Below the pieces are notes generated by a model. That model was not told where the DNA came from and made no database searches. It saw only the letters and a list, made by a program, of their open reading frames with translations. From NCBI GenBank assembly GCA_963767925.1, contig CAVYGB010000002.1, positions 2,016,001 through 2,080,000 of the forward strand: a stretch of DNA of 64,000 bases, written 5' to 3'. Both the position numbers and the translations under genes were made by a program. Of this stretch, positions 1-64,000 are shown one piece after another (position 1 is the first letter of the stretch; the number at the start of each line of letters is the position of its first letter). The stretch is from an uncultured delta proteobacterium. GTDB lineage: Bacteria > Myxococcota_A > Polyangia > Fen-1088.

Positions 1-92
1 CGCGCCCGAGCGCGGAGCAGCAGGCAACAGACCGGGATCCTGCCCTTCCCGGATCTTCCTTGAACGACCGCGCGCGGTCTCCCGCTCGCCCG

Positions 93-255
93 TCAGAGCT
101 GGCTGCTGATCCAGGGCACCCGGGCAGCGAACCAGTCCTTCAAGATCGTGATCTCGTTCTCGTGGGCGCCCCCCTCGGGATCCATCACGGGCCAGCGGGC
201 GAAGTGGCGGCCCTGCGCCTCCCGGACCTCGGCGGCCAGCCGGTCGATCGGGCGT
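93..255 (-). pseudogene. Orphan C-terminal fragment of a CotH-kinase-like protein
   Basis: Minus-strand peptide IDRLAAEVREAQGRHFARWP...HENEITILKDWFAARVPWISSQL* resembles CotH-family C-termini; there is no room for an N-terminus before the divergent VOC gene. Confidence 0.45.
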
Positions 256-308
256 CCGGCGTGGCCCGCATGGCGACGTGGCGAGGTCCGGGATAGGCTC
301 GCCCCGCC

Positions 309-665
309 ATGCGTGAAGACGGCAAGATCGACTACCTCGAGCTGAGCGGCGCCGACCTCCCGCGCACCAAGCGCTTTTACAGCGAGGCCTTCGGCTGGCG
401 CTTCGCCGACTACGGCCCCGGCTACGCCGCCTTCGAGAACGCCGGCCTCGACGGCGGCCTGCAAGGCGAAGAGCCCGGCTCCGCCCCCGCCACCCGCCCC
501 GCCCCCCTGCCCATCCTCTTCACCCGCAACCTCGAAGCCATGATGAAGCGCATCGAGGAAGCCGGCGGCACCATCACCGTCCCCCCCTTCGACTTCCCCG
601 GCGGCCGCCGCTTCCACTTCTCCGACCCCGCCGGCAACGAGCTCGCCGTCTGGTCCGAGAGCTAG
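309..665 (+). CDS. VOC/glyoxalase family protein
   Basis: 118 aa; IDYLEL...KRFYSEAFGW and GGRRFHFSDPAGNELAVW motifs. Confidence 0.9.
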   Translation: MREDGKIDYLELSGADLPRTKRFYSEAFGWRFADYGPGYAAFENAGLDGGLQGEEPGSAPATRPAPLPILFTRNLEAMMKRIEEAGGTITVPPFDFPGGRRFHFSDPAGNELAVWSES

Positions 666-825
666 TGCACCGCTCTCGAAATATCGTCAAGGCTGCGCCG
701 ACGATCCTGCGCCCCCGCTTCGTCGCTCCTCCTCGGAATAGGCCGGATATTCGTCGTCGTCGCGCCTCGCGGGGCCGCAGGCTTGTCGCCGCCTGATTGA
801 CGCTACTTCGAAGGCGGTGCACCAG
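662..825. repeat. ~160-bp long-hairpin REP/MITE-like element
   Basis: Termini GTGCACCGCTCTCGAAATATCGTCAA / TTGACGCTACTTCGAAGGCGGTGCAC are imperfect inverted repeats with nested inner arms (CCTGCG..CCCCGC / GCGGGGCCGCAGG); partial copy of the left end at ~944-966. Confidence 0.7.
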
Positions 826-983
826 CTCCCGACCTGTCCACCCGCGCACCCGCCGCCCTCTCCCCGCCGCCGCCTGCGAGAGTAAGCCGAGGTCCCTTTC
901 GCCGACTCGGACGCCCTCAACCGGTGCCCGGTAGCCCCGGCTCGTGCACCGTCAAAATATCGTCGAGCTTCCGCCAAGCCTAC

Positions 984-1210
984 CTGCTCTGTCTCTGTCT
1001 CTGCTCCTCTGTCTCTGTCTCTGTCTCTGTCTCTGTCTCTGTCTCTGAAAACGCGAAGCTGAGTAGCAGTTGGGGCTGTGGGTATGTGGGCAAACGCGTC
1101 TGCGCGTTTGTCCAAGGGCTGTGGGCAGTCTGCTGTCCACAGCCCGGCATACCCATAGCCCACCCCAACCCCAGCGCCGCGCCTTCCGCCCATCCGGCGC
1201 ATACCTCCCG
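984..1210. repeat. Left inverted repeat of the transposase locus with (TCTCTG)n microsatellite
   Basis: Microsatellite ~984-1047, then a ~165-bp sequence that is the reverse complement of ~2113-2295. Confidence 0.9.
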
Positions 1211-1301
1211 CGCGAGGCCCGCCCGCAGACGCTCAGCCGTCCGATTCCCCTGAACGCCGCCGCCCCGGGTTCGTCGGAGCCGGACGTTCGCGCTTGAAAT
1301 C

Positions 1302-2012
1302 ATGCCGCGCCCGATATACTATTGCCTCATTCAAATGAAGAGCTGTCGAGGTCCCACTCAGCTCGATTTGCCCCGGACGTCGGGGTGGGGTGGGCGGCGG
1401 AAGGGGGCCGGGCGGCCTCCGATTCCCGGGCCGAGGCGACCGGCGCCGCATCGGGCGCGGGCGCCCCACAAAGGCGCCCATCCGCTGCACGTGACCCTGC
1501 GGGCCAGGGCGGGGTTGGTCTCGCTGCGGAGCAAGCGGGTCTTCAGAACGTTGCGGGACTGCTTTCGAGCCTCGAGCTCCGGGGTCTTCCGGGTCGTGCA
1601 GTTCTCGGTGCAGGCCGACCACGTGCACTTGCTGGTGGAGGCGGAGGACAAGGCGGCGCTGTCTTCCGGGGCGCGGGGGCTGGTGATCCGGAGCGCGCTG
1701 GCGATCAACCGGGTGTGCAACCGCGCCGGGCGGGTCTGGGGGGACCGGTATCACGCGCGCGACCTGACGACACCACGGGAGGTACGCACCGCACTCGTAT
1801 ACGTTCTCATGAACCACAAGAAACATGGCCTGCGCGACCGCGGCCACATCGACCCTTGCTCCTCGGCCCCGTGGTTCGATGGGTTCCGCGTCCCGCTCCC
1901 GCCGTCCACCGATCCCCCGGTCACCAGCTTCCCTCGCACCTGGCTCGCCACCGTGGGCTGGCGCCGCCACGGCCTGCTCGACCCCACCGAGTCCCCCAAG
2001 ACCCTTCAGTGA
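1302..2012 (+). mobile_element. REP-associated tyrosine transposase-like (Y1/HUH, IS200 superfamily)
   Basis: 236 aa; PLHVTLR, HUH motif FSVQADHVHLLVEA, candidate catalytic Tyr in ALVYVLMN, N-terminal GWGGRRKGAGR; no tnpB adjacent. Confidence 0.85.
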
Positions 2013-2112
2013 GCGCGCGGTCTGTGCCGCGTGCGGGACGAGGGAAGGGGAAGCGGCGCGCGGACCTCAGGGGCAAGGTGGCTGTGGGGGAGGGGGAGGT
2101 CGCAACCTCGGT

Positions 2113-2497
2113 GGGTGGGCGTGCGCCGGATGGGGGAAGGGCGGCGCTGGGGTAGGGGTGGGCTGTGGACATGCCGGGCTGTGGACAGCAGACTGCCCAC
2201 AGCCCTTGGACAAACGCGCAGAGCGGACGCGCAGACGCGCGGACGCGTTTGCCCACATGCCCACAGCCCCAACTGCTACTTAGCTTCGCGTTTTCAGAGG
2301 CAGAGGCAGAAGCAGAGGCAGAGGCAGAGGCAGAGGCAGAGGCAGAAGCAGAGGCAGAGGCAGAGGCAGAGGCAGAGGCAGAGGCAGAGGCAGAGGCAGA
2401 GGCAGAGGCAGAGGCAGAGGCAGAGGCAGAGGCAGAGGCAGCAGCAGAGGCAGAAGCAGCAGCAGAGGCAGAGGCAGAGGCAGAGGCAGAGACAGAG
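2113..2497. repeat. Right inverted repeat of the transposase locus with (GAGGCA)n microsatellite
   Basis: ~2113-2295 mirrors ~1047-1210 with a short internal expansion; 2295-2497 is ~33 copies of GAGGCA/GAAGCA/GCAGCA. Confidence 0.9.
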
Positions 2498-2577
2498 CCA
2501 GTCTGTTGCAGCGAACGGAAAGATGGCCGGGGTTGCTCGCTGCGCTCGGGACCCGGCGTCAGAAAATAGCCTGCAGC

Positions 2578-2795
2578 CTGGCTGCGCTCGGGGACCTGGC
2601 TGCGCTCGGGGACCTGGCTGCGCTCGGGGACCTGGCTGCGCTCGGGGACCTGGCTGCGCTCGAGGACCTGGCTGCGCTCGGGGACCTGGCTGCGCTCGGG
2701 GACCTGGCTGCGATCGAGGACCTGGCTGCGATCGAGGACCTGGCTGCGATCGAGGACCTGGCTGCGCTCGAGGACCTGCGCTGCGTTCGAGGACC
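2578..2795. repeat. 18-bp tandem repeat (11 copies plus 1 degenerate) between two REP-like units
   Basis: Unit CTGGCTGCG(C/A)TCG(G/A)GGAC, no spacers; flanked by GCCGGGGTT(G/C)CTC(G/C)CTGCGCT(C/G)GGGACCCGG-like units at 2526-2557 and 2810-2843. Confidence 0.9.
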
Positions 2796-2849
2796 CCTCG
2801 GCAGAAATAGCCGGGGTTCCCTCCCTGCGCTGGGGGACCCGGGTGGGGG

Positions 2850-3221
2850 TCAGGGTTTGAAGTTTTGTTCGGCGATGGACCAGTCGCGGCGGCCGTAGGG
2901 GCGGGCCATCCACTGGGCGACGACCGAGGTGCAGTCGTCGCGGCCGGGGCGGCGGCTGTTTTCGAGGACGGCGAAGCGGTCGGGGGTGATGCGCTCGTCG
3001 AGGAAGATGGGCTGATTCTCGGCTTTCCACTGCTCCTGGAGCGCGGCGATGGCCTCGTCGGGGCCGGCGGCCTCGATCTTGGCGTTCTGCTGCGGCCAGA
3101 TGCCGAGCGGCTGCAGGACTTTGCCCTTCTCGTCGAGCAGGTCGGGCGGTGGCTCCTCGGAGACGCCGTCGACCTGACCGGGCGCGAACTCGAAACAGAC
3201 CCTCACCTCGAACTTGGGCAT
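2850..3221 (-). CDS. Hypothetical protein
   Basis: 123 aa, GAGGAGG RBS upstream, typical GC3-rich codon use. Confidence 0.7.
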   Translation of the reverse strand: MPKFEVRVCFEFAPGQVDGVSEEPPPDLLDEKGKVLQPLGIWPQQNAKIEAAGPDEAIAALQEQWKAENQPIFLDERITPDRFAVLENSRRPGRDDCTSVVAQWMARPYGRRDWSIAEQNFKP

Positions 3222-3410
3222 CGGAACGGACCTCCTCGCTGCTGCGTGCGAGCGTAGGATATTCGACCCGGCGAGGCGAGCCTCGTCATCACAAAACGCT
3301 GCACCACGCGGTCGAGGGGAGCGAGTAAAATGGTCAGCCCGGCTGACCAGAATCCGATCATCGGGGACGCGCCGGTGGTGTCTTCCGCTGGCAACGTGAA
3401 GGAGGCTCAG

Positions 3411-4070
3411 ATGCGCGCGCGCGACTCGAAGGTGGGATGGCTGTCGCTGTTACCGTCGCTGGTGCTGGGGGTGGCGGCGCTGGCGGCCGGAGGGATGGCC
3501 TGCCAGGAGGACGAGCCCCCGACGTTCTCGACCGGGGTGGATCGAGACAAGCCGCTCGGGACGGTCGACGGCCCGGAGGCCCAGGCGGTCTGCACCGCCA
3601 CTCGGGCCTGGACCCGGGAGGCGATCGCCCAGGAGAAGCAGCAGCAGCTCACCTGCCGGGTCACCGCCACTCTGGCCGCCGCGCTGGGGGCCGGGCTGGG
3701 CGGTGGGGGGACGCCCGGGGCGGGCGGCGTGCCCAGCGATGCCCAGCTCCGGATGACCTGCCAGGTGGCCTACGACCGCTGCCTGCTGGCGCCGGCCGCG
3801 ACCGAGTTGGGGCCGCCGACCTGCCAGGCCTTCCCGGCCGGCTGTACCGCCACGGTCGGCGAATACGAGGCCTGCCTGACCGACATCCCGCCCTTCGTCG
3901 ACAGCACGCTGACCACGCTGCCGAGCTGCGAGTCGCTCAGCCTCGTCGCCATCTTGTCCCTGGCCAACCTCACCAACACGCTGCCCGAGACCTGCAAGAC
4001 CTTCCAGAGCAAGTGCCGGGGCGCCGCCATCGGCGGCCTCCCCCCGGTCGGCGCCCCCGCGGCGCCCTGA
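3411..4070 (+). CDS. Cys-rich lipoprotein, hypothetical
   Basis: AAGGAGG RBS before ATG 3411; hydrophobic signal ending GGMAC; multiple spaced Cys. Confidence 0.75.
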   Translation: MRARDSKVGWLSLLPSLVLGVAALAAGGMACQEDEPPTFSTGVDRDKPLGTVDGPEAQAVCTATRAWTREAIAQEKQQQLTCRVTATLAAALGAGLGGGGTPGAGGVPSDAQLRMTCQVAYDRCLLAPAATELGPPTCQAFPAGCTATVGEYEACLTDIPPFVDSTLTTLPSCESLSLVAILSLANLTNTLPETCKTFQSKCRGAAIGGLPPVGAPAAP

Positions 4071-4153
4071 ACCGCCTGCAGTCGGGGTGCCGCGCCCCGC
4101 GGGGGGTGAAGAGCAGAGCGGTGGCCCGCTCCGGCGTCTGGTCAGGGCGACCA

Positions 4154-4206
4154 CCCCTCACCCTTCCCTCTCCCCACGTCCGCAGACGGCCGCGGGGCGA
4201 GGGCAA
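4154..4206. repeat. REP-type palindrome (CCCCTCACCC...CTCTCCCC...GGGGCGAGGG family)
   Basis: Same family as the copies at 25574, 28921, 29045, 38651 and 38850. Confidence 0.7.
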
Positions 4207-4282
4207 ATGGGCAGCGAGGGGCCACAATCTCGGTGAATGCCCCGACTGATCGGCCGCTCGGATGAAGACGCCGGGGGGGGGG

Positions 4283-4370
4283 CGGCGCTTGCAGAACAGA
4301 ACAGAAAGTCGGGTTACCGCGCTCGGCGCTTGCAGAACAGAACAGAAAGTCGGGTTACCGCGCTCGGCGC
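4283..4370. repeat. 41-bp tandem duplication
   Basis: CGGCGCTTGCAGAACAGAACAGAAAGTCGGGTTACCGCGCT x2, preceded by a G10 run. Confidence 0.9.
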
Positions 4371-4380
4371 GGGGGCCCGA

Positions 4381-4740
4381 CTAGAAGCTCTTACCGTCTA
4401 CCTGCTTGACCGTGAGCTTGTTGATGTCGACGTCGTCGAGGCAGCGGGTGTTGATCGCCACCATGGGGCCGGTCTTGCCGGTGCCGCGGGCGAAGGACTT
4501 GACCCCGCAGGTGGTGCAGAACAGGTGGTGGATGTTCTTCCGGTTGAACTGGTAGTCCTTCAGGTCGGCTTCGCCCGACAGGAGCTTGAACTGCGTGGGC
4601 GGGACGAACTGGAGCAAGGTGCCGGTGCGCCCGCACATCGAGCAGTTGCAGGACAGGACGGGCACGCCGAGGTCGAGCTCGACCTCGTAGCGGACCTTGC
4701 CACAGTGACAGCCGCCGGTCTGTCTCGTCAGATCGCTCAT
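4381..4740 (-). CDS. GFA (glutathione-dependent formaldehyde-activating)/CENP-V family protein
   Basis: GGCHCG, CNCSMC and FCTTCG zinc motifs. Confidence 0.92.
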   Translation of the reverse strand: MSDLTRQTGGCHCGKVRYEVELDLGVPVLSCNCSMCGRTGTLLQFVPPTQFKLLSGEADLKDYQFNRKNIHHLFCTTCGVKSFARGTGKTGPMVAINTRCLDDVDINKLTVKQVDGKSF

Positions 4741-4859
4741 GGGACGAAAAGATAGAGCAATCCCGGGCGGGAATCCGCCGAGATTGCTCTCATCTCTCCG
4801 TCGCTCGTTCCCGGGTGTCGCCGCCGGATGCCGGGGCTATGCGGGTCGGGCGGTGATCG

Positions 4860-5567
4860 TTACTGGGGGGTGGAGCTGGGGGGCGTGATGCCCGGGATGG
4901 GGTTCGCCTGCATGGGCGACTCCCGCGCGAGCAGACCCTGCAGGGCCGCCAGCCGGATCAGCTCGACCGGGGAACGGACCCCGAGCTTCCGGTTGATGTG
5001 CGTGCGGTGGGTCTCCACCGTCTTCACGCTGATGCACAGCGAGTCGGCGATGGCCTGCGACGAGTGGCCCTGGATGATCCGGCAGAAGACCTCCCGCTCG
5101 CGGTGCGAGAGGCGGCCCAGGCCGGTGGCGCCGTTGGCCTGCTTGCGCGGGCTGCGCCGATCGCCAGAGGGAAGATCGCCGGCGAGCTGCGGGCTCACGT
5201 AGGTCTCGCCCCGGGCTGCCGTCTGCATCGCCGTGACGATCTCACCCAGCGACTGCTCCTTGAGGGCGTAGGCCACGACTCCGGCGTCGAGGGCGTCGCT
5301 CAGGAACAGGGGGTTGCTATAGGTGGTCAGGAGCATCATGCGGACGGGGACGCGACGGCGCCGCAGCTCGCGAGCCGCGGAGATGCTGTCGGTGTCCTTG
5401 AGCATGAGCTCGGAGATCACCAGGTCGGGTTTTTCGGTTTCGATCAGCGAGTAGAGCTGTCGCGCGCTGTCCGTCTCGCCGACGACAGCGATCGAGGCTT
5501 CATGCCAGAGCGCCAGCCGGAAGGTGTCACGGAAGACTCGCTGCTCGTCCACGAGTATCACTCTCAT
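4860..5567 (-). CDS. NarL/LuxR-family response regulator, atypical receiver
   Basis: REC plus LuxR HTH (LSHREREV...ISVKTVETHRTHINRKL); phospho-site reads ISEL instead of ..DL. Confidence 0.9.
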   Translation of the reverse strand: MRVILVDEQRVFRDTFRLALWHEASIAVVGETDSARQLYSLIETEKPDLVISELMLKDTDSISAARELRRRRVPVRMMLLTTYSNPLFLSDALDAGVVAYALKEQSLGEIVTAMQTAARGETYVSPQLAGDLPSGDRRSPRKQANGATGLGRLSHREREVFCRIIQGHSSQAIADSLCISVKTVETHRTHINRKLGVRSPVELIRLAALQGLLARESPMQANPIPGITPPSSTPQ

Positions 5568-5772
5568 GGGCAGCAACGTGGGTACTGGCGGGGATGAAAA
5601 CCAGGGGTAATCGGTTTTTTTGTAGTTCTACGTAACGCACGGCGGAAACTCTGACGGCACCCGATGGACAGGTTCCCCATGCCGCCCCACGTTCGAAGCC
5701 GAGCTCGCAGTTGGGCTCGTTTTCGGTGACATCGGTGACATCGGTCCCCGACCCTTTCCAAGGAGGAGCGCG

Positions 5773-6243
5773 ATGAGGATCTCGAAACCAGAAGGCCTGT
5801 TGGTGGTGTTGGGCGGCGCAGCGGCGCTCGCCTTGCTGGGCTGTGATTCCGACCGGGACCCGCAGCTGCGGATCGTCAGCCCGGCCGCCGGTGAGACCAT
5901 CACCATGACCGACGACATGAAGATCACCGTCGTCATCTCGGCGAACGACTTTTCCATCAAGTCGCCCACCGAATGTGGCACGGACGCCCGCTGTGGGGTG
6001 GCCTACCTGAATATCGACGGCGACGCCTGCAACCAGCCCGGCAAGCCGTACAACAACGTCCTGGCCGACGGCCGCTTCGGCCAGGACTTCGTGGTCGAGG
6101 GCCTGTTCCAGTATTGCGCGCCCACCCAGAGATTCGGGACGCACAACGTGACGGTCTCCCTCCGCAAGCCAGACGGCAGCGCCGTGACGGGCGAGGGTGG
6201 CGAGCCGGCCGCGGCGACCATCTCGCTCGTCACCCGGATGTAG
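5773..6243 (+). CDS. Lipoprotein, hypothetical (beta-rich)
   Basis: AGGAGGAG RBS; lipobox LLGC; two Cys pairs. Confidence 0.75.
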   Translation: MRISKPEGLLVVLGGAAALALLGCDSDRDPQLRIVSPAAGETITMTDDMKITVVISANDFSIKSPTECGTDARCGVAYLNIDGDACNQPGKPYNNVLADGRFGQDFVVEGLFQYCAPTQRFGTHNVTVSLRKPDGSAVTGEGGEPAAATISLVTRM

Positions 6244-6422
6244 CGCCCGGAGCCCGTGGTCACTGCCCGGTGACGATTGTTACCGGGCGGTGCCCGGTCT
6301 CGGGGGTGGAACCCCCAAATTCGGCGGTCCGGGCCGGGCTCGCGCCAGGCACACCGCTTGAAGCTCCCGACGCGAACGGGGTCCTTCCGGATCCCGACCA
6401 CCACTTTGAGTAGGAGGAGACG

Positions 6423-6653
6423 ATGAAGGTCAAGGACTTCAACAAGCAGCGCCTGCTCGAGGCGCTTGGCCTCGAGGAGCGTTCCAGCGGTTTTTCCGTC
6501 CTGATGGGCACCCTGGGCACCTTCGCCCTGGGCGCGCTGGTCGGGGCGAGCGTGGGCTTGCTGTCGGCCCCCCGGCCGGGCCGCGAGCTGCGCGGCAAGC
6601 TGAAGAAACAGCTCGACCGTCAGATCGCGGACATCGAGCAGCGTATAAGCTGA
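6423..6653 (+). CDS. YtxH-like small membrane protein
   Basis: FALGALVGASVGLLSAPRPGRELR motif; AGGAGGA RBS. Confidence 0.8.
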   Translation: MKVKDFNKQRLLEALGLEERSSGFSVLMGTLGTFALGALVGASVGLLSAPRPGRELRGKLKKQLDRQIADIEQRIS

Positions 6654-6711
6654 TCCGTGGCGGAAGGGTGGGGGGCTGCGGCCCCCTCTCCATTCGCTCC
6701 GTTCCCCGACC

Positions 6712-7113
6712 ATGGACAAGCAGCTCGTCAAGACGCCCGAGAAGACTCCGGCCCTGCGAGAGGATCTCGCCCGCCTGAGCACCCCCCAGCTCATCGCCCG
6801 GCTGGCCCAGGATGCGCAGAGCCTGGTCAAGGCCGAGATCGAGCTCGGCAAGGGCGAGCTGCGCCAGACCCTGGCCGGCGCCCTGGCCGCCGTCCGCCGG
6901 ATGGCCGCCGGTGTCTTCCTCGCCCTGCTGGCGGTCGGCCTGTTCGTGACCGGCACGGTGCTCGCGCTGGCTCAGGTGATGCCCGCCTGGGCGGCGGCCT
7001 TCAGCGTCGGCGGCGCCCTGACCCTGGCCAGCCTGATCGCGTTTTCAATGGCCCGCGCCGCCCGCCGCAAGCCCCCGAGCAACGGCGTCCCCTCCGACCC
7101 GCCGCCGCCCTGA
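6712..7113 (+). CDS. Phage-holin-like (superfamily III / YqjE-like) membrane protein
   Basis: LVKAEIELGKGEL helix followed by two TM segments; commonly paired with YtxH-like genes. Confidence 0.75.
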   Translation: MDKQLVKTPEKTPALREDLARLSTPQLIARLAQDAQSLVKAEIELGKGELRQTLAGALAAVRRMAAGVFLALLAVGLFVTGTVLALAQVMPAWAAAFSVGGALTLASLIAFSMARAARRKPPSNGVPSDPPPP

Positions 7114-7132
7114 GGCGGGTGACGGACGTCCC

Positions 7133-8956
7133 CTACGGGCGCACGGCGCGCTCGAGCTGCAGCAGGGTGGGGCCGAGCTCCGTGCGGAGCAGCTCGTCGA
7201 GGTGCCAGAAGTGGAGCTGGCGGTCCTGCTCGTAGAACCAGCCGAGCACGAGGACGAGCAGATCGATGCAGGTGCGCGGGCAGCGCCAGCGCTGGCTGGC
7301 CTGCACCGGTCCGCAGGCCGCGTCGGCCTCGTCGAGGAAGCGGGTCAGCGCCTCGGTGAGGGCGATCATGCCCAGCATCACCCGCTGGGCCAGGTTGACC
7401 GCCAGGGTGGGCGGGTCGGCGGGGCTGAGCGGGGGCCGGGTCATGCGGGTCTCGAACACCGGCAAAAACTCGATCGCGATCGCCTCCAGGGCCACCGAGA
7501 CCGCCTCGGCCAGCCCGTCCCGCGAGACCCCGGCGGCGGCCAGCTCGGCGGTGAGGCGGCGGGCCTCCGAGGGGGCGTCGAGCAGCCGGCGGTAGGGGCG
7601 GGTGGCGGCCCGCAGCAGGCTCTGGGTGTCGCGCAGGCTGAGGTCGGTCTTGAGGGGGGCCTCGGGCAGCAGCGAGGAGGTGGGCAGGGGCGGGTCGGCG
7701 GGGCCCCGGCGGCGCACGTATTTGTGCTCGACCAGGTCGGCCAGCGCCTCGGCCACCACGACGTTGAGGGCCAGGCGGATCCGGCCGCGCAGGTCGTTGC
7801 GCACGACCCGGCCGAGGATGTCCCGGTCGATCGTCACCCCCTCGTTCCCGGGGACGAAGGCGTCGCGCAGCACCGGGCCCGGGTCGCTGCCGGCGTCGGC
7901 GAAGCGGTTGCCGCTGGCCGGGGTGACCGGGTCGCGCAGCTCGATCAGGCGGGCGTAGGACCACTCGAAGTCGCACAGCGATTCTTCCCAGCCGTGGCCC
8001 CACAGGTCGTGTACGAGGAACAGCTCCGCCTTCTGGGCGGGGATGAGGGTGACCATGGTGGCGAGCGTCTCGGCCACCACCCGCGGGCGCACCCCCTCGA
8101 ACCCGCGCAGGGAGGCCGCCGCCCGGGTCAGCTCGTCGAGCAGGGCGCTGTCGACCTCCTCCCGCTCGTACAGGCCGAACCCGGGGAAGCGCAGGCTCTC
8201 CAACGAGCCCTGCTGCTTCTCCACCCGGGCCAGGAACTGGGTGATGGCGGTGCGCTCGGCCTCGGGGCGGGCCGGGAAATCCGGGCGCAGCAAGGTGCTG
8301 CCCTCGAAGGGCAGGCCGAAGATCAGCGCCGTGCTGGTCAGCGTGAGGGTGACGTCGCCCGCGCGCAGGGGCAGGGGTCCGAACAGGCGGCGGAACAGGG
8401 CCAGCACCTGGGCGGCGAGCTGGGGCGAGCCGGCGGCGGCGTCCACCTCCCGGTGCAGCCGGGCGGTCAGCGTCTGCTTGAGGCGGAGGTTGGACGTCCG
8501 GCTCTGCAGGGCGCTCTCCAGGCGGGACAGCTCGGGCGAGTCCCAGCCGAAGCAGCGCTGGAGGGCGTTGCGCAGGGCCCCCCGCTCGGCCAGATCGCCC
8601 CGCAGGTCGGGCTCGAACCCGCGCAGGGTGCCGCTGCTGTGCCCGTCGACCAGGACGCGCCCGCCCGCCTGGGCGAAGTCGGGCCACAGCAGCGCCGCCT
8701 CGGTGAACCAGCGGATGTGCTTGTCGCTGCCGGGGGTCAAGGTCGGTGGGCTCTGGCCGGCCAGGGGGGCGGCCGCCCGCAACAGGCCGTCGACGATGGC
8801 GCCGGCCTGCCCCCGCCGGACCGAGTCGGGCGGGGCGGGCCGATCGAGCAGGGCCTCCAGCTCGGCCAGCCCGTCGAGCAGCGGGCGCCAGGTGCCGGGG
8901 ACCTCCCGCTCGAAGAGGGCCGCGTCGGTCAGCGGATCGGGCGCCTTGCCGCTCAC
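7133..8956 (-). CDS. Unknown 607-aa soluble protein with possible metal-binding HDLWGH...E motif
   Basis: GTG start overlaps the ABC ATPase stop (GTGA); [13 protein letters not shown] and downstream [10 protein letters not shown]. Confidence 0.7.
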
Positions 8957-9828
8957 ACGTCCACCGTGAGGGTGCCCCGGCCGTGCTGCCCGGTGGCCCC
9001 CCGGATGAGGGAGATGATCTTCTGCTCGAGCTGGCTGCATTCGGCCGAGCGCAGCCAGCTATCGGGCCGGGGCTTGGGGGCCGTCACCGGCATGTCGGCG
9101 ACGATGCCGGCCGGTCGGGTGGACAGCACGAGGATGCGGTCGGCCACCCGCAGGGCCTCGGTCACGTCGTGGGTCACGAACAGGGCCAGGCAGGGGAACC
9201 GCTGCCAGAGCTGGATGACGAGGTCCTGCATCTCGAGCCGGGTCTGGGGATCGAGGGCGGAGAACGGCTCGTCGAGGCACAGGATGCTCGGCCGCAGCAC
9301 CAGCCGCGCGGCCAGCGCTACCCGCTGCTGCATGCCCCCCGAGAGCTGGCGCGGGTACATGCGGGCCGAGGCGCTCAGCCCCACCGCGGCCAGCATCTCC
9401 TCGGCCCGCTCGCGCCGCTGGGCGGGCGGCACCCGCGCGCCCCACAGCTCCGAGCGGAAGGGGAGCAACACGTTCTCCTGCACGTCGAGCCAGGCCTTCA
9501 GCACCGGGCGCTGGAACACCGTGAGGACGTCGTCCTGGGGGCCCTGCACGACCCGGCCCTTGATCTTGACCTGCCCCTCGGTCGGCATCGGCGTGCGCCG
9601 ATCGTACATCCCGGAGATGGTGCGCAGGATGGTCGACTTGCCGCAGCCCGAGGGCCCCAGGATGCAGAGGGTGGCCGGGCGGTCGACGCCGAAGGTGATG
9701 TCGACAAGCACGCGGTTGGCCTGGCCGTCGTCGCCGGTGTAGTCCTGGCTGACGTGCTCGACCGCGAGCAGCCGTTCGCCGCTGTCGGCGGCGGGAGGGG
9801 TGCGGGGGGCGGGGGGGGTGGCCGACAT
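8953..9828 (-). CDS. ABC transporter ATP-binding protein (NitT/TauT type)
   Basis: Walker [31 protein letters not shown]. Confidence 0.95.
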
Positions 9829-9834
9829 GGTCGA

Positions 9835-10614
<780 letters not shown>

Positions 10615-10634
10615 GCCCCCCTCCTCTGCGCCCG

Positions 10635-12206
<1,572 letters not shown>

Positions 12207-12267
12207 GGTGACCTCACGCTGCATGATACCATTGATGGCAGGCCCGGTCGCCGCGCGCGGACCGCCC

Positions 12268-13095
12268 ATGGACGAGGTTAAAGAGGAAAAGAAGCGCAAG
12301 CCGTTCAGCCTGCTCGAGCGGGCCTTCTTCAACCAGTACAACTACATCCTGCTCGGCAGCGCCGCCCTCTACGCCCTGGCCACCCAGTCGTTCTTGCCGG
12401 TCATCGTGGGCCTGGGGGCCGAGACCCTCTGGCTGGTGCTGGGGGCCGACAGCGGCCCCTTCCGCCGCTGGGCCGATCGCCAGGAGGAGAAGGAAGCGCT
12501 CGAGCGCCTGGAGAAGGACATGGCCATCTTGCTGGCCGGTCTGCACGAGCACCACGCCGAACGGTTCCTCGTGCTGCGCCAGATGGTGGCCGAGATCGGC
12601 CGCCTGGCGGTCGAGAACAAGGGCATCGAGACCATGCTCCTGCGCGACGAGATGGCCAAGCTGGGCCAGCTCCTGCTGTCGTTCCTGCGCATGGCCACCA
12701 TGAGCCAGCGGCTGCAGGCCTACCTCGACGAGAGCCTGGGCAGCGACATCGAGCGCGACATCGCCCGGGCCCAGCGGGCCCTGCGCAGCGAGGGGGATCC
12801 CCGGGTGCAGGCCAGCTACAAGCAAGCTCTGGCCCTGGCCCAGCGCCGGCTCAAGCAGCACGACCAGATCGAAAACGCCCGCAAGGCCATCGTCGTGCAG
12901 ATGGACACCCTGGAGAAGGCCCTCGGCTTCCTCAAGTCGCACATCATGGGCATCGGCTCGCGCGACGAGCTGGCCAAGGAGCTCGACGGCCTGGTGCTCG
13001 GCGTCTCCTCGGTGGCCGAGCTGGAGGCCGCGGCCGACGAGGTCCTCACCGACGTGCGCATCACCGGCCAGGCCGCCCAGGCCGTCCGGCGCTGA
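12268..13095 (+). CDS. Membrane-anchored coiled-coil protein (XpaC-like or divergent ESCRT-III-like)
   Basis: Two N-terminal TM segments then ~200 aa of helical/heptad sequence; divergent from the ABC-OmpA operon with a 61-bp gap. Confidence 0.75.
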
Positions 13096-13111
13096 GCGCG
13101 CCCCGCCCGGG

Positions 13112-13474
13112 TCAGGGGGCGGCCAGCAGGTCGGCCAGGGCGGTCTCCAGGCCGTGCAGGGTGAAGGGCTTCTCGATGAAGCGGCGGCGGGCCGGATCCG
13201 ACTGCCCGGGCCGGTACTCCTCCCGCCCGTAGCCGGACATGAAGAGGATGTACAGGCCGGAGCGGGCCGCCTCCAGGTCGTCGGCCAGGTCGAGGCCGCT
13301 GGCCGCGCCGAGCTGCAGATCGAGCACGACGAGGGCGATGGCTGGGTCGGCCGTCAGGGCCTGCCTGGCCCCCTCCGCGTCCCGGGCCTGGGCGGTGCTG
13401 TGGCCCAGGATCTCCAGGAACTGAGCCGTCAGCCGCCGTAGCTCGTCGTGATCGTCGACCACCAGCGCGCGCAC
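13112..13474 (-). CDS. Single-domain response regulator
   Basis: LVVDD, VVLDL, FMSGY, KPF. Confidence 0.9.
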   Translation of the reverse strand: MRALVVDDHDELRRLTAQFLEILGHSTAQARDAEGARQALTADPAIALVVLDLQLGAASGLDLADDLEAARSGLYILFMSGYGREEYRPGQSDPARRRFIEKPFTLHGLETALADLLAAP

Positions 13475-13480
13475 GGGCTG

Positions 13481-14143
13481 CTAGGGCTCGACCAGGTGGT
13501 TGCGGATGGCGTAGCGGACCAGGTCGGGGATCGAGCGGACCGCCAGCTTCCGCATCAGATTCGAGCGGTGGCTCTCCGCGGTCTTGCCGCTGATCCCCAG
13601 GGTGGCGGCCACCTCCTTGGTGCTGTGGCCCTCGGCCAGGAGCTGCAGCACCTCGCGCTCGCGGGAGGTCAGGGTCTGGGTGGTGGCAGGGGCCAGCTCC
13701 TCGGGCTGGGGACCGCTGTGCAGGTACCCGCGCAGGACCAGCTCGGCCACCCGGGCCGAGAAGAAGGGGCGCCCCTGCTGCAGGCCCTCGACCGCCGACA
13801 CGAGGTCCTTGGCGGCGTCGCTCTTGAGGATGAAGCCGCGGGCCCCCGCCGCCAGCACCTCGCGCACCAGGTCCTCCGAGTCGCGCGCCGACAGGATCAG
13901 CACGGCGGTGCGGGGGGCCTCGTGCAGGATCCGGCGCGTCGCCTCGAGGCCGTTGAGCTCGGGCATGGCCAGATCCATGATGACGATGTCCGGGTGCAGC
14001 TCCAGCGTGCGCTCCACCGCTTCGCGCCCGTTCGACACGTCGGCGACGACGGTCCAGTCCGTCCCCTGCTCGAGCAGCGAACGCAGGCCGGCCCGCACGA
14101 TCTCGTGATCATCTGCGACGAGGATCCTCACGCTCGAAACCAC
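13481..14143 (-). CDS. NarL/LuxR-family response regulator
   Basis: ADDHEIVR, IMDLAMPELNG, LTSREREVLQLLAEG HTH. Confidence 0.95.
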   Translation of the reverse strand: MVSSVRILVADDHEIVRAGLRSLLEQGTDWTVVADVSNGREAVERTLELHPDIVIMDLAMPELNGLEATRRILHEAPRTAVLILSARDSEDLVREVLAAGARGFILKSDAAKDLVSAVEGLQQGRPFFSARVAELVLRGYLHSGPQPEELAPATTQTLTSREREVLQLLAEGHSTKEVAATLGISGKTAESHRSNLMRKLAVRSIPDLVRYAIRNHLVEP

Positions 14144-14180
14144 GGCACCCCCTCGAGAGCCAGCCGCTGATTGTAAGGGA

Positions 14181-14789
14181 TCATGGGCGCCCGGGAAACC
14201 TGGCCTCGATCGAGGTGCCGCCCGGGCTGCGCAAGATTCGCAGGTTCCCGCCGGCTGCCCGGGCCCGCTGGCGCAGGCCCAGGGTGGCCAGGTCCAGGGC
14301 GGCGCCCCGGCGCATGCGCCCCTGCAGGGTCACCTGCACCCCCGCCCCGGCGATCGAGGTGACCCGCACGCTCACCGAGGCCTCGGTGGCGAAGGCCCCG
14401 GCGAGCGCCTCCTGTACAAGCCGGAACACAACCGCCTGCACCTCGGGGTCGATCGGCGCGGTTGTCTCGACGGCCACCCGCAAGCGGATGGCCCCCTCGC
14501 GCGCCGCCAGCCAGCCCAGGGCCGAGCCGAGACCGTTGCCGCCCGACCCAAGCGGGTACAGGCTGTGCGACAGGTCGCCGACCTCGCGGCAGGAGGCCGC
14601 CGCCAGCTCCTGGGCCTTGGTCAGGGCGGTCCGGGCCGCCGCCGTCAGCCCGGTGGCGCTGCGCTCGACGAGGGTGAGGTTCATCGAGACCGCGGCCATG
14701 GTCTGGGCCGTCGAGTCGTGCAGCAGCCGGGCCAGCCGCCGCCGCTCCTCGTCGCCCGCCCGCTGCAGCTCCGCGCACAGCCGCGCCAT
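14181..14789 (-). CDS. Sensorless HisKA_3 protein with degenerate HATPase (pseudokinase/phosphotransferase)
   Basis: EERRRLARLLHDSTAQ H-box; N-box reads QEALAGA and there is no DxGxG; start may be TTG 14837. Confidence 0.75.
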   Translation of the reverse strand: MARLCAELQRAGDEERRRLARLLHDSTAQTMAAVSMNLTLVERSATGLTAAARTALTKAQELAAASCREVGDLSHSLYPLGSGGNGLGSALGWLAAREGAIRLRVAVETTAPIDPEVQAVVFRLVQEALAGAFATEASVSVRVTSIAGAGVQVTLQGRMRRGAALDLATLGLRQRARAAGGNLRILRSPGGTSIEARFPGRP

Positions 14790-14865
14790 GAGGGCCGCCG
14801 CCCCCTTGCCCGCTCGAGCGTCCTTCCGCGCCGCCAACCTTGCGATACCGACCCCCGCCCCGCGA

Positions 14866-15465
14866 TCAGCGCTTCCGGGGCCCCGAGCCGGGGCCCTCGC
14901 TGACGTAGCCGAAGAACATGCGCGCCCCCTGCAGGCGCGACTCCTCCACCACACACTGTGCGCGCACCGACTCCAGATCCTTCTGCAGACCCTCGATAGC
15001 GGCCCGCTGCTCGTCGATCTGGCGCTGCAGCTCGTTGATCGTCGCCTGCCGTTCACCCACCGCCTTCTCGCTGTCGGCCCGCTTGGCGTCGGCCACCGCC
15101 CGCACCACGTCGATCTTGCGGCCGGAGTCGGTGATGACGTCGGCCGGCGACTTGCCGATGGCGCCCAGGAAGGCCCTGGCGGCGGCCAGCTTGGACGTGT
15201 CGGGCAGGTTCGAGTCCAGGCCCCCCAGGAACCGCTCGAGCGCCTCGACCTCGTCGGTGTTGGGGATGCCGGCCTGATCGTAGAGGGTCTGGAAGTCGAT
15301 CGACCCGGTCAGCCCGGCCGGCGCGGTCCCCTCGGGCAGGGCCACCACCGGCTCGGGCGCCTCGGGCAGCGCATATTTTTCCAGGTCCGCGAGCACCTGA
15401 TCGGCGGTCCGGCCTGGCGTGTCCGCCACGATGAACACCGACTTGAGCTTCTGGCCCCAGGACAT
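14866..15465 (-). CDS. Hypothetical protein with N-terminal amphipathic helix and C-terminal coiled coil
   Basis: MSWGQKLKSVFIV start; ~60-aa heptad C-terminus (INELQRQIDEQRAAIEGLQKDLE). Confidence 0.8.
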   Translation of the reverse strand: MSWGQKLKSVFIVADTPGRTADQVLADLEKYALPEAPEPVVALPEGTAPAGLTGSIDFQTLYDQAGIPNTDEVEALERFLGGLDSNLPDTSKLAAARAFLGAIGKSPADVITDSGRKIDVVRAVADAKRADSEKAVGERQATINELQRQIDEQRAAIEGLQKDLESVRAQCVVEESRLQGARMFFGYVSEGPGSGPRKR

Positions 15466-15517
15466 GCAGCAATCCTCCGCCGGTCCATTATACGCGGGCC
15501 GGCGGAGGGTCGGTCGA

Positions 15518-16636
15518 TCAAGCCACGTCGATGTCGAGGCCCAGCGCCACCCGGCCGACCAGCCGGTTGGCCTGCGGCTCCTGCAGCGGGTGGTAGCGCA
15601 CCCCCTGGGCGTCGCGGAACAGCCGCTCGAGCCCGGCCGAGCGAAAGAAGCTCCCGCCGCCCGCCACCGCCAGGGCCCGGTCCACCGTGGCGAGGACCGC
15701 CCGGGCGAAGACCGTGCGCCGGGACATCACGGCGGCGGTGGCGGCCGGTCCGGGCTTGTCGCTCTTGACCAGGTCGACCAGGCCGGCGTGGGCGAGCTGG
15801 GCGACGAGCAGCTCGTTTTCGAGCTCACCGACCGCCGGGGCGGTGAGGGGATCGTTCTTCTTGCGGGCGGCGAGCTGCAGGGCCACCTCGCGGGCCGCCT
15901 CCGCCACCCCCAGGTAGGCGGCGAAGAAGACCGGGAAGGCCACCAGCGAGACGGTGTGCATGAAGGGGTGCCACTTGCCGGCTGGCCGGCGCACGCCCCC
16001 CATGGCCGCGTCGGGGAGGAAGACCCCGTCGAGCTCGACGTCGTGCGAGCCGCTGCCGCGCATGCCCAGCACCCGCCAGGTGTCGAGGATCTTCACTCCC
16101 TGGGCGTCGAGCGGGACCGGAAAGTGGATCACGGTGGGCCCGTTCTGGGGGTCGTCGTACACCCCGGTGGTCATCAGCAGGTTGCCCTGGCCGACGCCGC
16201 TGGCGAAGATCTTGCGGCCGGTCAGGCGGAAGCCCCCCTCCACCTTCTCCAGCTTGCCCGAGCCGGTCAGCCAGTCCGCCCCGCCGGTGCTGATGAGGAC
16301 CAGCTTCTCGGCCGCCACCCGCTTGAGCAGGCCCTCGGGGGCCTTGTTGCCCGAGCGCCACAGGTAGGCCAGCGTCGCCACCAGGTGGCTGTGCATCGAG
16401 AAGGCCAGCGCGGTCGAGCTGCACGACCGGGCCATGGTCCGGACGAAGGCGCACAGCTCGGGGTGGCTGACGTCGCCGCCCCCCAGCTCGCCCGGTACGC
16501 CGGCGCCGAAGGCGCCTCGCTCCTTGAGGAGCGCGTAGTTCTCCTCGACGAAGCGGTCGTCGGCGTCGTGCTGGGCGGCGCGCTCCGCGAAACGCGGCCC
16601 CAGCTCCTGCATCACGGCTCGCCAGTCGAATCCCAT
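15518..16636 (-). CDS. Acyl-CoA dehydrogenase-fold flavoprotein (flavin-dependent monooxygenase-like)
   Basis: VPGELGG, LTGRKIFASG, GMRGSGSHDV, LERLFRDA. Confidence 0.9.
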   Translation of the reverse strand: MGFDWRAVMQELGPRFAERAAQHDADDRFVEENYALLKERGAFGAGVPGELGGGDVSHPELCAFVRTMARSCSSTALAFSMHSHLVATLAYLWRSGNKAPEGLLKRVAAEKLVLISTGGADWLTGSGKLEKVEGGFRLTGRKIFASGVGQGNLLMTTGVYDDPQNGPTVIHFPVPLDAQGVKILDTWRVLGMRGSGSHDVELDGVFLPDAAMGGVRRPAGKWHPFMHTVSLVAFPVFFAAYLGVAEAAREVALQLAARKKNDPLTAPAVGELENELLVAQLAHAGLVDLVKSDKPGPAATAAVMSRRTVFARAVLATVDRALAVAGGGSFFRSAGLERLFRDAQGVRYHPLQEPQANRLVGRVALGLDIDVA

Positions 16637-16870
16637 GGGCTCCTCCTCTTGCTAGTGGACTGCGCAGCGGCAGCATGCTCCCACGTGTGGAGCGGCATGC
16701 TGCCACTTTTGCGCCCGGCCGGGGCGTCAGGAAACGCCGGGGTGTGGGTGATTTCCTCTCCGCGGCCCGGGGTGTCCCCGCTGTAAGGCGCTGTGTTCTG
16801 GCCCTGGCGCCCGACTTCCAGTTGTGCACCGGCCTGGGATCTTGCGTACGATAAAGGCCGGACGGGGTGC

Positions 16871-17275
16871 ATGACGACGAAGTTGCGGGAGCAGGGAGCG
16901 CGGGTTCTGGTGGTGGACGATAGCGAGGAGATGAGGGCGGCCCTTCGCCGCATGCTCGCCCCCATCGCCTCCGAGGTGTTCGAGGCCCGCAACGGGGTCG
17001 AGCTGATGGCGGCGGTGGCGGGCGAGACGCCCTTCGACCTCATCGTCACCGACGTGCGCATGCCCTGGATGAACGGGCTGGGGGCGGCGACGACAATCCG
17101 GAGGGCCGGGATCGACACGCCCCTCATCATCATCACCGGCTACTCCGACGCGGAGACCGGCCGGCGGATCGAGACGCTGCCGCGGGCGTCCCTGCTGCGC
17201 AAACCGTTCACGGGCGAGGAGCTGATCGCCGCCGCCCGGGACATGCTGGCCGCCGCTGTGCCGGCGGCGTCTTAG
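16871..17275 (+). CDS. Single-domain response regulator
   Basis: LVVDD, VTDVRMP, ITGY, KPF. Confidence 0.9.
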   Translation: MTTKLREQGARVLVVDDSEEMRAALRRMLAPIASEVFEARNGVELMAAVAGETPFDLIVTDVRMPWMNGLGAATTIRRAGIDTPLIIITGYSDAETGRRIETLPRASLLRKPFTGEELIAAARDMLAAAVPAAS

Positions 17276-17279
17276 CGGT

Positions 17280-17654
17280 TCACTCGAGTTGCAGTCCGCA
17301 GTCGGAGCAGGCGCCCGAGACGAGCGGGGCGGCGGTGCCGCAGGCCGGGCAGGGGGCGTGTTCCCCCTCCGGCTCCGCCGCTGCCCGCCGCTCGCCCTCG
17401 AAGGTCCCCTCGCGCTCGAGGAGCTGCCACCAGCGCTCGGAGAGCAGCTTGGCCACCCGGGGGACGTCCTCCCTGGCCACCAGGACCTGGATCTTGGGGG
17501 CACAGGCGCAACCGTTCTTGCCGCAGCAGTCGGCCCGGGCCAGCAGCGCTTCGACCTCGATCTCCTCGCAGGCCGCCGCGATCTCCTTGGCGTCGGGCAG
17601 CGCCGCCGTGATGCAGGAGACCATCTGCGGTTCCTGGTCAGCGTCGTTTTCCAC
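17280..17654 (-). CDS. Small Cys-rich protein with C-terminal zinc ribbon
   Basis: CCGKNGCAC cluster and CPACG...CSDCG. Confidence 0.75.
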   Translation of the reverse strand: MENDADQEPQMVSCITAALPDAKEIAAACEEIEVEALLARADCCGKNGCACAPKIQVLVAREDVPRVAKLLSERWWQLLEREGTFEGERRAAAEPEGEHAPCPACGTAAPLVSGACSDCGLQLE

Positions 17655-17727
17655 GGCCGGCAGTCTACCAGCCAGGCCACTGGATCTTGGTGACGACCGT
17701 CGTATGGTCCCTTGCAAGGAGCCTGAC

Positions 17728-18123
17728 ATGAGCGGCCTGCAACAAACGGTGATGGTGGTCGACGACGACGAGGACATCCGCGAGAGCCTCACGCTGGTGC
17801 TCGGTCAGCGCGGGTACCAGGTCATCACCGCCTCGGACGGTGCGGAGGCGCTCACCCTCCTGCGCAACGCCACCCGAGAGCCCTGCCTCATCTTGCTCGA
17901 CCTGATGATGCCCGGCATGAACGGGTTCCAGCTTCACCAGGCCCTGACCGCCGACCCGGTCCTGTGCACCGTCCCGGTGGTGGCCATCACCGGCGCCGGC
18001 CCCAGCGTGCAGCGCCGCTCCCTCGACCTCAACCTCGAGTACCTGCCAAAGCCCTTCGACTTCGCCGCCCTCCTGGACGTGGTGCGCCGCTTTTGCGCCG
18101 GCGCCGTGATCACCCCGAGCTGA
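17728..18123 (+). CDS. Single-domain response regulator
   Basis: MVVDDD, LLDLMMP, KPF; AAGGAG RBS. Confidence 0.9.
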   Translation: MSGLQQTVMVVDDDEDIRESLTLVLGQRGYQVITASDGAEALTLLRNATREPCLILLDLMMPGMNGFQLHQALTADPVLCTVPVVAITGAGPSVQRRSLDLNLEYLPKPFDFAALLDVVRRFCAGAVITPS

Positions 18124-18219
18124 CCTGCTCGTTTGCGGGGTAGAGGGCGAGGGAAGGGGCAGGGGCGGTCGCCACCCCGGGCACCCGAACAGGCCGGGGC
18201 GCTAGACTCGTCGTCGAGC

Positions 18220-19089
18220 ATGGCGCTGGCGGAGCAAACCACCCGGGTGGTCCGGGGCCGATCCGAGGGGGGCTCCTGGGAGCTGATCTTCGGGCGCTGC
18301 CACCCCGCCCTGGCCCCCTACGTCCGCCAATATTGCGGCTACCGCGAGCGCACGCCCGCCCCGGTGCGCCGGCTGGAGATGCCGGCCGCCCAGGTGGTGA
18401 TGATCCTCGACTTCGGCCCCACCCTGCGGATGCTCGACCCCGTCGACGGGCGGCTGATCGTCCAGCACCCGGGTGGGTTCCTGGCCGGCCTGGACGACGG
18501 CTTCACCCTCACCGAATCGACCGGCGAGATGGACGGGATCCAGGTCAACTTCACCCCCATCGGCGCGCGCCTGCTGGTGGGGCGCCCCATGCACGAGGTG
18601 GCCCGCCAGGTGATCAGCCTGCCCGACGCCTTCGGGGCCGACGGCCGCCACCTGAGCGAGGCGATCGGCGAGACCCGGGGCTGGGCGGCCCGCTTCCGCC
18701 GGCTCGATGACCTGCTGCTGGCGCGGCTGCTCGGTGCCCAGGCCCTGCCGGGCTGGGTGGCGACGGCCTGGGATCGCATCGAGCGCAGCGGCGGCGCCAT
18801 GGACGTCGCCCGCCTGGTCAAGGAGATGGGCTACAGCCGCAAGCACCTGGCGGCGGTGTTCCGCGAGCACGTGGGCATGCCGCCCAAGGCGGTGGCCCGC
18901 CTGGTGCGGTTCCAGCGGGCGCTCGAGGCCCTGCGGGGCGGGGCGCGCGGCGACCTGGCCCGGCTCGCGCTGGAGCTGGGCTATTTCGACCAGGCCCATT
19001 TCACCCGGGAGTTCCGGGGCTTCTCCGGGATGACGCCGGCGGAGTGCCGCCGGCGGTGGCGCCCCGGATCGCTCGGGATCGCCGGGTAG
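18220..19089 (+). CDS. AraC-family transcriptional regulator
   Basis: C-terminal double HTH, GYFDQAHFTREFRGFSGMTP. Confidence 0.92.
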   Translation: MALAEQTTRVVRGRSEGGSWELIFGRCHPALAPYVRQYCGYRERTPAPVRRLEMPAAQVVMILDFGPTLRMLDPVDGRLIVQHPGGFLAGLDDGFTLTESTGEMDGIQVNFTPIGARLLVGRPMHEVARQVISLPDAFGADGRHLSEAIGETRGWAARFRRLDDLLLARLLGAQALPGWVATAWDRIERSGGAMDVARLVKEMGYSRKHLAAVFREHVGMPPKAVARLVRFQRALEALRGGARGDLARLALELGYFDQAHFTREFRGFSGMTPAECRRRWRPGSLGIAG

Positions 19090-19173
19090 GGCCCGGGCCC
19101 CGGGGTAACAAACGTACAAGCGGTGGGCGGCGGGCCCACCTACCCTGGGTGGGCAACCAAGAGGAGGACCACC

Positions 19174-19626
19174 ATGAGCGACAAGGTTTCGACAGGCGCC
19201 GGCGGCTACATCATGCCCTACCTGAGCTGCAAGGGCGCCGCGCAGGCGATCGAGTTTTACCTGCGGGCCTTCGGGGCCCGCGAGGAGTACCGCCTGACCA
19301 TGGACGACGGGCGGATCGGCCACGCCGAGCTGCTGATCGGGGCGGCCCGCTTCGGCGTGGCCGAGGAGTTCCCCGAGCTGGGGTTCAAGAGCCCCCTCAG
19401 CTACGGCGGCTCCACGGTGACCCTGCACCTCTATGTCGAGGACGTGGACGCCTTCTTCGCCCGGGCCCGGGAGGCCCAGGCCAAGGTGCTCGAGGCGCCC
19501 AGGGACGAGTTCTACGGCGACCGGGTGTGCCGGCTGGGCGACCCTTCCGGCCACGTGTGGATGATCGCCACCAAGAAGGAGGAGGTCTCGCCCGAGGAGA
19601 TGCGCCGTCGCATGCGGGGGGCGTGA
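19174..19626 (+). CDS. VOC family protein (PhnB-like)
   Basis: PYLS..GAAQAIEFYLRAFGA, FYGDR, DPSGHVW. Confidence 0.92.
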   Translation: MSDKVSTGAGGYIMPYLSCKGAAQAIEFYLRAFGAREEYRLTMDDGRIGHAELLIGAARFGVAEEFPELGFKSPLSYGGSTVTLHLYVEDVDAFFARAREAQAKVLEAPRDEFYGDRVCRLGDPSGHVWMIATKKEEVSPEEMRRRMRGA

Positions 19627-19718
19627 GGGGTTGCGCCACCGCACACGCGCCGACACCGGCGCCGTCGGGGCGGCCGATTGCTTTTGAGGCAGGTGGGCAA
19701 AGCGCCTAAAATGTCGCC

Positions 19719-20429
19719 ATGTCCGAAGGCGGCGGTTTCTTCAAGCGTCTGAACAACCTGTTCCGCGGCTTTCTCAGCCTCTGGATCTCCGACGTCGAGA
19801 AGGAGCACCCGGAGATCGCCTACGAAAACGCCATCAACGCCATGCTGGAGAAGTTCGCCCGGCTCAAGCGGGCGACCGCCGCCATCATCCGCCGGCGCGA
19901 CGAGATCCAGGAGCGGTTCGGCAGCCAGTCGAGCGAGCTGGCCCAGGTGAGCGCCGACCTCGACGTGGCGGTGCAGACCGCCCGGGACGACCTGGCCCTC
20001 ATCCTGATCCAGAAGAAGAACATCCTCGAAAAGGAAGTGGCCGAGCTGAAGGTGGAGCTCGAGACCGCGGCCCGCGACGCCGACGAGGCCAAGGCGGCCC
20101 TCATCCAGGTGCAGGCCGAGATCAAGAAGCTCAAGGCCGAGAAGGACAACATGCTGGCCAAGATGGAGAGCGCCAAGGCCCGCGTGCGCATCCAGGAGCA
20201 GCTCGACGGGCTCTCGGTGGACGCGGAGGTCAAGGCCCTGGAGAACGTGCGCGGCCACATCAAGAACACCATCGCCCAGGCCAACCTCGGCAAGGAGCTG
20301 GCCGACACCTCGCTCGACGCGAAGCTGCGCCAGCTCCGCTCGCAAACCGGCGAGGTGACCGCGCGCAACCAGCTCGACGACCTCAAGGCCAAGCTCGCCG
20401 CCAAGAAGGCCGCGCAGAAGACGATGTGA
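19719..20429 (+). CDS. pspA: PspA/IM30 (ESCRT-III superfamily) protein
   Basis: 236 aa all-helical; amphipathic [11 protein letters not shown] start, conserved E..P, A...R.DLA motif, LDAKLRQL...LDDLKAKL C-terminus. Confidence 0.9.
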
Positions 20430-20442
20430 CGGTCGGGGGGAG

Positions 20443-22359
20443 GTGCGCGTGGCGGTGAGCGGCGACAAGGGCGGGGCCCGGCCCCCGGCGGGCAAACATC
20501 CGGGCTGGGCGGAAGAGCTGCGGCGCCGCTACCTGCGGGGCGAGGCCAGCCAGTTCATCCTGCACGGCAACGTGTTCGACGTTGTCGAGTGGGCGGGGGA
20601 GCTGCTGCCGCTCGGCGAATATCTCACCGAACACCTGCTGGGCGAAAACAAGGACACCATCGTCGTGTTCAACCTCGCCACCGGGGGTCGCACCGTGCGG
20701 CGCAAGGTGGACCTGGGCGGGCTGGAGGACCTGCTCGGGCAGCGCCAGCCGGCCAAGTTCCTGCCCGCCATGGAACGGCTGCTGAAGACCGGTCAGCGGG
20801 TGGCGCTCATCATCGAATACGCCGAGACGGTGGCGCCGGCGGCCGACCCGGCGCTCATGCAGGACGACGACCGCACGGCGGTCGTGACCTTGCACCGCTG
20901 GTCGATGTCGCCGGAGATCGAGGCGGCCGACAACGTCGTGCTGCTGCTGGCCGAGACCCTGTCGGAGCTTCACCCCAAGCTGGTCTCCAACCCCAAGATC
21001 GCCACCGTGCGCCTGCCGATGCCCGACGAGGAGACGCGCCGGCGGGTGGTGGCGGTCTGCCAGCCGGAGGCCGATCCGGCCTGGCGCGATCGGCTGGCCG
21101 CGATAACCGCCGGGCTGCGGGCGGTGCAGATGCAGGCCATCTTGCAGCCGGCCCCCGGGGCCCAGGACCAGGCCAGCGAGGAGGAGCGGGTGCGGTTCCT
21201 CGAGGGGCTGCTGGCCCCGGCGGGCGCGGCCCGGCCCGCCGATCTGGAGGTGCGGGCCCGCAAGCTGGCGGGGCTGACCCGGGGCATGTCGAGCGAGGAG
21301 GTGCGCACGCTTATCGCGCCCGAGGCCGGCCCCGACCCGGAGGCGGGGGTGGAGGAGGCCCGGCGCCGGCAGCGCGACGAGATCGACCGGCTGATCGCCC
21401 ACCGCAAGCGCGAGATCATCGAGCGGGAGTGTTACGGGCTGATCGAGTTCGTCGATCCGGGGCACGACTTCCGGGTGGTGGGGGGCATCGAGGCGGTCAA
21501 GGCCGAGCTGCAGCGGATCGCCCGCAACATCCGGGAGGGCAACGTGGCCCGGGTGCCGATGGGGCTGCTGTTCACCGGGCCCATGGGGGCGGGCAAGACC
21601 TTCGTGGCCGAGGCGTTCGCCAAGGAGTCGGGGCTCACCACCATCAAGCTGAAGAACTTCCGCAGCAAGTGGGTGGGGGCCACCGAGGCCAACCTCGAGC
21701 GGATCTTGCAGGTGGTGCAGGCCATCGGGCAGGTGCTGGTCATCATCGACGAGGGGGACCGGGCCTTCGGCAACCAGACCGACGGCGACGGGGACGGGGG
21801 GACCTCCTCGCGGGTCATCGGGCGGCTCAAGGAGTTCATGTCCGACACCAGCAACCGGGGGCGGGTGCTGTTCATCCTGATGACCAACCGCCCCGACAAG
21901 CTGGACGTCGACATCAAGCGGGCCGGCCGGCTCGACCGGAAGATCCCCCTGCTCTACGCCCAGAGCGCCGAGGAGGTGGAGGCGGTGATCCTGGCCCAGC
22001 TCCGCAAGCACCGCTTCGAAAACGGCCTCTCCTTCCCGGCCGATCGGGCGGCCCTGTCGGCCCGGATGCTGGGCCTGTCGAACGCCGACTTCGAGGCCAT
22101 CGTGCTGCTGGCGGGCGAGCTGGCGGCGGCCGCCGGCCCCGAGCAGCGCACGCCCCGGCTCGACCGGGGCCTGCTCGAGCAGGCCATCGCCGACTACCTG
22201 CCCTCGCGCGACACGAAGATGCTCGAATACATGGAGCTGCTCGCGGTGTTCGAGGCGTCCAACCGCAAGATGTTACCCGCCAAGTACCAGACCATGAGCG
22301 CCGAGGAGCTGCAGGCCCGCCTGGACCTGCTGCGCCTCGAGTGCGGCAACCGGAGGTGA
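20443..22359 (+). CDS. AAA+ ATPase with degenerate N-terminal and intact C-terminal AAA module
   Basis: GPMGAGKT Walker A, SKWVG pore loop, IIDEGD Walker [21 protein letters not shown]-half ([16 protein letters not shown]) lacks a P-loop. Confidence 0.9.
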
Positions 22360-22362
22360 CCG

Positions 22363-22821
22363 ATGGAGTTTTTCCCTGAGCTCGAGGTGAGCGCCACCCA
22401 GGCCGAGGCGATCGCGCGGGGGCTGTACGCAGTGGCCCTCGTCGACGGCCTGCACGAGCGCGAGCTGGCCCTCATCTCCGACTTCTTCGGCAACACGGTC
22501 GAGGACGGGCGCCCCGAGCACGTGGGCGCCGCCGCCCTGGCCCGCCTGGGCCCCCTCGAGCCGGCCGCCCTGGCGGCGGTGCTGGCCGGTCAGGCCCACC
22601 GCGAGCTGTTCCTGAAGACCGCCTACCTGCTGGCCTGGGCCGACGGCCAGGTCTCGCCCGGCGAACGCACCACCATCGACGCCTTCGCCGCCGCCCTCGC
22701 CCTCGGCGCCGACACCGGCAAGCGCCTGGAGTCGGAGGTGAAGGACTACCTCCTGCGCCCCTTCGCCAGCCTGATCAACGTGGAAGGCGCCGCCGCCATC
22801 GCCAAGAAGCTGGGGCTGTAG
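22363..22821 (+). CDS. TerB-like protein (two internal TerB-like repeats)
   Basis: AVALVDGLHERELALI and LLAWADGQVSPGERTTI; starts 3 bp after the AAA gene stop. Confidence 0.7.
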   Translation: MEFFPELEVSATQAEAIARGLYAVALVDGLHERELALISDFFGNTVEDGRPEHVGAAALARLGPLEPAALAAVLAGQAHRELFLKTAYLLAWADGQVSPGERTTIDAFAAALALGADTGKRLESEVKDYLLRPFASLINVEGAAAIAKKLGL

Positions 22822-22824
22822 CCG

Positions 22825-23721
22825 TCAAGCCGCCAGCCCCAGCGGGCGGGTGCTGGCGGCGTCGAGCAGGTAGTCGCGGAAGGCGGTGACCTTGCGGGGC
22901 AGGTGCTGGGCCCGGGAGTGGACCAGGGCCAGGCGGCCGGCGGGGCCGGCCAGGCGGGGCAAGACGCGCACCAGCTCGCCGCGCGCCAGGTCGCGCTGGG
23001 CGAGGAAAGCGGGCAGGGGGCCGAGGCCGGCGCCCGCCCGCAGGGCGTTGCGCACGAACAGGAAGTCGTCGGCCACGATGTTGCCGACCGCCTCGAGCCC
23101 GAACGCCTTCACCGGCCACTCCCTGCGGAACTGCACCCAGTCGTGGGCCCGGGCCTCCTCGGGGCTGCGGGGCGTCCCCCGGCGGGCCAGGTAGGCGGGC
23201 GCGGCGAAGAGCTGCGTCTCCACCATCGCCAGCTTGCGGGTGACGAGCGACGAGTCGGGCATGCGCGCCGCCCCGAAGGCCCGGATCGCCAGATCGAACC
23301 CCTCGGCCACGATGTCGACCCGGCGGTTGGTCAGCCGCACGTCCACCCGCACGCCGGGATAGCGGCGCACGAAGCCTGGCACCAGCTCGGCCAGGAAGAC
23401 CGCGCCCAGGTCGTGGGGCGCCGTGATGCGCAGGTCGCCCGAGGGCAGCTCCTCCTGCTCGGGCAAGGTGCCGAGCGCCTCGCGCAGCGATCGCAGCAGG
23501 GGCGCGCTCCGCTCGTAGACGGCCGTCCCGGCCGTCGACAGCGCCACCCGGCGGGTGGTCCGGTGCAGGAGCTGGGCGCCCACCGCCGCCTCCAGGCGGG
23601 CGATACCCCGGCTCACCGAGGACTTCGGCATGGCGAGCCGGCTGGCGGCGGCCGAGAAGCTGCCGGCGTCGGCCACCGCCACGAAGAGCCCGACGAGGTC
23701 GAGGGGGATTGTTCCACTCAT
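22825..23721 (-). CDS. LysR-family transcriptional regulator
   Basis: FVAVADAGSFSAAA...LLHRTTRRV; EGFDLAIR. Confidence 0.95.
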   Translation of the reverse strand: MSGTIPLDLVGLFVAVADAGSFSAAASRLAMPKSSVSRGIARLEAAVGAQLLHRTTRRVALSTAGTAVYERSAPLLRSLREALGTLPEQEELPSGDLRITAPHDLGAVFLAELVPGFVRRYPGVRVDVRLTNRRVDIVAEGFDLAIRAFGAARMPDSSLVTRKLAMVETQLFAAPAYLARRGTPRSPEEARAHDWVQFRREWPVKAFGLEAVGNIVADDFLFVRNALRAGAGLGPLPAFLAQRDLARGELVRVLPRLAGPAGRLALVHSRAQHLPRKVTAFRDYLLDAASTRPLGLAA

Positions 23722-23766
23722 GGAACAGTATCTTGCTCGGAGGGGGGCTGGTTCTCCAGCGGGAAC
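23710..23766. promoter_or_regulatory. Putative LysR operator pair
   Basis: Palindrome TGTTCCACTCATGGAACA (23710-23727) over the lysR start and GTTCTCCAGCGGGAAC (23751-23766) in the divergent gap. Confidence 0.55.
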
Positions 23767-23798
23767 ACGGCATAGTGAGTCTCGAAAGGAACGCGACC

Positions 23799-24419
23799 AT
23801 GCAACCCAACACCAACCAGCCCGACGTCGTCTCCGCTTCCCTCCCTGCCTCCGTGCCCGCGCCGGGCGCCGCCGGCCTGACGGAGTGGGAGATCGACACC
23901 GCCCACACCACCACACAGTTCTCGGTGCGCCACATGATGGTGGCCAAGGTGCGCGGTCAGTTCGAGAAGGTGACCGGCACGGTCAGCCTCGACGAGGCCG
24001 ACCTGACCCGCTCCCGGATCGAGGTGATCATCGACGCGTCGACCATCAGCACCCGCAACGAGCAGCGCGACGGCCACCTGAAGTCTCCCGACTTCTTCGA
24101 CGTGGCCCAGTACCCCGCCATCACCTTCAAGTCGACCCACATCGCCGACAAGGGCGGCGGCCACCTCGCCGTCACCGGCGACCTCACCCTGCACGGCGTG
24201 ACCCGCCCCATCACCCTGGCCGTCGAGGGACTGACCGCCCCCCTGAAGAACCCCTACGGAAAACGGGTGCGCGGCGTGGAGGCCAGGGGCAAGCTCAACC
24301 GCAAGGACTGGGGCCTGACCTGGAACGCCGCCCTCGAGACCGGCGGCGTCCTGGTGGGCGAGGAGGTGGAGCTCCAGATCGACGCCGAGCTGGCCGAGAA
24401 GGCCCCCGCCGCCGGCTGA
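23799..24419 (+). CDS. yceI: YceI family lipid/polyisoprenoid-binding protein
   Basis: WEIDTAHT..QFSVRHMM, RDGHLKSPDFFD, GDLTLHGVT. Confidence 0.92.
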   Translation: MQPNTNQPDVVSASLPASVPAPGAAGLTEWEIDTAHTTTQFSVRHMMVAKVRGQFEKVTGTVSLDEADLTRSRIEVIIDASTISTRNEQRDGHLKSPDFFDVAQYPAITFKSTHIADKGGGHLAVTGDLTLHGVTRPITLAVEGLTAPLKNPYGKRVRGVEARGKLNRKDWGLTWNAALETGGVLVGEEVELQIDAELAEKAPAAG

Positions 24420-24429
24420 CCGAGGTGCC

Positions 24430-25497
24430 GTGACAAGGAATCGACGAGACGTCCTCAAGGGGATCACGCTTGCCGCCGCCGCCGTGCCGCTGGGCGCGGC
24501 GGCCGGATGCAACCGCGTACCCTCGCGAGGAAAGGTGGAGAGCCCAGCCATGACCAGCGACAACGCCCCCGGCACTCTTTTCACTGGCTCATCGAGCCCG
24601 ACATCTCCGCCCGGGGCCTCTCCGCCTCCTTCGGCTGGCTCTTCGAGCCCGCCCCTGCCCGCCGGAGGCGCCCCGGCTGCCTCCGCCGCATCATCATCGA
24701 GCCCGACCGCGCGCGCGGGCGGGGCCGGTCCCATGCCGGTGATCTTCCTGGCCCACGGATCGCCGATGCTGCTCGACGACGCGGGCTGGATGGACGAGCT
24801 GGCCCGCTGGGCGGCGGTGCTGCCCCGTCCCCGGTCGGTGCTGATGCTCTCGGCCCACTGGGAAGAGCGCCCGACCACCCTCGCTGCCACCCGCACCCTC
24901 CCGCTGGTCTACGACTTCCATGGCTTCCCCGCCCGCTACTACCAGGTCAAGTACCCGGCGCCGGGCGCCCCGGAGCTGGCCGAGCGCGTGCGCGCCCTGG
25001 CAGGCGCCAGCGGCCCCATCGCCGAAGATCCCCGCCGCGGCCTCGACCACGGCGCCTACGTCCCGCTGGTGGCCATGTACCCCACCGCCGACGTGCCCGT
25101 CCTGCAGGTATCGCTTCCCACCCTCGAGCCGGCCCCGCTGTTCGCCCTCGGCCAGGCCCTGGCCCCCCTGCGCGACGAGGGCGTCCTGATCGTGGGCAGC
25201 GGCTTCCTCACCCACAACCTCCGCGCCGCCGACTTCAGCCCCACCCCCACCACCCCCCGCTGGGCCGCCGAGTTCGACACCTGGGCCGCCGAGAGCATCA
25301 CCCGCGGCGACATCGACAACATCCTCGACTACCGCCAGCGCGCCCCCGCCGTCCGCCAGGCCCTCCCCACCCACGAACACTTCGTCCCCCTCCTGGTCTC
25401 CCTCGGCGCCGCCAGCCAGTCCCCCAACCAGGTCCAGTTCCCCATCACCGGCTTCCTCGCCGGCTCCCTCACCCGCCGCTCCGTCCAGTTCGGCTGA
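24430..25497 (+). CDS. LigB/DODA-type extradiol dioxygenase with N-terminal Tat-like signal
   Basis: FLAHGSPM, SAHW, GLDHG, GSG..THNL, PTHEHFVPL; NRRDVLK...AAAGC N-terminus. Confidence 0.9.
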   Translation: MTRNRRDVLKGITLAAAAVPLGAAAGCNRVPSRGKVESPAMTSDNAPGTLFTGSSSPTSPPGASPPPSAGSSSPPLPAGGAPAASAASSSSPTARAGGAGPMPVIFLAHGSPMLLDDAGWMDELARWAAVLPRPRSVLMLSAHWEERPTTLAATRTLPLVYDFHGFPARYYQVKYPAPGAPELAERVRALAGASGPIAEDPRRGLDHGAYVPLVAMYPTADVPVLQVSLPTLEPAPLFALGQALAPLRDEGVLIVGSGFLTHNLRAADFSPTPTTPRWAAEFDTWAAESITRGDIDNILDYRQRAPAVRQALPTHEHFVPLLVSLGAASQSPNQVQFPITGFLAGSLTRRSVQFG

Positions 25498-25573
25498 GCC
25501 GCTCCTGGCAGGGCCGGGGAGGTCCGACGGCGTATACTTGAATAGGGCAATATCTTGGGCCTCCTCGTCGCCC

Positions 25574-25615
25574 GTTCGCCCTCGCCCGACGGCGGGGCAG
25601 GGAAGGGGTCAGGGG
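25574..25615. repeat. Degenerate REP copy
   Basis: GTTCGCCCTCGCCCG...GGGGCAGGGAAGGGGTCAGGGG matches the right-arm REP at 29045 and 38850. Confidence 0.55.
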
Positions 25616-25643
25616 CGGCTCGCTTGCGGCGGGTCGTCGGGAC

Positions 25644-27068
25644 ATGCTCGGGGGGTATGAGCGGGTCGTCGTGAAGGGGTCGTCCGAGCTACCGGGGCTG
25701 CCAGGCGGGTTGCCCGGGGTGGGCCACTTGCTCGCCTTCCGGCGGGATCCGCTCGGCGTCTTGCGGAGGCTGAGCGCGCTGCCCGGGGATCTCTGGGCGC
25801 TGCGCCTCGGTACCCGTCGCGTGATCGTGGCCAGCAGCCCCGCCGTCGCCGAGGCGCTCCTCGTCCGGCTGGCGCCCGCGCTGGAGAAGGGGCCCCTGGT
25901 GCGCCGCTGGAGCCGCGGCCTGCTCGGCGAGGGGCTCATCGCGTGTGCGACCGACGCCCACGCCACCCATCGCGCCCAGCTCACCTTGGCCTTCTCCCCG
26001 CCCCGCCGCGAGGCCACCCTGCGCACCCTCGGCCTCGCCGCCGCCGAGGCGCTCGCGAAGCTCCGCGCGGCGACGACCAGCGCCGGAGCGGGGGGGATGT
26101 CGCGCGGGGGGCTGTCGATCGAGCTGGGGCAGGCGGCGCGGGAGCTCGTGGCGGCGGTCCTGGGGCCGGCGCTGTTTCCCACCGTCGGCGCTGAAGCCTG
26201 GCGCGCGATCGTCGCCGCGCTGGACGCGGTCAACGGCTATCTCACCGCCCGCATCCGCAACCCGCTGCTCCCCCCGATCGGCGGACCCACCCCCGGCGCC
26301 CGCCGGGCCGCCACCGCCCTTCGCGCCCTGAACACAGCGATCGACAGCGAGATCCGCGCCCGCCGCGCCGCCCTCTCCCCGCCGGAAGCTGCCGCGAGCT
26401 CCGGCGATCTGCTCGATGTCCTGCTCGGCAGCCGCGACCCTGACGGCTCGCCGCTGTCGTCCGACCGGATCCGTGATGAGCTGGTCACCTTCCTCGCCGC
26501 CAGCTACGAGACCACCGCCAGCGCCCTGACCTGGACCCTCGCCCTCCTCGCCCAGCACCGCGCCATCGCCGCGGGCGTCCGCCAGGAGGCGCGCGCCGTC
26601 GCCAGGGCAGGCGCGCCCCTCACGGCCGAGGATCTCCCCGCGCTCGTCGCTTGCGAGCAGGCGATCCGGGAGGCCCTCCGCCTCTGGCCACCCGTCCACA
26701 CCCTCGGCCGCGAGGCTCGCGAGCCGATCCTCCTCGGCGGCCACACCCTCCCTCCCGGCACCATCCTCGCGTTCAGCACCTACCTCCTCCACCGCCGCCC
26801 CGACCTCTATCCGGCCCCCGACCGCTTCTCCCCCGACCGCTTCTCCCAGGCTCCCGCTTCCCCCGCGCGCTTCGCCTACCTGCCCTTCGGCGCTGGCCCC
26901 CGCGCCTGCATCGGCGGCGACCTCGCCCTCTGCACCCTGAAGCTCCTCGTCTCCGGCCTCCTGGCCCACGACACGCTCGTCCCCGCCGCCACGTTCCACC
27001 TGGCGCCCCAGCTCCTCGTCACCCTCCGTCCCCGGAGCCCCCTCTCCCTGCACCTCGCCCCGGAATAG
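25644..27068 (+). CDS. Cytochrome P450
   Basis: I-helix AASYETT, EALR (ExxR), PDRF, heme motif FGAGPRACIG. Confidence 0.95.
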   Translation: MLGGYERVVVKGSSELPGLPGGLPGVGHLLAFRRDPLGVLRRLSALPGDLWALRLGTRRVIVASSPAVAEALLVRLAPALEKGPLVRRWSRGLLGEGLIACATDAHATHRAQLTLAFSPPRREATLRTLGLAAAEALAKLRAATTSAGAGGMSRGGLSIELGQAARELVAAVLGPALFPTVGAEAWRAIVAALDAVNGYLTARIRNPLLPPIGGPTPGARRAATALRALNTAIDSEIRARRAALSPPEAAASSGDLLDVLLGSRDPDGSPLSSDRIRDELVTFLAASYETTASALTWTLALLAQHRAIAAGVRQEARAVARAGAPLTAEDLPALVACEQAIREALRLWPPVHTLGREAREPILLGGHTLPPGTILAFSTYLLHRRPDLYPAPDRFSPDRFSQAPASPARFAYLPFGAGPRACIGGDLALCTLKLLVSGLLAHDTLVPAATFHLAPQLLVTLRPRSPLSLHLAPE

Positions 27069-27109
27069 CCCCTCTGGCCAGTCCGATCCCGCGCCCCGGG
27101 CGGCGGTGG

Positions 27110-27994
27110 TCAGGCACGGTGGGCCCGCCGGGGGCGGGGGTGGTGGGCCTGCTCGAAGGGGGGAACGCGGGTGGCCTCGGCGGGGGTGAGGTGGAGGCGG
27201 TGGGTGCCGAACAGGCCGTCGCAGAGGGGGAGCATGAAGTTCAGGTTGGCACGGGGGTCGACGTGGTGGACGTAATGGCGCCGGTCGAGCCAGCGGAACC
27301 AGCGGCGGCGCTCGATCCAGCGGTCGCGGGGGGTGTGCATGGCGCCGTGGACGTGGGCCAGGGCGAAGGAGACGGCGGCGAGGGTGAGCCCGCAGGCGGC
27401 GAGGAAGAAGGGGTCGCGGGTCAGCAGCCAGGCGGGCAGCAAGATGAGCGGGACGCCGGTGGCGGCGTGCAGGGCCACCTGGCTCCACTCGGTGAGGCGG
27501 CTGTCGAAAGGGGTCTCGGCCATGCGGAACGGGAGCAGCGGGGCGCGCACGCGCATGAAGGGGAAGGGGCCCGCCTGCACGTAGCGGGTCGGTGGGAACA
27601 GCGCCACGTGGTGTCCTTGCTGGTGGATCCGCCGCAGCAGCCCCAGCCCGGGCATCCGACCGTGGTACAGCACCCGGTGCACGAGCCACTCGCCGAGCGA
27701 GCACAGCGCCAGCGTGAAGGCGACCGCGGCGAGGGCCGTCAGCGCGGGCGGCAGCCGCTGCGCGAGAACGGCCAGCGCCAGACAGCCGCCGACCAGGATC
27801 ACCCCACCCGCGACCGGGCGCACCCCGCGCGCAGCGGTGGGGCCCGGAGCGCGACGCACGCCTGGCACGTACGCAACGGTGGGATCTGGGCTCGGGCGCC
27901 CCTCCGGCGCGTGTCCGGGCAGGGCGTGGCGGTGCGCGCCGCGGGTGGGTGGCGGCGGGGCGGTCGGTCGGGGGCGTTGCTGCTTCAGTGCCAC
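27110..27994 (-). CDS. Fatty acid hydroxylase / sterol desaturase superfamily membrane enzyme
   Basis: His boxes EWLVHRVLYH, IHQQGHH, HVHGAMH, RHYVHH; start uncertain (GTG 27994 overlapping upstream stop, or GTG 27868). Confidence 0.85.
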   Translation of the reverse strand: MALKQQRPRPTAPPPPTRGAHRHALPGHAPEGRPSPDPTVAYVPGVRRAPGPTAARGVRPVAGGVILVGGCLALAVLAQRLPPALTALAAVAFTLALCSLGEWLVHRVLYHGRMPGLGLLRRIHQQGHHVALFPPTRYVQAGPFPFMRVRAPLLPFRMAETPFDSRLTEWSQVALHAATGVPLILLPAWLLTRDPFFLAACGLTLAAVSFALAHVHGAMHTPRDRWIERRRWFRWLDRRHYVHHVDPRANLNFMLPLCDGLFGTHRLHLTPAEATRVPPFEQAHHPRPRRAHRA

Positions 27995-28785
27995 GCGCGG
28001 GTGTAGGTGATGGCGCCGTCGAGGCGTTTGCGGACTTCCTGGCCGATGCGGAGGAGCTGGAACGGGTGACGGCGCTGCTGCTCGGCCTCGTAGACGAGCA
28101 GGCGGTAGAGCGACAGGGCCTCGGGGATGGTGAACTCGTAGCGAACGTCGGCGTCGCCGGTCAGGCCGGGGGTGTGGAAGAAGAAGCCGTCGACGTTGAG
28201 GACGGTGGCGCCGACCACGACCTTGTCGCCGTGGTAGGTGAGGCCGGTCGGGTTCTTTATCGCGAAGTGCATGAAGTCGTCGACGCCGAAGCCCTTCTTG
28301 TCGCCGGGGTCGGTGAAATAGAACATCCCGTGGATCCGCTCGAGGCAGGGGACGAACAGCACGTAGGCGATGTGGAAGATCTCCTGCTCGTCCAGCTTGC
28401 CATCGGCCAGCGCGTCGCGGAGGTTGCGGAGCTGCGTCAGCGTGACCGGGACCACCAGCGTGGCCGGCCGCGCCGCCGCTTCCGGTCCCCGGGTGAGGGT
28501 GGCCCGCCCGTCGGCCAGCGCCACCGAATAGGCCAGCCGTCCGTCGAGCACCACCGCGATCACCTCGTTCATGCCGGCGAGCAGGCCGTTCGACTCGGCG
28601 CTGCGCCGGCTCTGCTCGAGCAGCCCCTCGGCCTCCTCGAGGTCGCCGCCGTGCACCTCCAGCACCGGCGGCGGCTGCGGCCGTACGGTGGACACATATC
28701 GAGACGACGCGCAGCCGGCCAGCAGGGCCAGCGGCAGGGCGGTGCGCAGGACGCCGGCGAGGCCCGGGACGAACATGCCCCGCAT
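27985..28785 (-). CDS. Lipoprotein with putative tandem SCP2-like domains
   Basis: Lipobox LAGC; two segments resembling the SCP2 core (YSVALADGRATLTRG..ATLVVPVT...DGKLD; TVLNVDG...GLTGDADVRYEFT). Confidence 0.6.
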   Translation of the reverse strand: MRGMFVPGLAGVLRTALPLALLAGCASSRYVSTVRPQPPPVLEVHGGDLEEAEGLLEQSRRSAESNGLLAGMNEVIAVVLDGRLAYSVALADGRATLTRGPEAAARPATLVVPVTLTQLRNLRDALADGKLDEQEIFHIAYVLFVPCLERIHGMFYFTDPGDKKGFGVDDFMHFAIKNPTGLTYHGDKVVVGATVLNVDGFFFHTPGLTGDADVRYEFTIPEALSLYRLLVYEAEQQRRHPFQLLRIGQEVRKRLDGAITYTRAWH

Positions 28786-28920
28786 CGTACCGCGCCCGTG
28801 CCAGCAGGGCCCGCCCCCGCGCAGGGTTTGCCGGCGGGCGACCCGAGGCGGAGGACGAGATGGAGGTAGGTCCCCGGGCGACGCCGAAACCCAGAGGTCG
28901 CTGCACGGGTCAGGGGCGGA

Positions 28921-29094
28921 GACCCCTCACCCCACGCTCTCCCCGCTGCGCGGGGCGAGGCCGAACGATTGGCGAGTTGCCAGGGTCGACTTCGAACCCG
29001 GGGAACCGGCGCGGATCTCCCGAGAATTCGGCACCTCGTTGCTCGTTCGCCCTCGCCCCGCGGCAGCGGGGAGAGGGTGGGGGTGAGGGGTCTG
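28921..29094. repeat. REP doublet (REPIN-like)
   Basis: Inverted REP arms at 28921-28966 and 29045-29094 with a ~80-bp spacer. Confidence 0.8.
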
Positions 29095-29173
29095 CCGGGG
29101 GAGCGGTCGGGTGGCGCCCCTGGCGCCCTGCGGGGAGGCTCTTCGGGCGATCCGCTATGCTTGGCGGCTGCCC

Positions 29174-30898
29174 TTGCCGGCGCGGTCCACGCCCTTGCGG
29201 TCCTTGCGACGCCTCCTCTCTGCCACCCCCCACCAGGGCGGCGACCTGCGCCTGCATACCGTCGCGCCCGACGTCTTTCTGTACCGGGGGTACTTCAGCA
29301 ACTCGGCGGTGTTGCTGCTGCCGCGCTCGGTGCTGGTTGTCGACAGCCAGGTGACGCCGCGGGCGGCACAGCCGCTGCTGGCCCAGCTCCGCGCGCTCAC
29401 CGATCGGCCGGTGCGGTTCGTGTTCAACACCCACCACCACGGCGACCACGTCGGCGGCAACGCGGCCTTCGCCGGCGCCGAGCTCCTCGGCAGCGCGCGC
29501 ACCGCCCGCTCCGTCGTCGAGCGCGCCGGCGAGCGGCTGGACTACGCCCGCACCTTCGGCCTCGAGATCGACGAGGTCCCCCCGCCGGTGCCGCCCACCC
29601 GCACGTTCGACGAGCGCCTCGACCTCACGGTCGACGGCGAGCGGCTGGAGCTGTTTCGCGCTGGACAGATCGAGACGCCCGACGCGGCCGTGCTCTGGTG
29701 GCCCGCCCGCCGCGTGCTGGCCGCCGGTGACGGCGTCGCCACCGCCGGCTACCCCTACCTGGGGGTCCCCTTCCTCGACGAGGGCCTCCGCGACGATGGC
29801 CAGTGGATCGGCTACCTCGAGCGCCTGCGCGCGCTCCGACCGCGCGTCCTGCTCCCCGGCCACGGCCCCGCCCTGGTCGGCGAGCGCCGGATCGCCCGTC
29901 GCCTCGACCTCCTGATGTCCCTCATGCGCGACCTCCTGGCCGCCACCCGCGCCGAGCTGAGCGCCCTCGCCAGGGAGCGACCGCTTCTCCTGGCCGAGCC
30001 CGGCGGCGGCGCCGCTGCGGCAGCGCGCGGGGGTGACGCTCCGCCGGCTGGTCCCGGCGCGAGCCAGCTCCCGCCCGCCGAGATCGCCGCGCTGGTTGCG
30101 CGCATCGACCGGCGGCTGGCCCGCTATGGCCGGCGCGCCGACCTCGAGCAGTCGGTGGCGACCCAGCGCTTCGCGATCTACCGCGCCCTCAACGGCTGCC
30201 TCCCCGGCCGCGCCGGTCGGGGCTGGTGGCACGACCTGCGCCCGAGCGCCCTCGCCGTCGCCCCACCCGCCGAGGGCGCGGCCGAGGTGGCCCGCTGGGT
30301 GCCGGCCGCCCCCGCGCCCCCCGCCGCCCGCCTCGAGGATCTGGCTCGCCAGGGTCGCCGCGATCTCGCCATCGCTGCCGTGGAGTGCTGGCTGACCCAG
30401 CAGCCCGCCGCCGCCGCGCCCGGCGCCTCCACCGGCGCGGACGCCGCCACCGTCCCTACCGCCGCCGCCGTCCCCACCGCCAGCGGCGTCTCCGTCGCCC
30501 ACGCCCTGCTGGGCGAGCTCTACTTCGCGGGCGCCGCCGAGGTCCCCTCGAAGATCGACGGCACCGAATACATCCGCGCCGCCGCCGGCGCCGCCCGGGC
30601 GGCCCTCGCCCTCGATCCGCGAGCGCCGCTGGCCTTGCTCGACCTCGGGACCATCGAGATCCTCAGCGCCCTCATCGCGGGTCAAGATCCCACCCGCGGG
30701 GCCGGGCGGGTGCAGGCCGCCCTGCTCTCCGGCGCGCTCGACCGCCCGCAGCGCCGCCGGGCCCGCTTCGCCCTCGCCAAGGCCGAGCAAGCCGCCTTCC
30801 GGCCTGCGGAGGCCGACCGGCGGCTGCGCGATCTCCTGCCCGCCTGGGCCCGGCCTCTGTTTCCCCTGCTGCGCACCCGCCTGCGGAGCTTGCCGTGA
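29174..30898 (+). CDS. Metallo-beta-lactamase-fold hydrolase, alkyl/aryl-sulfatase-like, with helical C-terminus
   Basis: THHHGDHVGG, IETPD, PGHG; AIYR...GWWHDLRPSAL..APP resembles the SdsA1 dimerisation domain; start uncertain. Confidence 0.8.
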   Translation: MPARSTPLRSLRRLLSATPHQGGDLRLHTVAPDVFLYRGYFSNSAVLLLPRSVLVVDSQVTPRAAQPLLAQLRALTDRPVRFVFNTHHHGDHVGGNAAFAGAELLGSARTARSVVERAGERLDYARTFGLEIDEVPPPVPPTRTFDERLDLTVDGERLELFRAGQIETPDAAVLWWPARRVLAAGDGVATAGYPYLGVPFLDEGLRDDGQWIGYLERLRALRPRVLLPGHGPALVGERRIARRLDLLMSLMRDLLAATRAELSALARERPLLLAEPGGGAAAAARGGDAPPAGPGASQLPPAEIAALVARIDRRLARYGRRADLEQSVATQRFAIYRALNGCLPGRAGRGWWHDLRPSALAVAPPAEGAAEVARWVPAAPAPPAARLEDLARQGRRDLAIAAVECWLTQQPAAAAPGASTGADAATVPTAAAVPTASGVSVAHALLGELYFAGAAEVPSKIDGTEYIRAAAGAARAALALDPRAPLALLDLGTIEILSALIAGQDPTRGAGRVQAALLSGALDRPQRRRARFALAKAEQAAFRPAEADRRLRDLLPAWARPLFPLLRTRLRSLP

Positions 30899-31848
30899 AC
30901 GGCCCGCCCGCCGCTCTGCCGCCCCTCGCCGGCGTCGCGCTCGGACCGGCGCGCTCCCCGAACCGTTCGCTCGTCGCCGGGGTCAACGCCCTCTTCCGCA
31001 GCCGGGAGGCCGAAGCGCCGGCCGCCACCCGCCTGCTGCACGATCCCTACGCCCGGCTCTTCCGCGAGCGCCACGCGCTGGTCTGGGCCTTGCGCGGGCT
31101 GCGCTGGCTGCTGCCGCCCCTGCGCCGGCTGATCGACGACCTGCAGATCGCCCACTGCGTCCGCCACCGCAGCATCGACGAGCTGTGTCTCCAGGCCGCC
31201 GGCCGCGACGGCTTTCCGCAGATCGTCCTGCTCGGCGCGGGCTACGACACGCGGCCGCTCCGCCTGGCCGCCGCCCTCCCCGGCGTCCGCTGGATCGAGG
31301 TGGACCACCCGGCCACCGCCGCCCGCAAGGCCCACCTCTGGTCCCGCCAGCCACCCCCCCCGCCCCCGGCCGCCGACGACGCCCCCCCCGCCCCCGCCTC
31401 CGCCCGGGTGGCCCTCGACTTCACCCGCTGCCTCCCTCCGACCCCCGACCACACCTGGCTGGTCCACCCTTTGCGCGCCGTGGGCTTCGACCCGGACGCC
31501 CCCGCCTGCTTCGTGCTCGAGGGCCTCGCCCACTACCTGCCGCGCCCCGTCCTCGCCCGCCTCCTCGGCGCCGCCGGCGCGGGGCCTGGCCGCCGCCGCA
31601 TCATCCTCAGCTTCATCCGCCCCGAGATGGCCCGGGCCGCGCCACCCCTCTTCGTCACCCTGGTGCGCCTCCTGCGCGAGGTCCCCACCACCCACCTCGC
31701 CCGCGACGAGCTGGCGCACCTCGCCCGCGCGAGCGGTCTACACCTGCGGGACCATTACACCTTCGCCGACCAGGTCCGCCACCTCCTGCCCACGCCCCCC
31801 CGCCGCACCCCCCGCCTCACCCAGGATCTCGCCACCTTCGACGCGTGA
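30895..31848 (+). CDS. Class I SAM-dependent methyltransferase (LCM/Rv-type)
   Basis: LLHDPYA, QIVLLGAGYDTR, IEVDHP, EGL..YL; GTGA overlap with the upstream gene. Confidence 0.9.
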   Translation: MNGPPAALPPLAGVALGPARSPNRSLVAGVNALFRSREAEAPAATRLLHDPYARLFRERHALVWALRGLRWLLPPLRRLIDDLQIAHCVRHRSIDELCLQAAGRDGFPQIVLLGAGYDTRPLRLAAALPGVRWIEVDHPATAARKAHLWSRQPPPPPPAADDAPPAPASARVALDFTRCLPPTPDHTWLVHPLRAVGFDPDAPACFVLEGLAHYLPRPVLARLLGAAGAGPGRRRIILSFIRPEMARAAPPLFVTLVRLLREVPTTHLARDELAHLARASGLHLRDHYTFADQVRHLLPTPPRRTPRLTQDLATFDA

Positions 31849-31915
31849 TCCGGAACCCCGCGGCCCCCCTGCAAACGGGAACCGCAGGCGGCGCGGCTGT
31901 GTGTAATCTCGGCCG

Positions 31916-33997
31916 ATGCCGCTCCCGCCCCCCGACGTCTCCCCGCCCACCCAGCCGCCGCTCCCGGAGCGGGCCGGCTTCTGGGAGCGCCTCGGCGAGC
32001 CGCGCACCACCGTCGTCGTCCTGCTCTTCGGGTTGCTTCTCTATCTGCCCTTCGCCGGCAGCTACGGCCTCTGGGATCCCTGGGAGACGCACTACTCGGA
32101 GGTCGCCCGCCAGATGACCCACCGGGGCGACTTCATCAGCCTGTGGTGGCCCTGCTCGCCGCGCGAGACCGTCGTCTTCCAGACCAAGCCGGTCCTCACC
32201 TTCTGGCTCATGAGCCTGGGCATGCACGTGGCCCGCGTCGGGCTGCCGGGCGGGGCGCCGGGGGAGATGGCCCTCGGCACCGCGGCCGAGTGGGCGGTGC
32301 GCGTCCCCTTCTGCCTGCTCGGGGTGATGGGCCTTTACGGCGTCTACCTCGTCACCTCCCGCCTGGCCAGCCGCCGGGCCGGCGTGTTCGCCGCGATCGC
32401 CACCGGGACCTGCCCGATCTACGCCCTCGTCGCCCGCCAGGCCATGACCGACATGACCTTCGTCGGCCCCGCCACCCTGGCCATCGCCCTCGCCGCCCTC
32501 GCCCTGCTCGACAGCGACGAGAAGGAGCTGCCCCGCCGCGGCCGCGGCTGGTGGAGCTGGCCCCACCACCCCCTCTTTTATCTCACGCTCGGCACCTTCC
32601 TCCTGCTCACGGTCCCCCAGCTCCTGATCGATTCCACCGCCCTGCGCGTGCGCATGCCCTGGGGCGACCGCCTCGTCACCATGTACGGCGTGGTGGTGAT
32701 GATCCCCTACTGGGTGGGGCTCGTCGCCGTCGTGCTCGTCGCCGCGCGCAGCCGCTACCGCCGCCCCCTCTACCTCTACATCGCCGCCGCGCTCTGCGGG
32801 CTGGCGGTGCTGGGCAAGGGGCTCGCCGGCCTGGGCCTCCCGGTCATCATCTTCACCGCCTACGTCCTGTTCACCGGGCAGTGGCGCCGCCTCCGCGGGC
32901 GGCAGATGCCCCTCGGCATCCTCGTGTCGCTGCTGGTGGTGGCGGTGGTGGCCGTCCCCTGGCACCACGCCATGTACCTGCGCCACGGGGCGCCCTGGTG
33001 GAACGAGCTGTTCGGGGACAACCACTGGACGCGGATGATGATCGGCCGCCACGGCGACACCGGCTCGTTCGAATATTTCCTGCGCGAGCTCGGCTACGGG
33101 GCCTGGCCCTGGGTGGCGCTGGCCCCCGCCGCCCTGGCCTGGGCCACCTCGGTGCGCGACGACCGCCGGCCGGTGCTCTGGCTGGGGGTGGTCTGGTTCG
33201 TGATGGCCTATTCGATCGTGTCGGCCTCCATGACCAAGTTCCACCATTACATCCTGCCGGCCATCCCCGGCCTCGGCATCGTCCTGGGCTGCTTCCTCGA
33301 TCGCCTGTGGAGCGACCGCCGCCGCGTCACCGCCGCCGCCCCCGCCGCCCTGCTGGGCCTGCCCCTGCTGGGGCTGGTCACCGCCGACCTGCTCGGCAGC
33401 AAGAACGCCGCCCAGCGCTTCCTCTGGCTGTTCTCCTACGACTACGTCCACAGCAAGACCGGCCGGGCCTGGCCCGACGCCCTCGACTTCCGCCCCTACC
33501 TCATCGCCCTCGCCGTGCTGCTCGCCCTCACCACCGCCGCCCTCGTCTTCCGCCGCACCACCCGGGCGGGGCTGCTGGGCCTGGCCGGCGCCGCCGTCCT
33601 CTGCACCTACTTCCTGCTCGACGTGTTCATGCCGGGCGTGGCCCCCTACTGGTCGCAGAAGGGCGTCGTCGCCACCTACTACAAGAACCGGCGCGGGCCC
33701 GAGGAGCGCCTCGTCGCCTACCAGATGTTCTGGCGGGGCGAGAGCTTTTACACGAAGAACGAGATCTACGAGGGCCCCGAGGAGGAGCGCACCGTCTTCG
33801 ACAGCGACGACAGCGAGGAGAACCTCAAGAAGATGCAGGCCTGGATGGCCCGCAACCGGGGCCGCCGCCACTTCTTCCTGTTCGAGAACGCCCGCGAAGC
33901 CCAGCTCCGCGGCGCCTTGCCCCCCGAGGTTCAGCCGAGCTTCCGGGTCCTCGACCGCACCAACAACAAGTTCTCGCTCGCCGTCGCCGAGTTGTAG
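31916..33997 (+). CDS. GT-C glycosyltransferase (ArnT/PMT-like)
   Basis: LWDPWETHYSEVARQM, TKP, AVLGKG, TKFHHYILP; many TM helices. Confidence 0.88.
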   Translation: MPLPPPDVSPPTQPPLPERAGFWERLGEPRTTVVVLLFGLLLYLPFAGSYGLWDPWETHYSEVARQMTHRGDFISLWWPCSPRETVVFQTKPVLTFWLMSLGMHVARVGLPGGAPGEMALGTAAEWAVRVPFCLLGVMGLYGVYLVTSRLASRRAGVFAAIATGTCPIYALVARQAMTDMTFVGPATLAIALAALALLDSDEKELPRRGRGWWSWPHHPLFYLTLGTFLLLTVPQLLIDSTALRVRMPWGDRLVTMYGVVVMIPYWVGLVAVVLVAARSRYRRPLYLYIAAALCGLAVLGKGLAGLGLPVIIFTAYVLFTGQWRRLRGRQMPLGILVSLLVVAVVAVPWHHAMYLRHGAPWWNELFGDNHWTRMMIGRHGDTGSFEYFLRELGYGAWPWVALAPAALAWATSVRDDRRPVLWLGVVWFVMAYSIVSASMTKFHHYILPAIPGLGIVLGCFLDRLWSDRRRVTAAAPAALLGLPLLGLVTADLLGSKNAAQRFLWLFSYDYVHSKTGRAWPDALDFRPYLIALAVLLALTTAALVFRRTTRAGLLGLAGAAVLCTYFLLDVFMPGVAPYWSQKGVVATYYKNRRGPEERLVAYQMFWRGESFYTKNEIYEGPEEERTVFDSDDSEENLKKMQAWMARNRGRRHFFLFENAREAQLRGALPPEVQPSFRVLDRTNNKFSLAVAEL

Positions 33998-35014
33998 TCA
34001 AAAGACGAAGGGGATGTCGAGCTGGACGATGCGGTCCTTGCGCGTCGTCATGGGAGCGTCGATCCCCTGGGCGTAGGCGATTCCGGGGCGCAGCCAGCGG
34101 TTGCCGACCTTGAAGTGGGCCCGGGGCCCCAGGGCGAAGCTCAGGGTCTCGCGGCGGTCGGGCCACGTGTCGAGCATCGCCGGGCTCGACAGCCAGCGCT
34201 GGAAGCGCAGCTCGCCGCCCAGCGACAGCATCGGCAGCAGGAAGTACCCGAGGTGCAGGCCGCTGGTGAAGTTGGTGCGGGACCGGTCCCGCTCCACCGC
34301 CGGGTTGCGCACCCGCACGAGCTGCAACACGGTGGCCTCGACCTGCGCGGTGAAGCCGGCCCGGCTGTAGGCCAGCCCAACCCCGGGGATGGCGGTGAAG
34401 TAGTTGACCGCAAACAGGGCGTTGTCCATGGCCGAGCGCGCGTTGATCCCCGCCGCCGCCGCCGCCGCCGTGGCGTTCATCCCGGCCGGGGCGCCGCCCC
34501 CCTGTCCGATGGGGAGGGTGAACCCCAGAAACAGGGCCAGCTTCAGCCCTGGCGCCAGGTCGAACGAGGAGGTGGCCCCCACCAGGGGGTTGACGAAGGC
34601 GTTGCCGGTCCCGGGCGCGGTGCCCGGCGTGTTGTGGATGTAGGCCAGGCGCACCACCGGCGCGAACCGGGGCAGCAGCCGGTACGACAGCAGCAGGGTG
34701 GAGGCCACCGTGCTGGCCGAGGTGCCGCCCAGCTCGTGGAAGGACACGGTCGTGTCGGACCTGACCACGCTGGCCGCGGTGATCGGCCGGAGCTGCCAGG
34801 GCAGCGAATAGGGCGGGGGCGGGGCGGCGGGGGCGGGGCTCGCCGCCGCCGGGCTTGTGGAGACCGACCCGCTGGGCAGCTGCGCCCGGGCCGGCCGGTC
34901 CGCGGCGCCCGCCAGCGCCGCCACCAGGATCCCCACCCCCGCCAGGCGTCCCCTGCCCGGGCGACTGTGACGGCGCTCTTGCTCTCGCTTCATGCTGGCC
35001 TCCTCGTCGTTCAT
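33998..35014 (-). CDS. Putative outer-membrane beta-barrel protein
   Basis: Signal peptide ending ARA, alternating beta strands, C-terminal IVQLDIPFVF. Confidence 0.7.
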   Translation of the reverse strand: MNDEEASMKREQERRHSRPGRGRLAGVGILVAALAGAADRPARAQLPSGSVSTSPAAASPAPAAPPPPYSLPWQLRPITAASVVRSDTTVSFHELGGTSASTVASTLLLSYRLLPRFAPVVRLAYIHNTPGTAPGTGNAFVNPLVGATSSFDLAPGLKLALFLGFTLPIGQGGGAPAGMNATAAAAAAGINARSAMDNALFAVNYFTAIPGVGLAYSRAGFTAQVEATVLQLVRVRNPAVERDRSRTNFTSGLHLGYFLLPMLSLGGELRFQRWLSSPAMLDTWPDRRETLSFALGPRAHFKVGNRWLRPGIAYAQGIDAPMTTRKDRIVQLDIPFVF

Positions 35015-35236
35015 GATCGTCGGAGGCCAGTGTCGACAATGGCGGGTTTCCTGGAATGGTCACCTGCCGCAACGGTTCGTAACTTCGCCTGAAACGATCT
35101 TCGGCCGTCGCGATCGCGCCCGATCGCGACCGTTGACCCGGCGGCAACCGAAGATTTACCTCGCCGCGGACCGCCCGAAATCTGCGGTTTTGCGGCTTTG
35201 AAGGTCCGGTGCCCGGAACGTTATAAAGGTGGGACG

Positions 35237-38200
35237 ATGGCCGCCCCCAGCGATGCGCCCGGACGGGCACCGGACGAACCGGTGCGCGCCGGAGGTGCGT
35301 TCGTCGGGCGCAGCCGCGAGCTCGACGAGATCCTCGCCGCCCTCGAGGAGGCGCTGTCCGGGCGGGGCCGCCTGCTGCTGCTGGTGGGCGAGCCGGGCAT
35401 CGGCAAGACCCGCCTGGCCGACGAGGCCACCCGGGCGGCGGCCGAGCGCGCCGTCCCCGTCTTCTGGGGGCGGGCCTGGGAGGCGGGGGGCGCCCCGGCC
35501 TATTGGCCCTGGCTCGACGTGCTCGACAACCTCGTCGAGCGGCTCGACGACAAGGCCCTGCGCGACAGCCTCGGCGAGGGGCTCCCCCTCGTCGCGGCGC
35601 TGGTCCCGCGCTTGCGGGCGCGCCTGGGCGAGTCGCCCGCCGCCACCGCCGCCCCCAGCCCCGACGAGGCCCGCTTCCGCCTCTGGCGCGCGGTGGGCGG
35701 GCTGGTGCGGGCGGCGGCCGCCCCCGCCGGCCTGGTGGTCGTGCTCGACGACCTGCACTCGGCCGACGAGGCCTCGCTGGCGCTGCTGCAGTTCGTGGCC
35801 CGTGAGCTGCGCGCCACCCGCCTGCTGCTGCTGGCCACCTACCGCGACGTCGAGGCCCGCCTGACCCGCGGCGCCGGCGATCTCATCGGCCGCATCAGCC
35901 GCGAGGGGACGTCGCTGACCCTGGGGCGGCTCGATCGCGAGGCGGCCGCCCTGCTGCTGCGCCAGCGCACGCCGGGCCTCGAGCCGGCGGTGGAGAAGCG
36001 CATCTTCGACAGCACCCAGGGCAACCCGCTGTTCCTGCACGAGCTGGCCCGCCTGGTGAGCGAGCAGGGGGGCTTCGCCCTGGCCGCGGGCGAGCTGCCG
36101 GAGGGCGTGCGCGAGGTGATCCGCCAGCGCCTCGACCGGGTGCCGGCCGAGGCCAAGGCCCTGCTCGATCTGGCCGCGGTGGCGGGCGACGAGATCGACC
36201 TGGCCGTGCTGGCGGCCGCCTCGGGCCGGGCTCTGCCCGCCGTGCTCGACGATCTGCGGGCCGCCACCCGGGCTGGCGTGCTGGTCGAGCGGGACGGACG
36301 CCGGCGGTTCTCCCACGCCCTGGTGCGCGAGGTCCTGTACACCGACCTGCCCGCCAGCGAGCGCCAGGCCCGGCACGGGGCGGTGGCGGGCGCGCTCGAG
36401 CAGCTCCGCGGCGGCGAGCCCCAGGCTCCGCTGGCCGAGCTGGCCCACCACGGCTTCGCCGGTCCCCCGGCCGGCATCCCCCGCGCGGTCGACCACGCCG
36501 TGGCGGCCGCTACCCGCTCGCTGGGCCTGGCCGCTTACGCCGAGGCGGTGGCCATCCTGGAGCGCGCCGCCGCCGCCGTCGAGGCGGCGGGCAACCCCAC
36601 CGCCCTGCGGGCCCGGGTGGTGCTGGCCCTCGCCGAGGCCCGCATCCGGGTGGGCGAGACCGAGATCGGCAAGACCCTCTGCCGCCAGGTGGCGCTGGCC
36701 GCCCGCGCGCTGGGCGACTCCACCCTGCTGGGGCAGGCCGCGCTCACCTACGGCCTGGTGTTCGCCTTCGCCATCGTCGACCCGGTGCTGGTACAGATGC
36801 TCGAGGAGTCGCTCGAGGCGCTCCCCGCCGGGGACAGCGCCCTGCGGGTGCAGCTCCTGGCCCGCCTGGGGGCGGCGCTGCAGCCCGCCCAGTGCACCGA
36901 CGAGCCGGTGCGCGTGGCCCGCGAGGCGATCGAGATGGCCCGCCGGCTCGACGACCGGCCGACCCTGCTGGGCGCGCTGGTGGCCGGCATCTCGGCGCTG
37001 ATGGATGTGGTCTCGGCCCGCGAGCGGCTGAGCCTCAACCTGGAGGCGGCCGCCCTGGCGGTCGAGCTCGGGGACCGGGAGCGCCTCCTGCGCACGCAGT
37101 CGCGGCTGGCCCTCGACCACGCCGAGCTGGGCGAGTTCGCCGCCGCCGACGTTCGCATCGAGGCCTTCGAGACCCTGGCCAAGGAGCTGCACGCCCCCTG
37201 GTACCAGTGGCGGGCGGTGCTCTTGCGGGCCATGCGGGCGCTGATCCACGGGCATTTCGCCGAGGCCGAGGCGCTGGCGGCGGAGGCCGAGCGGATGGGC
37301 CGGGAGGCCGGCGATCAGCAGGTCGAGCGTTGCATGAGCCTGCACCGCGATGGGCAGCTCCGGGCCATGGAGCGGCACGAGGAGATGCTCACCCACGGCG
37401 CCCTGGCCCGGCAGCACTGGGTCCGCTTCGGGATGGCGGGCGACGTCTGGCAGTGGCTCGCCAGCGCCCTGGCCAGCTCGCGGGTGGAGGACGCCGAGGC
37501 CACCTTCCGGCACCTGGGCCGCGTCCCGCCGGCCTCGATGCCCACCGGCGACAACGTGTACGCCCTGTTCTACATGGGCGAGCCGGTGGCCTTCGCCGGA
37601 AACGAGGCGGACGCGGCTCGCCTGTACGACATGTTGTTCCCGGCCGCCGACCGCGACGTCCTGCTCGGCATGTCCCAGGTGCTCTGGGAGGGCCCGGTGG
37701 CCCGGCTGCTCGCCCTGCTGGCGGTCCGCCTCGGCCGGTGGGAGGTGGCCGAGGGCCACTTCGGGGCGGCGATCGATCGCTGCCGGAGGCTCGAAGCCCG
37801 CCCGTACCTGAACCGCACCCAGTACGAATACGCCCGCGCCCTGCAGGCCCGGGCCGCCCCTGGCGACGCCGAGCGCGCCGCCGCCCTGTTCGCCGAGGCG
37901 GCCGCCGGCGCCGAGGCGCTCGGCCAGACCGGCCTGCTGCGCCTGATCGACCGCCGCCACCCCCGCGCCGCCCCGGCCGCTGGCGCCGGCCCGATCGCTG
38001 GAGCTTCGCCCGCCGGATCCGCCGCCGCCGCTGGTTCCGCCCTCGCGGGATCCGCGGCCGCCGCTGCACCCGGCAGCGCCGCGCCCCCCTCCGCGCCGGA
38101 CGCGCTCCCCTTCGCCTTGACCCGGGAGGGGGAGTACTGGACGGTCGGCTACCAGGGAGCCACCTTCCGCCTGAAGGACAGCCTCGGCCTGCGCTACCTC

Positions 38201-38647
38201 GAGCGCCTGCTGTCGCAGCCCGACCAGGAGGTGCACGTGCTCGAGCTGGCGGGCGGGCGGGAGGCCAGCGGCGAGGGCCCGGCGCTCGTCGACGCCGGGG
38301 ACGCCGGCGAGCTGCTCGACCCCGAGGCCCGCGAGAGCTACCGCCGCCGCCTCGAGGACCTGCGCGAGGAGCTGGTCGAGGCCGAGGCGGCCGGCGACTC
38401 GCTGCGCGCCTCCCGGGCCCACGCGGAGATCGAGTTTCTCGGCGCCGAGCTGAGCCGCGCCGTCGGGCTGGGCGGCCGCGGCCGGCGCGCGGGCGGCGCC
38501 GCCGAGCGCGCCCGCAGCGCCGTCCAGCGCCGCATCCGCAACGCCCTCGACCGCATCGCCGAAAACGCCCCCCCGCTCTCGGAATACCTCGAACAGACCG
38601 TGAAGACCGGCACCTTCTGCGTCTTCCGCCCGAAGCGATCGGCTTGA
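35237..38647 (+). CDS. STAND-type (AAA_16) ATPase with helical repeats and conserved C-terminal putative DNA-binding domain
   Basis: FVGRSREL, GEPGIGKT, LDDLHSAD, GNPLFL; C-terminal GDAGELLD...ERARSAVQRR...VKTGTFC. Confidence 0.9.
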   Translation: MAAPSDAPGRAPDEPVRAGGAFVGRSRELDEILAALEEALSGRGRLLLLVGEPGIGKTRLADEATRAAAERAVPVFWGRAWEAGGAPAYWPWLDVLDNLVERLDDKALRDSLGEGLPLVAALVPRLRARLGESPAATAAPSPDEARFRLWRAVGGLVRAAAAPAGLVVVLDDLHSADEASLALLQFVARELRATRLLLLATYRDVEARLTRGAGDLIGRISREGTSLTLGRLDREAAALLLRQRTPGLEPAVEKRIFDSTQGNPLFLHELARLVSEQGGFALAAGELPEGVREVIRQRLDRVPAEAKALLDLAAVAGDEIDLAVLAAASGRALPAVLDDLRAATRAGVLVERDGRRRFSHALVREVLYTDLPASERQARHGAVAGALEQLRGGEPQAPLAELAHHGFAGPPAGIPRAVDHAVAAATRSLGLAAYAEAVAILERAAAAVEAAGNPTALRARVVLALAEARIRVGETEIGKTLCRQVALAARALGDSTLLGQAALTYGLVFAFAIVDPVLVQMLEESLEALPAGDSALRVQLLARLGAALQPAQCTDEPVRVAREAIEMARRLDDRPTLLGALVAGISALMDVVSARERLSLNLEAAALAVELGDRERLLRTQSRLALDHAELGEFAAADVRIEAFETLAKELHAPWYQWRAVLLRAMRALIHGHFAEAEALAAEAERMGREAGDQQVERCMSLHRDGQLRAMERHEEMLTHGALARQHWVRFGMAGDVWQWLASALASSRVEDAEATFRHLGRVPPASMPTGDNVYALFYMGEPVAFAGNEADAARLYDMLFPAADRDVLLGMSQVLWEGPVARLLALLAVRLGRWEVAEGHFGAAIDRCRRLEARPYLNRTQYEYARALQARAAPGDAERAAALFAEAAAGAEALGQTGLLRLIDRRHPRAAPAAGAGPIAGASPAGSAAAAGSALAGSAAAAAPGSAAPPSAPDALPFALTREGEYWTVGYQGATFRLKDSLGLRYLERLLSQPDQEVHVLELAGGREASGEGPALVDAGDAGELLDPEARESYRRRLEDLREELVEAEAAGDSLRASRAHAEIEFLGAELSRAVGLGGRGRRAGGAAERARSAVQRRIRNALDRIAENAPPLSEYLEQTVKTGTFCVFRPKRSA

Positions 38648-38650
38648 CCC

Positions 38651-38898
38651 CAGACCCCTCACCCCACCCTCTCCCCGCTTCGCGGGGCGAGGGCGAACAA
38701 TTGGCGGAGGTGCCCCCGTCATCCTCCGGGTGGTGAGGGGACGGATTCACCGGGATTTCCGCGCTACCGTTGCCCCTTCGACGGAGGTGCCCCCGTCGTC
38801 CGGGTGGTGAGGGGACGGATTCACCGGGATTTCCGCGTTACCGTTGCCCGTTCGCCCTCGCCCCGCGGCAGCGGGGAGAGGGTGGGGTGAGGGGTCTG
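38651..38898. repeat. REP doublet (REPIN-like) with internal ~70-bp duplication
   Basis: Arms at 38651-38698 and 38850-38898; spacer duplicated at ~38705-38775 and ~38782-38849. Confidence 0.85.
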
Positions 38899-38910
38899 CC
38901 GGGCCCGCGG

Positions 38911-39993
38911 TCAGAGGGTGCGGCGGAAGTGGGCGATGGCGGCGGCGGCGGCCGACGAGACGGTGCGGGGCTGGTCGTAGAAGTCCGACTGCAGCCCGTC
39001 CACCTCGACCACGTCGTGCGGTCCCTTCATCCGCGCGGCGAAGGCCCGCGCCCCCTCCGGCGTGGTGGTGCGGGCGCCGGTGATGATCCGGGTCGGCACC
39101 CCGACGTGGTCGGCCAGGGCGATGGGATCGAACTCCAGCCACTCCGTCCAGGACATCACCGCGAAGCGGGGCTGCCACTGCGGGATGGCACCGCGCCTCG
39201 GGCTGAGGTAGTAGTCCATCGGATCGCCGTAGCCGAACATCGCCGCGCTGGGGTCGGTGGCGCTGGCCACCTTGACGTAGCTGACGATGCCCGACTCGCC
39301 GAAGATCTGGCGGGCCATCTTGCCCTGCTCCATCCGCTGCGACACCCCCATCTCGCCCCCGTAGATCTGGCGGACGATCTCCTTGTTGTGCAGCCAGGGC
39401 GCCACCATGGCGATGCTCTTGATGCCCGGGTCCTCCTGGGCAGCCAGGGCGGTGTAGCCCGCGCTGGCGCAGATGGCGAGCACGCCGATGCGACGGCTAT
39501 CGATGCCGCCGTTGGCCTGCAGGAAGGCCACCGCCGCGCGGATGTCCTCGGACTTGAGCTTCGGCGACTCCACGTCGCGGGGCAGGCCCTCGCTCTCGCC
39601 GAAGCCCCGGAAGTCGAAGATCAGCGTGGCGTAGCCCGCCTCCGCGAGGATGGGGGCGTAGCGCGCCGGCATCTGCTCTTTCACCGTGGTCCAGGACCCG
39701 GTGACGATCACCGCCGCCGGCAGGTTGGTCGGGTTCTTGGTGGGGCGGAAGTAGAGCTGCCCCACGAGCTGGTTCCCCTGCGAGTTGAAGCTCACCCGGA
39801 CCGATTCCACGCCTCCCGCTTCGGTGGGCGCCGCCACCTCCGCCATCCGGCCGAACGGAAGCCGCCGATTCGCAGCCGGCGTCGGCTGAGCCGCGCACCC
39901 GCAGGCGACGCCGGCCAATGCCAGCGCCCAGGCCCGTCCGCCTCGACCACCACCTACCTGCCCACCATGACATCCAGACTCGAGCCGCCCCAT
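38911..39993 (-). CDS. Alpha/beta hydrolase, probably exported
   Basis: GSWTTVKEQM, FDFRGFGESEG, nucleophile elbow LAICASAGY; start uncertain. Confidence 0.85.
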   Translation of the reverse strand: MGRLESGCHGGQVGGGRGGRAWALALAGVACGCAAQPTPAANRRLPFGRMAEVAAPTEAGGVESVRVSFNSQGNQLVGQLYFRPTKNPTNLPAAVIVTGSWTTVKEQMPARYAPILAEAGYATLIFDFRGFGESEGLPRDVESPKLKSEDIRAAVAFLQANGGIDSRRIGVLAICASAGYTALAAQEDPGIKSIAMVAPWLHNKEIVRQIYGGEMGVSQRMEQGKMARQIFGESGIVSYVKVASATDPSAAMFGYGDPMDYYLSPRRGAIPQWQPRFAVMSWTEWLEFDPIALADHVGVPTRIITGARTTTPEGARAFAARMKGPHDVVEVDGLQSDFYDQPRTVSSAAAAAIAHFRRTL

Positions 39994-40382
39994 GGCCAAT
40001 GTTCGCCTCCCTGAGGGTATTGGATATTAAAGACGGATCAGAACGATCCCGGCAAGGTGAGCACCGCTGCGACCCGCCCCGCCTCCGCCCACAGCGGCCT
40101 GCCCCGCTGACACCGACCCCGATGAGGACACGATGAAGGACACGACGAAGGCGCGGACCGAAACCAGGAGCCGGCAGCAAGCTGGGTCTCGTCCGCCGCT
40201 TGTAAAGCCCGCCCACGATGGGCCTTTTCCGGCCGGGCCCGCGCCACGCTCGCGCCACGACCTCGCAACGTCCTGTTCACCGAAGGCTCGTTGAACGGAA
40301 GTCAGCAAGTGCCGACAAGCAGCGCTTCCCCCCGCGGGCGCAGCGCGATAGTGTGGACGGCTTCTCCACAGGAGGTACGCGC

Positions 40383-43300
40383 ATGCGACGTCTGGTCCTC
40401 TTCGGTGCAGCGGTGTTGACCGCGTCGGGCGTGGTTTCGTGCGGGCAGCCGGCCTTGCCCCCGCCCGCCGGCAGCGGCGCGGCCGCGCCGATCTCGCCCA
40501 GCCCGACGGTGCTCGCCCTGCAGGCGGGTGGCCTCGTGACCTCCAGCGATGCCGCCGGACGGCCGCGGTTCATCCGCGCCCTCGGCGGCCGCGCCGGCGT
40601 GTCGATCGCCGCCGTCGCCCCCGAGACCGCCGCCCGCGAGCACCTCGGCCGCTTCGCCGCCGCCTACGGCCTCGACGGCGCCGCCGCCGCCCGCATCGAG
40701 CCGGCCCGCACCGGCCGCACCCCGCGCGGCGACTACCTCGTGCGCATGCGCCAGCAGATCGACGGCCTCGAGGTGTACGGGACCGAGGTGAAGGTCGCCC
40801 TGCGCCCCGATATGTCCCTCGTCGCCCTGTCCGGGACGCCCTCCGACGTGAGCGGCCTGAAGGCCCAGGCCCCCTTCGCGCTCAGCCCGGGCCAGGCGCT
40901 GCAGGCCGCCCTCGAAGATCTGTACGGCGGCGGCCAGCCCCAGGGGGCCCCGGTGCCCGCCCGCGCCCCCCAGGCCGCGGCCGAGCCGGGACGGGCCGCC
41001 GACGTCTGGCTCGATCTGCCGGCCGGATCGGCGGTCCAGCTCCCCGAGCCGGCCCGCGCCCGCCCGGTCTATTACCGCAGCGGCGACGAGCTGGTGGCCG
41101 CCTACTTCGTCGAGTTTTACGCGAGCGTCGCGACCTCCACCACCTCCGACGCCTACCGCTACCTGATCGCCGCCGGCGACGGGCGCGTGCTCGAGCGCCA
41201 CGACCTCACCGCCGACGCCGCCTTCAACTACCGGGTGTTCGCCGACCCGGCCGGCGACTTTCGCCCGCTCGACGGGCCCATCGCCAACTTCACCCCCCAC
41301 CCGAGCGGCAAGCCCGACGGCAGCGACCCCGAGTTCATCGGATCAGCGCTCGTCGCGATCGAGTCGCTCAAGAGCAAGCCGGCCGGGGCCATCGACCCCT
41401 GGCTCTCCGGCGGCGCCGTGCAGACCCTCGGCAACAACGTCGACGCCTACGCCGACCTGTTCGCGCCCGACGGGTACTCGAACGGCGACCTGCGGGCCAC
41501 CACCACCGCCGTCCGCACCTTCGATCGGGCCTACGACGTGGCGCTGCCGCCCGGGTCCTCGGCCACCCAGACCATGGCCGCCACCACCAACCTGTTTTTC
41601 CTCATCAACTGGCTGCACGACTACTGGTACGACTCCGGCTTCGACGAGGCGGCGGGCAACGCCCAGACCTCCAACTTCGGACGCGGCGGCGCGGGCAACG
41701 ATGCCCTGCGGGCCGAGGCCCAGGACTCGGCCGGGTACAACAACGCCAACATGGCGACCCCCTCGGACGGGTTCGCCCCCCGCATGCAGATGTTCCTCTG
41801 GCGGGCCCCCCAGATCAGCCTGCTCACCATCCAGCCCGGCGCGGCCGACCTGACCAACGGGCAGGCCGCCTTCGGGCCCCAGGAGTTCGACGTCAGCGGC
41901 CAGGTGGTGCTGGCCAGCGACGGGACCGCGCCGATCAGCGACGGCTGCGAGCCGCTGACCGGCGACGTCGCCGGCCGCATCGTCCTGGTCGATCGGGGCC
42001 TGTGCAACTACACGCTCAAGGCCCAGCTCGCCGAGGCGGCGGGGGCCATCGCCGTCATCGTCGCCAACAACGTGCCGGGGGCCCCGCCCACCCTGACCAA
42101 CTCCATCCCGCCGCTGCCCATCGGCATCCCCGCCCTGAGCGTCAGCCAGGCCGACGGCGTCCGCCTCAAGGAGCTGCTGGCCAGCGAGGCCGGGCTGCGC
42201 GCCCGCCTGCTCCGGGACGTCAACGGGCCCGACCGCGACGGCTCGCTCGACAACATGATCGTCGCCCACGAGTGGGGGCACTACTTTCACCATCGCCTCA
42301 GCGAGTGCAGCGGCCAGCAGTGCGGCGCCATGAGCGAGGGCTGGGGCGACTTTTTGGCCCTGCACACGGCTCTGCGCGAGGGGGACGACCTCGACGGCAC
42401 CTTCGCCGCCGGCATCTACGGGCCGCGGGCCCTGGGCGACTCCGGCTACTTCGGCATCCGCCGCTTTCCTTATTCGGTCGACTTCAGCAAGAACGGCCTC
42501 ACGTTCAAGCACATCCAGAACGGGGTGCCCCTGCCGCCCGGTCCGATCAACGGCGGTGGCGGCGGCAACTCCGGGGTGCACAACTCCGGCGAGGTCTGGT
42601 GCTCGATGTTGCTCGAGGCCTACGTGGGCCTGCACAAGCAGCCGCGCTCGCGCCCCTTCGCCGCCATCCGCCGGGCTTACGCCGACTACCTGGTGCTGGG
42701 GCTGCAGCTCGCCCCCCGCAACGCCACCTTCACCGAGACCCGCGACGCCATCCTCACCGCCATCGACATGACCGATCCCGCCGATCTGGAGCCGGTGGCC
42801 GCCGGCTTCGCCCGCCGCGGCGCGGGGAGCTGCGCCGTGGCCCCCCCGCGCGAGGTCAGCGGCAGCCTGGCGCCGGTGAGCGAGAGCTTCGGCGTGCAGC
42901 CCGGCCTGACCATCCAGTCGGTCGCCATCGACGACGCCGCCACCACCTGCGACGGCGACGGCATCCTCGACGTCGGCGAGCTGGGGCGGGTCCAGGTCGC
43001 GGTCGCCAACCCCGGGCCGATCGCCCTCACCGGCACCACCCTGACCTTCACCACCCCCGCGGCAGGGGTGACCTTCCCGGCGGGGCCCAGCCTCACCCTC
43101 GACGCCGTCCCCCCCTACGGCAGCGCGACCGTCACCCTCCCCATCGCCCTCGACCCGTCGGTCAGCGAGGCGAGCAGCCTGGTCCTGACCGTCGCCGCCA
43201 GCAACCCCTCCGCCTGCACCCCCTCGGTCAGCGAGCTGCGGGCGGCCCTCCTGCACGCCGACGAGAAGGTCGAGGCGACCGCCAGTGACGGGGTGGAGGC

Positions 43301-43874
43301 CTCCGCCTCCCCCTGGGCCCGGGCCGGCGCCGGCGCCGACGGGCTCTGGTCGCGCGCGACGTCCCCCGACGGCAACCACGCCTGGAGCGGCGCCGCCAGC
43401 GGCGGCCTGTCGGACACCCAGCTCGTGTCGCCGCCCCTGAAGGTGAGCGCCAGCGGCGACTTCCGGGTCGCCTTCGACCACGCGTTCACCTTCGAGGCCA
43501 CCGCGGCGAACCTCTGGGACGGCGGCGTCATCGAGCTGAGCACCGACGACGGCGCCACCTGGCGCGACGTCGCCACCCTGGCCGACCCGGGCTACACCGG
43601 CATCTTGCGCCCCCAGGCGGGCAACGTGCTGGCCGGGCGCCCGGTCTACGGCGGCAACAGCGCCTCTTACCCGGCGTTCGATCACGTGACCCTCGACTTC
43701 GGCACCGCCCTGGCGGGGCAGATCGTCCGCCTGCGCTTCCGCATCGGGACCGACGCCGCCCTCGGCGGCCCCGGCTGGACCCTCGACAACTTCGCCGTCC
43801 AGGGGATCGACAACCTCCCGTTCACCGCGGTCGTCACCCAGGCCGGCGCCTGCCCGGCCCCTCCGATCGAATAG
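40383..43874 (+). CDS. M36 (fungalysin) family metallopeptidase with PA domain
   Basis: Propeptide, NNANMATP.DG..PRMQMFLW, PA domain IVLVDRGLC, HEWGH, MSEGWGD, GIRRFPYS. Confidence 0.92.
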   Translation: MRRLVLFGAAVLTASGVVSCGQPALPPPAGSGAAAPISPSPTVLALQAGGLVTSSDAAGRPRFIRALGGRAGVSIAAVAPETAAREHLGRFAAAYGLDGAAAARIEPARTGRTPRGDYLVRMRQQIDGLEVYGTEVKVALRPDMSLVALSGTPSDVSGLKAQAPFALSPGQALQAALEDLYGGGQPQGAPVPARAPQAAAEPGRAADVWLDLPAGSAVQLPEPARARPVYYRSGDELVAAYFVEFYASVATSTTSDAYRYLIAAGDGRVLERHDLTADAAFNYRVFADPAGDFRPLDGPIANFTPHPSGKPDGSDPEFIGSALVAIESLKSKPAGAIDPWLSGGAVQTLGNNVDAYADLFAPDGYSNGDLRATTTAVRTFDRAYDVALPPGSSATQTMAATTNLFFLINWLHDYWYDSGFDEAAGNAQTSNFGRGGAGNDALRAEAQDSAGYNNANMATPSDGFAPRMQMFLWRAPQISLLTIQPGAADLTNGQAAFGPQEFDVSGQVVLASDGTAPISDGCEPLTGDVAGRIVLVDRGLCNYTLKAQLAEAAGAIAVIVANNVPGAPPTLTNSIPPLPIGIPALSVSQADGVRLKELLASEAGLRARLLRDVNGPDRDGSLDNMIVAHEWGHYFHHRLSECSGQQCGAMSEGWGDFLALHTALREGDDLDGTFAAGIYGPRALGDSGYFGIRRFPYSVDFSKNGLTFKHIQNGVPLPPGPINGGGGGNSGVHNSGEVWCSMLLEAYVGLHKQPRSRPFAAIRRAYADYLVLGLQLAPRNATFTETRDAILTAIDMTDPADLEPVAAGFARRGAGSCAVAPPREVSGSLAPVSESFGVQPGLTIQSVAIDDAATTCDGDGILDVGELGRVQVAVANPGPIALTGTTLTFTTPAAGVTFPAGPSLTLDAVPPYGSATVTLPIALDPSVSEASSLVLTVAASNPSACTPSVSELRAALLHADEKVEATASDGVEASASPWARAGAGADGLWSRATSPDGNHAWSGAASGGLSDTQLVSPPLKVSASGDFRVAFDHAFTFEATAANLWDGGVIELSTDDGATWRDVATLADPGYTGILRPQAGNVLAGRPVYGGNSASYPAFDHVTLDFGTALAGQIVRLRFRIGTDAALGGPGWTLDNFAVQGIDNLPFTAVVTQAGACPAPPIE

Positions 43875-43889
43875 GCTCCCGGGCAGCCC

Positions 43890-44087
43890 GTGCTGCCGTT
43901 CCCCGACAGCCTCTGCCACCGCTGCGAGGCCCACCGACAGGTGCGCACGAAGACCTCCCTCTTCGTGATGTGCACGGCCCTGCCCGTGAAGTACCCCCGC
44001 CAGCCGGTCCTCCACTGCGCCGCATTCCGCCCCGCTCCCACCGGGGCCAGCGACCCGCCGCCCCGTGACGACGACCCGCCCGACTAG
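43890..44087 (+). CDS. Small Cys-containing protein
   Basis: LCHRC...FVMC...KYPRQPVLHC, four Cys. Confidence 0.6.
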   Translation: MLPFPDSLCHRCEAHRQVRTKTSLFVMCTALPVKYPRQPVLHCAAFRPAPTGASDPPPRDDDPPD

Positions 44088-44209
44088 AGAGCTCCGGGCG
44101 GTCTGACCACTGCCTGCGCGACCGGGGAACGTCGTTCCGTCCGAGGTCACGCCGGGATCAGTGAGACACAGGCGGCCTGGCCGCCGTCCCGCTGACCGGA
44201 GGAAGGACC

Positions 44210-44257
44210 ATGCCGAACGCCACCCTCTCGCTGCTGCTGCTGCCGGAGGGGCGATGA
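44210..44257 (+). other. 15-codon upstream ORF coupled to the OsmC-like gene
   Basis: GGAGGAAGGA RBS, MPNATLSLLLLPEGR*, stop overlaps the next ATG (ATGA). Confidence 0.45.
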
Positions 44258-44775
44258 CCGCGGCGGAGCTGCGGGACCTCCACGACCGGCGCTCGCGCGC
44301 CATGTTGCGGAGACCCAGCTTCGCCGCCGGCAGCGGCCACGCCCAGGTTCGCCACCTCGACGGCCTCCGCTACGAGGTCGTCCACGACGGCCGCAGCCTG
44401 GTCGTCGATCTCCCCCCCGAAGACGGGGGCAGCGGCAGCGCCGCCTATCCCGGGCAGCTCCTGCGCGCCAGCGTGGGGGCTTGCCTGGCGATGGGCTATC
44501 AGCTCTGGTCGGCCCGCCTCGACATCCCCATCGATCGGGTGGACGTCGAGCTGTACTGCGAATACGACGCCCGCGGGCAGCTCGGCCTGTCCGAGGAGGT
44601 CCCCGTCGGCTGGCGCCGGATCGACGTCTCCGTCACCGTGTACAGCGCCGCGCCGGCGAGCGAGATCCAGCGCCTGATCGCGCACGCCAACCGGCTGAGC
44701 CCGATGCTCGCCAACCTCTCGCGCGACATCCAGCAGGTGCACCACCTGACCGTCGTCGCGCCCCCGGCCCGCTGA
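44254..44775 (+). CDS. OsmC/Ohr-like protein
   Basis: VDLPPEDGGSG...PGQLLRASVGAC; second Cys position reads SP. Confidence 0.85.
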   Translation: MTAAELRDLHDRRSRAMLRRPSFAAGSGHAQVRHLDGLRYEVVHDGRSLVVDLPPEDGGSGSAAYPGQLLRASVGACLAMGYQLWSARLDIPIDRVDVELYCEYDARGQLGLSEEVPVGWRRIDVSVTVYSAAPASEIQRLIAHANRLSPMLANLSRDIQQVHHLTVVAPPAR

Positions 44776-44902
44776 GCGCCGGCCGCTCTCCCGGGGAACG
44801 GAACGTTCCCTCGCCCGTCACGCCTGGATCGGTGAAGGCCCGCTGAAACCGACCGGGCCAGTCGGAACCCGCGAGGGCTCTGCAAAAAGAAAGGCAGTTA
44901 CC

Positions 44903-45835
44903 ATGAAAACCAAGACCAAGACCAAGACCCTGACCCTGTCGCTCCTCGTGCTACTCGCCGGCTCCGCCCGTGCCGTCGCCCAGGAAGGCAACCCCGCCGC
45001 CGCCGCCGCCCGCGCCGACATCCAGAAGACGTTTGGCTTCCAGCCGCAGTTCCTGCTCGCCTTCCCCGAGGCCGCCCTGCCGGGCGCCTGGGAGCAGATG
45101 AAGACCTTGCAGATGAACCCGGCGACGGCCCTGCCGGGCAAGGTCAAGGAGGCCATCGGCCTGGCGGTGGCCTCGCAGGTCCCTTGCCGCTACTGCGTCG
45201 TCGCCCACACCGACATCGGCAAGCTCAACGGCGCCAGCCAGACCGAGCTGGGCGAGGCGGTCGCGATGGCGGCCCTCACCCGACAGTGGAGCACCTTCCT
45301 CAACGGCATCCAGACCGACGAGGCCAAGTTCCGCGGCGAGGTCGCCCAGATCATCGACAGCGTGAAGCGCGCCGTGGCCAGCAAGGCCCCGGCTCCCCAG
45401 CCGGTCGAGGTCGTCGACGGGGCCAGCGCCCTGCGCGACGCGACCCAGACCCTCGGCTACGTTCCGGAGTTCCTGCGCCGCTTCCCGGATGTGGCCCGGG
45501 CGGGGGCCTGGCGCTCGCTGCGCGACGTGCAGCTCAGCCCGAAGACGGCCCTGTCCGGCAAGCACAAGGAGCTCATCGGCCTGGCGGTGGCTTCGCAGGT
45601 CCCCTGTCGCTACTGCATCATCGCCCACACCGAGTTCGCTCGGCTCAACGGCGCCACCGACAAGGAGATCGACGAGGCGGTCGCCATGGCCTCGCTGACC
45701 CGCAACCTCAGCACGCTCCTCAACGGGATGCAGGTGGACGAGGGGCAGTTCCGGCGCGACGTCGCCCGCATCGTCAAGGGCGCGCAGGCCGCCCAGAAGA
45801 AGGCGCGGACGACCGCCGAAGCTGCGGCGCGCTAG
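44903..45835 (+). CDS. Exported tandem carboxymuconolactone decarboxylase/AhpD-like protein
   Basis: Signal peptide; two copies of KE.IGLAVASQVPCRYC..AH. Confidence 0.9.
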   Translation: MKTKTKTKTLTLSLLVLLAGSARAVAQEGNPAAAAARADIQKTFGFQPQFLLAFPEAALPGAWEQMKTLQMNPATALPGKVKEAIGLAVASQVPCRYCVVAHTDIGKLNGASQTELGEAVAMAALTRQWSTFLNGIQTDEAKFRGEVAQIIDSVKRAVASKAPAPQPVEVVDGASALRDATQTLGYVPEFLRRFPDVARAGAWRSLRDVQLSPKTALSGKHKELIGLAVASQVPCRYCIIAHTEFARLNGATDKEIDEAVAMASLTRNLSTLLNGMQVDEGQFRRDVARIVKGAQAAQKKARTTAEAAAR

Positions 45836-46137
45836 CACGGACGTCCGACGCACGCCCGACATCGTCGCCGAAACCGGCGACCCTCCTCGAGAAAACGGAA
45901 GGCCAGGCTCGCTCTTCGCCACTCCGGTCAGGTCCTGTCGAGGCACCTGGTCCGGCTGGGCGGGGGGCGAGCCTGGTCTTAGGTGTTGTGCCCTGTACGT
46001 CCCCGTAGACAGAGCGGACGTTACCGAATAGACTTTGTCCCGTCCTTTCTCGTCTGGTTCCCCGTCCCCTTGGCAGTCTCGGTTCTGACGACTTGCAGGA
46101 GCCACGGTGACCGTGCAGTGAGGACCAGGAGAAGAAC

Positions 46138-46506
46138 GTGGGAAAGAGACTGTACGTTGGCAATCTTGCCTATAGCGTGTCCGAGGCTGAGCTCCGGGAT
46201 CTGTTCGCCGAGTTCGGTGACGTCGCTGAAGTAAAGGTCGTGCTCGATCGCGACACGGGCCGGCCGCGTGGCTTCGCCTTTGTCGAGATGGGAAGCGATG
46301 GCGACGCGGCTCAGGCCATGTCGAGCCTGAACGGCCGTGAGCTTCAGGGCCGTTCGCTGAACATCAAGGAGGCGCAAGAGCGCAGCCCTGGTGGCCGTGG
46401 CGGCGGTGGTGGCGGTGGTGGCTGGAGTGGTGGCGGCGGTGGTGGTGGCGGCGGCGGCGGCGGCCGCGGTGGTCGCGGCGGCGGCGGCGGCGGCGGCCGC
46501 TGGTAG
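46138..46506 (+). CDS. RRM RNA-binding protein with Gly-rich tail
   Basis: RNP2 LYVGNL, RNP1 RGFAFVEM. Confidence 0.95.
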   Translation: MGKRLYVGNLAYSVSEAELRDLFAEFGDVAEVKVVLDRDTGRPRGFAFVEMGSDGDAAQAMSSLNGRELQGRSLNIKEAQERSPGGRGGGGGGGGWSGGGGGGGGGGGGRGGRGGGGGGGRW

Positions 46507-46682
46507 CAGCGACCCCCCGTCGATCCGAAAACGGCGCTGGCTGAAGCGCCTTGACGTCCGCACGTGCGGACGAGAGCACTTGTTGCCCTCGTCCGCCTGC
46601 GGCCGCAGCTTGACCCGCGAGCGGACGCAGGCGTTCGCTTGCTGCGGTAGAGGTGCGAGCAACCTCCGGGTAGCACGGATCC

Positions 46683-48023
46683 ATGTCTCCGCCTGATGTG
46701 CACCTGGCTCCCGTCAACGAACCGCCGGACGCGGGCCTGGGTACTCCTGACCGCGGCGGCAGCGCCCACGCGCTCGATACGCTGAAATACGCTCTGCTAG
46801 CGGCAGCTGCGCTCGCTGGCCTGGCCATCGCCGGGTCTCAGCTCGGCCTCCGCTGGAGCGTCCGGATCTCGCTCACCATCTGGGTGGGCGTGGTGGCGGT
46901 ACGCCTGCTCCCCGGGCGGGCGCACCTGCTGGCAGGTCTGACCGGCGTGGCCGTGCTGGCCCAGTGGACAGCCCTGCGCTACGCCGCCTACCACCTGATG
47001 TTGATCGGCGCGGCCTACGCCTTGCGCCGGCGACCGCTGTTGCTGCTCGCCCTCGCGGTGCTCGGGGTGTTCCTGATCCCGAAGGAGCTGTTCCGGCTCT
47101 TTTACCACTGGCAGTTCTTCCACGACTGGCTGAGCCCCTTCCTGCTCGCCCACTTCTTGCTGGTGCTCGCGTACTGGTGGCGGGAGGACCGGCGCAAGGT
47201 CGTGCCCGACCCCTCGTTCAGCGACTGGCTCGTGCTGTTCCTGTTCCCGAGCCACCCGATGAACCCGATCAACTTCGCGCCCAGCCACCTGTGGCGGCCG
47301 CGGACCGCGGTCGCGCGCGACGTGCTCGAGACCCTGCTGCTGGTGGCGAGCAAGGCGCTGGCCCTGCTGGTGCTTTTCCGCCTGCTGCCCGGCCAGCGCC
47401 TGTGGGACCGCAACCTGGCCGACCTTCAGGGGGCCTCCTGGGGAGGGCTCTGGCTGTCGGTGGGGTACGGCTACCTCTCCGTCGCCCTCACCCTGTCGGG
47501 GACCTCCGACCTGGTGGTGGTCATCGCGCGCCTGTTCGGCTGGCGCCTGGCCCACCCCTTTCGCTGGGCCCTGCTGGCCTGGAACCCGGTCGAGCTCTGG
47601 CGCCGCTGGGCCATCTACAACCGGCGGCTGCTGCTCACCCTGGTCTACTTCCCGCTCGGCGGCAGCGAGCGGCGCCGCACCCTCAACGTGCTCCTCACCT
47701 TCCTGGCCAGCGGCCTGGTCCTGCACAGCGGCTGGGTCGGCTCCAAGTTCTGGGAGCTGGGCGCCGGCGGCTGGCGCGATCAGACCGTTTACTTCCTGGT
47801 CCAGGGCCTCGCCGTCTGCGCCTGCCTGTGGTACTGGCGCCTGCGGGGCAAGGACCCCCGCGCCGACCGCGACCTGCGCTGGTCCCCGGTCCGCGTCCTT
47901 TGCACCCTGGCCACCCAGGCCTTCTCCGCATGGGTCCACGTCCTCGTCATGGCCCCCCAGATCGGCTGGTCCGACCGCTGGCGCCTGATGGCCCGCTGCC
48001 TCGGCCTCGCCTGGCTATTCTGA
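46683..48023 (+). CDS. MBOAT-like membrane acyltransferase
   Basis: Multi-TM; ELWRRW, YFPLGGS, FLASGLVLH. Confidence 0.75.
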   Translation: MSPPDVHLAPVNEPPDAGLGTPDRGGSAHALDTLKYALLAAAALAGLAIAGSQLGLRWSVRISLTIWVGVVAVRLLPGRAHLLAGLTGVAVLAQWTALRYAAYHLMLIGAAYALRRRPLLLLALAVLGVFLIPKELFRLFYHWQFFHDWLSPFLLAHFLLVLAYWWREDRRKVVPDPSFSDWLVLFLFPSHPMNPINFAPSHLWRPRTAVARDVLETLLLVASKALALLVLFRLLPGQRLWDRNLADLQGASWGGLWLSVGYGYLSVALTLSGTSDLVVVIARLFGWRLAHPFRWALLAWNPVELWRRWAIYNRRLLLTLVYFPLGGSERRRTLNVLLTFLASGLVLHSGWVGSKFWELGAGGWRDQTVYFLVQGLAVCACLWYWRLRGKDPRADRDLRWSPVRVLCTLATQAFSAWVHVLVMAPQIGWSDRWRLMARCLGLAWLF

Positions 48024-48058
48024 GCGACCCCTTAGATTGGGAGCCTGTTTCAGAAAGA

Positions 48059-48090
48059 GCCGGGTTCCCTCGCTGCGCTCGGGCCCGGCT
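48059..48090. repeat. REP-like hairpin matching the units beside the transposase
   Basis: GCCGGGTTCCCTCGCTGCGCTCGGGCCCGGC preceded by CAGAAAGA, as at 2802-2843. Confidence 0.65.
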
Positions 48091-49156
48091 ACCGCAAGCG
48101 GATGTCGGCCAGGACCGCGAGGTGGTCGGAGGACCGGTCGGGGAGCACCTCGAAGCGGCGGACCGTCAGGCGGTGGTCGACGAGGATGCGATCGATGCGC
48201 ATCCAGGGGCGGTTGGCCGGGTAGGTGTACCCGAAGCCGCGGCCCACCTCGGCGAATCCGTCGCTGAACCGGCCCAGCGAGCGCCGGAGGATCCAGCTCC
48301 CCTCGGGCAAGTTGGTGTCCCCCGCGATCACGGTGGGGTGGGGGGACCGGTCGGCCTCGATCACGATCTCCTCGATCTGTCGCTGCCGCAGGAACGAGTT
48401 GGCCTGCATCACCGAGATCCCCTCCGAGCTGGCGAAGCGCCCCTGCCGCAACCCTTGCAAGAGCCCGTCGCCTCGCGCCTCCTCCAGCCCGTTGCGGGGC
48501 GACACCGGATGCACGTTGATGACGTGCAGGGGCCCGAGCGGCGTCTTGAGCCGGTAGCGCACGAAGCGCGACGAGCGGGGCGCCGAGTTCGGGATCGCGA
48601 TCTGCGGTGGCAGGTAGACGTCTTCGATGGGGAAGCGGCTGGCGATGGCGAACTGGCCGGCGTTGTGGCGGGCGAAGTCGGCCAGCTCCTTCTCCAGCGC
48701 CGCCTGCAGGCTCTCGGTGTGCTCCTGGATGAGGACGATGTCGGGCCGGGCGGTCCGGATGGTGTTCAGCACCTCGGTCGGGTCGTCGGTGGAGGCGACG
48801 TTGTAGCTGAGGACGCGCAGGGTCCCCCGCTCGGTGGAGCTGTCGGCGAACAGGTTGACCCGGGCCCCCATGAGAGGGAACAGCAGGACCGCCAGGTACA
48901 CCGGCAGGAGCAGCAGCAGCCGGCGCGGCCCGAACAGCACCAGGGCCAGCAGCACGAAGGGCAGGGGCAGCGCGAACCCCCAGCGCGGCAGGTAGAGCAG
49001 CACCGTCGTGATCCACCAGCGCTCGCCGACCAGGGGGAAGGCCAGCGCCACCGCGAGCAACCCCAGCAGGTAGCCACCGGCCAGGAGGGCGGCCATCCAG
49101 CGCATCAGCCGCTGGGCCAGCCCGACCGGGGGAGATTTCGATGACCAGAACATCAC
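48089..49156 (-). CDS. Membrane-anchored endonuclease/exonuclease/phosphatase (EEP) family protein
   Basis: Three N-terminal TMs; LSYNV, IQE, AGDTN, RIDRI, SDHL. Confidence 0.92.
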   Translation of the reverse strand: MMFWSSKSPPVGLAQRLMRWMAALLAGGYLLGLLAVALAFPLVGERWWITTVLLYLPRWGFALPLPFVLLALVLFGPRRLLLLLPVYLAVLLFPLMGARVNLFADSSTERGTLRVLSYNVASTDDPTEVLNTIRTARPDIVLIQEHTESLQAALEKELADFARHNAGQFAIASRFPIEDVYLPPQIAIPNSAPRSSRFVRYRLKTPLGPLHVINVHPVSPRNGLEEARGDGLLQGLRQGRFASSEGISVMQANSFLRQRQIEEIVIEADRSPHPTVIAGDTNLPEGSWILRRSLGRFSDGFAEVGRGFGYTYPANRPWMRIDRILVDHRLTVRRFEVLPDRSSDHLAVLADIRLR

Positions 49157-49306
49157 GGTGAGAGAGACGGCGAAGCGCCAGCAAGGAATATTAGCCGAAG
49201 GCCGCCGCTGCGCCGGACCCGCTCGGGTATCATCGTCTGTCTTTTCCTCGGTCTGTCCTCTGCCCCTCGTCTGTCATTTTTTTCCCGGCGGAGGAGCTCG
49301 GCGGCC

Positions 49307-49852
49307 TCAACGATCTAACAGGAGCGTTCCAAGGTGACGAGATGTAGGCAGAAGCTCGACCAGGGCAGAAAGCTCGCGCTCGCGGGTGCGGCCGGCCACC
49401 GCCGCCGACACGAACGCATCGGGGACCTCCAGCACCTCCCGCACCTCCGGCAGGAACCCCGTCAGATCGAGCAGCAGGTGGCCGAAGCCGGCCCGGGCCC
49501 GGTCGACGACCCGCCCCAGATTGGTGGCGGCGTCGTGCCAGGTGGTGGCGGCGGGCACGACCAGCTCGGCGAGGCCGTTGCTCCCCTCGACCTCGCGCAC
49601 CTCGAAGTTGCCGTCGAGGGTGGGGGCCTGCGGCTGCGCCTCGCTGGGCGACCACAGGTCGTGCGCCCGCACCAGGCCGAGGCGGCTGCCCGCCACCTTG
49701 TGCAGGGCCCGCCCCAGCCGCAGCAGCACCGGCCAGGTCGCGACGGCGGCGCTCACCGGCACGAAGGCCACCACCGCGGCGTTGGTGATCAGGATCTTGC
49801 GGGCGACCGCCACGTCTTCGGTCGAAGGGCCGCTGGCGGGCGCGCGGGACAC
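49307..49852 (-). CDS. Degenerate BY-kinase (Wzc/CpsD C-terminal-like) pseudokinase
   Basis: FGHLLLDL, DAFVSAAVAGRTRERE, HLGTLL resemble the BY-kinase C-half; no Walker A. Confidence 0.5.
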   Translation of the reverse strand: MSRAPASGPSTEDVAVARKILITNAAVVAFVPVSAAVATWPVLLRLGRALHKVAGSRLGLVRAHDLWSPSEAQPQAPTLDGNFEVREVEGSNGLAELVVPAATTWHDAATNLGRVVDRARAGFGHLLLDLTGFLPEVREVLEVPDAFVSAAVAGRTRERELSALVELLPTSRHLGTLLLDR

Positions 49853-49900
49853 GCCCTCACCCTATCGCAGCCCTCGCCGAAAACAACCGCCACCCGGCTG

Positions 49901-51298
49901 ATGCTGCCGATGCTCGCCGTCCACGCCCTCGTCCTCGTCGTCGTCCTGCAGGGCTGGCCGGCGGTGGCCCGGGCCCAGGTGGGGGTCTCGGCGGCGGTGG
50001 GCCTCGGCGCCACCAACAACAACCTCGACATCGAGTCGACCACGCCCGGGGAGGGCGGGTCGAGCAACGAGTCCGACGGGCTGGCCCGCACCGTGCTGGG
50101 GCTGCACTACCTGCTGCCCGGTCGCAACTCCACCCACGCCTTCGACTACGCCCTGTCCACCTACATCTACATCCAGGGCGCGCAGTCGATCTCGTTCGCC
50201 AACGAGCTGGCGTGGACCTCCCTCGTCAACCCCACCCGGTTCTCGCAGCTCGACTTCAGCCTGCGGGGAACCCAGGGCCGCACCAGCGACATGGACCTGT
50301 TCCGGGGGCAGGCGCTGGGCGGGTCGGAGGCGCGCCCGACCTCGGTGGAGAGCTTCGTCTCCCTGGCGGCCACCGAGAGCCTGCGCTGGGAGCTGGGGCC
50401 CTTCTGGGAGCTCGGCCAGCTCCTCAACGGCGAGGTCTACGCGCCCATCGGCGACGCCACCCGCACCTCGGCCCGCACGCTGGGACTGGAGGCGCGCCTC
50501 CTGTTGAGCCGGATGTGGACCCAGGACCAGCTCGGCCTGTTCGTCGAGGGCGGGCACGGCCGCTCGACCGCGGTGGTGTTCGACGAGCCGATGGAGGGGC
50601 TGCTGGGGTACCCCGCCCGGGAGGCCAACTGGGTGCGGGTGGGGCTCGACTACGGCCACGCCTTCAACGACTTCTGGAGCACCCGCCTCGACGCCGGGGT
50701 GCTGGGGGTGCAGGTGCCCCAGATCCGCACCCCCTTCGTCGACCTGGGCGTGGGCCTCTCGCTCGCCCACCGCACCCGCACCAACGGGGGCATCGAGCTG
50801 CGCGGCGAGCGGGGGATCGACACGAACGTCTACGTGGGAGACGTGCTGCTGCAGAACTCTGTCGGCCTGCGGGTCGAGCAGCCCTTCGGCTACAAGGAGG
50901 CCTGGAACTTCAGCGCCGACGTGGAGTACCAGCGGAGCAAGTCGCTGTTCGTCGTCGACGTGAAGGAGTCCCTGCAGGTCTTCTCGGTCTCGACAATCCT
51001 CAGCCACGACTACAGCCGGCAGATGCGCCTGCTGTTCGAGCTGAACTTCACCTACCAGGACGCCGAGGCCGGCCTGCGCAACATGCTGCGCGCCGAACCC
51101 TTCACCTCCCACCGCACGATGTTCCTCATGAGCATCGAGTGGCGCTACCCCGAGCTGGAGGCCGAACCCGGCGGCGCGAGCCGCCTCGGCGGTCGCGGCG
51201 GCGCAGGCAGCGAGGACGAGGAGGAGGACGCCGGGGAGTCCAGCTCGGGGGGAGGGGACAGCGGCGGGGGCGAGGGCGGAGACGGGCCGGACCGGTAG
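49901..51298 (+). CDS. Outer-membrane beta-barrel, possibly polysaccharide export
   Basis: Signal peptide AVARA-Q, many amphipathic strands, acidic/Gly tail; located among polysaccharide genes. Confidence 0.65.
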   Translation: MLPMLAVHALVLVVVLQGWPAVARAQVGVSAAVGLGATNNNLDIESTTPGEGGSSNESDGLARTVLGLHYLLPGRNSTHAFDYALSTYIYIQGAQSISFANELAWTSLVNPTRFSQLDFSLRGTQGRTSDMDLFRGQALGGSEARPTSVESFVSLAATESLRWELGPFWELGQLLNGEVYAPIGDATRTSARTLGLEARLLLSRMWTQDQLGLFVEGGHGRSTAVVFDEPMEGLLGYPAREANWVRVGLDYGHAFNDFWSTRLDAGVLGVQVPQIRTPFVDLGVGLSLAHRTRTNGGIELRGERGIDTNVYVGDVLLQNSVGLRVEQPFGYKEAWNFSADVEYQRSKSLFVVDVKESLQVFSVSTILSHDYSRQMRLLFELNFTYQDAEAGLRNMLRAEPFTSHRTMFLMSIEWRYPELEAEPGGASRLGGRGGAGSEDEEEDAGESSSGGGDSGGGEGGDGPDR

Positions 51299-51310
51299 GG
51301 TGGGGGTGGG

Positions 51311-51449
51311 AGACGGGCACGTCTGACGGATTCGTGCACGTTTTCGTGCACGTGCACGAGCACGTGAGACGTGCACGTCTGACGGAACCCGTGCACGGAT
51401 TCGTGCACGTGCACGTGCACGAGCACGTGAGACGTGCACGTTCCGTCAG
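51311..51449. repeat. GTGCAC/CACGTG-rich palindromic repeat tract
   Basis: Two related ~55-65-bp units built from GTGCAC hexamers, between convergent genes. Confidence 0.85.
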
Positions 51450-52951
51450 CGGTCGGCGGCCTCCAGGAGCTGGATGCGGATTCCCCGCAGCTCGAGGGCC
51501 GGGCGCGCGATGCGATCGCGCAGCAGCCGCTGCGCGCGCTCCCGCCCTGCGGGCGTCGCATCCGACAGGACCAGCCATACCCGCCGGTGGGCGCGGACCG
51601 TCTCGGTCACATCCAGCGTGGGTGCGCCCGCGGCGGGCGCGGCGTAGAGGCGATCGGGGCGGGAGCCTGGGGGCGGCTCGCGGAGGCGGAGGCGGAGGCT
51701 GGGGTGGCGGGCGTAGTGGGCGTAGGCGGTCTCGTTGTGGTCGACCTCGAACAGGAGGGCGTCGCCGGGCCGCAGCGCCGATTCGAGCGCGGCGGCTGCC
51801 TCTCGCCACTGGTGCTTGATCGGCCGGGTGAGGTAGGTGGCCTGCGAGACGATCATCGACGCGGCCAGCACGCCGGCGGCGGCCAGGCCGGGGCGCACGG
51901 GCAGGGCGGCCAGCCCGGCGCCCGCGAACAGGTAAAACGGGATCGAGGCGAGGATGACGTAGCGGGAGTTGTAGACCGGCCCCGCCAGCACCGACAGCAG
52001 GGCCGGGATCGCCACCGGGACCAGCAGCCAGCTCAGCAGCAGGCCGCGGCCCGCCCGCCCCGGCGTGCGCCACACCCCGATCGCGCAGAGAGCGGCCCAG
52101 GTGGCCCCCGCGATCAGCCCCGCCAGCAGCCGCCCGACGGTGGCGCTGTCCTTCCAGACCAGCGTCGGCCCCACCGCGAACACGAGCGGGGTGGCCAGCA
52201 GGTGGCGGTGCCACGAGTCGGCCGAGCGGGTCAGGTTGCCCTGCACCGCGAGCTGCTCGAGCAGCGCGGGCAGCCAGAGGCAGAATCCCGCCGCGGCGAG
52301 CCCGAAGGCGATGGTCGCCCGCGCCAGCACCGGGGGATCGCGCCGGTGGGCCAGCGCGAGGTAGAGGGCCAGGGCCACCGCGAGGAAGAGCCCGAAGTAG
52401 TGGGTCAGGGCGGCGCCCGCGGTGGCGGCGGCGAACAGCAACCAGGGCAGCCAGCGGCGCGGGCTGTCCAGGGCCCACAGCAGCGCCGCCACGGCCGCCA
52501 CTCCCAGAAACGTCAGCAGGGCGTAGCTGCGCGCCTCCTGGCCGAGCTGGAGCTGGTAGGGCGACAGTGCGTAGAGCGCGGTGCCGGCCAGGGCCGCCCC
52601 CTCGGGCAAGATGCGCCGGCCGATCCGGTAGAGCAGCGGCACGGTCAGCGTGCCCAGCAGCGCCGACAGCGCCCGGGCGGCGGCGTCGCCGTCCCCGAAC
52701 AGCCGCAGCCACAGGTGCAGCAGGGCGGGGTAGAAGGGCGGGTTGCCGAGGTCCTTGGCCTGCCCCGCCAGGATCTGCGACAGGGGGCTGCGGGCCAGCT
52801 CGACCGCGACCGCCTCGTCGTACCAGAAGCTCTGCCGCTCCAGCCCCAGCAGCCGGGCGGCGCCCGCCACCGCGGTCAGCGCCACCAGGGTGGCCAGCCA
52901 TCGGGGCCAGGCCTGACCCCCGGGACGGGCCAGCACCCCCACCGCCCCCAT
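51446..52951 (-). CDS. GT-C glycosyltransferase (family 39/PMT-like)
   Basis: SFWYDE, NPPFY, QEARSYAL, THYF; multi-TM. Confidence 0.88.
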   Translation of the reverse strand: MGAVGVLARPGGQAWPRWLATLVALTAVAGAARLLGLERQSFWYDEAVAVELARSPLSQILAGQAKDLGNPPFYPALLHLWLRLFGDGDAAARALSALLGTLTVPLLYRIGRRILPEGAALAGTALYALSPYQLQLGQEARSYALLTFLGVAAVAALLWALDSPRRWLPWLLFAAATAGAALTHYFGLFLAVALALYLALAHRRDPPVLARATIAFGLAAAGFCLWLPALLEQLAVQGNLTRSADSWHRHLLATPLVFAVGPTLVWKDSATVGRLLAGLIAGATWAALCAIGVWRTPGRAGRGLLLSWLLVPVAIPALLSVLAGPVYNSRYVILASIPFYLFAGAGLAALPVRPGLAAAGVLAASMIVSQATYLTRPIKHQWREAAAALESALRPGDALLFEVDHNETAYAHYARHPSLRLRLREPPPGSRPDRLYAAPAAGAPTLDVTETVRAHRRVWLVLSDATPAGRERAQRLLRDRIARPALELRGIRIQLLEAADR

Positions 52952-52958
52952 CCCACCC

Positions 52959-53711
52959 TCAGCGGCCGACGCCGCGGAACATGACGAGCGGGGTGCGGAT
53001 CAGGATCGACAGCTCCGTCCGCAGGAAGGTCCGGAAGTCCTCGAGGGTCGCGCAGTAGGCCAGGTCGTAGAGCAGCTTCATGCGCATGTCGTCGGCCAGG
53101 GCCCCGTCGGCGCCCGGCAGCTTGAAGGGGTTCATCAGCGTCGACAGCAGCGGCAGGTCGCCCTTGTTGTTGGGCCGGCCGGTGTAGCCCAGGGCCACCT
53201 GAGCCAGGCCGGTGATGCCCGGCTTGACCCCCCGCATGCGCTCCTCGAAGTAGGGGATGGCGAGGGCCAGGTTCGAGAGGAGCTCGGGGCGCTCGGGGCG
53301 GGGGCCGACGATGCTCATCTGGCCGCGCAGGACGTTCCAGAACTGGGGGATCTCGTCGAGGCGGGTCTTGCGCAGGAAGCGCCCCACCCGGCTGATCCGG
53401 GGGTCGTTCTGGTTGGCCAGGACGGCGCCGGTCTCCCGCTCGGCGTTGGTCCTCATGGTGCGGAACTTGATCATCCAGAACTCCTCGAACTGGAGGTCCC
53501 GCCCGTGCCCCCCGGTGCCGAGGAGCCGGCCGGCCCGCTTCTGCCGGTAAAAGATCGGTCCTCTCGAGTCGAAGACGATGGCCGCGATGATGACCGGGTA
53601 AAGGGGAATGGTCGTGGTCAGCCCCACCACCGAGAGGAGGATGTCGATGCCTCGCTTTGCGAACTGTACGGGAGACGTCACGGTGCGATGCGAAGGATAC
53701 CCGCTTTTCAA
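52959..53711 (-). CDS. Phosphoglycosyl (priming sugar) transferase, PglC/WbaP-type
   Basis: KRGIDI, KFRTM, DPRISRVGRFLRKTRLDEIPQFWNVL.GQMSIVGPRPE, VKPGITGLAQV. Confidence 0.95.
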   Translation of the reverse strand: MKSGYPSHRTVTSPVQFAKRGIDILLSVVGLTTTIPLYPVIIAAIVFDSRGPIFYRQKRAGRLLGTGGHGRDLQFEEFWMIKFRTMRTNAERETGAVLANQNDPRISRVGRFLRKTRLDEIPQFWNVLRGQMSIVGPRPERPELLSNLALAIPYFEERMRGVKPGITGLAQVALGYTGRPNNKGDLPLLSTLMNPFKLPGADGALADDMRMKLLYDLAYCATLEDFRTFLRTELSILIRTPLVMFRGVGR

Positions 53712-53752
53712 GGGCCAGGTCGCGTCGGGTGGACGTGTTGGCCGCCTCTGTG

Positions 53753-54214
53753 ATGATAGAATGGTACAGCTTGGGAGGTCAGCACATCATCCGCCTCGAA
53801 GTGCAGGGCATTCTGGACCATCGGGACGTCGCCCTCCGCACCGTCTCGGCGGCGTGTCGACTTCCGTTTCGTGGATCCCGGGGAGACAGGTTTCAGGAGT
53901 TCCGCTCACATGTCGTCTCCGCGGTCGGCGAGGCTTTCAACAACATAGCCATCCACGGCTACCGTGGTCGCTCGCCCGGGGTGGTGGAGATCGAGGTGGC
54001 GGCCAGCCAGGACGAGCTGTCGGTGGAGCTGCGCGACTACGGGGAGAGCTACGACCCCAACGTCGCCCCCACGCCCGATCTGAACACCTTGCCCGAATCG
54101 GGCCTTGGGGTGTTCATCATGAAGAGCTTCATGGATCGGGTCGAGTACACGCCGGGAGCGCCCAATGTGCTCAGGCTGACCAAGCTGGTCGACAAGACCA
54201 ATGGAATCCCCTAA
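53753..54214 (+). CDS. RsbW-like anti-sigma factor / Ser kinase
   Basis: AVGEAFNNIAIHGY, RDYG, ESGLGVFIM. Confidence 0.88.
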   Translation: MIEWYSLGGQHIIRLEVQGILDHRDVALRTVSAACRLPFRGSRGDRFQEFRSHVVSAVGEAFNNIAIHGYRGRSPGVVEIEVAASQDELSVELRDYGESYDPNVAPTPDLNTLPESGLGVFIMKSFMDRVEYTPGAPNVLRLTKLVDKTNGIP

Positions 54215-54233
54215 CGAAGTACGGAATGCCCTG

Positions 54234-54545
54234 ATGATATTTTCCACGAACATCGACGGAGGGACCGTCACGCTCAACATCACGGGCGAGCTCGACGCCG
54301 TTTCGGTCCCTGACCTGCGCCCGGTTCTCGATGACCTCATCAGCAAGGGCCACAAGAAGATCGTCGTCGACCTCAAGGGGTTGCGGCTGATCGACAGCTC
54401 GGGGGTCGGCGCGATCGTGTACCTGTTCCGCCGCGTGCGCGGGCTGGGCGGCACGGTGGTGGTGCGGGGGGCCAGCGATCAGCCGCTTGCCATCTTGCGC
54501 TTGCTGAAGCTCGATCAGATCTTGCTCGACAGCGCGCAGCTCTAG
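54234..54545 (+). CDS. STAS-domain anti-sigma-factor antagonist (RsbV-like)
   Basis: GELD, VVDLKGLRLIDSSGVG. Confidence 0.92.
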   Translation: MIFSTNIDGGTVTLNITGELDAVSVPDLRPVLDDLISKGHKKIVVDLKGLRLIDSSGVGAIVYLFRRVRGLGGTVVVRGASDQPLAILRLLKLDQILLDSAQL

Positions 54546-54566
54546 CCGCGGGTCCGGTGCCGGTGT

Positions 54567-54634
54567 CGTTCGGGCAAGGCACGTTCGGGCAAGGCACGTT
54601 CGGGCAAGGCACGTTCGGGCAAACAACGTTCGGG
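54567..54634. repeat. 15-bp tandem repeat
   Basis: CGTTCGGGCAAGGCA x3, then a variant and a partial copy. Confidence 0.9.
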
Positions 54635-54696
54635 GGCTACGTGATGGTCGTCGTCGGCGTCTTCGTCGTCGCCGGCGCGGACCAGGGGGGCGGCAG

Positions 54697-55803
54697 ATGT
54701 TCGAAGGGCTGAGGGAGAAACACTTCGAGAAGTGGCTGCCGGGGTACCTGCGGCACGCCGCCGAGGCCTTGCTGGCCCCCCGGACCGAGGGGCTGCGGCA
54801 CCTGCTGTTCGCCTTCTGCGATCACTTCGAGCCCCGCTGGAAGCGGCCCACCGATGACGTGGCCCTGGGCCGGGTCAAGCGCTGGACCGAGGGCTACCCG
54901 GCGATGGCCGCCGCCTTCAAGGACGCCGACGGCCGCCCGCCCCGCCACTCGTTCTTCTTCCCCGGCGAGGAGTACGCCCCCGAATACCTGGCCGGCCTGG
55001 CCGAGCTGGCCAGGCGCAAGCTGGGCGAGGTCGAGCTGCACCTGCACCACGACAACGACACCGCCGACACCCTCAAGCGGGAGATCACGCGCTCCCTGGG
55101 CCTGTTCGCCGAGCACGGCCACCTGAGCCGCAAGGACGGGCGCCTGCGCTACGCCTTCATCCACGGCAACTGGTGCCTGGCCAACGCCCGCAGCGACGGG
55201 CGCTGGTGCGGCGTCGACGCCGAGCTCCCCCTGCTGTTCGAGACCGGCTGCTACGCCGACTTCACCTTCCCCGCCGCCCCCGACGAGAGCCAGCCCGGCG
55301 TGGTCAACCGGATCTACTGGCCCGAAGGGGACCTCACCCGCCGGCGGGCCTACGAGGGGGGCCGCCGGGCCCGGGTCGGCGAGATCTACCCCGACCGCGT
55401 CCTGATGATCGAGGGCCCGCTGTCGCTGCGCGTGCGCCCCGCCCGCCGCTTCCTGCGCATCGAGAACGCCGACATCACCGGGGCCAACCCCGCCACCCCC
55501 GAGCGCATCCACAGCTGGGTCTCCCAGAACATCCACGTGCAGGACCGCCCCGAGTGGGTCTTCGTGAAGGTCCACACCCACGGCGCCCAGGAGGCCCACG
55601 CCGACGCTCTGCTGGGCGAAGGCGCCCGCCGCCTGCACGAGACCCTGGCCACCCACTACAACGACGGCAAGCAGTGGGCCCTCCACTACGTCACCGCCCG
55701 CGAGATGTACAACATCGCCCTCGCCGCCATGGCCGGCCGCTCCGGCAACCCCGCCGACTTCATCGACTACCAGCTCAAGCCCCCGCCGGTGGCCGCGACC
55801 TGA
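54697..55803 (+). CDS. Uncharacterised protein, putative polysaccharide-deacetylase-like metalloenzyme
   Basis: CDHFEP, EVELHLHH, FIHGNWCL, KVHTHG motifs. Confidence 0.65.
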   Translation: MFEGLREKHFEKWLPGYLRHAAEALLAPRTEGLRHLLFAFCDHFEPRWKRPTDDVALGRVKRWTEGYPAMAAAFKDADGRPPRHSFFFPGEEYAPEYLAGLAELARRKLGEVELHLHHDNDTADTLKREITRSLGLFAEHGHLSRKDGRLRYAFIHGNWCLANARSDGRWCGVDAELPLLFETGCYADFTFPAAPDESQPGVVNRIYWPEGDLTRRRAYEGGRRARVGEIYPDRVLMIEGPLSLRVRPARRFLRIENADITGANPATPERIHSWVSQNIHVQDRPEWVFVKVHTHGAQEAHADALLGEGARRLHETLATHYNDGKQWALHYVTAREMYNIALAAMAGRSGNPADFIDYQLKPPPVAAT

Positions 55804-55872
55804 GCCTGGCGCCCGCAGAGGTCCTCGACCACCTGCGGGCGTTGCTCGTCTTTGCACCAGGCCTCTGGCCGG

Positions 55873-56307
55873 CTAGGCCTTCTCGCCGGTGGGCAGGTAG
55901 CCGAGCTGGCGGAACATGCCGATGTCGTCGCGGGCGGACCAGCTCTCGACGATCTTGCCGCCGGCCAGGCGGTAGACGTGGATGTGCTCGGTCTCGAAGC
56001 GGCGGCCGGAGGCGGGCATCGCCGCGCGCAGGAAGGTGACGGGGCCGGTGTTGGTGCCGCGCATCGACAGGCGGCAGACCACCCGGTCGCCCTCGGCCAC
56101 CAGATCCTCGCAGGCCCAGCGCACGTCGGGGAAGGCGAGTCGGATCTTGTCGAGGATGCGGCGCAGCCCGGCGGCTCCCTGCGCCTCGGGCAGAGCGGCG
56201 TGGTTGTTCAGGTCGTCGGCGACGTAGCCGAGCGCTCCGTCCAGGTCTCCGCGGTTGATGGCGTCCCACTGGCGGCGGACGATCTCTTTGTTGTCGCTGG
56301 TGTTCAT
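55873..56307 (-). CDS. SnoaL-like ester cyclase (NTF2 fold)
   Basis: NKEIVRR, AFPD...EDLVAEGDRV, GKIVESW; GGAGG RBS. Confidence 0.92.
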   Translation of the reverse strand: MNTSDNKEIVRRQWDAINRGDLDGALGYVADDLNNHAALPEAQGAAGLRRILDKIRLAFPDVRWACEDLVAEGDRVVCRLSMRGTNTGPVTFLRAAMPASGRRFETEHIHVYRLAGGKIVESWSARDDIGMFRQLGYLPTGEKA

Positions 56308-56407
56308 GGTTCGTACCTCCAGTCCGGAGCCGTTCCGCCGCGCAGAACATTGTTCCACCGCGGGTCGGTCGTCGGTCGGAGCGGGCGGCGGGCGAATAGC
56401 CCGGCGA

Positions 56408-59400
56408 TCAGACCGGTTCGAAGGCGCAGTACGTGCCGGTCTTGACCGAGGCGGCCAGGTAGCGGCCCAGCGCTGCGTCGGCGGCGGCGATGCGGTCGAT
56501 CGCGTCCTTGAGCCGGCGCTGCACGTTGATGCGGGCGCGCTCCGCGTCGGAGGCCGCCCGCCGATCGCGGCCGCCCAGCCCGACGGCGCCGGCGAGCTGC
56601 TCGGCGATGGCCTCGATCTCCGCCTGCGCCCGGCTGACCCGGCCGGCGTCGCCGAAGCGCTCGCCCTCCTGCAGCTCCTCGCGCAGATCGTCGAGCCGGC
56701 TCCGGTAGGCCGCCTTGGCCCGGGCGTCGAGGATGGGGCCGGCGTCGCCGGTCTGGTGCTCGATGCCCGCCAGCTCGAGCACGTGCACCTGCCGCCCCGG
56801 CTGCTCGAGCAAGTAGTCGAGGTAGACGAGCCCCTTGGCGTGTTTGAGCCGGAGCGTGCCGCCGGCGGTGGCGATGGCCCACACGTCGCCCTCCCGGCGC
56901 AGCTCCAGCCGCAGGCCGGGGGGCGCCGGGGCCGGGGCCGGGGGAACGACCGCCGGGGCAACCGCCGCCGGCGACTCGGCCAGGACCAGCGCGCGCGCCC
57001 GCCGGCAGCTCTCGAGGATGGGCACCGCGCCCATCTTCTCGCCGAGCGCGCTGGCGTCGTCGTAGTGCCGGAGGGCCGCCTCGCGGCGACCGAGCAGCCG
57101 CGCCAGATCCCCCAGCACCCGGGCGACCGGCCCGATCATGCCGCCGCCCCCGCCGAACCAGAACATCCGGTTGGGCAGCGCCGACAGCAGCTCGTACAGC
57201 CGCGCCGCCAGGGTCGCGTCGCCGAGCAGGACGCAGGCCTCCGAGGTGCCGAGCAGCCGGGCGTGGTGGTCGGGATCGACCGGCAGGGCGGCGAGCGCGC
57301 GCGCCGCCTCCTCGCGCCGGCCGGTGGCGGCGAGGATCCAGATGGTGTTGTGCTGCTGGATCGGGTGGTTCCGGATGAGCGACAGCACCTCCTCGGCGTC
57401 GGCCGCGATGAGCGTCGGTTCGCCCCGCAGCTTGGCCAGCGACAGCCGCTGGATGGCCCACAACGCCAGGCCGCTTCGCGAGCCGGCCTCCTGCGCCAGG
57501 GCGTGGGCCTCCGCGCTCTGCGCCTCGGCCGCCGGGTAGTCGCCCCCGAAGGCGTGGAAGGTGGCGCGCACGAGCGGCAGCCGCCAGGCCTGGTGGGGCT
57601 GCGCCACCTCGGCCACGAGCTGCTCGTAGCCCTCGAGCGCAGCCGCCGCCTCGGCGCGCTGGCCCTGGCCCAGCAGGGCGGCGATGTAGTTGCCGTAGGT
57701 GGTGAGCAGCAGCAGCCGCTGGTCGAGGGCCACCGCCAGCCGCACCGTCTCCTGCAGCAGCGCGAAGCGCTCCTCGTCGGGCACGAGGTAGCCGCCCGCG
57801 GCCGCCACGAAGTGCAGGACGTAGAGCAGCGTGTAGGCGTCGCCCAGCCGGCGGGCCATCGCCTGGGCCGCCTGCATGAGGCCGAGGATCTCCTCGACGT
57901 CGGCCCGGTCCCGGGCCGGGCTGACCCCCGCGGCCAGCCGGGCCAGCAGCCGCGCGCGGGTCGGCGAGTCGCCCTCGGACGTGGCGGCCAGGGCCTCGCG
58001 CAGCAGGGCGTTGCCCCGATCGTCCCGCGTGCCGGTGACGACCTCGGCGCTGTAGACAAGCGCGGCCCGCGCCAGCAGGTCGGGCGCGCCGAGCTCGCGC
58101 GAGAGGCGGGCCGCCTGCACCGCCGTCTCCTTGCCGGGCGCGGTCTCACCCAGCCGGACCAGCGCCTCGGCCAGCGCGAGCTGCAGCCCGCAGCGCAGCC
58201 GCGGCGCCAGGCCCGCCTGCCCGGCCAGGTCCAGCCCGCGGCGGGCGACGCGGGCGGCGTCCTCGAAGGCCAGCCGGCCGATGGCGCGTTCGGCCGCCGC
58301 CAGCGCCACCTCCGCCACCCGCTCGGCCGAGCCGGCGCTCTGCCCCTCGAACAGGTGGTGGACCGCCTGCACCGGGTCGACCCCGCGGGCGAGCTGCGCG
58401 CTGCCGGCCCGCCAGTGCAAGGCGGCGCGGGCCGAGGGCCCGATCCGGGTGTAGAGGCGGTCGCGCAGCAGCAGGTGCGAGAAGCGGAGCCGTTCACCCC
58501 CGTCGACCGGCAGCAGCAGGCCGGTGGCGGCGGCCGCCTGCAGCCCCTCGCCCACCTGGGCGAGCGGCAGGGCCGCGGTCTCGGCCAGCTCGGACGGCGT
58601 CAGCTCCCGCCCCAGCACCGAGGCCGCCTCCAGCAGCGCGCGGGAGGCAGTCGGCAGCAGCGCCAGCCGCTCGTCGAGCACCGCCCGCAGCCCCTCGGTC
58701 AGGGGAGCCGATCCGGTCCAGCCGTGCCCCAGCCGCAGCAGCTCGGCCACGAACAGCGGGTGGCCCTCGGTCATCCGGTGCAGCGCGGGCGCCTGCCCCT
58801 CGCTGCCCGGGGCTGCCTCGCGCAGCCACTGCTTCACCTCGGACGGCGCAAGGCCGGCCAGCGCCAGCACCTCCCCCTCGCGCGCCAGCTTGCCGATCAG
58901 CCCCGCCAGCTCGGGCGCCTGGCGCGCCTCCGCCTCCCGGTAGGCGCCCACGACCAGCAGGCGCGTCCGCCGCAGGGCCCGGGCCAGCAGCAGCAGCAAC
59001 AGCAGCGAGGGCACGTCGGCCGCGTGCAGGTCGTCGAGCACAAGCAGCAGCGGCTGCCGGGCCGCCCGCTCGACGAGCCGGCGCACGGCCAGGTCGAAGG
59101 CGGCGAACCGCGCCTCGGATTCGCCGCTGCCCAGGTCGGCCCCCGCGACGGCGAACGGATCGGGGTCCATCTTCAGCTCGCGGAAGACCTGGATCCAGGG
59201 CCAGTAGGCGGGCGCGCCGCCCGCTTCCCAGCAGCGGCCCCAGGCCACAACGGCCCCCATGCTCGCCGCCAGGTCGGCGATGTGCTCGGCCAGCCGGGAC
59301 TTGCCGATGCCCGGCTCTCCCGTCAGGAGCAACAGGGTCCCCTCGCCGGCCCGCGCCCGCTCGGCCGCCAGCCGGGCGCGCGCGATGGCCTCGATCCGGC

Positions 59401-59449
59401 CGTAGAGGGGCTTCACGCCGCGAGGGTACGTTGTCGCCTCCGGAGCCAC
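56408..59449 (-). CDS. STAND-type (AAA_16) ATPase, paralog of 35237..38647
   Basis: GEPGIGKS, LDDLHAAD, GHPLFV; same C-terminal GDAGPILD...ERARINVQRR...VKTGTYC domain. Confidence 0.9.
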   Translation of the reverse strand: MAPEATTYPRGVKPLYGRIEAIARARLAAERARAGEGTLLLLTGEPGIGKSRLAEHIADLAASMGAVVAWGRCWEAGGAPAYWPWIQVFRELKMDPDPFAVAGADLGSGESEARFAAFDLAVRRLVERAARQPLLLVLDDLHAADVPSLLLLLLLARALRRTRLLVVGAYREAEARQAPELAGLIGKLAREGEVLALAGLAPSEVKQWLREAAPGSEGQAPALHRMTEGHPLFVAELLRLGHGWTGSAPLTEGLRAVLDERLALLPTASRALLEAASVLGRELTPSELAETAALPLAQVGEGLQAAAATGLLLPVDGGERLRFSHLLLRDRLYTRIGPSARAALHWRAGSAQLARGVDPVQAVHHLFEGQSAGSAERVAEVALAAAERAIGRLAFEDAARVARRGLDLAGQAGLAPRLRCGLQLALAEALVRLGETAPGKETAVQAARLSRELGAPDLLARAALVYSAEVVTGTRDDRGNALLREALAATSEGDSPTRARLLARLAAGVSPARDRADVEEILGLMQAAQAMARRLGDAYTLLYVLHFVAAAGGYLVPDEERFALLQETVRLAVALDQRLLLLTTYGNYIAALLGQGQRAEAAAALEGYEQLVAEVAQPHQAWRLPLVRATFHAFGGDYPAAEAQSAEAHALAQEAGSRSGLALWAIQRLSLAKLRGEPTLIAADAEEVLSLIRNHPIQQHNTIWILAATGRREEAARALAALPVDPDHHARLLGTSEACVLLGDATLAARLYELLSALPNRMFWFGGGGGMIGPVARVLGDLARLLGRREAALRHYDDASALGEKMGAVPILESCRRARALVLAESPAAVAPAVVPPAPAPAPPGLRLELRREGDVWAIATAGGTLRLKHAKGLVYLDYLLEQPGRQVHVLELAGIEHQTGDAGPILDARAKAAYRSRLDDLREELQEGERFGDAGRVSRAQAEIEAIAEQLAGAVGLGGRDRRAASDAERARINVQRRLKDAIDRIAAADAALGRYLAASVKTGTYCAFEPV

Positions 59450-59545
59450 AAGCGGTGGCCCGCCCGTGGGCGCGGGCTGCCCGGCGCCGCGATTCCGTTT
59501 TCGGCCCGCGGGGAGGGGGCGGTCGCGACCCCTCCGTCCGGCGGG

Positions 59546-59737
59546 TCAGCGGGAGCGCGACTTGCCGGCGGGCGGGCGCTTGGCGGGGGAGCGGCCGGTT
59601 TCGTCGAACAGGGGGGTGCCGCCGGCGTAGAGGGTGTCGGCGGGGTCGCCGAAGGGGTTGCGCTTCTTGGCTACCGGCTTCTTGCTGGGGGCGGCGGGGC
59701 GCTTGGCGGCGGGACGCGGGGCGGGCTTCTTCGGCAT
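59546..59737 (-). CDS. Small basic Lys/Pro/Ala-rich protein
   Basis: 63 aa with PAAK-like repeats around DTLYAGGTPLFDE; fills the gap between co-oriented genes. Confidence 0.5.
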   Translation of the reverse strand: MPKKPAPRPAAKRPAAPSKKPVAKKRNPFGDPADTLYAGGTPLFDETGRSPAKRPPAGKSRSR

Positions 59738-59799
59738 GGCTCAAGTATGGGAGCGGGCGGGGCGGGGATGCCACCGCGGCAGGGGTGGCAGGGGGTGGG

Positions 59800-62124
59800 T
59801 CAGGTGAGGAGGGTGGGGGGGAGGAGGGGGCTGGGGTCGGCTGTGACCAGGAGCCAGAGCTGGTGGGCGGCGCGGGTGGCGGCGATGTGGATGAGGTGGC
59901 GGGACTCGTCGTCGTTGCCGAAGGTGCTGGCGTTGACCTCGCACAGGACGACGTAGTCGAACTCCAGCCCCTTGACCTGGCGGATCTCGGTGACCTCGAT
60001 GCCGGGTTTGAAGGAGAACTCCTGGGCCCGGATCCGGCGCAGCAGGGGGACCTCGGCCCGGCGCAGGCCCTGGTAATAGCGGTCGGCCTCCTCGGGGTGG
60101 CGGGTCAGGACGGCCACGGTGGCGCGCGGCTCGCGGGCGAACAGGGGGCGCAGGGCCTCGGCCAGGAAGGCCACCGCCGCGCCGGTGCCGGGGAAGCGGT
60201 GGGCCTGCACGGGGGCGCCCGAGCGGGGGGCGCGGGGGGCCTGGGCGGGGGCCAGGGGGCCCATCACGTGGCGGGCGAGGGCGAGGATCTCGCGGGTGGA
60301 GCGGTAGGAGATCTCGCAGCGGCTCGACCGCGACGTGCTCGAGGCCGAGCTGACCCAGCAACGTGCGCCAGTCGAGAAAGCCGCTGTCGAGCAGCAGCCG
60401 CTGCGCGGTGTCGCCGGCCAGGGTGACCGAGCGGGAGGTGGTGGTGGCGCCGATCAGGGTCGAGCAGCTGCATGGGCGACAGATCCTGGGCCTCGTCGAC
60501 GAACAGGTGGGCCAGGGGCTGGTCGACCCCGCGCAGGAGCTGGTGGGTGCGCAGCAGGATGGCGGCGTCCTCCAGGTCGAGCAGGACGCGGCTCTCCTGG
60601 GTGGCCAGGCCGTCGATGCCGGTGTGCCCGCGGATGTCGTCGTCGTCGGGGGGGCGCTCGCGGTGGCGCAGCCGGCGCGGCTTCGGCTCCCGGTCGAGGG
60701 TCGCCGACACCCGCTCGGTGATGAACCGGTGGGCCTCCACGACCTCGGCCCGCCCCAGGCGGGCGGCCGGGTCCCCGCTCACAAGCGCGACGAGGCGCTC
60801 GCGGTCGGTGAGCAGCTCGGCCCACAGTTGCAAGATGGCGCGCGAGCTGCGGCGGCCCTCGTGGGCCTTCGTGCGCCGCTGCAGCTCCTCGAGCAGGGCG
60901 GGGTGGTTCTTGAGGCGGGTGACCACCGGGGGTGCGTCGTCGACGACCTGGGCCTCGAGCTTCGGCATCGCCCGCTTCAGCTCGCGCTCGACCCAGCTCT
61001 GGTAGGTGACGACGGCGACGTCGTGCACGCCGAGCGCCGGGAGCACCTGGCTGATGTAGGCGGCCAGCGCCGACCCGTAGGTCACGACAAGCATGCGCTT
61101 GGGCTTGAAGCGCTCGGGGGCGGCGTAGGCCAGGTAGGCGATCCGGTGCAGGCCGATGGTGGTCTTGCCGCTGCCGGCGCCGCCCTGGATCACCACCACG
61201 CCCGAGCGGGGCGTGGTGATCAGCTCGAACTGGCGGGGGTCGACAAGGGCGGCGATCTCCGGCAGGTGCCGGTCCAGCCGCTGCTGCCCGCGCCCGACCA
61301 TCCCCAGGACCGCCCCCCGCGGCAGCCCGGGCTGCGCGAGCTGTCCTGGCTGCGGTGGCTGTCCCGGTTGCCCGGGCTGTCCCGGTTGCCCGGGCTGGAC
61401 GGAATGTCCCGGCTGCGCGGACTGCGGTGGTGATCCGCCGCGCGGAGGTGGCGCCGCGCGCCCGAGGGGGCTCCCGGGGCGCGTCGCGGTCCCCTCGCCG
61501 CCGGTCAGCTCGGGGGTGGCGAGATCGGTCCGGATCCAGGCGCCGTCCTCGCGCAGCCACGAGCCCTGGGGGCAATCGATCCGCTCGAGCACCCCGCTCG
61601 TCGATGGTGACGGTGCGGCGGGCGAGGATCTCCCCCTCCACCTCGCGGTCGCCGAAGCGCTCCTCGTAGTCGCTCCCCTCGCTGTAGCGGTAATAGAGCT
61701 GGCTCACCGGGGCGTTCCGCCAGTCGACGATGTTGATCCGGCTGTCGGGGTCGATGAAGGTGGCCCGTCCGATCAGCACGTCGCGCTGGTAGGGCCGTCC
61801 GCCGGGGCCGTGCTCGCGCAGGCGCAGGTGGCCGAAGTAGGGGACCTTGGGATCGACGAGCACGCTGCGGGCCTCGGCCTTCTGCAGCGACACCCCCTGC
61901 AGCCGCTCCATCTGGGCGATCAGGGCGGGCACGTCCTCCAGGCGGGCCTCGGCGATCTCGTCGCGCAGGGCCACCAGCTCCTGATCGTAGGCCAGGCCGC
62001 CGCTGCGGGGGGGCGGCGGGCGGGTCCGCTGCTGCAGGCTCTCCTCGACCCGCGCCAGCAGCCGCTCCTCCTCGGATGGGATGTCGGCGTCGGGGGTTGG
62101 TTCCTGCTCGGAGTCGCGGGTCAC
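59800..62124 (-). pseudogene. helD: HelD-like SF1 helicase/RNAP recycling ATPase with three +1 frameshifts
   Basis: PYFGHL, IVDWRNAPVS, QGGAGSGKTT..LHRIAYL, VDEAQD, LAGDTAQ, SYRST, VKGLEFD spread over four successive frames; shifts at ~61595, ~60461, ~60315. Confidence 0.8.
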
Positions 62125-62185
62125 GGCCCGCTCCACTATGCCATGGCCGACCCTCCCCGACCGCCGCGCGGGCGGAGGCACTGGC

Positions 62186-62502
62186 TCAGAAGCGGGCGTC
62201 GAGCACGAAGGCGGGGCCTTGCAGCCTGGCGGGGCCCGGCAGCCAGGTGGGGACCAGCGCGACGGAGGGGCGCGGCTCGGCCTCCTGCGAAAGCCCGCCA
62301 CGGTGGTGAGGACGCTGGCCATCTTGCTGGCGTCGTCGTGGCCGAACTGCAGCCGCTCGCGTCCCGGGGCGGGCAGGTTGGCCCCCACCAGGACGGCGAC
62401 CCGGTTGGACCGCGGCCGGACCTGCGCGGGCGCGGCGGTCGCGGCGATCGAGAGCGCCAGGAAGGCGAGGAGGGAGGTGAACAGGACAGGGCTCGCCGTC
62501 AT
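62186..62502 (-). pseudogene. Caspase-like (peptidase C14) gene with large internal deletion
   Basis: Signal peptide plus RVAVLVGAN...LQFGHDDASKMASVL (~70 aa), joined out of frame to ...PSVALVPTWL...AFVLDARF*. Confidence 0.65.
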
Positions 62503-62515
62503 GAGGTCGCTCCGG

Positions 62516-62947
62516 TCATGGGTTTTCTTTGTCGAGCACGAGAAGCTGGCGCCAGACGGCCGGGCGCTCGGAGGTGGTCGCTTCGTCCTCGGCGGGGGGC
62601 GCCTCGCGCGCCCGGGCGTGCAGCTCCGCCGGGATGGGCTGCCGGCCGAAGATGACGCTGAGGATCTCCTGGTTGCCTTCGCCGTCGACCCGGAAGCTCA
62701 CCGGCAGGAGCTGGTCGCCCCCGGCGATGGTCCCCTCGAACAGGACCAGCGGTTGCTCCTGGCCCGGCGAGCGGCCCGCCACCGACACGAACCGATAGCC
62801 GGCGCCGTTCAGCTCCACCCGCAGCCGGTCACCGGGGTACACCGCCCGCCCCTCGCACTGCCGTTTTCGCCGGGGCGCGCGGGGCGACGGGGTGACCGCC
62901 GGCGCCATCAAGTCCCTGCGGGAATTCCCCGAAGCGTAGAGGGCCAC
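62516..62947 (-). pseudogene. Probable 5-prime-truncated DUF4384-like/anti-sigma C-terminal remnant
   Basis: VYPGDRLRVEL...LLPVSFRVDG...EIL..IF resembles the protein typically encoded upstream of myxobacterial caspase-like genes; N-terminus looks non-coding. Confidence 0.4.
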
Positions 62948-62987
62948 GCTTCCCGGCGGGGGTGATTTCGCTTATCGGGGGTTACAT

Positions 62988-64000
62988 ATGCCGAGACTAC
63001 GCACAGCCTGGGTCCTTGTCGCAGCGGTCGCGTTCGCAGTGGGGTGTGGAGGGTCGGGCAAGCCCGCTCCCACGCACGACGGGGCGCCCGGGGGTAACGG
63101 CGGCACCGGCGGCAGCGGCGGCTCCGGGGGCAACGGCGGCTCGGGGGCAGCGGCGGGACAGGCGGCACCGGCGACGCGCCCAACCCCGTGCAGCGGAGCG
63201 TGCGCGTGGTCTCCTCGCCGGTGCGGACCGTGATGGCCGGTGAGGCCCTCCGCTACCGGGTGGTGGCCTCCGACCCCAGCGCCTCCTTCGAGGGGATCGA
63301 GCTGCCCGACGGGGCCACCCTCGACACCGCGGGCAACTTCTTCTGGACCCCCGCGCCCGCGCAGAGCGGGCCCCGCCGGGTGGCGGTGAAGGTCAAGGCC
63401 GGCGACGAGGAGGTCACCCAGGCCTTCAACGTCGTCGTGTCGACCGCCAGCCGCCAGCGCACGCAGGCGGTGGACCCCAACGCCCCCGAGGCCACCTCGA
63501 TCACCGTGGACGCGCCCCTCTCGCCCATCCGGGGCGCCGGCGTGCAGATCGAGCCCGGCAGCCTCATCGGCACCGAGGAGCTGACCGTCAGCATCTCCGC
63601 CGTCGAGAACGCGCCCCTGCCCCCCTCGGCGGTGGTGCGGGGCGTGCCCCTCGGCAACCTCAAGCCGGTCGAGCTGGGCCCCAGCGGCACCGCCTTCCGC
63701 AAGGCGGCCCGGGTCCAGCTCCCGTACAGCGCCGACCTGCTCGGCGTGGGGGAACAACCCGAGGTCCTCACCATCGACCCGGTCAGCGGCGCCTGGGAGA
63801 AGGTGAAGATCCTCGAGGTCGACCGGGAGCAGAACATCGTCACCGCCGAGATCGAGCACTTCTCCACGTACGTCGTGGCGCCCGCGGGCACCCTGCTCGA
63901 GGGCAAGCTCTCGCTCGGCGCCGCCGGCACCGCCTGCGCGCGCAGCCTCATCGTGCGCGCGGCCCTCATCGGCCAGCCCGGCCTGTTGCCCGCCACCTTC
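62988..64000 (+). CDS. Large surface lipoprotein (Gly linker, Ig-like and ZU5-like domains), frameshifted, runs off the window
   Basis: Lipobox AVGC; frame change at G-run 63143-63147; then LPDGATLD..GNFFWTP and VELGPSGTAF...VQLPY...AEIEHFSTY. Confidence 0.75.

Follow-up and report, generated by a model that had tools for sequence, protein, structure and literature searches.

A conserved bacterial gene set encoding PspA, a AAA ATPase and an OmpA-fused ABC importer, found in dispersed form in an uncultured delta proteobacterium

The window analysed here, a 64,000-nucleotide stretch of a contig from an uncultured delta proteobacterium, encodes a PspA protein, a AAA ATPase and an ABC importer within 15.7 kb, on both strands and interspersed with genes for regulators and enzymes. 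Third-position GC content lies between 0.89 and 0.97 in the reading frames of all the genes named below, and their strands were confirmed. On the forward strand, pspA (19719-20429), the gene for a AAA ATPase built of two halves (20443-22359) and that for a small TerB-like protein (22363-22821) form a tight operon (19719-22821), the AAA gene starting 13 nt past the pspA stop codon and the TerB-like gene 3 nt past the AAA stop. Directly before the pspA start codon lies a promoter-like site (19684-19712, forward strand), a consensus-level match that is the sole one to a sigma-70-type consensus between 6500 and 23500, where shuffled sequences lead one to expect 0.2. A terminator-like hairpin can be read in the sequence at 19661-19678, 3' of the upstream glyoxalase gene. 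The importer trio occupies 12206-8953 on the reverse strand and a 6.6 kb gap containing ten unrelated genes separates it from the pspA operon. Two further genes encode a membrane-anchored helical protein, here called TMcc (12268-13095, forward strand), and a 199-amino acid coiled-coil protein of an unnamed family, cc199 (14866-15465, reverse strand). The named genes and the pspA operon are present as set out in an earlier preliminary description of this DNA, the TerB match being a weak one.

PspA matches the Pfam family PF04012 (PspA_IM30) across residues 7-224 with 64.4 bits (cutoff 33.9), and a profile built from 34 orthologues aligns with solved Vipp1/PspA chains along almost its whole length (E = 1.2e-14). 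By these comparisons the protein is assigned to a very conserved subfamily of PspA/IM30 and, with it, to the ESCRT-III superfamily in which the literature places PspA and Vipp1. Residues 5-24 have the character of an amphipathic N-terminal helix (hydrophobic moment 0.49). Orthologues from records of three phylum labels show a mean column identity of 71% and the subfamily conserves a C-terminal K-T-M end, as expected of a protein whose partners are fixed.

The C-terminal half of the AAA ATPase contains a classical AAA domain (PF00004, E = 4.9e-25, residues 375-502) with a single Walker A motif (377), pore loop (407, K-W-V-G) and Walker B motif (430), features of substrate-threading classical AAA unfoldases. 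Of 30 aligned members, 29 retain Walker A, 29 Walker B and 27 a K-[WYF]-x-G pore loop. No nucleotide-binding motifs were found in the N-terminal ~340 residues, which are probably a degenerate AAA domain; in an hhalign comparison the two halves align in register (E = 0.032). The closest PDB chains, within the best 60 of 285 matches, are the D2 domains of VAT, CDC48 and p97, with no Vps4 or CdvC chain among those 60, and the protein scores 68.8 bits against a CDC48 model versus 38.8 bits for CdvC. It also lacks a MIT domain. The enzyme had been likened to Vps4; the missing MIT domain and the CDC48-D2-like AAA domain led us to reject orthology, and because of these features and the database scores the analogy with Vps4 is one of gene context. 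The TerB-like protein reaches 21.3 bits against PF05099, below the cutoff of 24.4. It is an accessory component, chiefly of Myxococcota- or Gammaproteobacteria-labelled loci: homologues directly follow the AAA gene in 23 of the 80 loci described below and, where at least 1.5 kb of downstream sequence is available, in 15/24 loci labelled Myxococcota or delta, 5/5 labelled Gammaproteobacteria and 1/29 labelled Acidobacteriota.

All three importer genes lie on the reverse strand. The binding protein (10635-12206) combines an NMT1/SsuA-type domain (PF09084) with a C-terminal OmpA-type peptidoglycan-binding domain (PF00691; PDB matches up to E = 2.7e-18), and its N-terminus bears a hydrophobic segment (residues 4-26), a signal or membrane anchor. 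The permease (9835 to about 10638, exact start uncertain) matches PF00528 (BPD_transp_1, E = 2.2e-18) and the ATPase (8953-9828) matches PF00005 (ABC_tran, E = 1e-27). Their closest NCBIfam models, SaoP, TauC and SsuC for the permease (all far under cutoff) and SaoA and the taurine and nitrate types for the ATPase, fall short of every equivalog cutoff, and no substrate can be assigned to the importer from them.

The gene that follows (7133-8956, reverse strand, GC3 0.95) had been described as encoding a 635-amino acid protein belonging to the system, a view that our data contradict. A GTG at 8956 shares the letters GTGA with the stop codon of the ATPase gene, whilst the alternative ATG at 9040 would create an 88-nt overlap; the former gives the better coordinates, a product of 607 amino acids and a predicted translational coupling to the ATPase gene. 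The protein has no match in Pfam, NCBIfam, PADLOC or Atlas, those of its 28 homologues that carry names are from Myxococcota, and the gene is found at 0/80 of the AAA-relative loci. It is a lineage-specific addition that lies outside the conserved set.

TMcc and cc199 were modelled with AF2. The TMcc model (pLDDT 78) begins with two helices, 23-39 and 43-58, and continues with six others, and segment 41-60 alone exceeds a Kyte-Doolittle cutoff of 1.6; we describe the protein as two N-terminal hydrophobic helices and a predicted cytoplasmic helical domain of ~215 residues. None of its 65 homologues has a Pfam domain. A protein-language-model search placed clusters of the Rv2743c family nearest among named neighbours (score 0.88, a lead only), and Rv2743c was not seen among the 25 most frequent of the 82 Pfam families matched by members of the TMcc alignment at E ≤ 1. 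In cc199 (model pLDDT 81), a short hydrophobic motif at the N-terminus is followed by a disordered linker, a small domain of helices and a single long helix, modelled with 83 residues (107-189). The amphipathic helix formerly proposed for cc199 was not borne out, its N-terminus having a helical hydrophobic moment of 0.29 and residues 1-17 appearing in the model as coil of pLDDT under 50. Fold and PDB searches with cc199 returned no match, and neither protein matched an ESCRT-III structure or gave any ESCRT-III, PspA or Snf7 signal in fold, Pfam or PDB profile searches; a profile-profile comparison with the PspA alignment, run for TMcc, was likewise negative. TMcc occupies the position annotated 'SIG+TM+Snf7' in Table S3 of Ravi et al. 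(2024; row OGG56892.1), who call the anchor protein a divergent Snf7, an assignment that we did not reproduce. The roles given to TMcc and cc199 below are guesses from gene position.

The AAA gene has 589 or more relatives among species-representative genomes, of which we compared the best 80, a sample of best-scoring loci rather than a random one, in which related genomes are not independent events. In one-pass phmmer searches the system genes recur in 23-50 of the 80 loci, with very strong PspA matches (E = 2e-43 to 5e-100) and homologues of the ABC ATPase in 50, of the permease in 46 and of the binding protein in 42, both of whose domains lie in one ORF in 36 of those 42. Iterated searches found TMcc in 52 loci, mostly directly 5' of the AAA gene, and cc199 in 37, mostly directly 5' of pspA. 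As an internal control, nine other window genes, located between those of the system or next to them, were tabulated: six occur in 0/80 loci and three in 1-2/80. Thirty-seven loci are well flanked (7.5 kb or more of upstream sequence, 1.5 kb or more downstream) and contain PspA, ABC ATPase and TMcc in 31 cases each, OmpA-binding protein and permease in 30 each, cc199 in 27 and TerB-like in 13; in four the AAA relative stands alone, with none of the partner genes. This clustering exceeds chance, since system genes recur and other window genes do not. Directly observed, it spans records labelled Acidobacteriota, Myxococcota and Gammaproteobacteria, and the gene set is real and widely conserved in bacteria.

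Most relatives are compact single-strand operons. The commonest layout, cc199-PspA-binding protein-permease-ATPase-TMcc-AAA on one strand, is found at 12 loci and at three more with TerB-like added, and the set is kept in other orders at Gammaproteobacteria-, Kofleriaceae- and Haliangium-labelled loci. In relatives such as L001 (a Haliangium sp. MAG) and L036, the eight conserved components are packed into ~8.5 kb with nothing interposed, so the window looks like a dispersed copy interrupted by genes for regulators and enzymes, as had been suggested. Six intervening genes that were tabulated (histidine kinase, LuxR-type response regulator, acyl-CoA-dehydrogenase-like, zinc-ribbon, AraC and glyoxalase) each occur in no more than 2/80 loci. 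The window by itself, with its gap, its different strands and its unrelated intervening genes, might be read as a nutrient importer that happens to neighbour a Psp-type stress operon. That reading is highly unlikely to be right: the two units adjoin or interleave in 30 of 37 well-flanked loci, across three phylum labels and in several orders, and the genes that divide them here do not recur elsewhere. A lack of co-occurrence in other genomes had been named beforehand as what would refute the idea of one system, and the ABC-OmpA and coiled-coil genes do cluster with pspA-AAA; the idea is supported for seven of the eight genes then proposed and not for the 607-amino acid protein.

A phage-shock protein beside a AAA ATPase could also suggest anti-phage defence, and PADLOC gives two weak matches, IetA for the AAA domain (E = 1.5e-9) and ZorB for the OmpA domain (E = 2.2e-9). 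These are limited to generic AAA and OmpA domains, however, with none for PspA, TMcc, cc199 or the 607-amino acid protein, and genes so highly conserved and syntenic across phyla are unlike typical defence islands; we consider a defensive function very improbable.

The preliminary description stated, correctly, that surveys had noted the neighbourhood, and at the same time proposed it as an undescribed system, which it is not because it is already in print. Ravi et al. (2024; mSystems 9:e00847-23) list it with the example OGG56892.1 from Candidatus Handelsmanbacteria, in the order X(s)-PspA-PBPB+OmpA-TM(s)-ABC ATPase-TM+Snf7-inactive AAA+AAA (Table S3). Gene set and order equal those of our compact operons, and these authors likewise read the neighbourhood as ATP-dependent remodelling of membranes tied to solute transport. 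The window copy differs from that example in its dispersal over both strands and in adding a TerB-like gene after the AAA ATPase, 'TerB' not being found in the main text of that paper, and the 607-amino acid gene after the ABC ATPase. We found no experimental work on the gene set in the literature.

Several known systems offer comparisons. As in ESCRT-III/Vps4 (CdvB/CdvC), the gene for an ESCRT-III-superfamily polymer protein adjoins that for a classical AAA ATPase with a pore loop of the threading type, and accessory coiled-coil proteins bound to the membrane are encoded as well; in contrast to that system, the polymer protein is of PspA rather than Snf7 type, the ATPase has a motif-less N-terminal domain in place of MIT and a AAA domain nearer the D2 of CDC48/VAT, and a wall-anchored ABC importer is included. 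A PspA-family effector, membrane-protein partners and a presumed envelope-stress role are shared with E. coli PspF-PspABC and B. subtilis LiaIH, although here the AAA protein, unlike PspF, belongs to the classical clade of ATPases and has no DNA-binding domain, and among the genes scanned from 4381 to 27068 none encodes PspF (NtrC-type AAA with HTH), PspB, PspC or a LiaI-type protein. The M. tuberculosis ClgR-PspA-PspM(Rv2743c)-PspN system also encodes a membrane-protein partner beside PspA, but ClgR and PspN are absent from the window locus.

Archaeal 'Meth_adaptin' ESCRT loci resemble the present one in including a periplasmic-type ABC substrate-binding protein; theirs is ProX where the bacterial protein is NMT1/SsuA-like and fused to OmpA, and here a full importer is encoded (Makarova et al. 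2024, mBio). Ligand sorting into vesicles has been suggested for the archaeal loci (Makarova et al. 2024, mBio), and the membership of PspA/Vipp1 in the ESCRT-III superfamily, from the literature and our PDB match, would suit a system that buds membrane vesicles, with the binding protein selecting a solute or marking the site. We think this improbable. Permease and ATPase are of importer type (BPD_transp_1; nearest TauC/SsuC and TauB), which indicates cytoplasmic uptake rather than packaging, an OmpA-type wall anchor would retain the binding protein rather than release it, and there was no evidence of vesicle genes.

Less easily set aside, though still rather unlikely in our judgement, is the possibility that the importer, with its unusual binding protein tethered to membrane and wall, is what the other proteins serve. 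In that case PspA, TMcc, cc199 and the AAA ATPase would make up a device for assembly, quality control or extraction of this trans-envelope transporter and not a general membrane remodeller. Extraction of membrane proteins is an established activity of CDC48- and FtsH-like AAA proteins, the AAA domain comes closest to CDC48/VAT D2, and in the commonest layout the importer genes sit mid-operon, between pspA and TMcc-AAA. Ravi et al. (2024) suggest that PspA-chaperone contexts aid membrane-complex assembly. Against this, PspA-AAA-TerB-like occurs with no importer within 10 kb in a Tahibacter isolate (L065), the shorter loci L012 and L016 hold PspA-AAA(-TerB-like) without one, and a lone PspA-AAA pair is reported in Clostridium (Ravi et al. 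2024), so the pair is not strictly dependent on the importer.

The reading we put forward, to which we give an even chance, is that of a conserved envelope system of seven to eight genes, present in the window as a dispersed copy, whose ATP-driven PspA polymer cycle is coupled to an envelope-tethered importer; each physical interaction in it, the ATPase substrate, the solute and the physiological role we infer. Vps4 recycles ESCRT-III in archaea and eukaryotes, and a parallel role may be played here by a different, CDC48-D2-like ATPase. PspA, polymer-forming and membrane-binding, would assemble at the cytoplasmic face of the inner membrane, where TMcc and cc199 could act as membrane receptor, nucleator or adaptor, and the single active pore-loop-bearing AAA ring would extract PspA (or the anchor protein) from the polymer and recycle it. 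The importer genes lie within the same operon in most relatives, and the binding protein may be fixed at its N-terminus to the inner membrane and at its C-terminus to peptidoglycan. Such tethering would tie the polymer cycle to a fixed envelope site and to small-solute uptake, and the system as a whole may serve membrane maintenance under envelope stress.

The window has a G+C content of ~72%, and its genes were picked by third-position GC and then scanned with Pfam and NCBIfam. On the plus strand, the pspA gene (19719–20429) is followed by the gene for the AAA ATPase (20443–22359; PF00004 at residues 375–502), which begins 13 nt past pspA, and by a gene for a 152 amino acid TerB-like protein (22363–22821), which begins 3 nt past the ATPase gene. 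The sole sigma-70-like consensus between 6500 and 23500 lies at 19684–19712, immediately 5' of pspA, and a terminator-like hairpin is found 3' of the upstream glyoxalase gene and ahead of the promoter-like site (both within 19661–19719, plus strand). These consensus-level matches fit the idea that the three genes form their own transcription unit. The end of the –10 element is 7 nt from the pspA ATG, so transcription could give a leaderless pspA mRNA. Downstream of the cluster, at 22825–27068, are genes for a LysR regulator, a YceI-like protein, a LigB-type ring-opening dioxygenase and a cytochrome P450, which do not recur in the related loci described below.

The remaining genes of interest lie several kilobases away. 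An ABC importer is encoded on the minus strand, with a 523 amino acid binding protein (12206–10635) that combines a hydrophobic segment (residues 4–26), an NMT1/SsuA-type domain and a C-terminal OmpA domain, a permease (9835–~10638; BPD_transp_1, PF00528) and an ABC ATPase (9828–8953; PF00005). Next comes a gene on the same strand (7133–8956) for a 607 amino acid protein, its GTG start at 8956 overlapping the ABC ATPase stop (GTGA). Divergent from the binding protein gene, and 61 nt from it, is the plus-strand gene (12268–13095) for TMcc, a helical protein of 275 amino acids with two transmembrane segments. The gene for cc199, a 199 amino acid coiled-coil protein, lies at 14866–15465 on the minus strand. 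Directly 3' of it, on the same strand (13112–14860), is a block encoding a HisKA_3 kinase, a LuxR-type response regulator and a single-domain response regulator, and these two-component genes may provide local control of the cc199 gene in the lineage of the window. The kinase gene (14181–~14860, minus strand) is the real gene behind a wrong-frame ORF at 14128–14778; this ORF and another at 6657–7113 (plus strand) were rejected, their Arg/Pro/Gly-rich translations being artefacts of high G+C. Seven genes separate cc199 from pspA, including those for an acyl-CoA-dehydrogenase-like protein, two response regulators, a zinc-ribbon protein, an AraC regulator and a glyoxalase. The zinc-ribbon protein (17280–17792, minus strand) resembles the 'DG (seleno)protein' model NF049953 (E 6.5e-15) at 55.5 bits, below the cutoff of 130.

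The preliminary description of this DNA presented these genes as a candidate for an undescribed system, but a prediction of this neighbourhood has already been published (Ravi et al. 2024, PMC11237479). According to the passages of that study cited here, bacterial PspA is occasionally encoded beside a protein with two AAA domains, the N-terminal copy being inactive; the pair is also found with a membrane-anchored divergent Snf7 and other coiled-coil proteins; and in longer operons these are joined by genes for an ABC ATPase, a permease and a PBPB+OmpA binding protein. The authors proposed ATP-dependent membrane remodelling tied to solute transport. Full-text literature searches, with most subscription journals outside their reach, found no experimental study of the PspA–AAA–importer set among the papers they listed. 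The window locus thus adds a new and dispersed example to a neighbourhood known from in silico work. Set against the published examples, pspA in the window directly adjoins the AAA gene across its 13-nt gap.

To survey linkage, 30 full-length relatives of the AAA ATPase (31–100% identity) were aligned and the resulting profile was used to scan species-representative genomes with 10-kb flanks. At least 599 stretches matched, at least 589 of them encoding an AAA relative, and the best 80 (41–69% identity) were kept; the genome of the window is not among them. Labels on these loci include Myxococcota (Haliangium, Kofleriaceae, Polyangiaceae), Acidobacteriota (Pyrinomonadaceae, Thermoanaerobaculia, Vicinamibacteria, Holophagales), Lysobacterales/Tahibacter and a few others. 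Six-frame translations of the loci were then searched with the window proteins (phmmer, E≤1e-4), the resulting recurrence counts covering proteins other than the window's three single-domain response regulators. The AAA ATPase was matched at all 80 loci, the ABC ATPase at 50, PspA at 48, the permease at 46, TMcc at 44, the OmpA-fused binding protein at 42 (with the binding and OmpA parts in a single ORF at 36 of these), and the TerB-like protein and cc199 at 23 each. After four jackhmmer rounds the counts were 37 loci for cc199 and 52 for TMcc, with PspA (48) and the TerB-like protein (23) unchanged.

Other window proteins behaved quite differently. The LuxR-type regulator was matched at two loci, LysR and AraC at one each, and the kinase, the acyl-CoA-dehydrogenase-like protein, the zinc-ribbon protein, the glyoxalase, YceI and the 607 amino acid protein at none of the 80. 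The regulators and enzymes that separate the modules here are not found recurrently at other loci, which fits a cluster split by inserted regulator cassettes, as had been suggested. The 607 amino acid protein was still absent from all 80 loci after four jackhmmer rounds. It has no family in Pfam, NCBIfam or PADLOC and no usable match in the Atlas, and its 28 homologues, where named, are all from Myxococcota; there are hints that in close relatives these homologues are co-located with relatives of TMcc or the AAA ATPase. The proposal that eight genes constitute one system therefore holds for seven of them, which belong to one conserved set, whilst the 607 amino acid protein falls outside it. 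In an all-against-all clustering of ORFs, the two largest clusters each drew members from all 80 loci and mixed known components with antisense shadow ORFs, so that this clustering did not separate the families inside them. The sole other recurrent family outside these merged clusters, a Ser/Thr kinase with TPR repeats, occurs at 12 loci in varying positions and was rejected as a further component.

Because contig ends cut many of the loci, we counted separately the 37 in which the ATPase gene is flanked by 7.5 kb or more on its upstream side and 1.5 kb or more on its downstream side, dropping the other 43. Within this subset PspA, the ABC ATPase and TMcc are each present at 31 loci, the binding protein and permease at 30, cc199 at 27 and the TerB-like protein at 13, with no partner at all at four (L027, L037, L060 and L080). 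By label, each of the six core partners is found in 15–16 of 16 Acidobacteriota loci, in 8–9 of 13 Myxococcota/delta loci and in 2–3 of three gammaproteobacterial loci. The TerB-like protein, counted by record label at loci with at least 1.5 kb downstream, is present in 15 of 24 from Myxococcota, all five gammaproteobacterial loci and 1 of 29 from Acidobacteriota, and is a lineage-restricted eighth member of the set. The most distant AAA relatives kept (41–43% identity; L070, L073, L075, L076, L079 and L080, with L076 labelled as a Klebsiella pneumoniae MAG) have no partner genes nearby, and linkage thus seems confined to a closer subfamily.

Gene order varies but the set is retained. The commonest arrangement, seen on one strand at 12 loci, is cc199–PspA–binding protein–permease–ABC ATPase–TMcc–AAA, with the TerB-like gene added at three further loci, and an identical order appears in the Handelsmanbacteria row of Table S3 of Ravi et al. 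Gammaproteobacterial loci have the order cc199–binding protein–permease–ABC ATPase–TMcc–PspA–AAA–TerB-like. In three Kofleriaceae loci, TMcc and cc199 are on the opposite strand, whilst in the Haliangium locus L001 a cc199–binding protein–permease–ABC ATPase–TMcc group is divergent from PspA–AAA–TerB-like, the whole occupying ~8.5 kb with no other gene. The 80 loci are the best-scoring relatives and were not chosen at random, and related genomes have ancestry in common, so that the counts record conservation with repeated rearrangement and not independent events. Chance proximity of the genes is among the less likely explanations of the locus.

The PspA protein belongs to the PspA/IM30/Vipp1 family by its PF04012 match (64.4 bits against a cutoff of 33.9, residues 7–224), and a profile of 34 orthologues aligns with solved Vipp1/PspA chains (positions 4–226 against 1–218, E 1.2e-14). 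With only 39 bits against the 243 required by the NCBIfam equivalog for E. coli-type PspA, it represents a distinct subfamily, and no PspF, PspB or PspC gene was found among the 26 genes scanned at 4381–27068. The subfamily is unusually conserved, with 71% mean column identity across three phylum labels. Residues 5–24, a predicted amphipathic N-terminal helix with a helical hydrophobic moment of 0.49, are near-invariant in the 34 sequences. The C-terminal end is a conserved K-T-M or a close variant (K-T-L, K-Q-M), again across three phylum labels (20418–20429 in the window), and this tail could be a recognition tag.

Residues 1–352 of the AAA ATPase give no MIT or other Pfam match at E≤10, so the protein offers no MIT partner for the K-T-M tail. 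Its C-terminal half holds the only Walker A and Walker B motifs (each conserved in 29 of the 30 sequences aligned) and, in 27 of 30, a K-[WYF]-x-G pore loop; neither Walker motif is found in the N-terminal half of any of the 30. PDB profile searches place the C-terminal AAA domain closest to the D2 domains of VAT, CDC48 and p97. The best 60 of 285 PDB matches comprise VAT, CDC48/p97, AFG2, NVL, Rix7, NSF-type proteins and FtsH, with no Vps4 among these 60. With the NCBIfam CdvC model, whose cutoff is 650, the protein reaches 38.8 bits, and its scores with CDC48, PAN and FtsH are higher. We considered the ATPase as a Vps4/CdvC orthologue and rejected this: it lacks an MIT domain, misses the CdvC cutoff and scores higher with CDC48. 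A 2025 review (PMC7619361) states, in the part cited here, that a Vps4-like ATPase appears absent from bacteria. Aligning the two halves of the protein with hhalign gives a weak match (E 0.032, probability 1.6%) that keeps register across 160 columns: 'LIIEYAE' falls on the Walker B strand, and the sensor region and next strand–helix elements also line up. This agrees with, without proving, the 'inactive AAA + AAA' architecture of Ravi et al. The product of 22363–22821, for its part, reaches 21.3 bits against the Pfam gathering score of 24.4 for TerB, with residues 75–117 alone aligned, and by its sequence is TerB-like and no more.

It had been suggested that both coiled-coil proteins be compared with PspA/Snf7, and we sought a link to ESCRT-III in fold and profile searches. 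The AlphaFold2 model of TMcc (35 sequences, pLDDT 78) has helices at 23–39 and 43–58 followed by six more; basic residues before the first and after the second hydrophobic helix suggest that both ends are cytoplasmic. The window protein has no Pfam match at E≤10. Across 35 members there are weak coiled-coil matches alone (DUF7365 in 11 of 35), and Snf7 is absent from the top 25 of the 82 Pfam families matched. PDB profile searches return coiled-coil matches at chance level only; the best Foldseek match of the model in the PDB is a BAR domain at E 0.08, with none at E≤0.001; and a comparison with the PspA alignment by hhalign gives E 0.1. In an Atlas language-model search the nearest clusters are unnamed and come from Acidobacteriota and Myxococcota, with the family of the PspA partner Rv2743c nearby (score 0.88), which is a lead only. 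None of the fold, Pfam, PDB-profile or PspA-hhalign tests thus links TMcc to ESCRT-III. TMcc does have a membrane anchor, and its operon position matches the 'TM+Snf7' slot of the Table S3 row of Ravi et al. cited here, but the Snf7/ESCRT-III likeness attributed to that anchor was not found in our searches.

For cc199 the model (pLDDT 81) comprises a disordered N-terminal part, a small helical domain (58–102) and one helix (107–189), and conserved in the family are a short hydrophobic motif at the N-terminus and, close to the C-terminus, an F-F-G. PDB profile searches give chance-level coiled-coil matches only, and the fold search yields no match, its best E being 0.64. Pfam matches across 24 members are weak and include Mod_r in seven (best E 0.0011). 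The Mod_r model presumably represents the Vps37 C-terminal region of ESCRT-I, and these matches are probably coiled-coil noise.

The importer has the make-up of the neighbourhood of Ravi et al. (PF00005, PF00528, and PF09084 with PF00691 in one protein) and is likely to be of the NitT/TauT family type. Its substrate is harder to predict: the substrate-specific NCBIfam equivalogs (SaoA/SaoP, TauB/TauC, SsuC, NtrCD and the SsuA family) all score far under their cutoffs (for example, 169 against 360 and 45.5 against 163.5), no solved binding protein matches the binding domain in a PDB profile search, and an Rfam scan of 6500–23500 finds no RNA family and hence no riboswitch pointing to a solute. 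Makarova et al., in the part cited here, note that certain ESCRT loci of archaea include a ProX binding protein. The main rival explanation of the locus is that the module serves the importer itself, which we consider unlikely.

The best-supported reading, to which we give a roughly even chance, is instead a PspA polymer cycle at the inner membrane. From the observed identities, motifs and linkage we infer all contacts, the substrate of the ATPase, the solute and the physiology: the AAA ATPase would drive the polymer cycle, the part of membrane receptor or adaptor would fall to TMcc and cc199, and the binding protein of the importer would bridge membrane and peptidoglycan. A more ambitious version, which we offer tentatively and think somewhat doubtful, makes the two-domain AAA protein the missing bacterial counterpart of Vps4. 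It would read the K-T-M tail of PspA, thread PspA via its K-W-V-G pore and drive assembly and disassembly of an ESCRT-III polymer, which would be nucleated by a hairpin membrane protein from a new family and positioned by a binding protein bridging inner membrane and peptidoglycan, the whole forming a trans-envelope machine. If true, this would contradict the statement in the cited part of the review (PMC7619361) that bacteria lack a Vps4-like regulator of ESCRT-III. Vesicle sorting is less likely, as is phage defence, for which PADLOC gives matches to AAA (IetA, TRIP13) and OmpA (ZorB) domains, but these are generic, and PspA, TMcc, cc199 and the 607 amino acid protein have no PADLOC match.

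The value of the window is limited in that the neighbourhood has been published as a comparative-genomics observation and the copy here is scattered. Relative to the passages of Ravi et al. cited here, what is new are the counts of linkage and of the several gene orders, cc199 as a defined family usually beside pspA, the TerB-like protein as a lineage-restricted member, the invariant PspA tail and the negative ESCRT-III results for TMcc and cc199. The locus is real and ordinary-looking yet scientifically useful. The gene set is present in cultured strains, such as a Lysobacteraceae isolate (L074), which has every member, and Tahibacter harae (L065), so that the question of polymer disassembly is directly testable, and a concrete, highly conserved PspA–ATPase pair with fixed partners bears on how PspA/Vipp1 polymers are disassembled and reused.

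Follow-up and report, generated by a model that had tools for sequence, protein, structure and literature searches.

A candidate PspA-remodelling module with a Cdc48-like tandem AAA ATPase in an uncultured member of the Myxococcota

In a 64,000-nucleotide stretch of the genome of an uncultured soil delta proteobacterium (Myxococcota_A; assembly GCA_963767925.1, contig CAVYGB010000002.1, positions 2,016,001 to 2,080,000; hereafter the window), a pspA gene, a gene for a tandem AAA ATPase and a TerB-like gene follow one another on the forward strand. This trio may represent the central transcription unit of a conserved module of several genes that serves membrane maintenance and in which the ATPase would recycle or remodel PspA polymers, a reading to which we give about even credence. 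PspA belongs to the ESCRT-III superfamily and forms polymers. In recent texts, including statements by Makarova et al., bacteria are held to have no motor that partners ESCRT-III, and a 2025 review, where it takes up the question, writes of a Vps4-like ATPase that it “appears absent in bacteria” (PMC7619361). The module described here is a candidate route for the recycling of PspA polymers in bacteria, and its few, well-defined soluble proteins lend themselves to the direct study of ATP-driven PspA remodelling.

The pairing of PspA with this ATPase was predicted from genomes in 2024, and the window is a further example of it, placed by architecture and gene order. To the published prediction our analysis adds the compact pspA-AAA-TerB form of the module, the retention of the pairing as genome co-occurrence despite lost linkage, and a conserved PspA C-terminal tail that offers a specific handle for mutagenesis.

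Gene layout and the wider module

The open reading frames of the trio lie at 19719..20429 (pspA, 236 aa), 20443..22359 (ATPase, 638 aa) and 22363..22821 (TerB-like, 152 aa), all on the + strand, with the gaps of 13 and 3 bp that the first-pass annotation had given. Because the GGGGGGAG stretch touches the GTG at 20443, translation of the ATPase more likely begins at the GTG at 20449, and the gap between pspA and the ATPase gene is therefore probably 19 bp; the database copy of the ATPase has 636 aa. The genes are not chance open reading frames, since relatives at 54-88% identity occur in more than 100 loci. A promoter-like site, recognised only by its match to the consensus (TTGAGG, a 17 nt spacer and TAAAAT; 19684..19712, + strand), ends 6 nt 5' of the pspA ATG, one such site having been found against 0.1 expected. 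By inspection of the sequence, a terminator-like hairpin (19661-19678) stands downstream of the glyoxalase gene that precedes pspA. At the other end of the trio, the GGAGG ribosome-binding site of the TerB-like gene sits within the end of the ATPase gene.

Judged by its sequence relatives, the trio is only a part of a larger conserved module, and the window carries the remaining genes 7-11 kb further upstream. In relatives, the genes for a membrane-anchored all-helical protein (X281-like), for a protein of 199 aa (P199) and for an ABC transporter whose binding protein carries an OmpA tether share one operon with the ATPase. The window encodes the X281-like protein at 12268..13095 (+ strand), identified by tblastn and alignment through 31% identity to positions 4135-4980 of L019, a relative with the long operon. 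P199 is encoded at 14866..15465 on the - strand and has matches in 18/108 loci; its gene stands directly upstream of pspA in long operons and divergent beside pspA in the closest relatives. No Pfam family passes for P199, and its Atlas matches are clusters of hypothetical proteins only. Also on the - strand are a fusion of an NMT1-like periplasmic solute-binding domain with an OmpA peptidoglycan-binding domain (10635..12341, by Pfam; 30% identical over 560 aa to its long-operon counterpart, L019:794-2464), an ABC transporter permease (9835..10650, start approximate; BPD_transp_1 67 bits, 39% identity to the L019 permease) and an ABC transporter ATPase (8953..9828; ABC_tran 97.8 bits, 43% identity to its L019 counterpart). 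This arrangement predicts that in the window the module comprises at least three separate transcription units across 14 kb, with pspA directly adjoining the ATPase gene.

The first-pass annotation had also stated that pspB, pspC and pspF are missing, and neither pspB, pspC nor any sigma54 activator was found within the window. Genome-wide, two PspC-domain genes are present, both on a different contig; PspB was not found in the genome, which is 84% complete; and 0/68 of the genome's sigma54-activator matches fall within the window (C2:2016001-2080000).

The X281-like protein has a single hydrophobic segment, around residues 42-61, and its model (pLDDT 80.9) consists entirely of helices: a hairpin of hydrophobic helices, then a long helical bundle. 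Ravi et al. 2024 label its counterpart “SIG+TM+Snf7” (PMC11237479). The “Snf7” part of that label was not reproduced by profile comparison or fold search, all-helical folds being hard to place: an alignment with PspA gave an hhalign probability of 0.46%, the profile found nothing relevant among PDB sequences, and Foldseek gave no match at E<=0.001. In the fold search, the 50 matches listed were generic helical, BAR-like folds with Z<=11.6 and included no ESCRT-III; the best were BAR, F-BAR and I-BAR proteins at Z 9-11.4, where the noise mark for helical proteins is about 13.

The gene most often found right beside the ATPase gene is the X281-like gene and not pspA. Among loci with at least 900 bp of upstream DNA, the gene directly upstream of the ATPase encodes the X281-like protein in 55/75, PspA in 14/75 and either of the two in 69/75, and the window gene is the counterpart of the one in this position in most relatives. 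It could be the X281-like protein that the ATPase chiefly acts on or is anchored by: this protein would recruit the ATPase to the membrane or have its own assemblies remodelled, with PspA and the wall-tethered ABC transporter as companions in maintaining the envelope. The hairpin-and-bundle model with its BAR-type fold partners would suit such a role; however, those fold matches stay under the helical noise mark, the “Snf7” label was not recovered, and in the window and its nearest relatives it is pspA that adjoins the ATPase gene while the X281-like gene is detached. We consider this explanation unlikely, and return to PspA as the favoured substrate.

Domain anatomy of the three proteins

Within the ATPase, the first-pass annotation had distinguished a dead N-terminal module from an active, classical-clade second module, and both parts of that description stood. 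The second module (D2) matches AAA (PF00004) in Pfam with 88.9 bits over residues 375-502, and its active-site elements, located by motif position and alignment to Cdc48 D2, occupy 21577..21936 (+ strand). They comprise a Walker A motif, GPMGAGKT (residues 379-386; 21577-21600), a Walker B motif, LVIIDE (residues 432-437; 21736-21753), and the two features singled out earlier, namely the aromatic pore loop SKWVG (residues 408-412; 21664-21678), which aligns with SMWYG of Cdc48 D2, and a second region of homology, TNRPD...RAGRLD, with two Arg (residues 481-498; 21883-21936). The catalytic motifs of D2, arginine fingers included, are intact. Across 47 sequences the residues G379, G382, G384 and K385 never vary, and conservation is at least 90% at D436, E437, R493 and R496.

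The first module, at about residues 20-330 (20500..21432, + strand), is degenerate: fold alignment gives an AAA fold that lacks a P-loop, with FILHGNVFD (20554-20580) at the expected P-loop position. The pattern GxxxxGK[ST] occurs exactly once, always in the C-terminal module, in 44/47 full-length family representatives, and not at all in the remaining 3/47. In the AlphaFold model (pLDDT 90.5), residues 16-600 align with the D1+D2 modules of tandem AAA proteins, the fold partners being Rix7, p97, Drg1, NVL, Pex1/6 and VAT. The protein also carries a conserved, helical, family-specific C-terminal extension. Pfam did not detect AAA_lid_3, and neither Pfam nor the model revealed an MIT-like or other separate substrate-recognition domain. 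The proposed unlikeness to PspF held as well, the ATPase having no GAFTGA motif and no Sigma54_activat (PF00158) or HTH match in Pfam.

The window PspA matches PspA_IM30 (PF04012) with 64.4 bits against a cut-off of 33.9, its residues 7-224 covering profile positions 2-216 of 220. Its score to TIGR02977, the equivalog for canonical phage-shock PspA, is 39 and falls below the cut-off of 242.95, and the two other PF04012 genes of the genome have no tblastn similarity to it at E below 10. Identity among related loci is 62-81%, across a locus GC of 0.53 to 0.72. These comparisons place the window protein in a divergent, highly conserved PspA/IM30 subfamily. The conservation extends to the extreme C-terminus, which reads ...AAQKTM in the window: 51/51 complete PspA copies end in K-[T/S/V]-[M/L/V/I], and 23/51 in QKTM.

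The third protein likely belongs to the TerB superfamily. On the window copy itself, TerB (PF05099) scores 21.3 bits, just below the 24.4 cut-off, and the copy in L019 reaches 32.6 bits; 19/19 members of the family match PF05099 at E<=0.01 (best 3.1e-10), and at E 3e-5 the family profile also matches a tellurite-resistance protein of COG3793, PDB 2ou3. The protein has no hydrophobic segment. Its gene is a lineage-restricted accessory, and a second gene order, TerB-PspA-AAA, is seen in loci L149-L151.

A TerB-type domain in the third gene could suggest that the cluster is a tellurite-resistance system, and the ATPase has PADLOC matches to the phage-defence protein IetA (best 35.7 bits) and an NCBIfam match to IteA (31.6 bits against a cut-off of 510). 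The IetA/IteA matches, however, span only the generic AAA core and lie far under family level, and PADLOC matches nothing in PspA, P199 or the X281-like protein. Because PADLOC yields weak, generic AAA matches only, we rejected the defence reading. The window ORFs scanned contain no further ter genes, which argues against tellurite resistance. It could also be supposed that the adjacency of the genes is meaningless, but the conservation of gene order and co-occurrence far exceeds chance expectation. Taken as one explanation, meaningless adjacency or a defence or tellurite-resistance cluster appears highly improbable.

Conservation of the PspA-ATPase pairing

The link between PspA and the ATPase is borne out by both gene order and genome co-occurrence. 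Among window-clade loci with at least 4.9 kb of upstream DNA, a same-strand pspA lies upstream of the ATPase gene in 37/39, made up of 15/17 genome loci and 22/22 loci from a metagenome scan that was run with a 13-row alignment. In a sample of 201 genomes of the phylum, in which related genomes are not independent of one another, 50 had both genes, 3 the ATPase only, 22 the PspA subfamily only and 126 neither. The PspA subfamily was thus present in 50/53 ATPase-positive genomes, with no PspA match in 3/53; in the 22 genomes with PspA only, the PspA match is more distant and, at the thresholds applied, no ATPase matches. The genes need not be neighbours: pspA lies within 5 kb of the ATPase gene in only 15/52 of the other ATPase-positive genomes of the sample. 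Where the ATPase is unlinked, 5/5 genomes checked hold the PspA subfamily elsewhere, and of the ATPase-less genomes checked 0/5 carry it. The pairing persists as genome co-occurrence where gene linkage has been lost.

The first-pass annotation had named an ATPase commonly found without pspA as a pattern that would refute its proposal. In the window's own clade this pattern is not seen, given the 37/39 loci above, but it is seen in part of the wider family, where 30/40 fetched ATPase loci have no partner genes within about 8 kb. The partnerless ATPases form a separate sister clade (31/32 rows, SH-like support 99), and 4/8 of the sister-clade loci examined lie near obg/rplU.

Linkage and co-occurrence fit a regulator and its target equally as well as an enzyme and its substrate. 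PspA could then hold the tandem ATPase inactive until membrane stress draws PspA to the membrane, and the freed ATPase would act on other clients, for example damaged membrane proteins. A precedent exists in E. coli, where PspA binds and inhibits the AAA+ protein PspF, as the same 2025 review describes (PMC7619361), and the housekeeping surroundings of the sister clade near obg/rplU suggest a family able to act on clients of a general kind. On the other hand, PspF comes from a different AAA+ clade, and the extreme C-terminus shared by all complete PspA copies resembles a recognition tag more than a regulatory surface. We regard such a regulatory role of PspA as having a rather low probability; the reading of PspA as substrate is followed below.

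Proposed mechanism and comparison with known systems

If PspA is the substrate, the Cdc48-like tandem ATPase would presumably be a hexamer in which the first ring is structural and the second ring alone burns ATP. The enzyme would engage PspA subunits and pull them through its aromatic pore loops, with PspA as the presumed substrate and the direction of threading likewise presumed; entry could possibly be by way of the conserved Lys-Thr/Ser-Met tail at the PspA C-terminus. Extraction or unfolding of subunits would then remodel or recycle membrane-bound PspA polymers, so that the role of Vps4 on ESCRT-III would be taken by a different, Cdc48-type enzyme. In Myxococcota, the soluble TerB-like protein may modulate or target the reaction. 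A complex prediction for the ATPase with PspA, run without controls, returned no answer (score 0.00) and is uninformative either way. Since PspA rods have a weak ATPase activity of their own (Junglas et al. 2024), a motor for PspA is not strictly required.

A bolder version of this proposal, which we hold only tentatively and with less confidence than the general reading, is that a bacterial polymer-motor pair arose from a Cdc48-like tandem AAA protein independently of archaeal Vps4. The invariant PspA C-terminus, after an Ala/Lys/Gln-rich helix, would be the threading tag, the TerB-like protein would gate the motor on a signal from the membrane or from metal ions, and the machine would be brought to places where the envelope is damaged by the membrane-anchored helical protein and the wall-tethered ABC transporter, acting as its positioners.

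The closest published parallel is the dyad of PspA with “inactive AAA + AAA” proteins described, with the Vps4 analogy, by Ravi et al. 2024 (mSystems, PMC11237479). They proposed an ATP-dependent, ESCRT/Vps4-like remodelling, which matches the idea reached in the first-pass annotation. Common to their neighbourhoods and the window are the ATPase architecture, with two AAA modules of which the N-terminal one lacks ATP-binding motifs, and the link to PspA. Their long gene order is found exactly in relatives of the window such as L019, and all of its components are present in the window (pspA adjoining, the other four genes at 8953-13095). The window differs in that its module is split and a TerB-like gene is added; the main text of the 2024 paper contains 0 occurrences of “TerB” (PMC11237479). 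Our literature search, which drew on few subscription journals, returned no bench test of the tandem AAA ATPase; among the matches listed for PspA with TerB, no title concerned a pspA-AAA-TerB module, and a search on Ycf46 with Vipp1 found nothing.

The E. coli Psp system (PspF-PspABC) is alike in pairing, at the genetic level, a member of the PspA family with an AAA+ protein. The window ATPase, in contrast, is no sigma54 activator, the locus is without pspB and pspC, and its PspA is far from TIGR02977.

The family placement of the ATPase was made by NCBIfam scores and by the PDB ranking of sequence matches, and its best sequence matches are to Cdc48 D2 (E 2e-38) rather than to Vps4. In fold it resembles type II classical AAA unfoldases, with matches to Rix7 (7swl_A, Z 23.8, 477 aligned residues), p97 (5c18_B, Z 23.7, 450 aligned) and Pex1/6 (8u0v_A, Z 23.1, 500 aligned). 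Unlike Cdc48/p97, however, it has no N-terminal substrate/adaptor (double-psi barrel) domain, its D1 has no P-loop, AAA_lid_3 is undetected and it has its own C-terminal extension; its TIGR01243 score is 68.8 bits against 802.65.

With the Vps4/CdvC proteins of archaea and eukaryotes it shares the setting of a classical-clade AAA protein with an aromatic pore loop beside an ESCRT-III-superfamily polymer, and the D2 model superposes on Vps4 (3eih_A) with Z 23.3 and rmsd 3.5 over 269 aligned residues. The MIT domain of Vps4 and CdvC binds ESCRT-III tails. The window ATPase, in contrast, has neither MIT (Pfam, E<=0.01) nor Vps4_C (Pfam), its AAA-fold D1 beginning at about residue 20; it has two AAA modules where they have one, and it scores 38.8 bits to the CdvC family NF041006 against 650. 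From its sequence, the window ATPase is best described as an analogue of Vps4 and not an orthologue.

The trio and the larger module around it

An ORF listing recovered all three genes of the trio on the plus strand, where the first-pass annotation had placed them: pspA (19719-20429; 236 aa; Pfam PspA_IM30 64.4 bits, cut-off 33.9), the AAA ATPase gene (20443-22359; 638 aa; Pfam AAA 88.9 bits over residues 375-502) and the TerB-like gene (22363-22821; 152 aa; Pfam TerB 21.3 bits, slightly below the cut-off of 24.4). Since a GGGGGGAG stretch directly adjoins the GTG at 20443, the ATPase more likely starts at the GTG at 20449; its database copy has 636 aa. The TerB-like ATG is preceded at 6 nt by GGAGG, within the 3' end of the ATPase gene, and the trio's junctions look like operon junctions. 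Just before pspA lie a promoter-like site (19684-19712) and a terminator-like hairpin (19661-19678), both consensus matches only. No Shine-Dalgarno sequence can be seen in 19684-19719, where a -10-like hexamer stops 6 nt short of the ATG, and the pspA message may be leaderless. By Pfam, the neighbours on either side are of unrelated kinds: upstream, glyoxalase and AraC-type genes; downstream, a YceI gene and a LysR-type gene, the latter convergent.

The trio belongs to a larger module. Close relatives of the ATPase were fetched from 29 genome and 79 metagenome loci (40-85% identity), and three gene orders appear among them: a long form (P199, PspA, a PBPB(NMT1)+OmpA binding protein, permease, ABC ATPase, the membrane-anchored helical protein called X281-like, then ATPase), a medium form (PspA, X281-like, ATPase) and a short form (PspA then ATPase), to which the window belongs. 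Ravi et al. 2024 (PMC11237479) list the long-form order for OGG56892.1 in their supplementary table. The long-form genes that seem to be missing all lie just upstream in the window, as found by tblastn against its own genome: the ABC ATPase (8953-9828, minus), the permease (9835-10650, minus), PBPB+OmpA (10635-12341, minus), the X281-like gene (12268-13095, plus) and P199 (14866-15465, minus). The closest relatives of the window locus are compact. One of them, L035, carries permease (-), PBPB+OmpA (-), X281-like (+), P199 (-), PspA (+), AAA (+) and TerB-like (+) genes within 8.5 kb, and the window differs from such relatives by two insertions.

The first insertion (13112-15056, minus) encodes a HisKA_3 histidine kinase (14181-15056, its start probably further in) and two response regulators, a receiver+LuxR/GerE protein (13481-14143) and a single-domain receiver (13112-13474). 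All three share the strand of P199, come immediately after it and separate it from the X281-like gene; they are read as an insertion because L035 has none there. In Firmicutes, PspA-like genes are controlled by HisKA_3/NarL-type pairs, for example LiaRS. The second insertion (15518-19626) holds six unrelated genes. The ABC ATPase gene is closely followed on its strand by a 635-aa ORF without a Pfam family (7133-9040, minus), which may be a spurious frame in DNA of 70% GC. In one fetched locus, L086, the module is rearranged to the order ATPase, P199-like gene, PspA. The window's own genome carries a further PBPB+OmpA gene (33% identity to that of locus L019) and a second X281/X265-like gene (24-26% identity) on a different contig (G000:C8:2250017-2253725), with no ATPase of the window's family found nearby by tblastn.

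In its model (pLDDT 80.9), the X281-like protein opens with a hydrophobic helical hairpin and continues as a long helical bundle. Its published 'Snf7' label was not reproduced by sequence-profile or fold searches; the top fold rows, with Z 9-11.4, were BAR-type domains and fell short of the noise mark that the search tool states for helical proteins.

The TerB-like gene is a lineage-restricted accessory whose association is real; its product might be an adaptor or a sensor. PF05099 is matched by 19 of 19 orthologues (E<=0.01; best 3.1e-10), the family profile matches the solved COG3793 tellurite-resistance protein 2ou3 (E 3e-5), and the window protein has no hydrophobic segment. Among 85 loci that extend at least 550 bp past the ATPase, the gene follows it in 35. 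It is present in 11/13 short-form loci and in all 16 X-type genome loci, all from Myxococcota or relatives, and in none of 36 X-type metagenome loci; in L149-L151 it stands upstream of pspA (TerB-PspA-ATPase).

A tandem ATPase and a divergent PspA

The first-pass annotation described a dead N-terminal module joined to an active classical one, and motifs, Walker A counts and fold alignment agree on this. Cdc48/p97 D2 rings are the top sequence matches among solved structures (E 2e-38), and alignment to them gives a Walker A of GPMGAGKT, SKWVG at the aromatic pore loop position, a Walker B of LVIIDE and RAGRLD in the arginine-finger region. Residues 1-345 alone match 961 representative clusters (E<=0.001); among 47 full-length representatives from the best 150 of that search, GxxxxGK[ST] occurs exactly once in 44, in every case within the C-terminal module, and the other three have none by that pattern. 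In the AlphaFold model (pLDDT 90.5, pTM 0.85), residues 16-600 align with D1+D2 of tandem AAA proteins: Rix7 (7swl_A; Z 23.8, rmsd 6.2, 477 aligned), p97 (5c18_B; Z 23.7, 450 aligned), Drg1 (7nku_A; Z 23.4, 463 aligned) and Pex1/6 (8u0v_A; Z 23.1, rmsd 4.9, 500 aligned). Single-ring enzymes reach similar Z over D2 alone, for example Vps4 (3eih_A; Z 23.3, 269 aligned). The predicted distinction from PspF also holds, as there is no GAFTGA motif in the sequence and no HTH in the Pfam scan. Because its NCBIfam scores (CDC48 68.8, PAN 58.7, FtsH 54 and CdvC 38.8 bits) are all far below the family cut-offs, the ATPase is best classified as a separate family within the classical clade; orthology to any of the four was rejected on the same scores.

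The PspA, judged by its sequence, is of a divergent subfamily. It scores 39 bits against 242.95 for canonical TIGR02977, and the two further PF04012 genes of the genome show no similarity to it by tblastn at E<10. Among module carriers it is unusually conserved (62-81% identity), and all 51 complete module-linked PspAs (loci L005-L112) end in K-[T/S/V]-[M/L/V/I], 23 of them in QKTM after an Ala/Lys/Gln-rich helix. This fixed extreme C-terminus may be a recognition tag, of the kind that an unfoldase would read.

Linkage and co-occurrence of ATPase and PspA

Within the window's clade the link is strong. Sequence of at least 4.9 kb precedes the ATPase in 39 loci, and 37 of these encode the PspA subfamily upstream on the same strand; the exceptions are L028 and L029, and the L029 genome has an orthologous PspA (70% identity) on a different contig. 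Where at least 900 bp precede the ATPase (75 loci), its immediate upstream neighbour is an X281-like gene in 55, PspA in 14 and neither of the two in 6. These loci are the best-scoring ATPase relatives, not independent lineages.

Across a phylum sample, the N-terminal ATPase module occurs in 53/201 genomes (E<=1e-15). We fetched 40 of the 52 places outside the window's own genome and searched each with PspA, X281-like, TerB-like and ATPase profiles: PspA was nearby in 8, only X281-like or TerB-like in 2, and none of the three partners within ~8 kb in 30. Among eight unlinked places inspected closely, obg adjoins the ATPase in four, two of these also with rplU, and no PF04012 gene was found among the scanned ORFs.

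A FastTree phylogeny of the ATPase (86 rows from 149 sources, kept if >520 profile positions were covered; SH-like support; midpoint root for drawing only) places the window's copy in a 50-row clade (support 96), with a partner gene nearby in 47. The unlinked ATPases form a separate 32-row clade (support 99; 31 unlinked plus L139), and the TerB-PspA-AAA loci L149-L151 a third. Frequent occurrence without pspA, which the first-pass annotation had named as refuting its reading, thus describes the sister clade and not the window's own. The sister-clade proteins (L118-L148, same phylum) are dead-D1 tandem AAA ATPases of about 570-590 aa. Because they match the window's N-terminal module only up to about residue 237, segment ~238-345 of the window protein may be confined to the PspA-linked clade.

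The association is recovered at the level of co-occurrence. The PspA profile (alignment A4, E<=1e-20) has hits in 72 of these 201 genomes, and by hand comparison 50 have both genes, 3 the ATPase only, 22 PspA only and 126 neither, counts given without statistical claim as related genomes share history. The three ATPase-only genomes hold the three weakest ATPase matches, and the 22 PspA-only genomes all have weaker PspA scores (E 1e-38 to 1e-56). Of the 52 other genomes with the ATPase, only 15 have the two genes within 5 kb by this comparison; the PspA subfamily was present elsewhere in 5/5 checked genomes with an unlinked ATPase, and 0/5 checked genomes lacking the ATPase had it. Some unlinked pairs share a contig, ~41 kb apart in G018 and G171 (both family f21) and ~28 kb apart in G201 and G176.

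Relation to known PspA and ESCRT-III systems

The ATPase as a motor for PspA disassembly is a reasonable hypothesis, and the literature searched yielded no bench test of the module's ATPase. The available text of a 2025 review (PMC7619361) states that a Vps4-like ATPase appears absent in bacteria, and that of Makarova et al. 2024 confines vps4 + ESCRT-III systems to archaea and eukaryotes; in the available part of Junglas et al. 2024, the only possible PspA helpers discussed are PspF and chaperones. The interpretation that the ATPase recycles PspA is already published: the accessible text of Ravi et al. 2024 (PMC11237479), whose main text has no occurrence of 'TerB', describes the dyad of PspA and an 'inactive AAA + AAA' ATPase and proposes ATP-dependent remodelling likened to Snf7 and VPS4. 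The present analysis adds support for the genetic coupling of ATPase and PspA, redraws the system's boundaries and reveals a sister ATPase clade found away from pspA.
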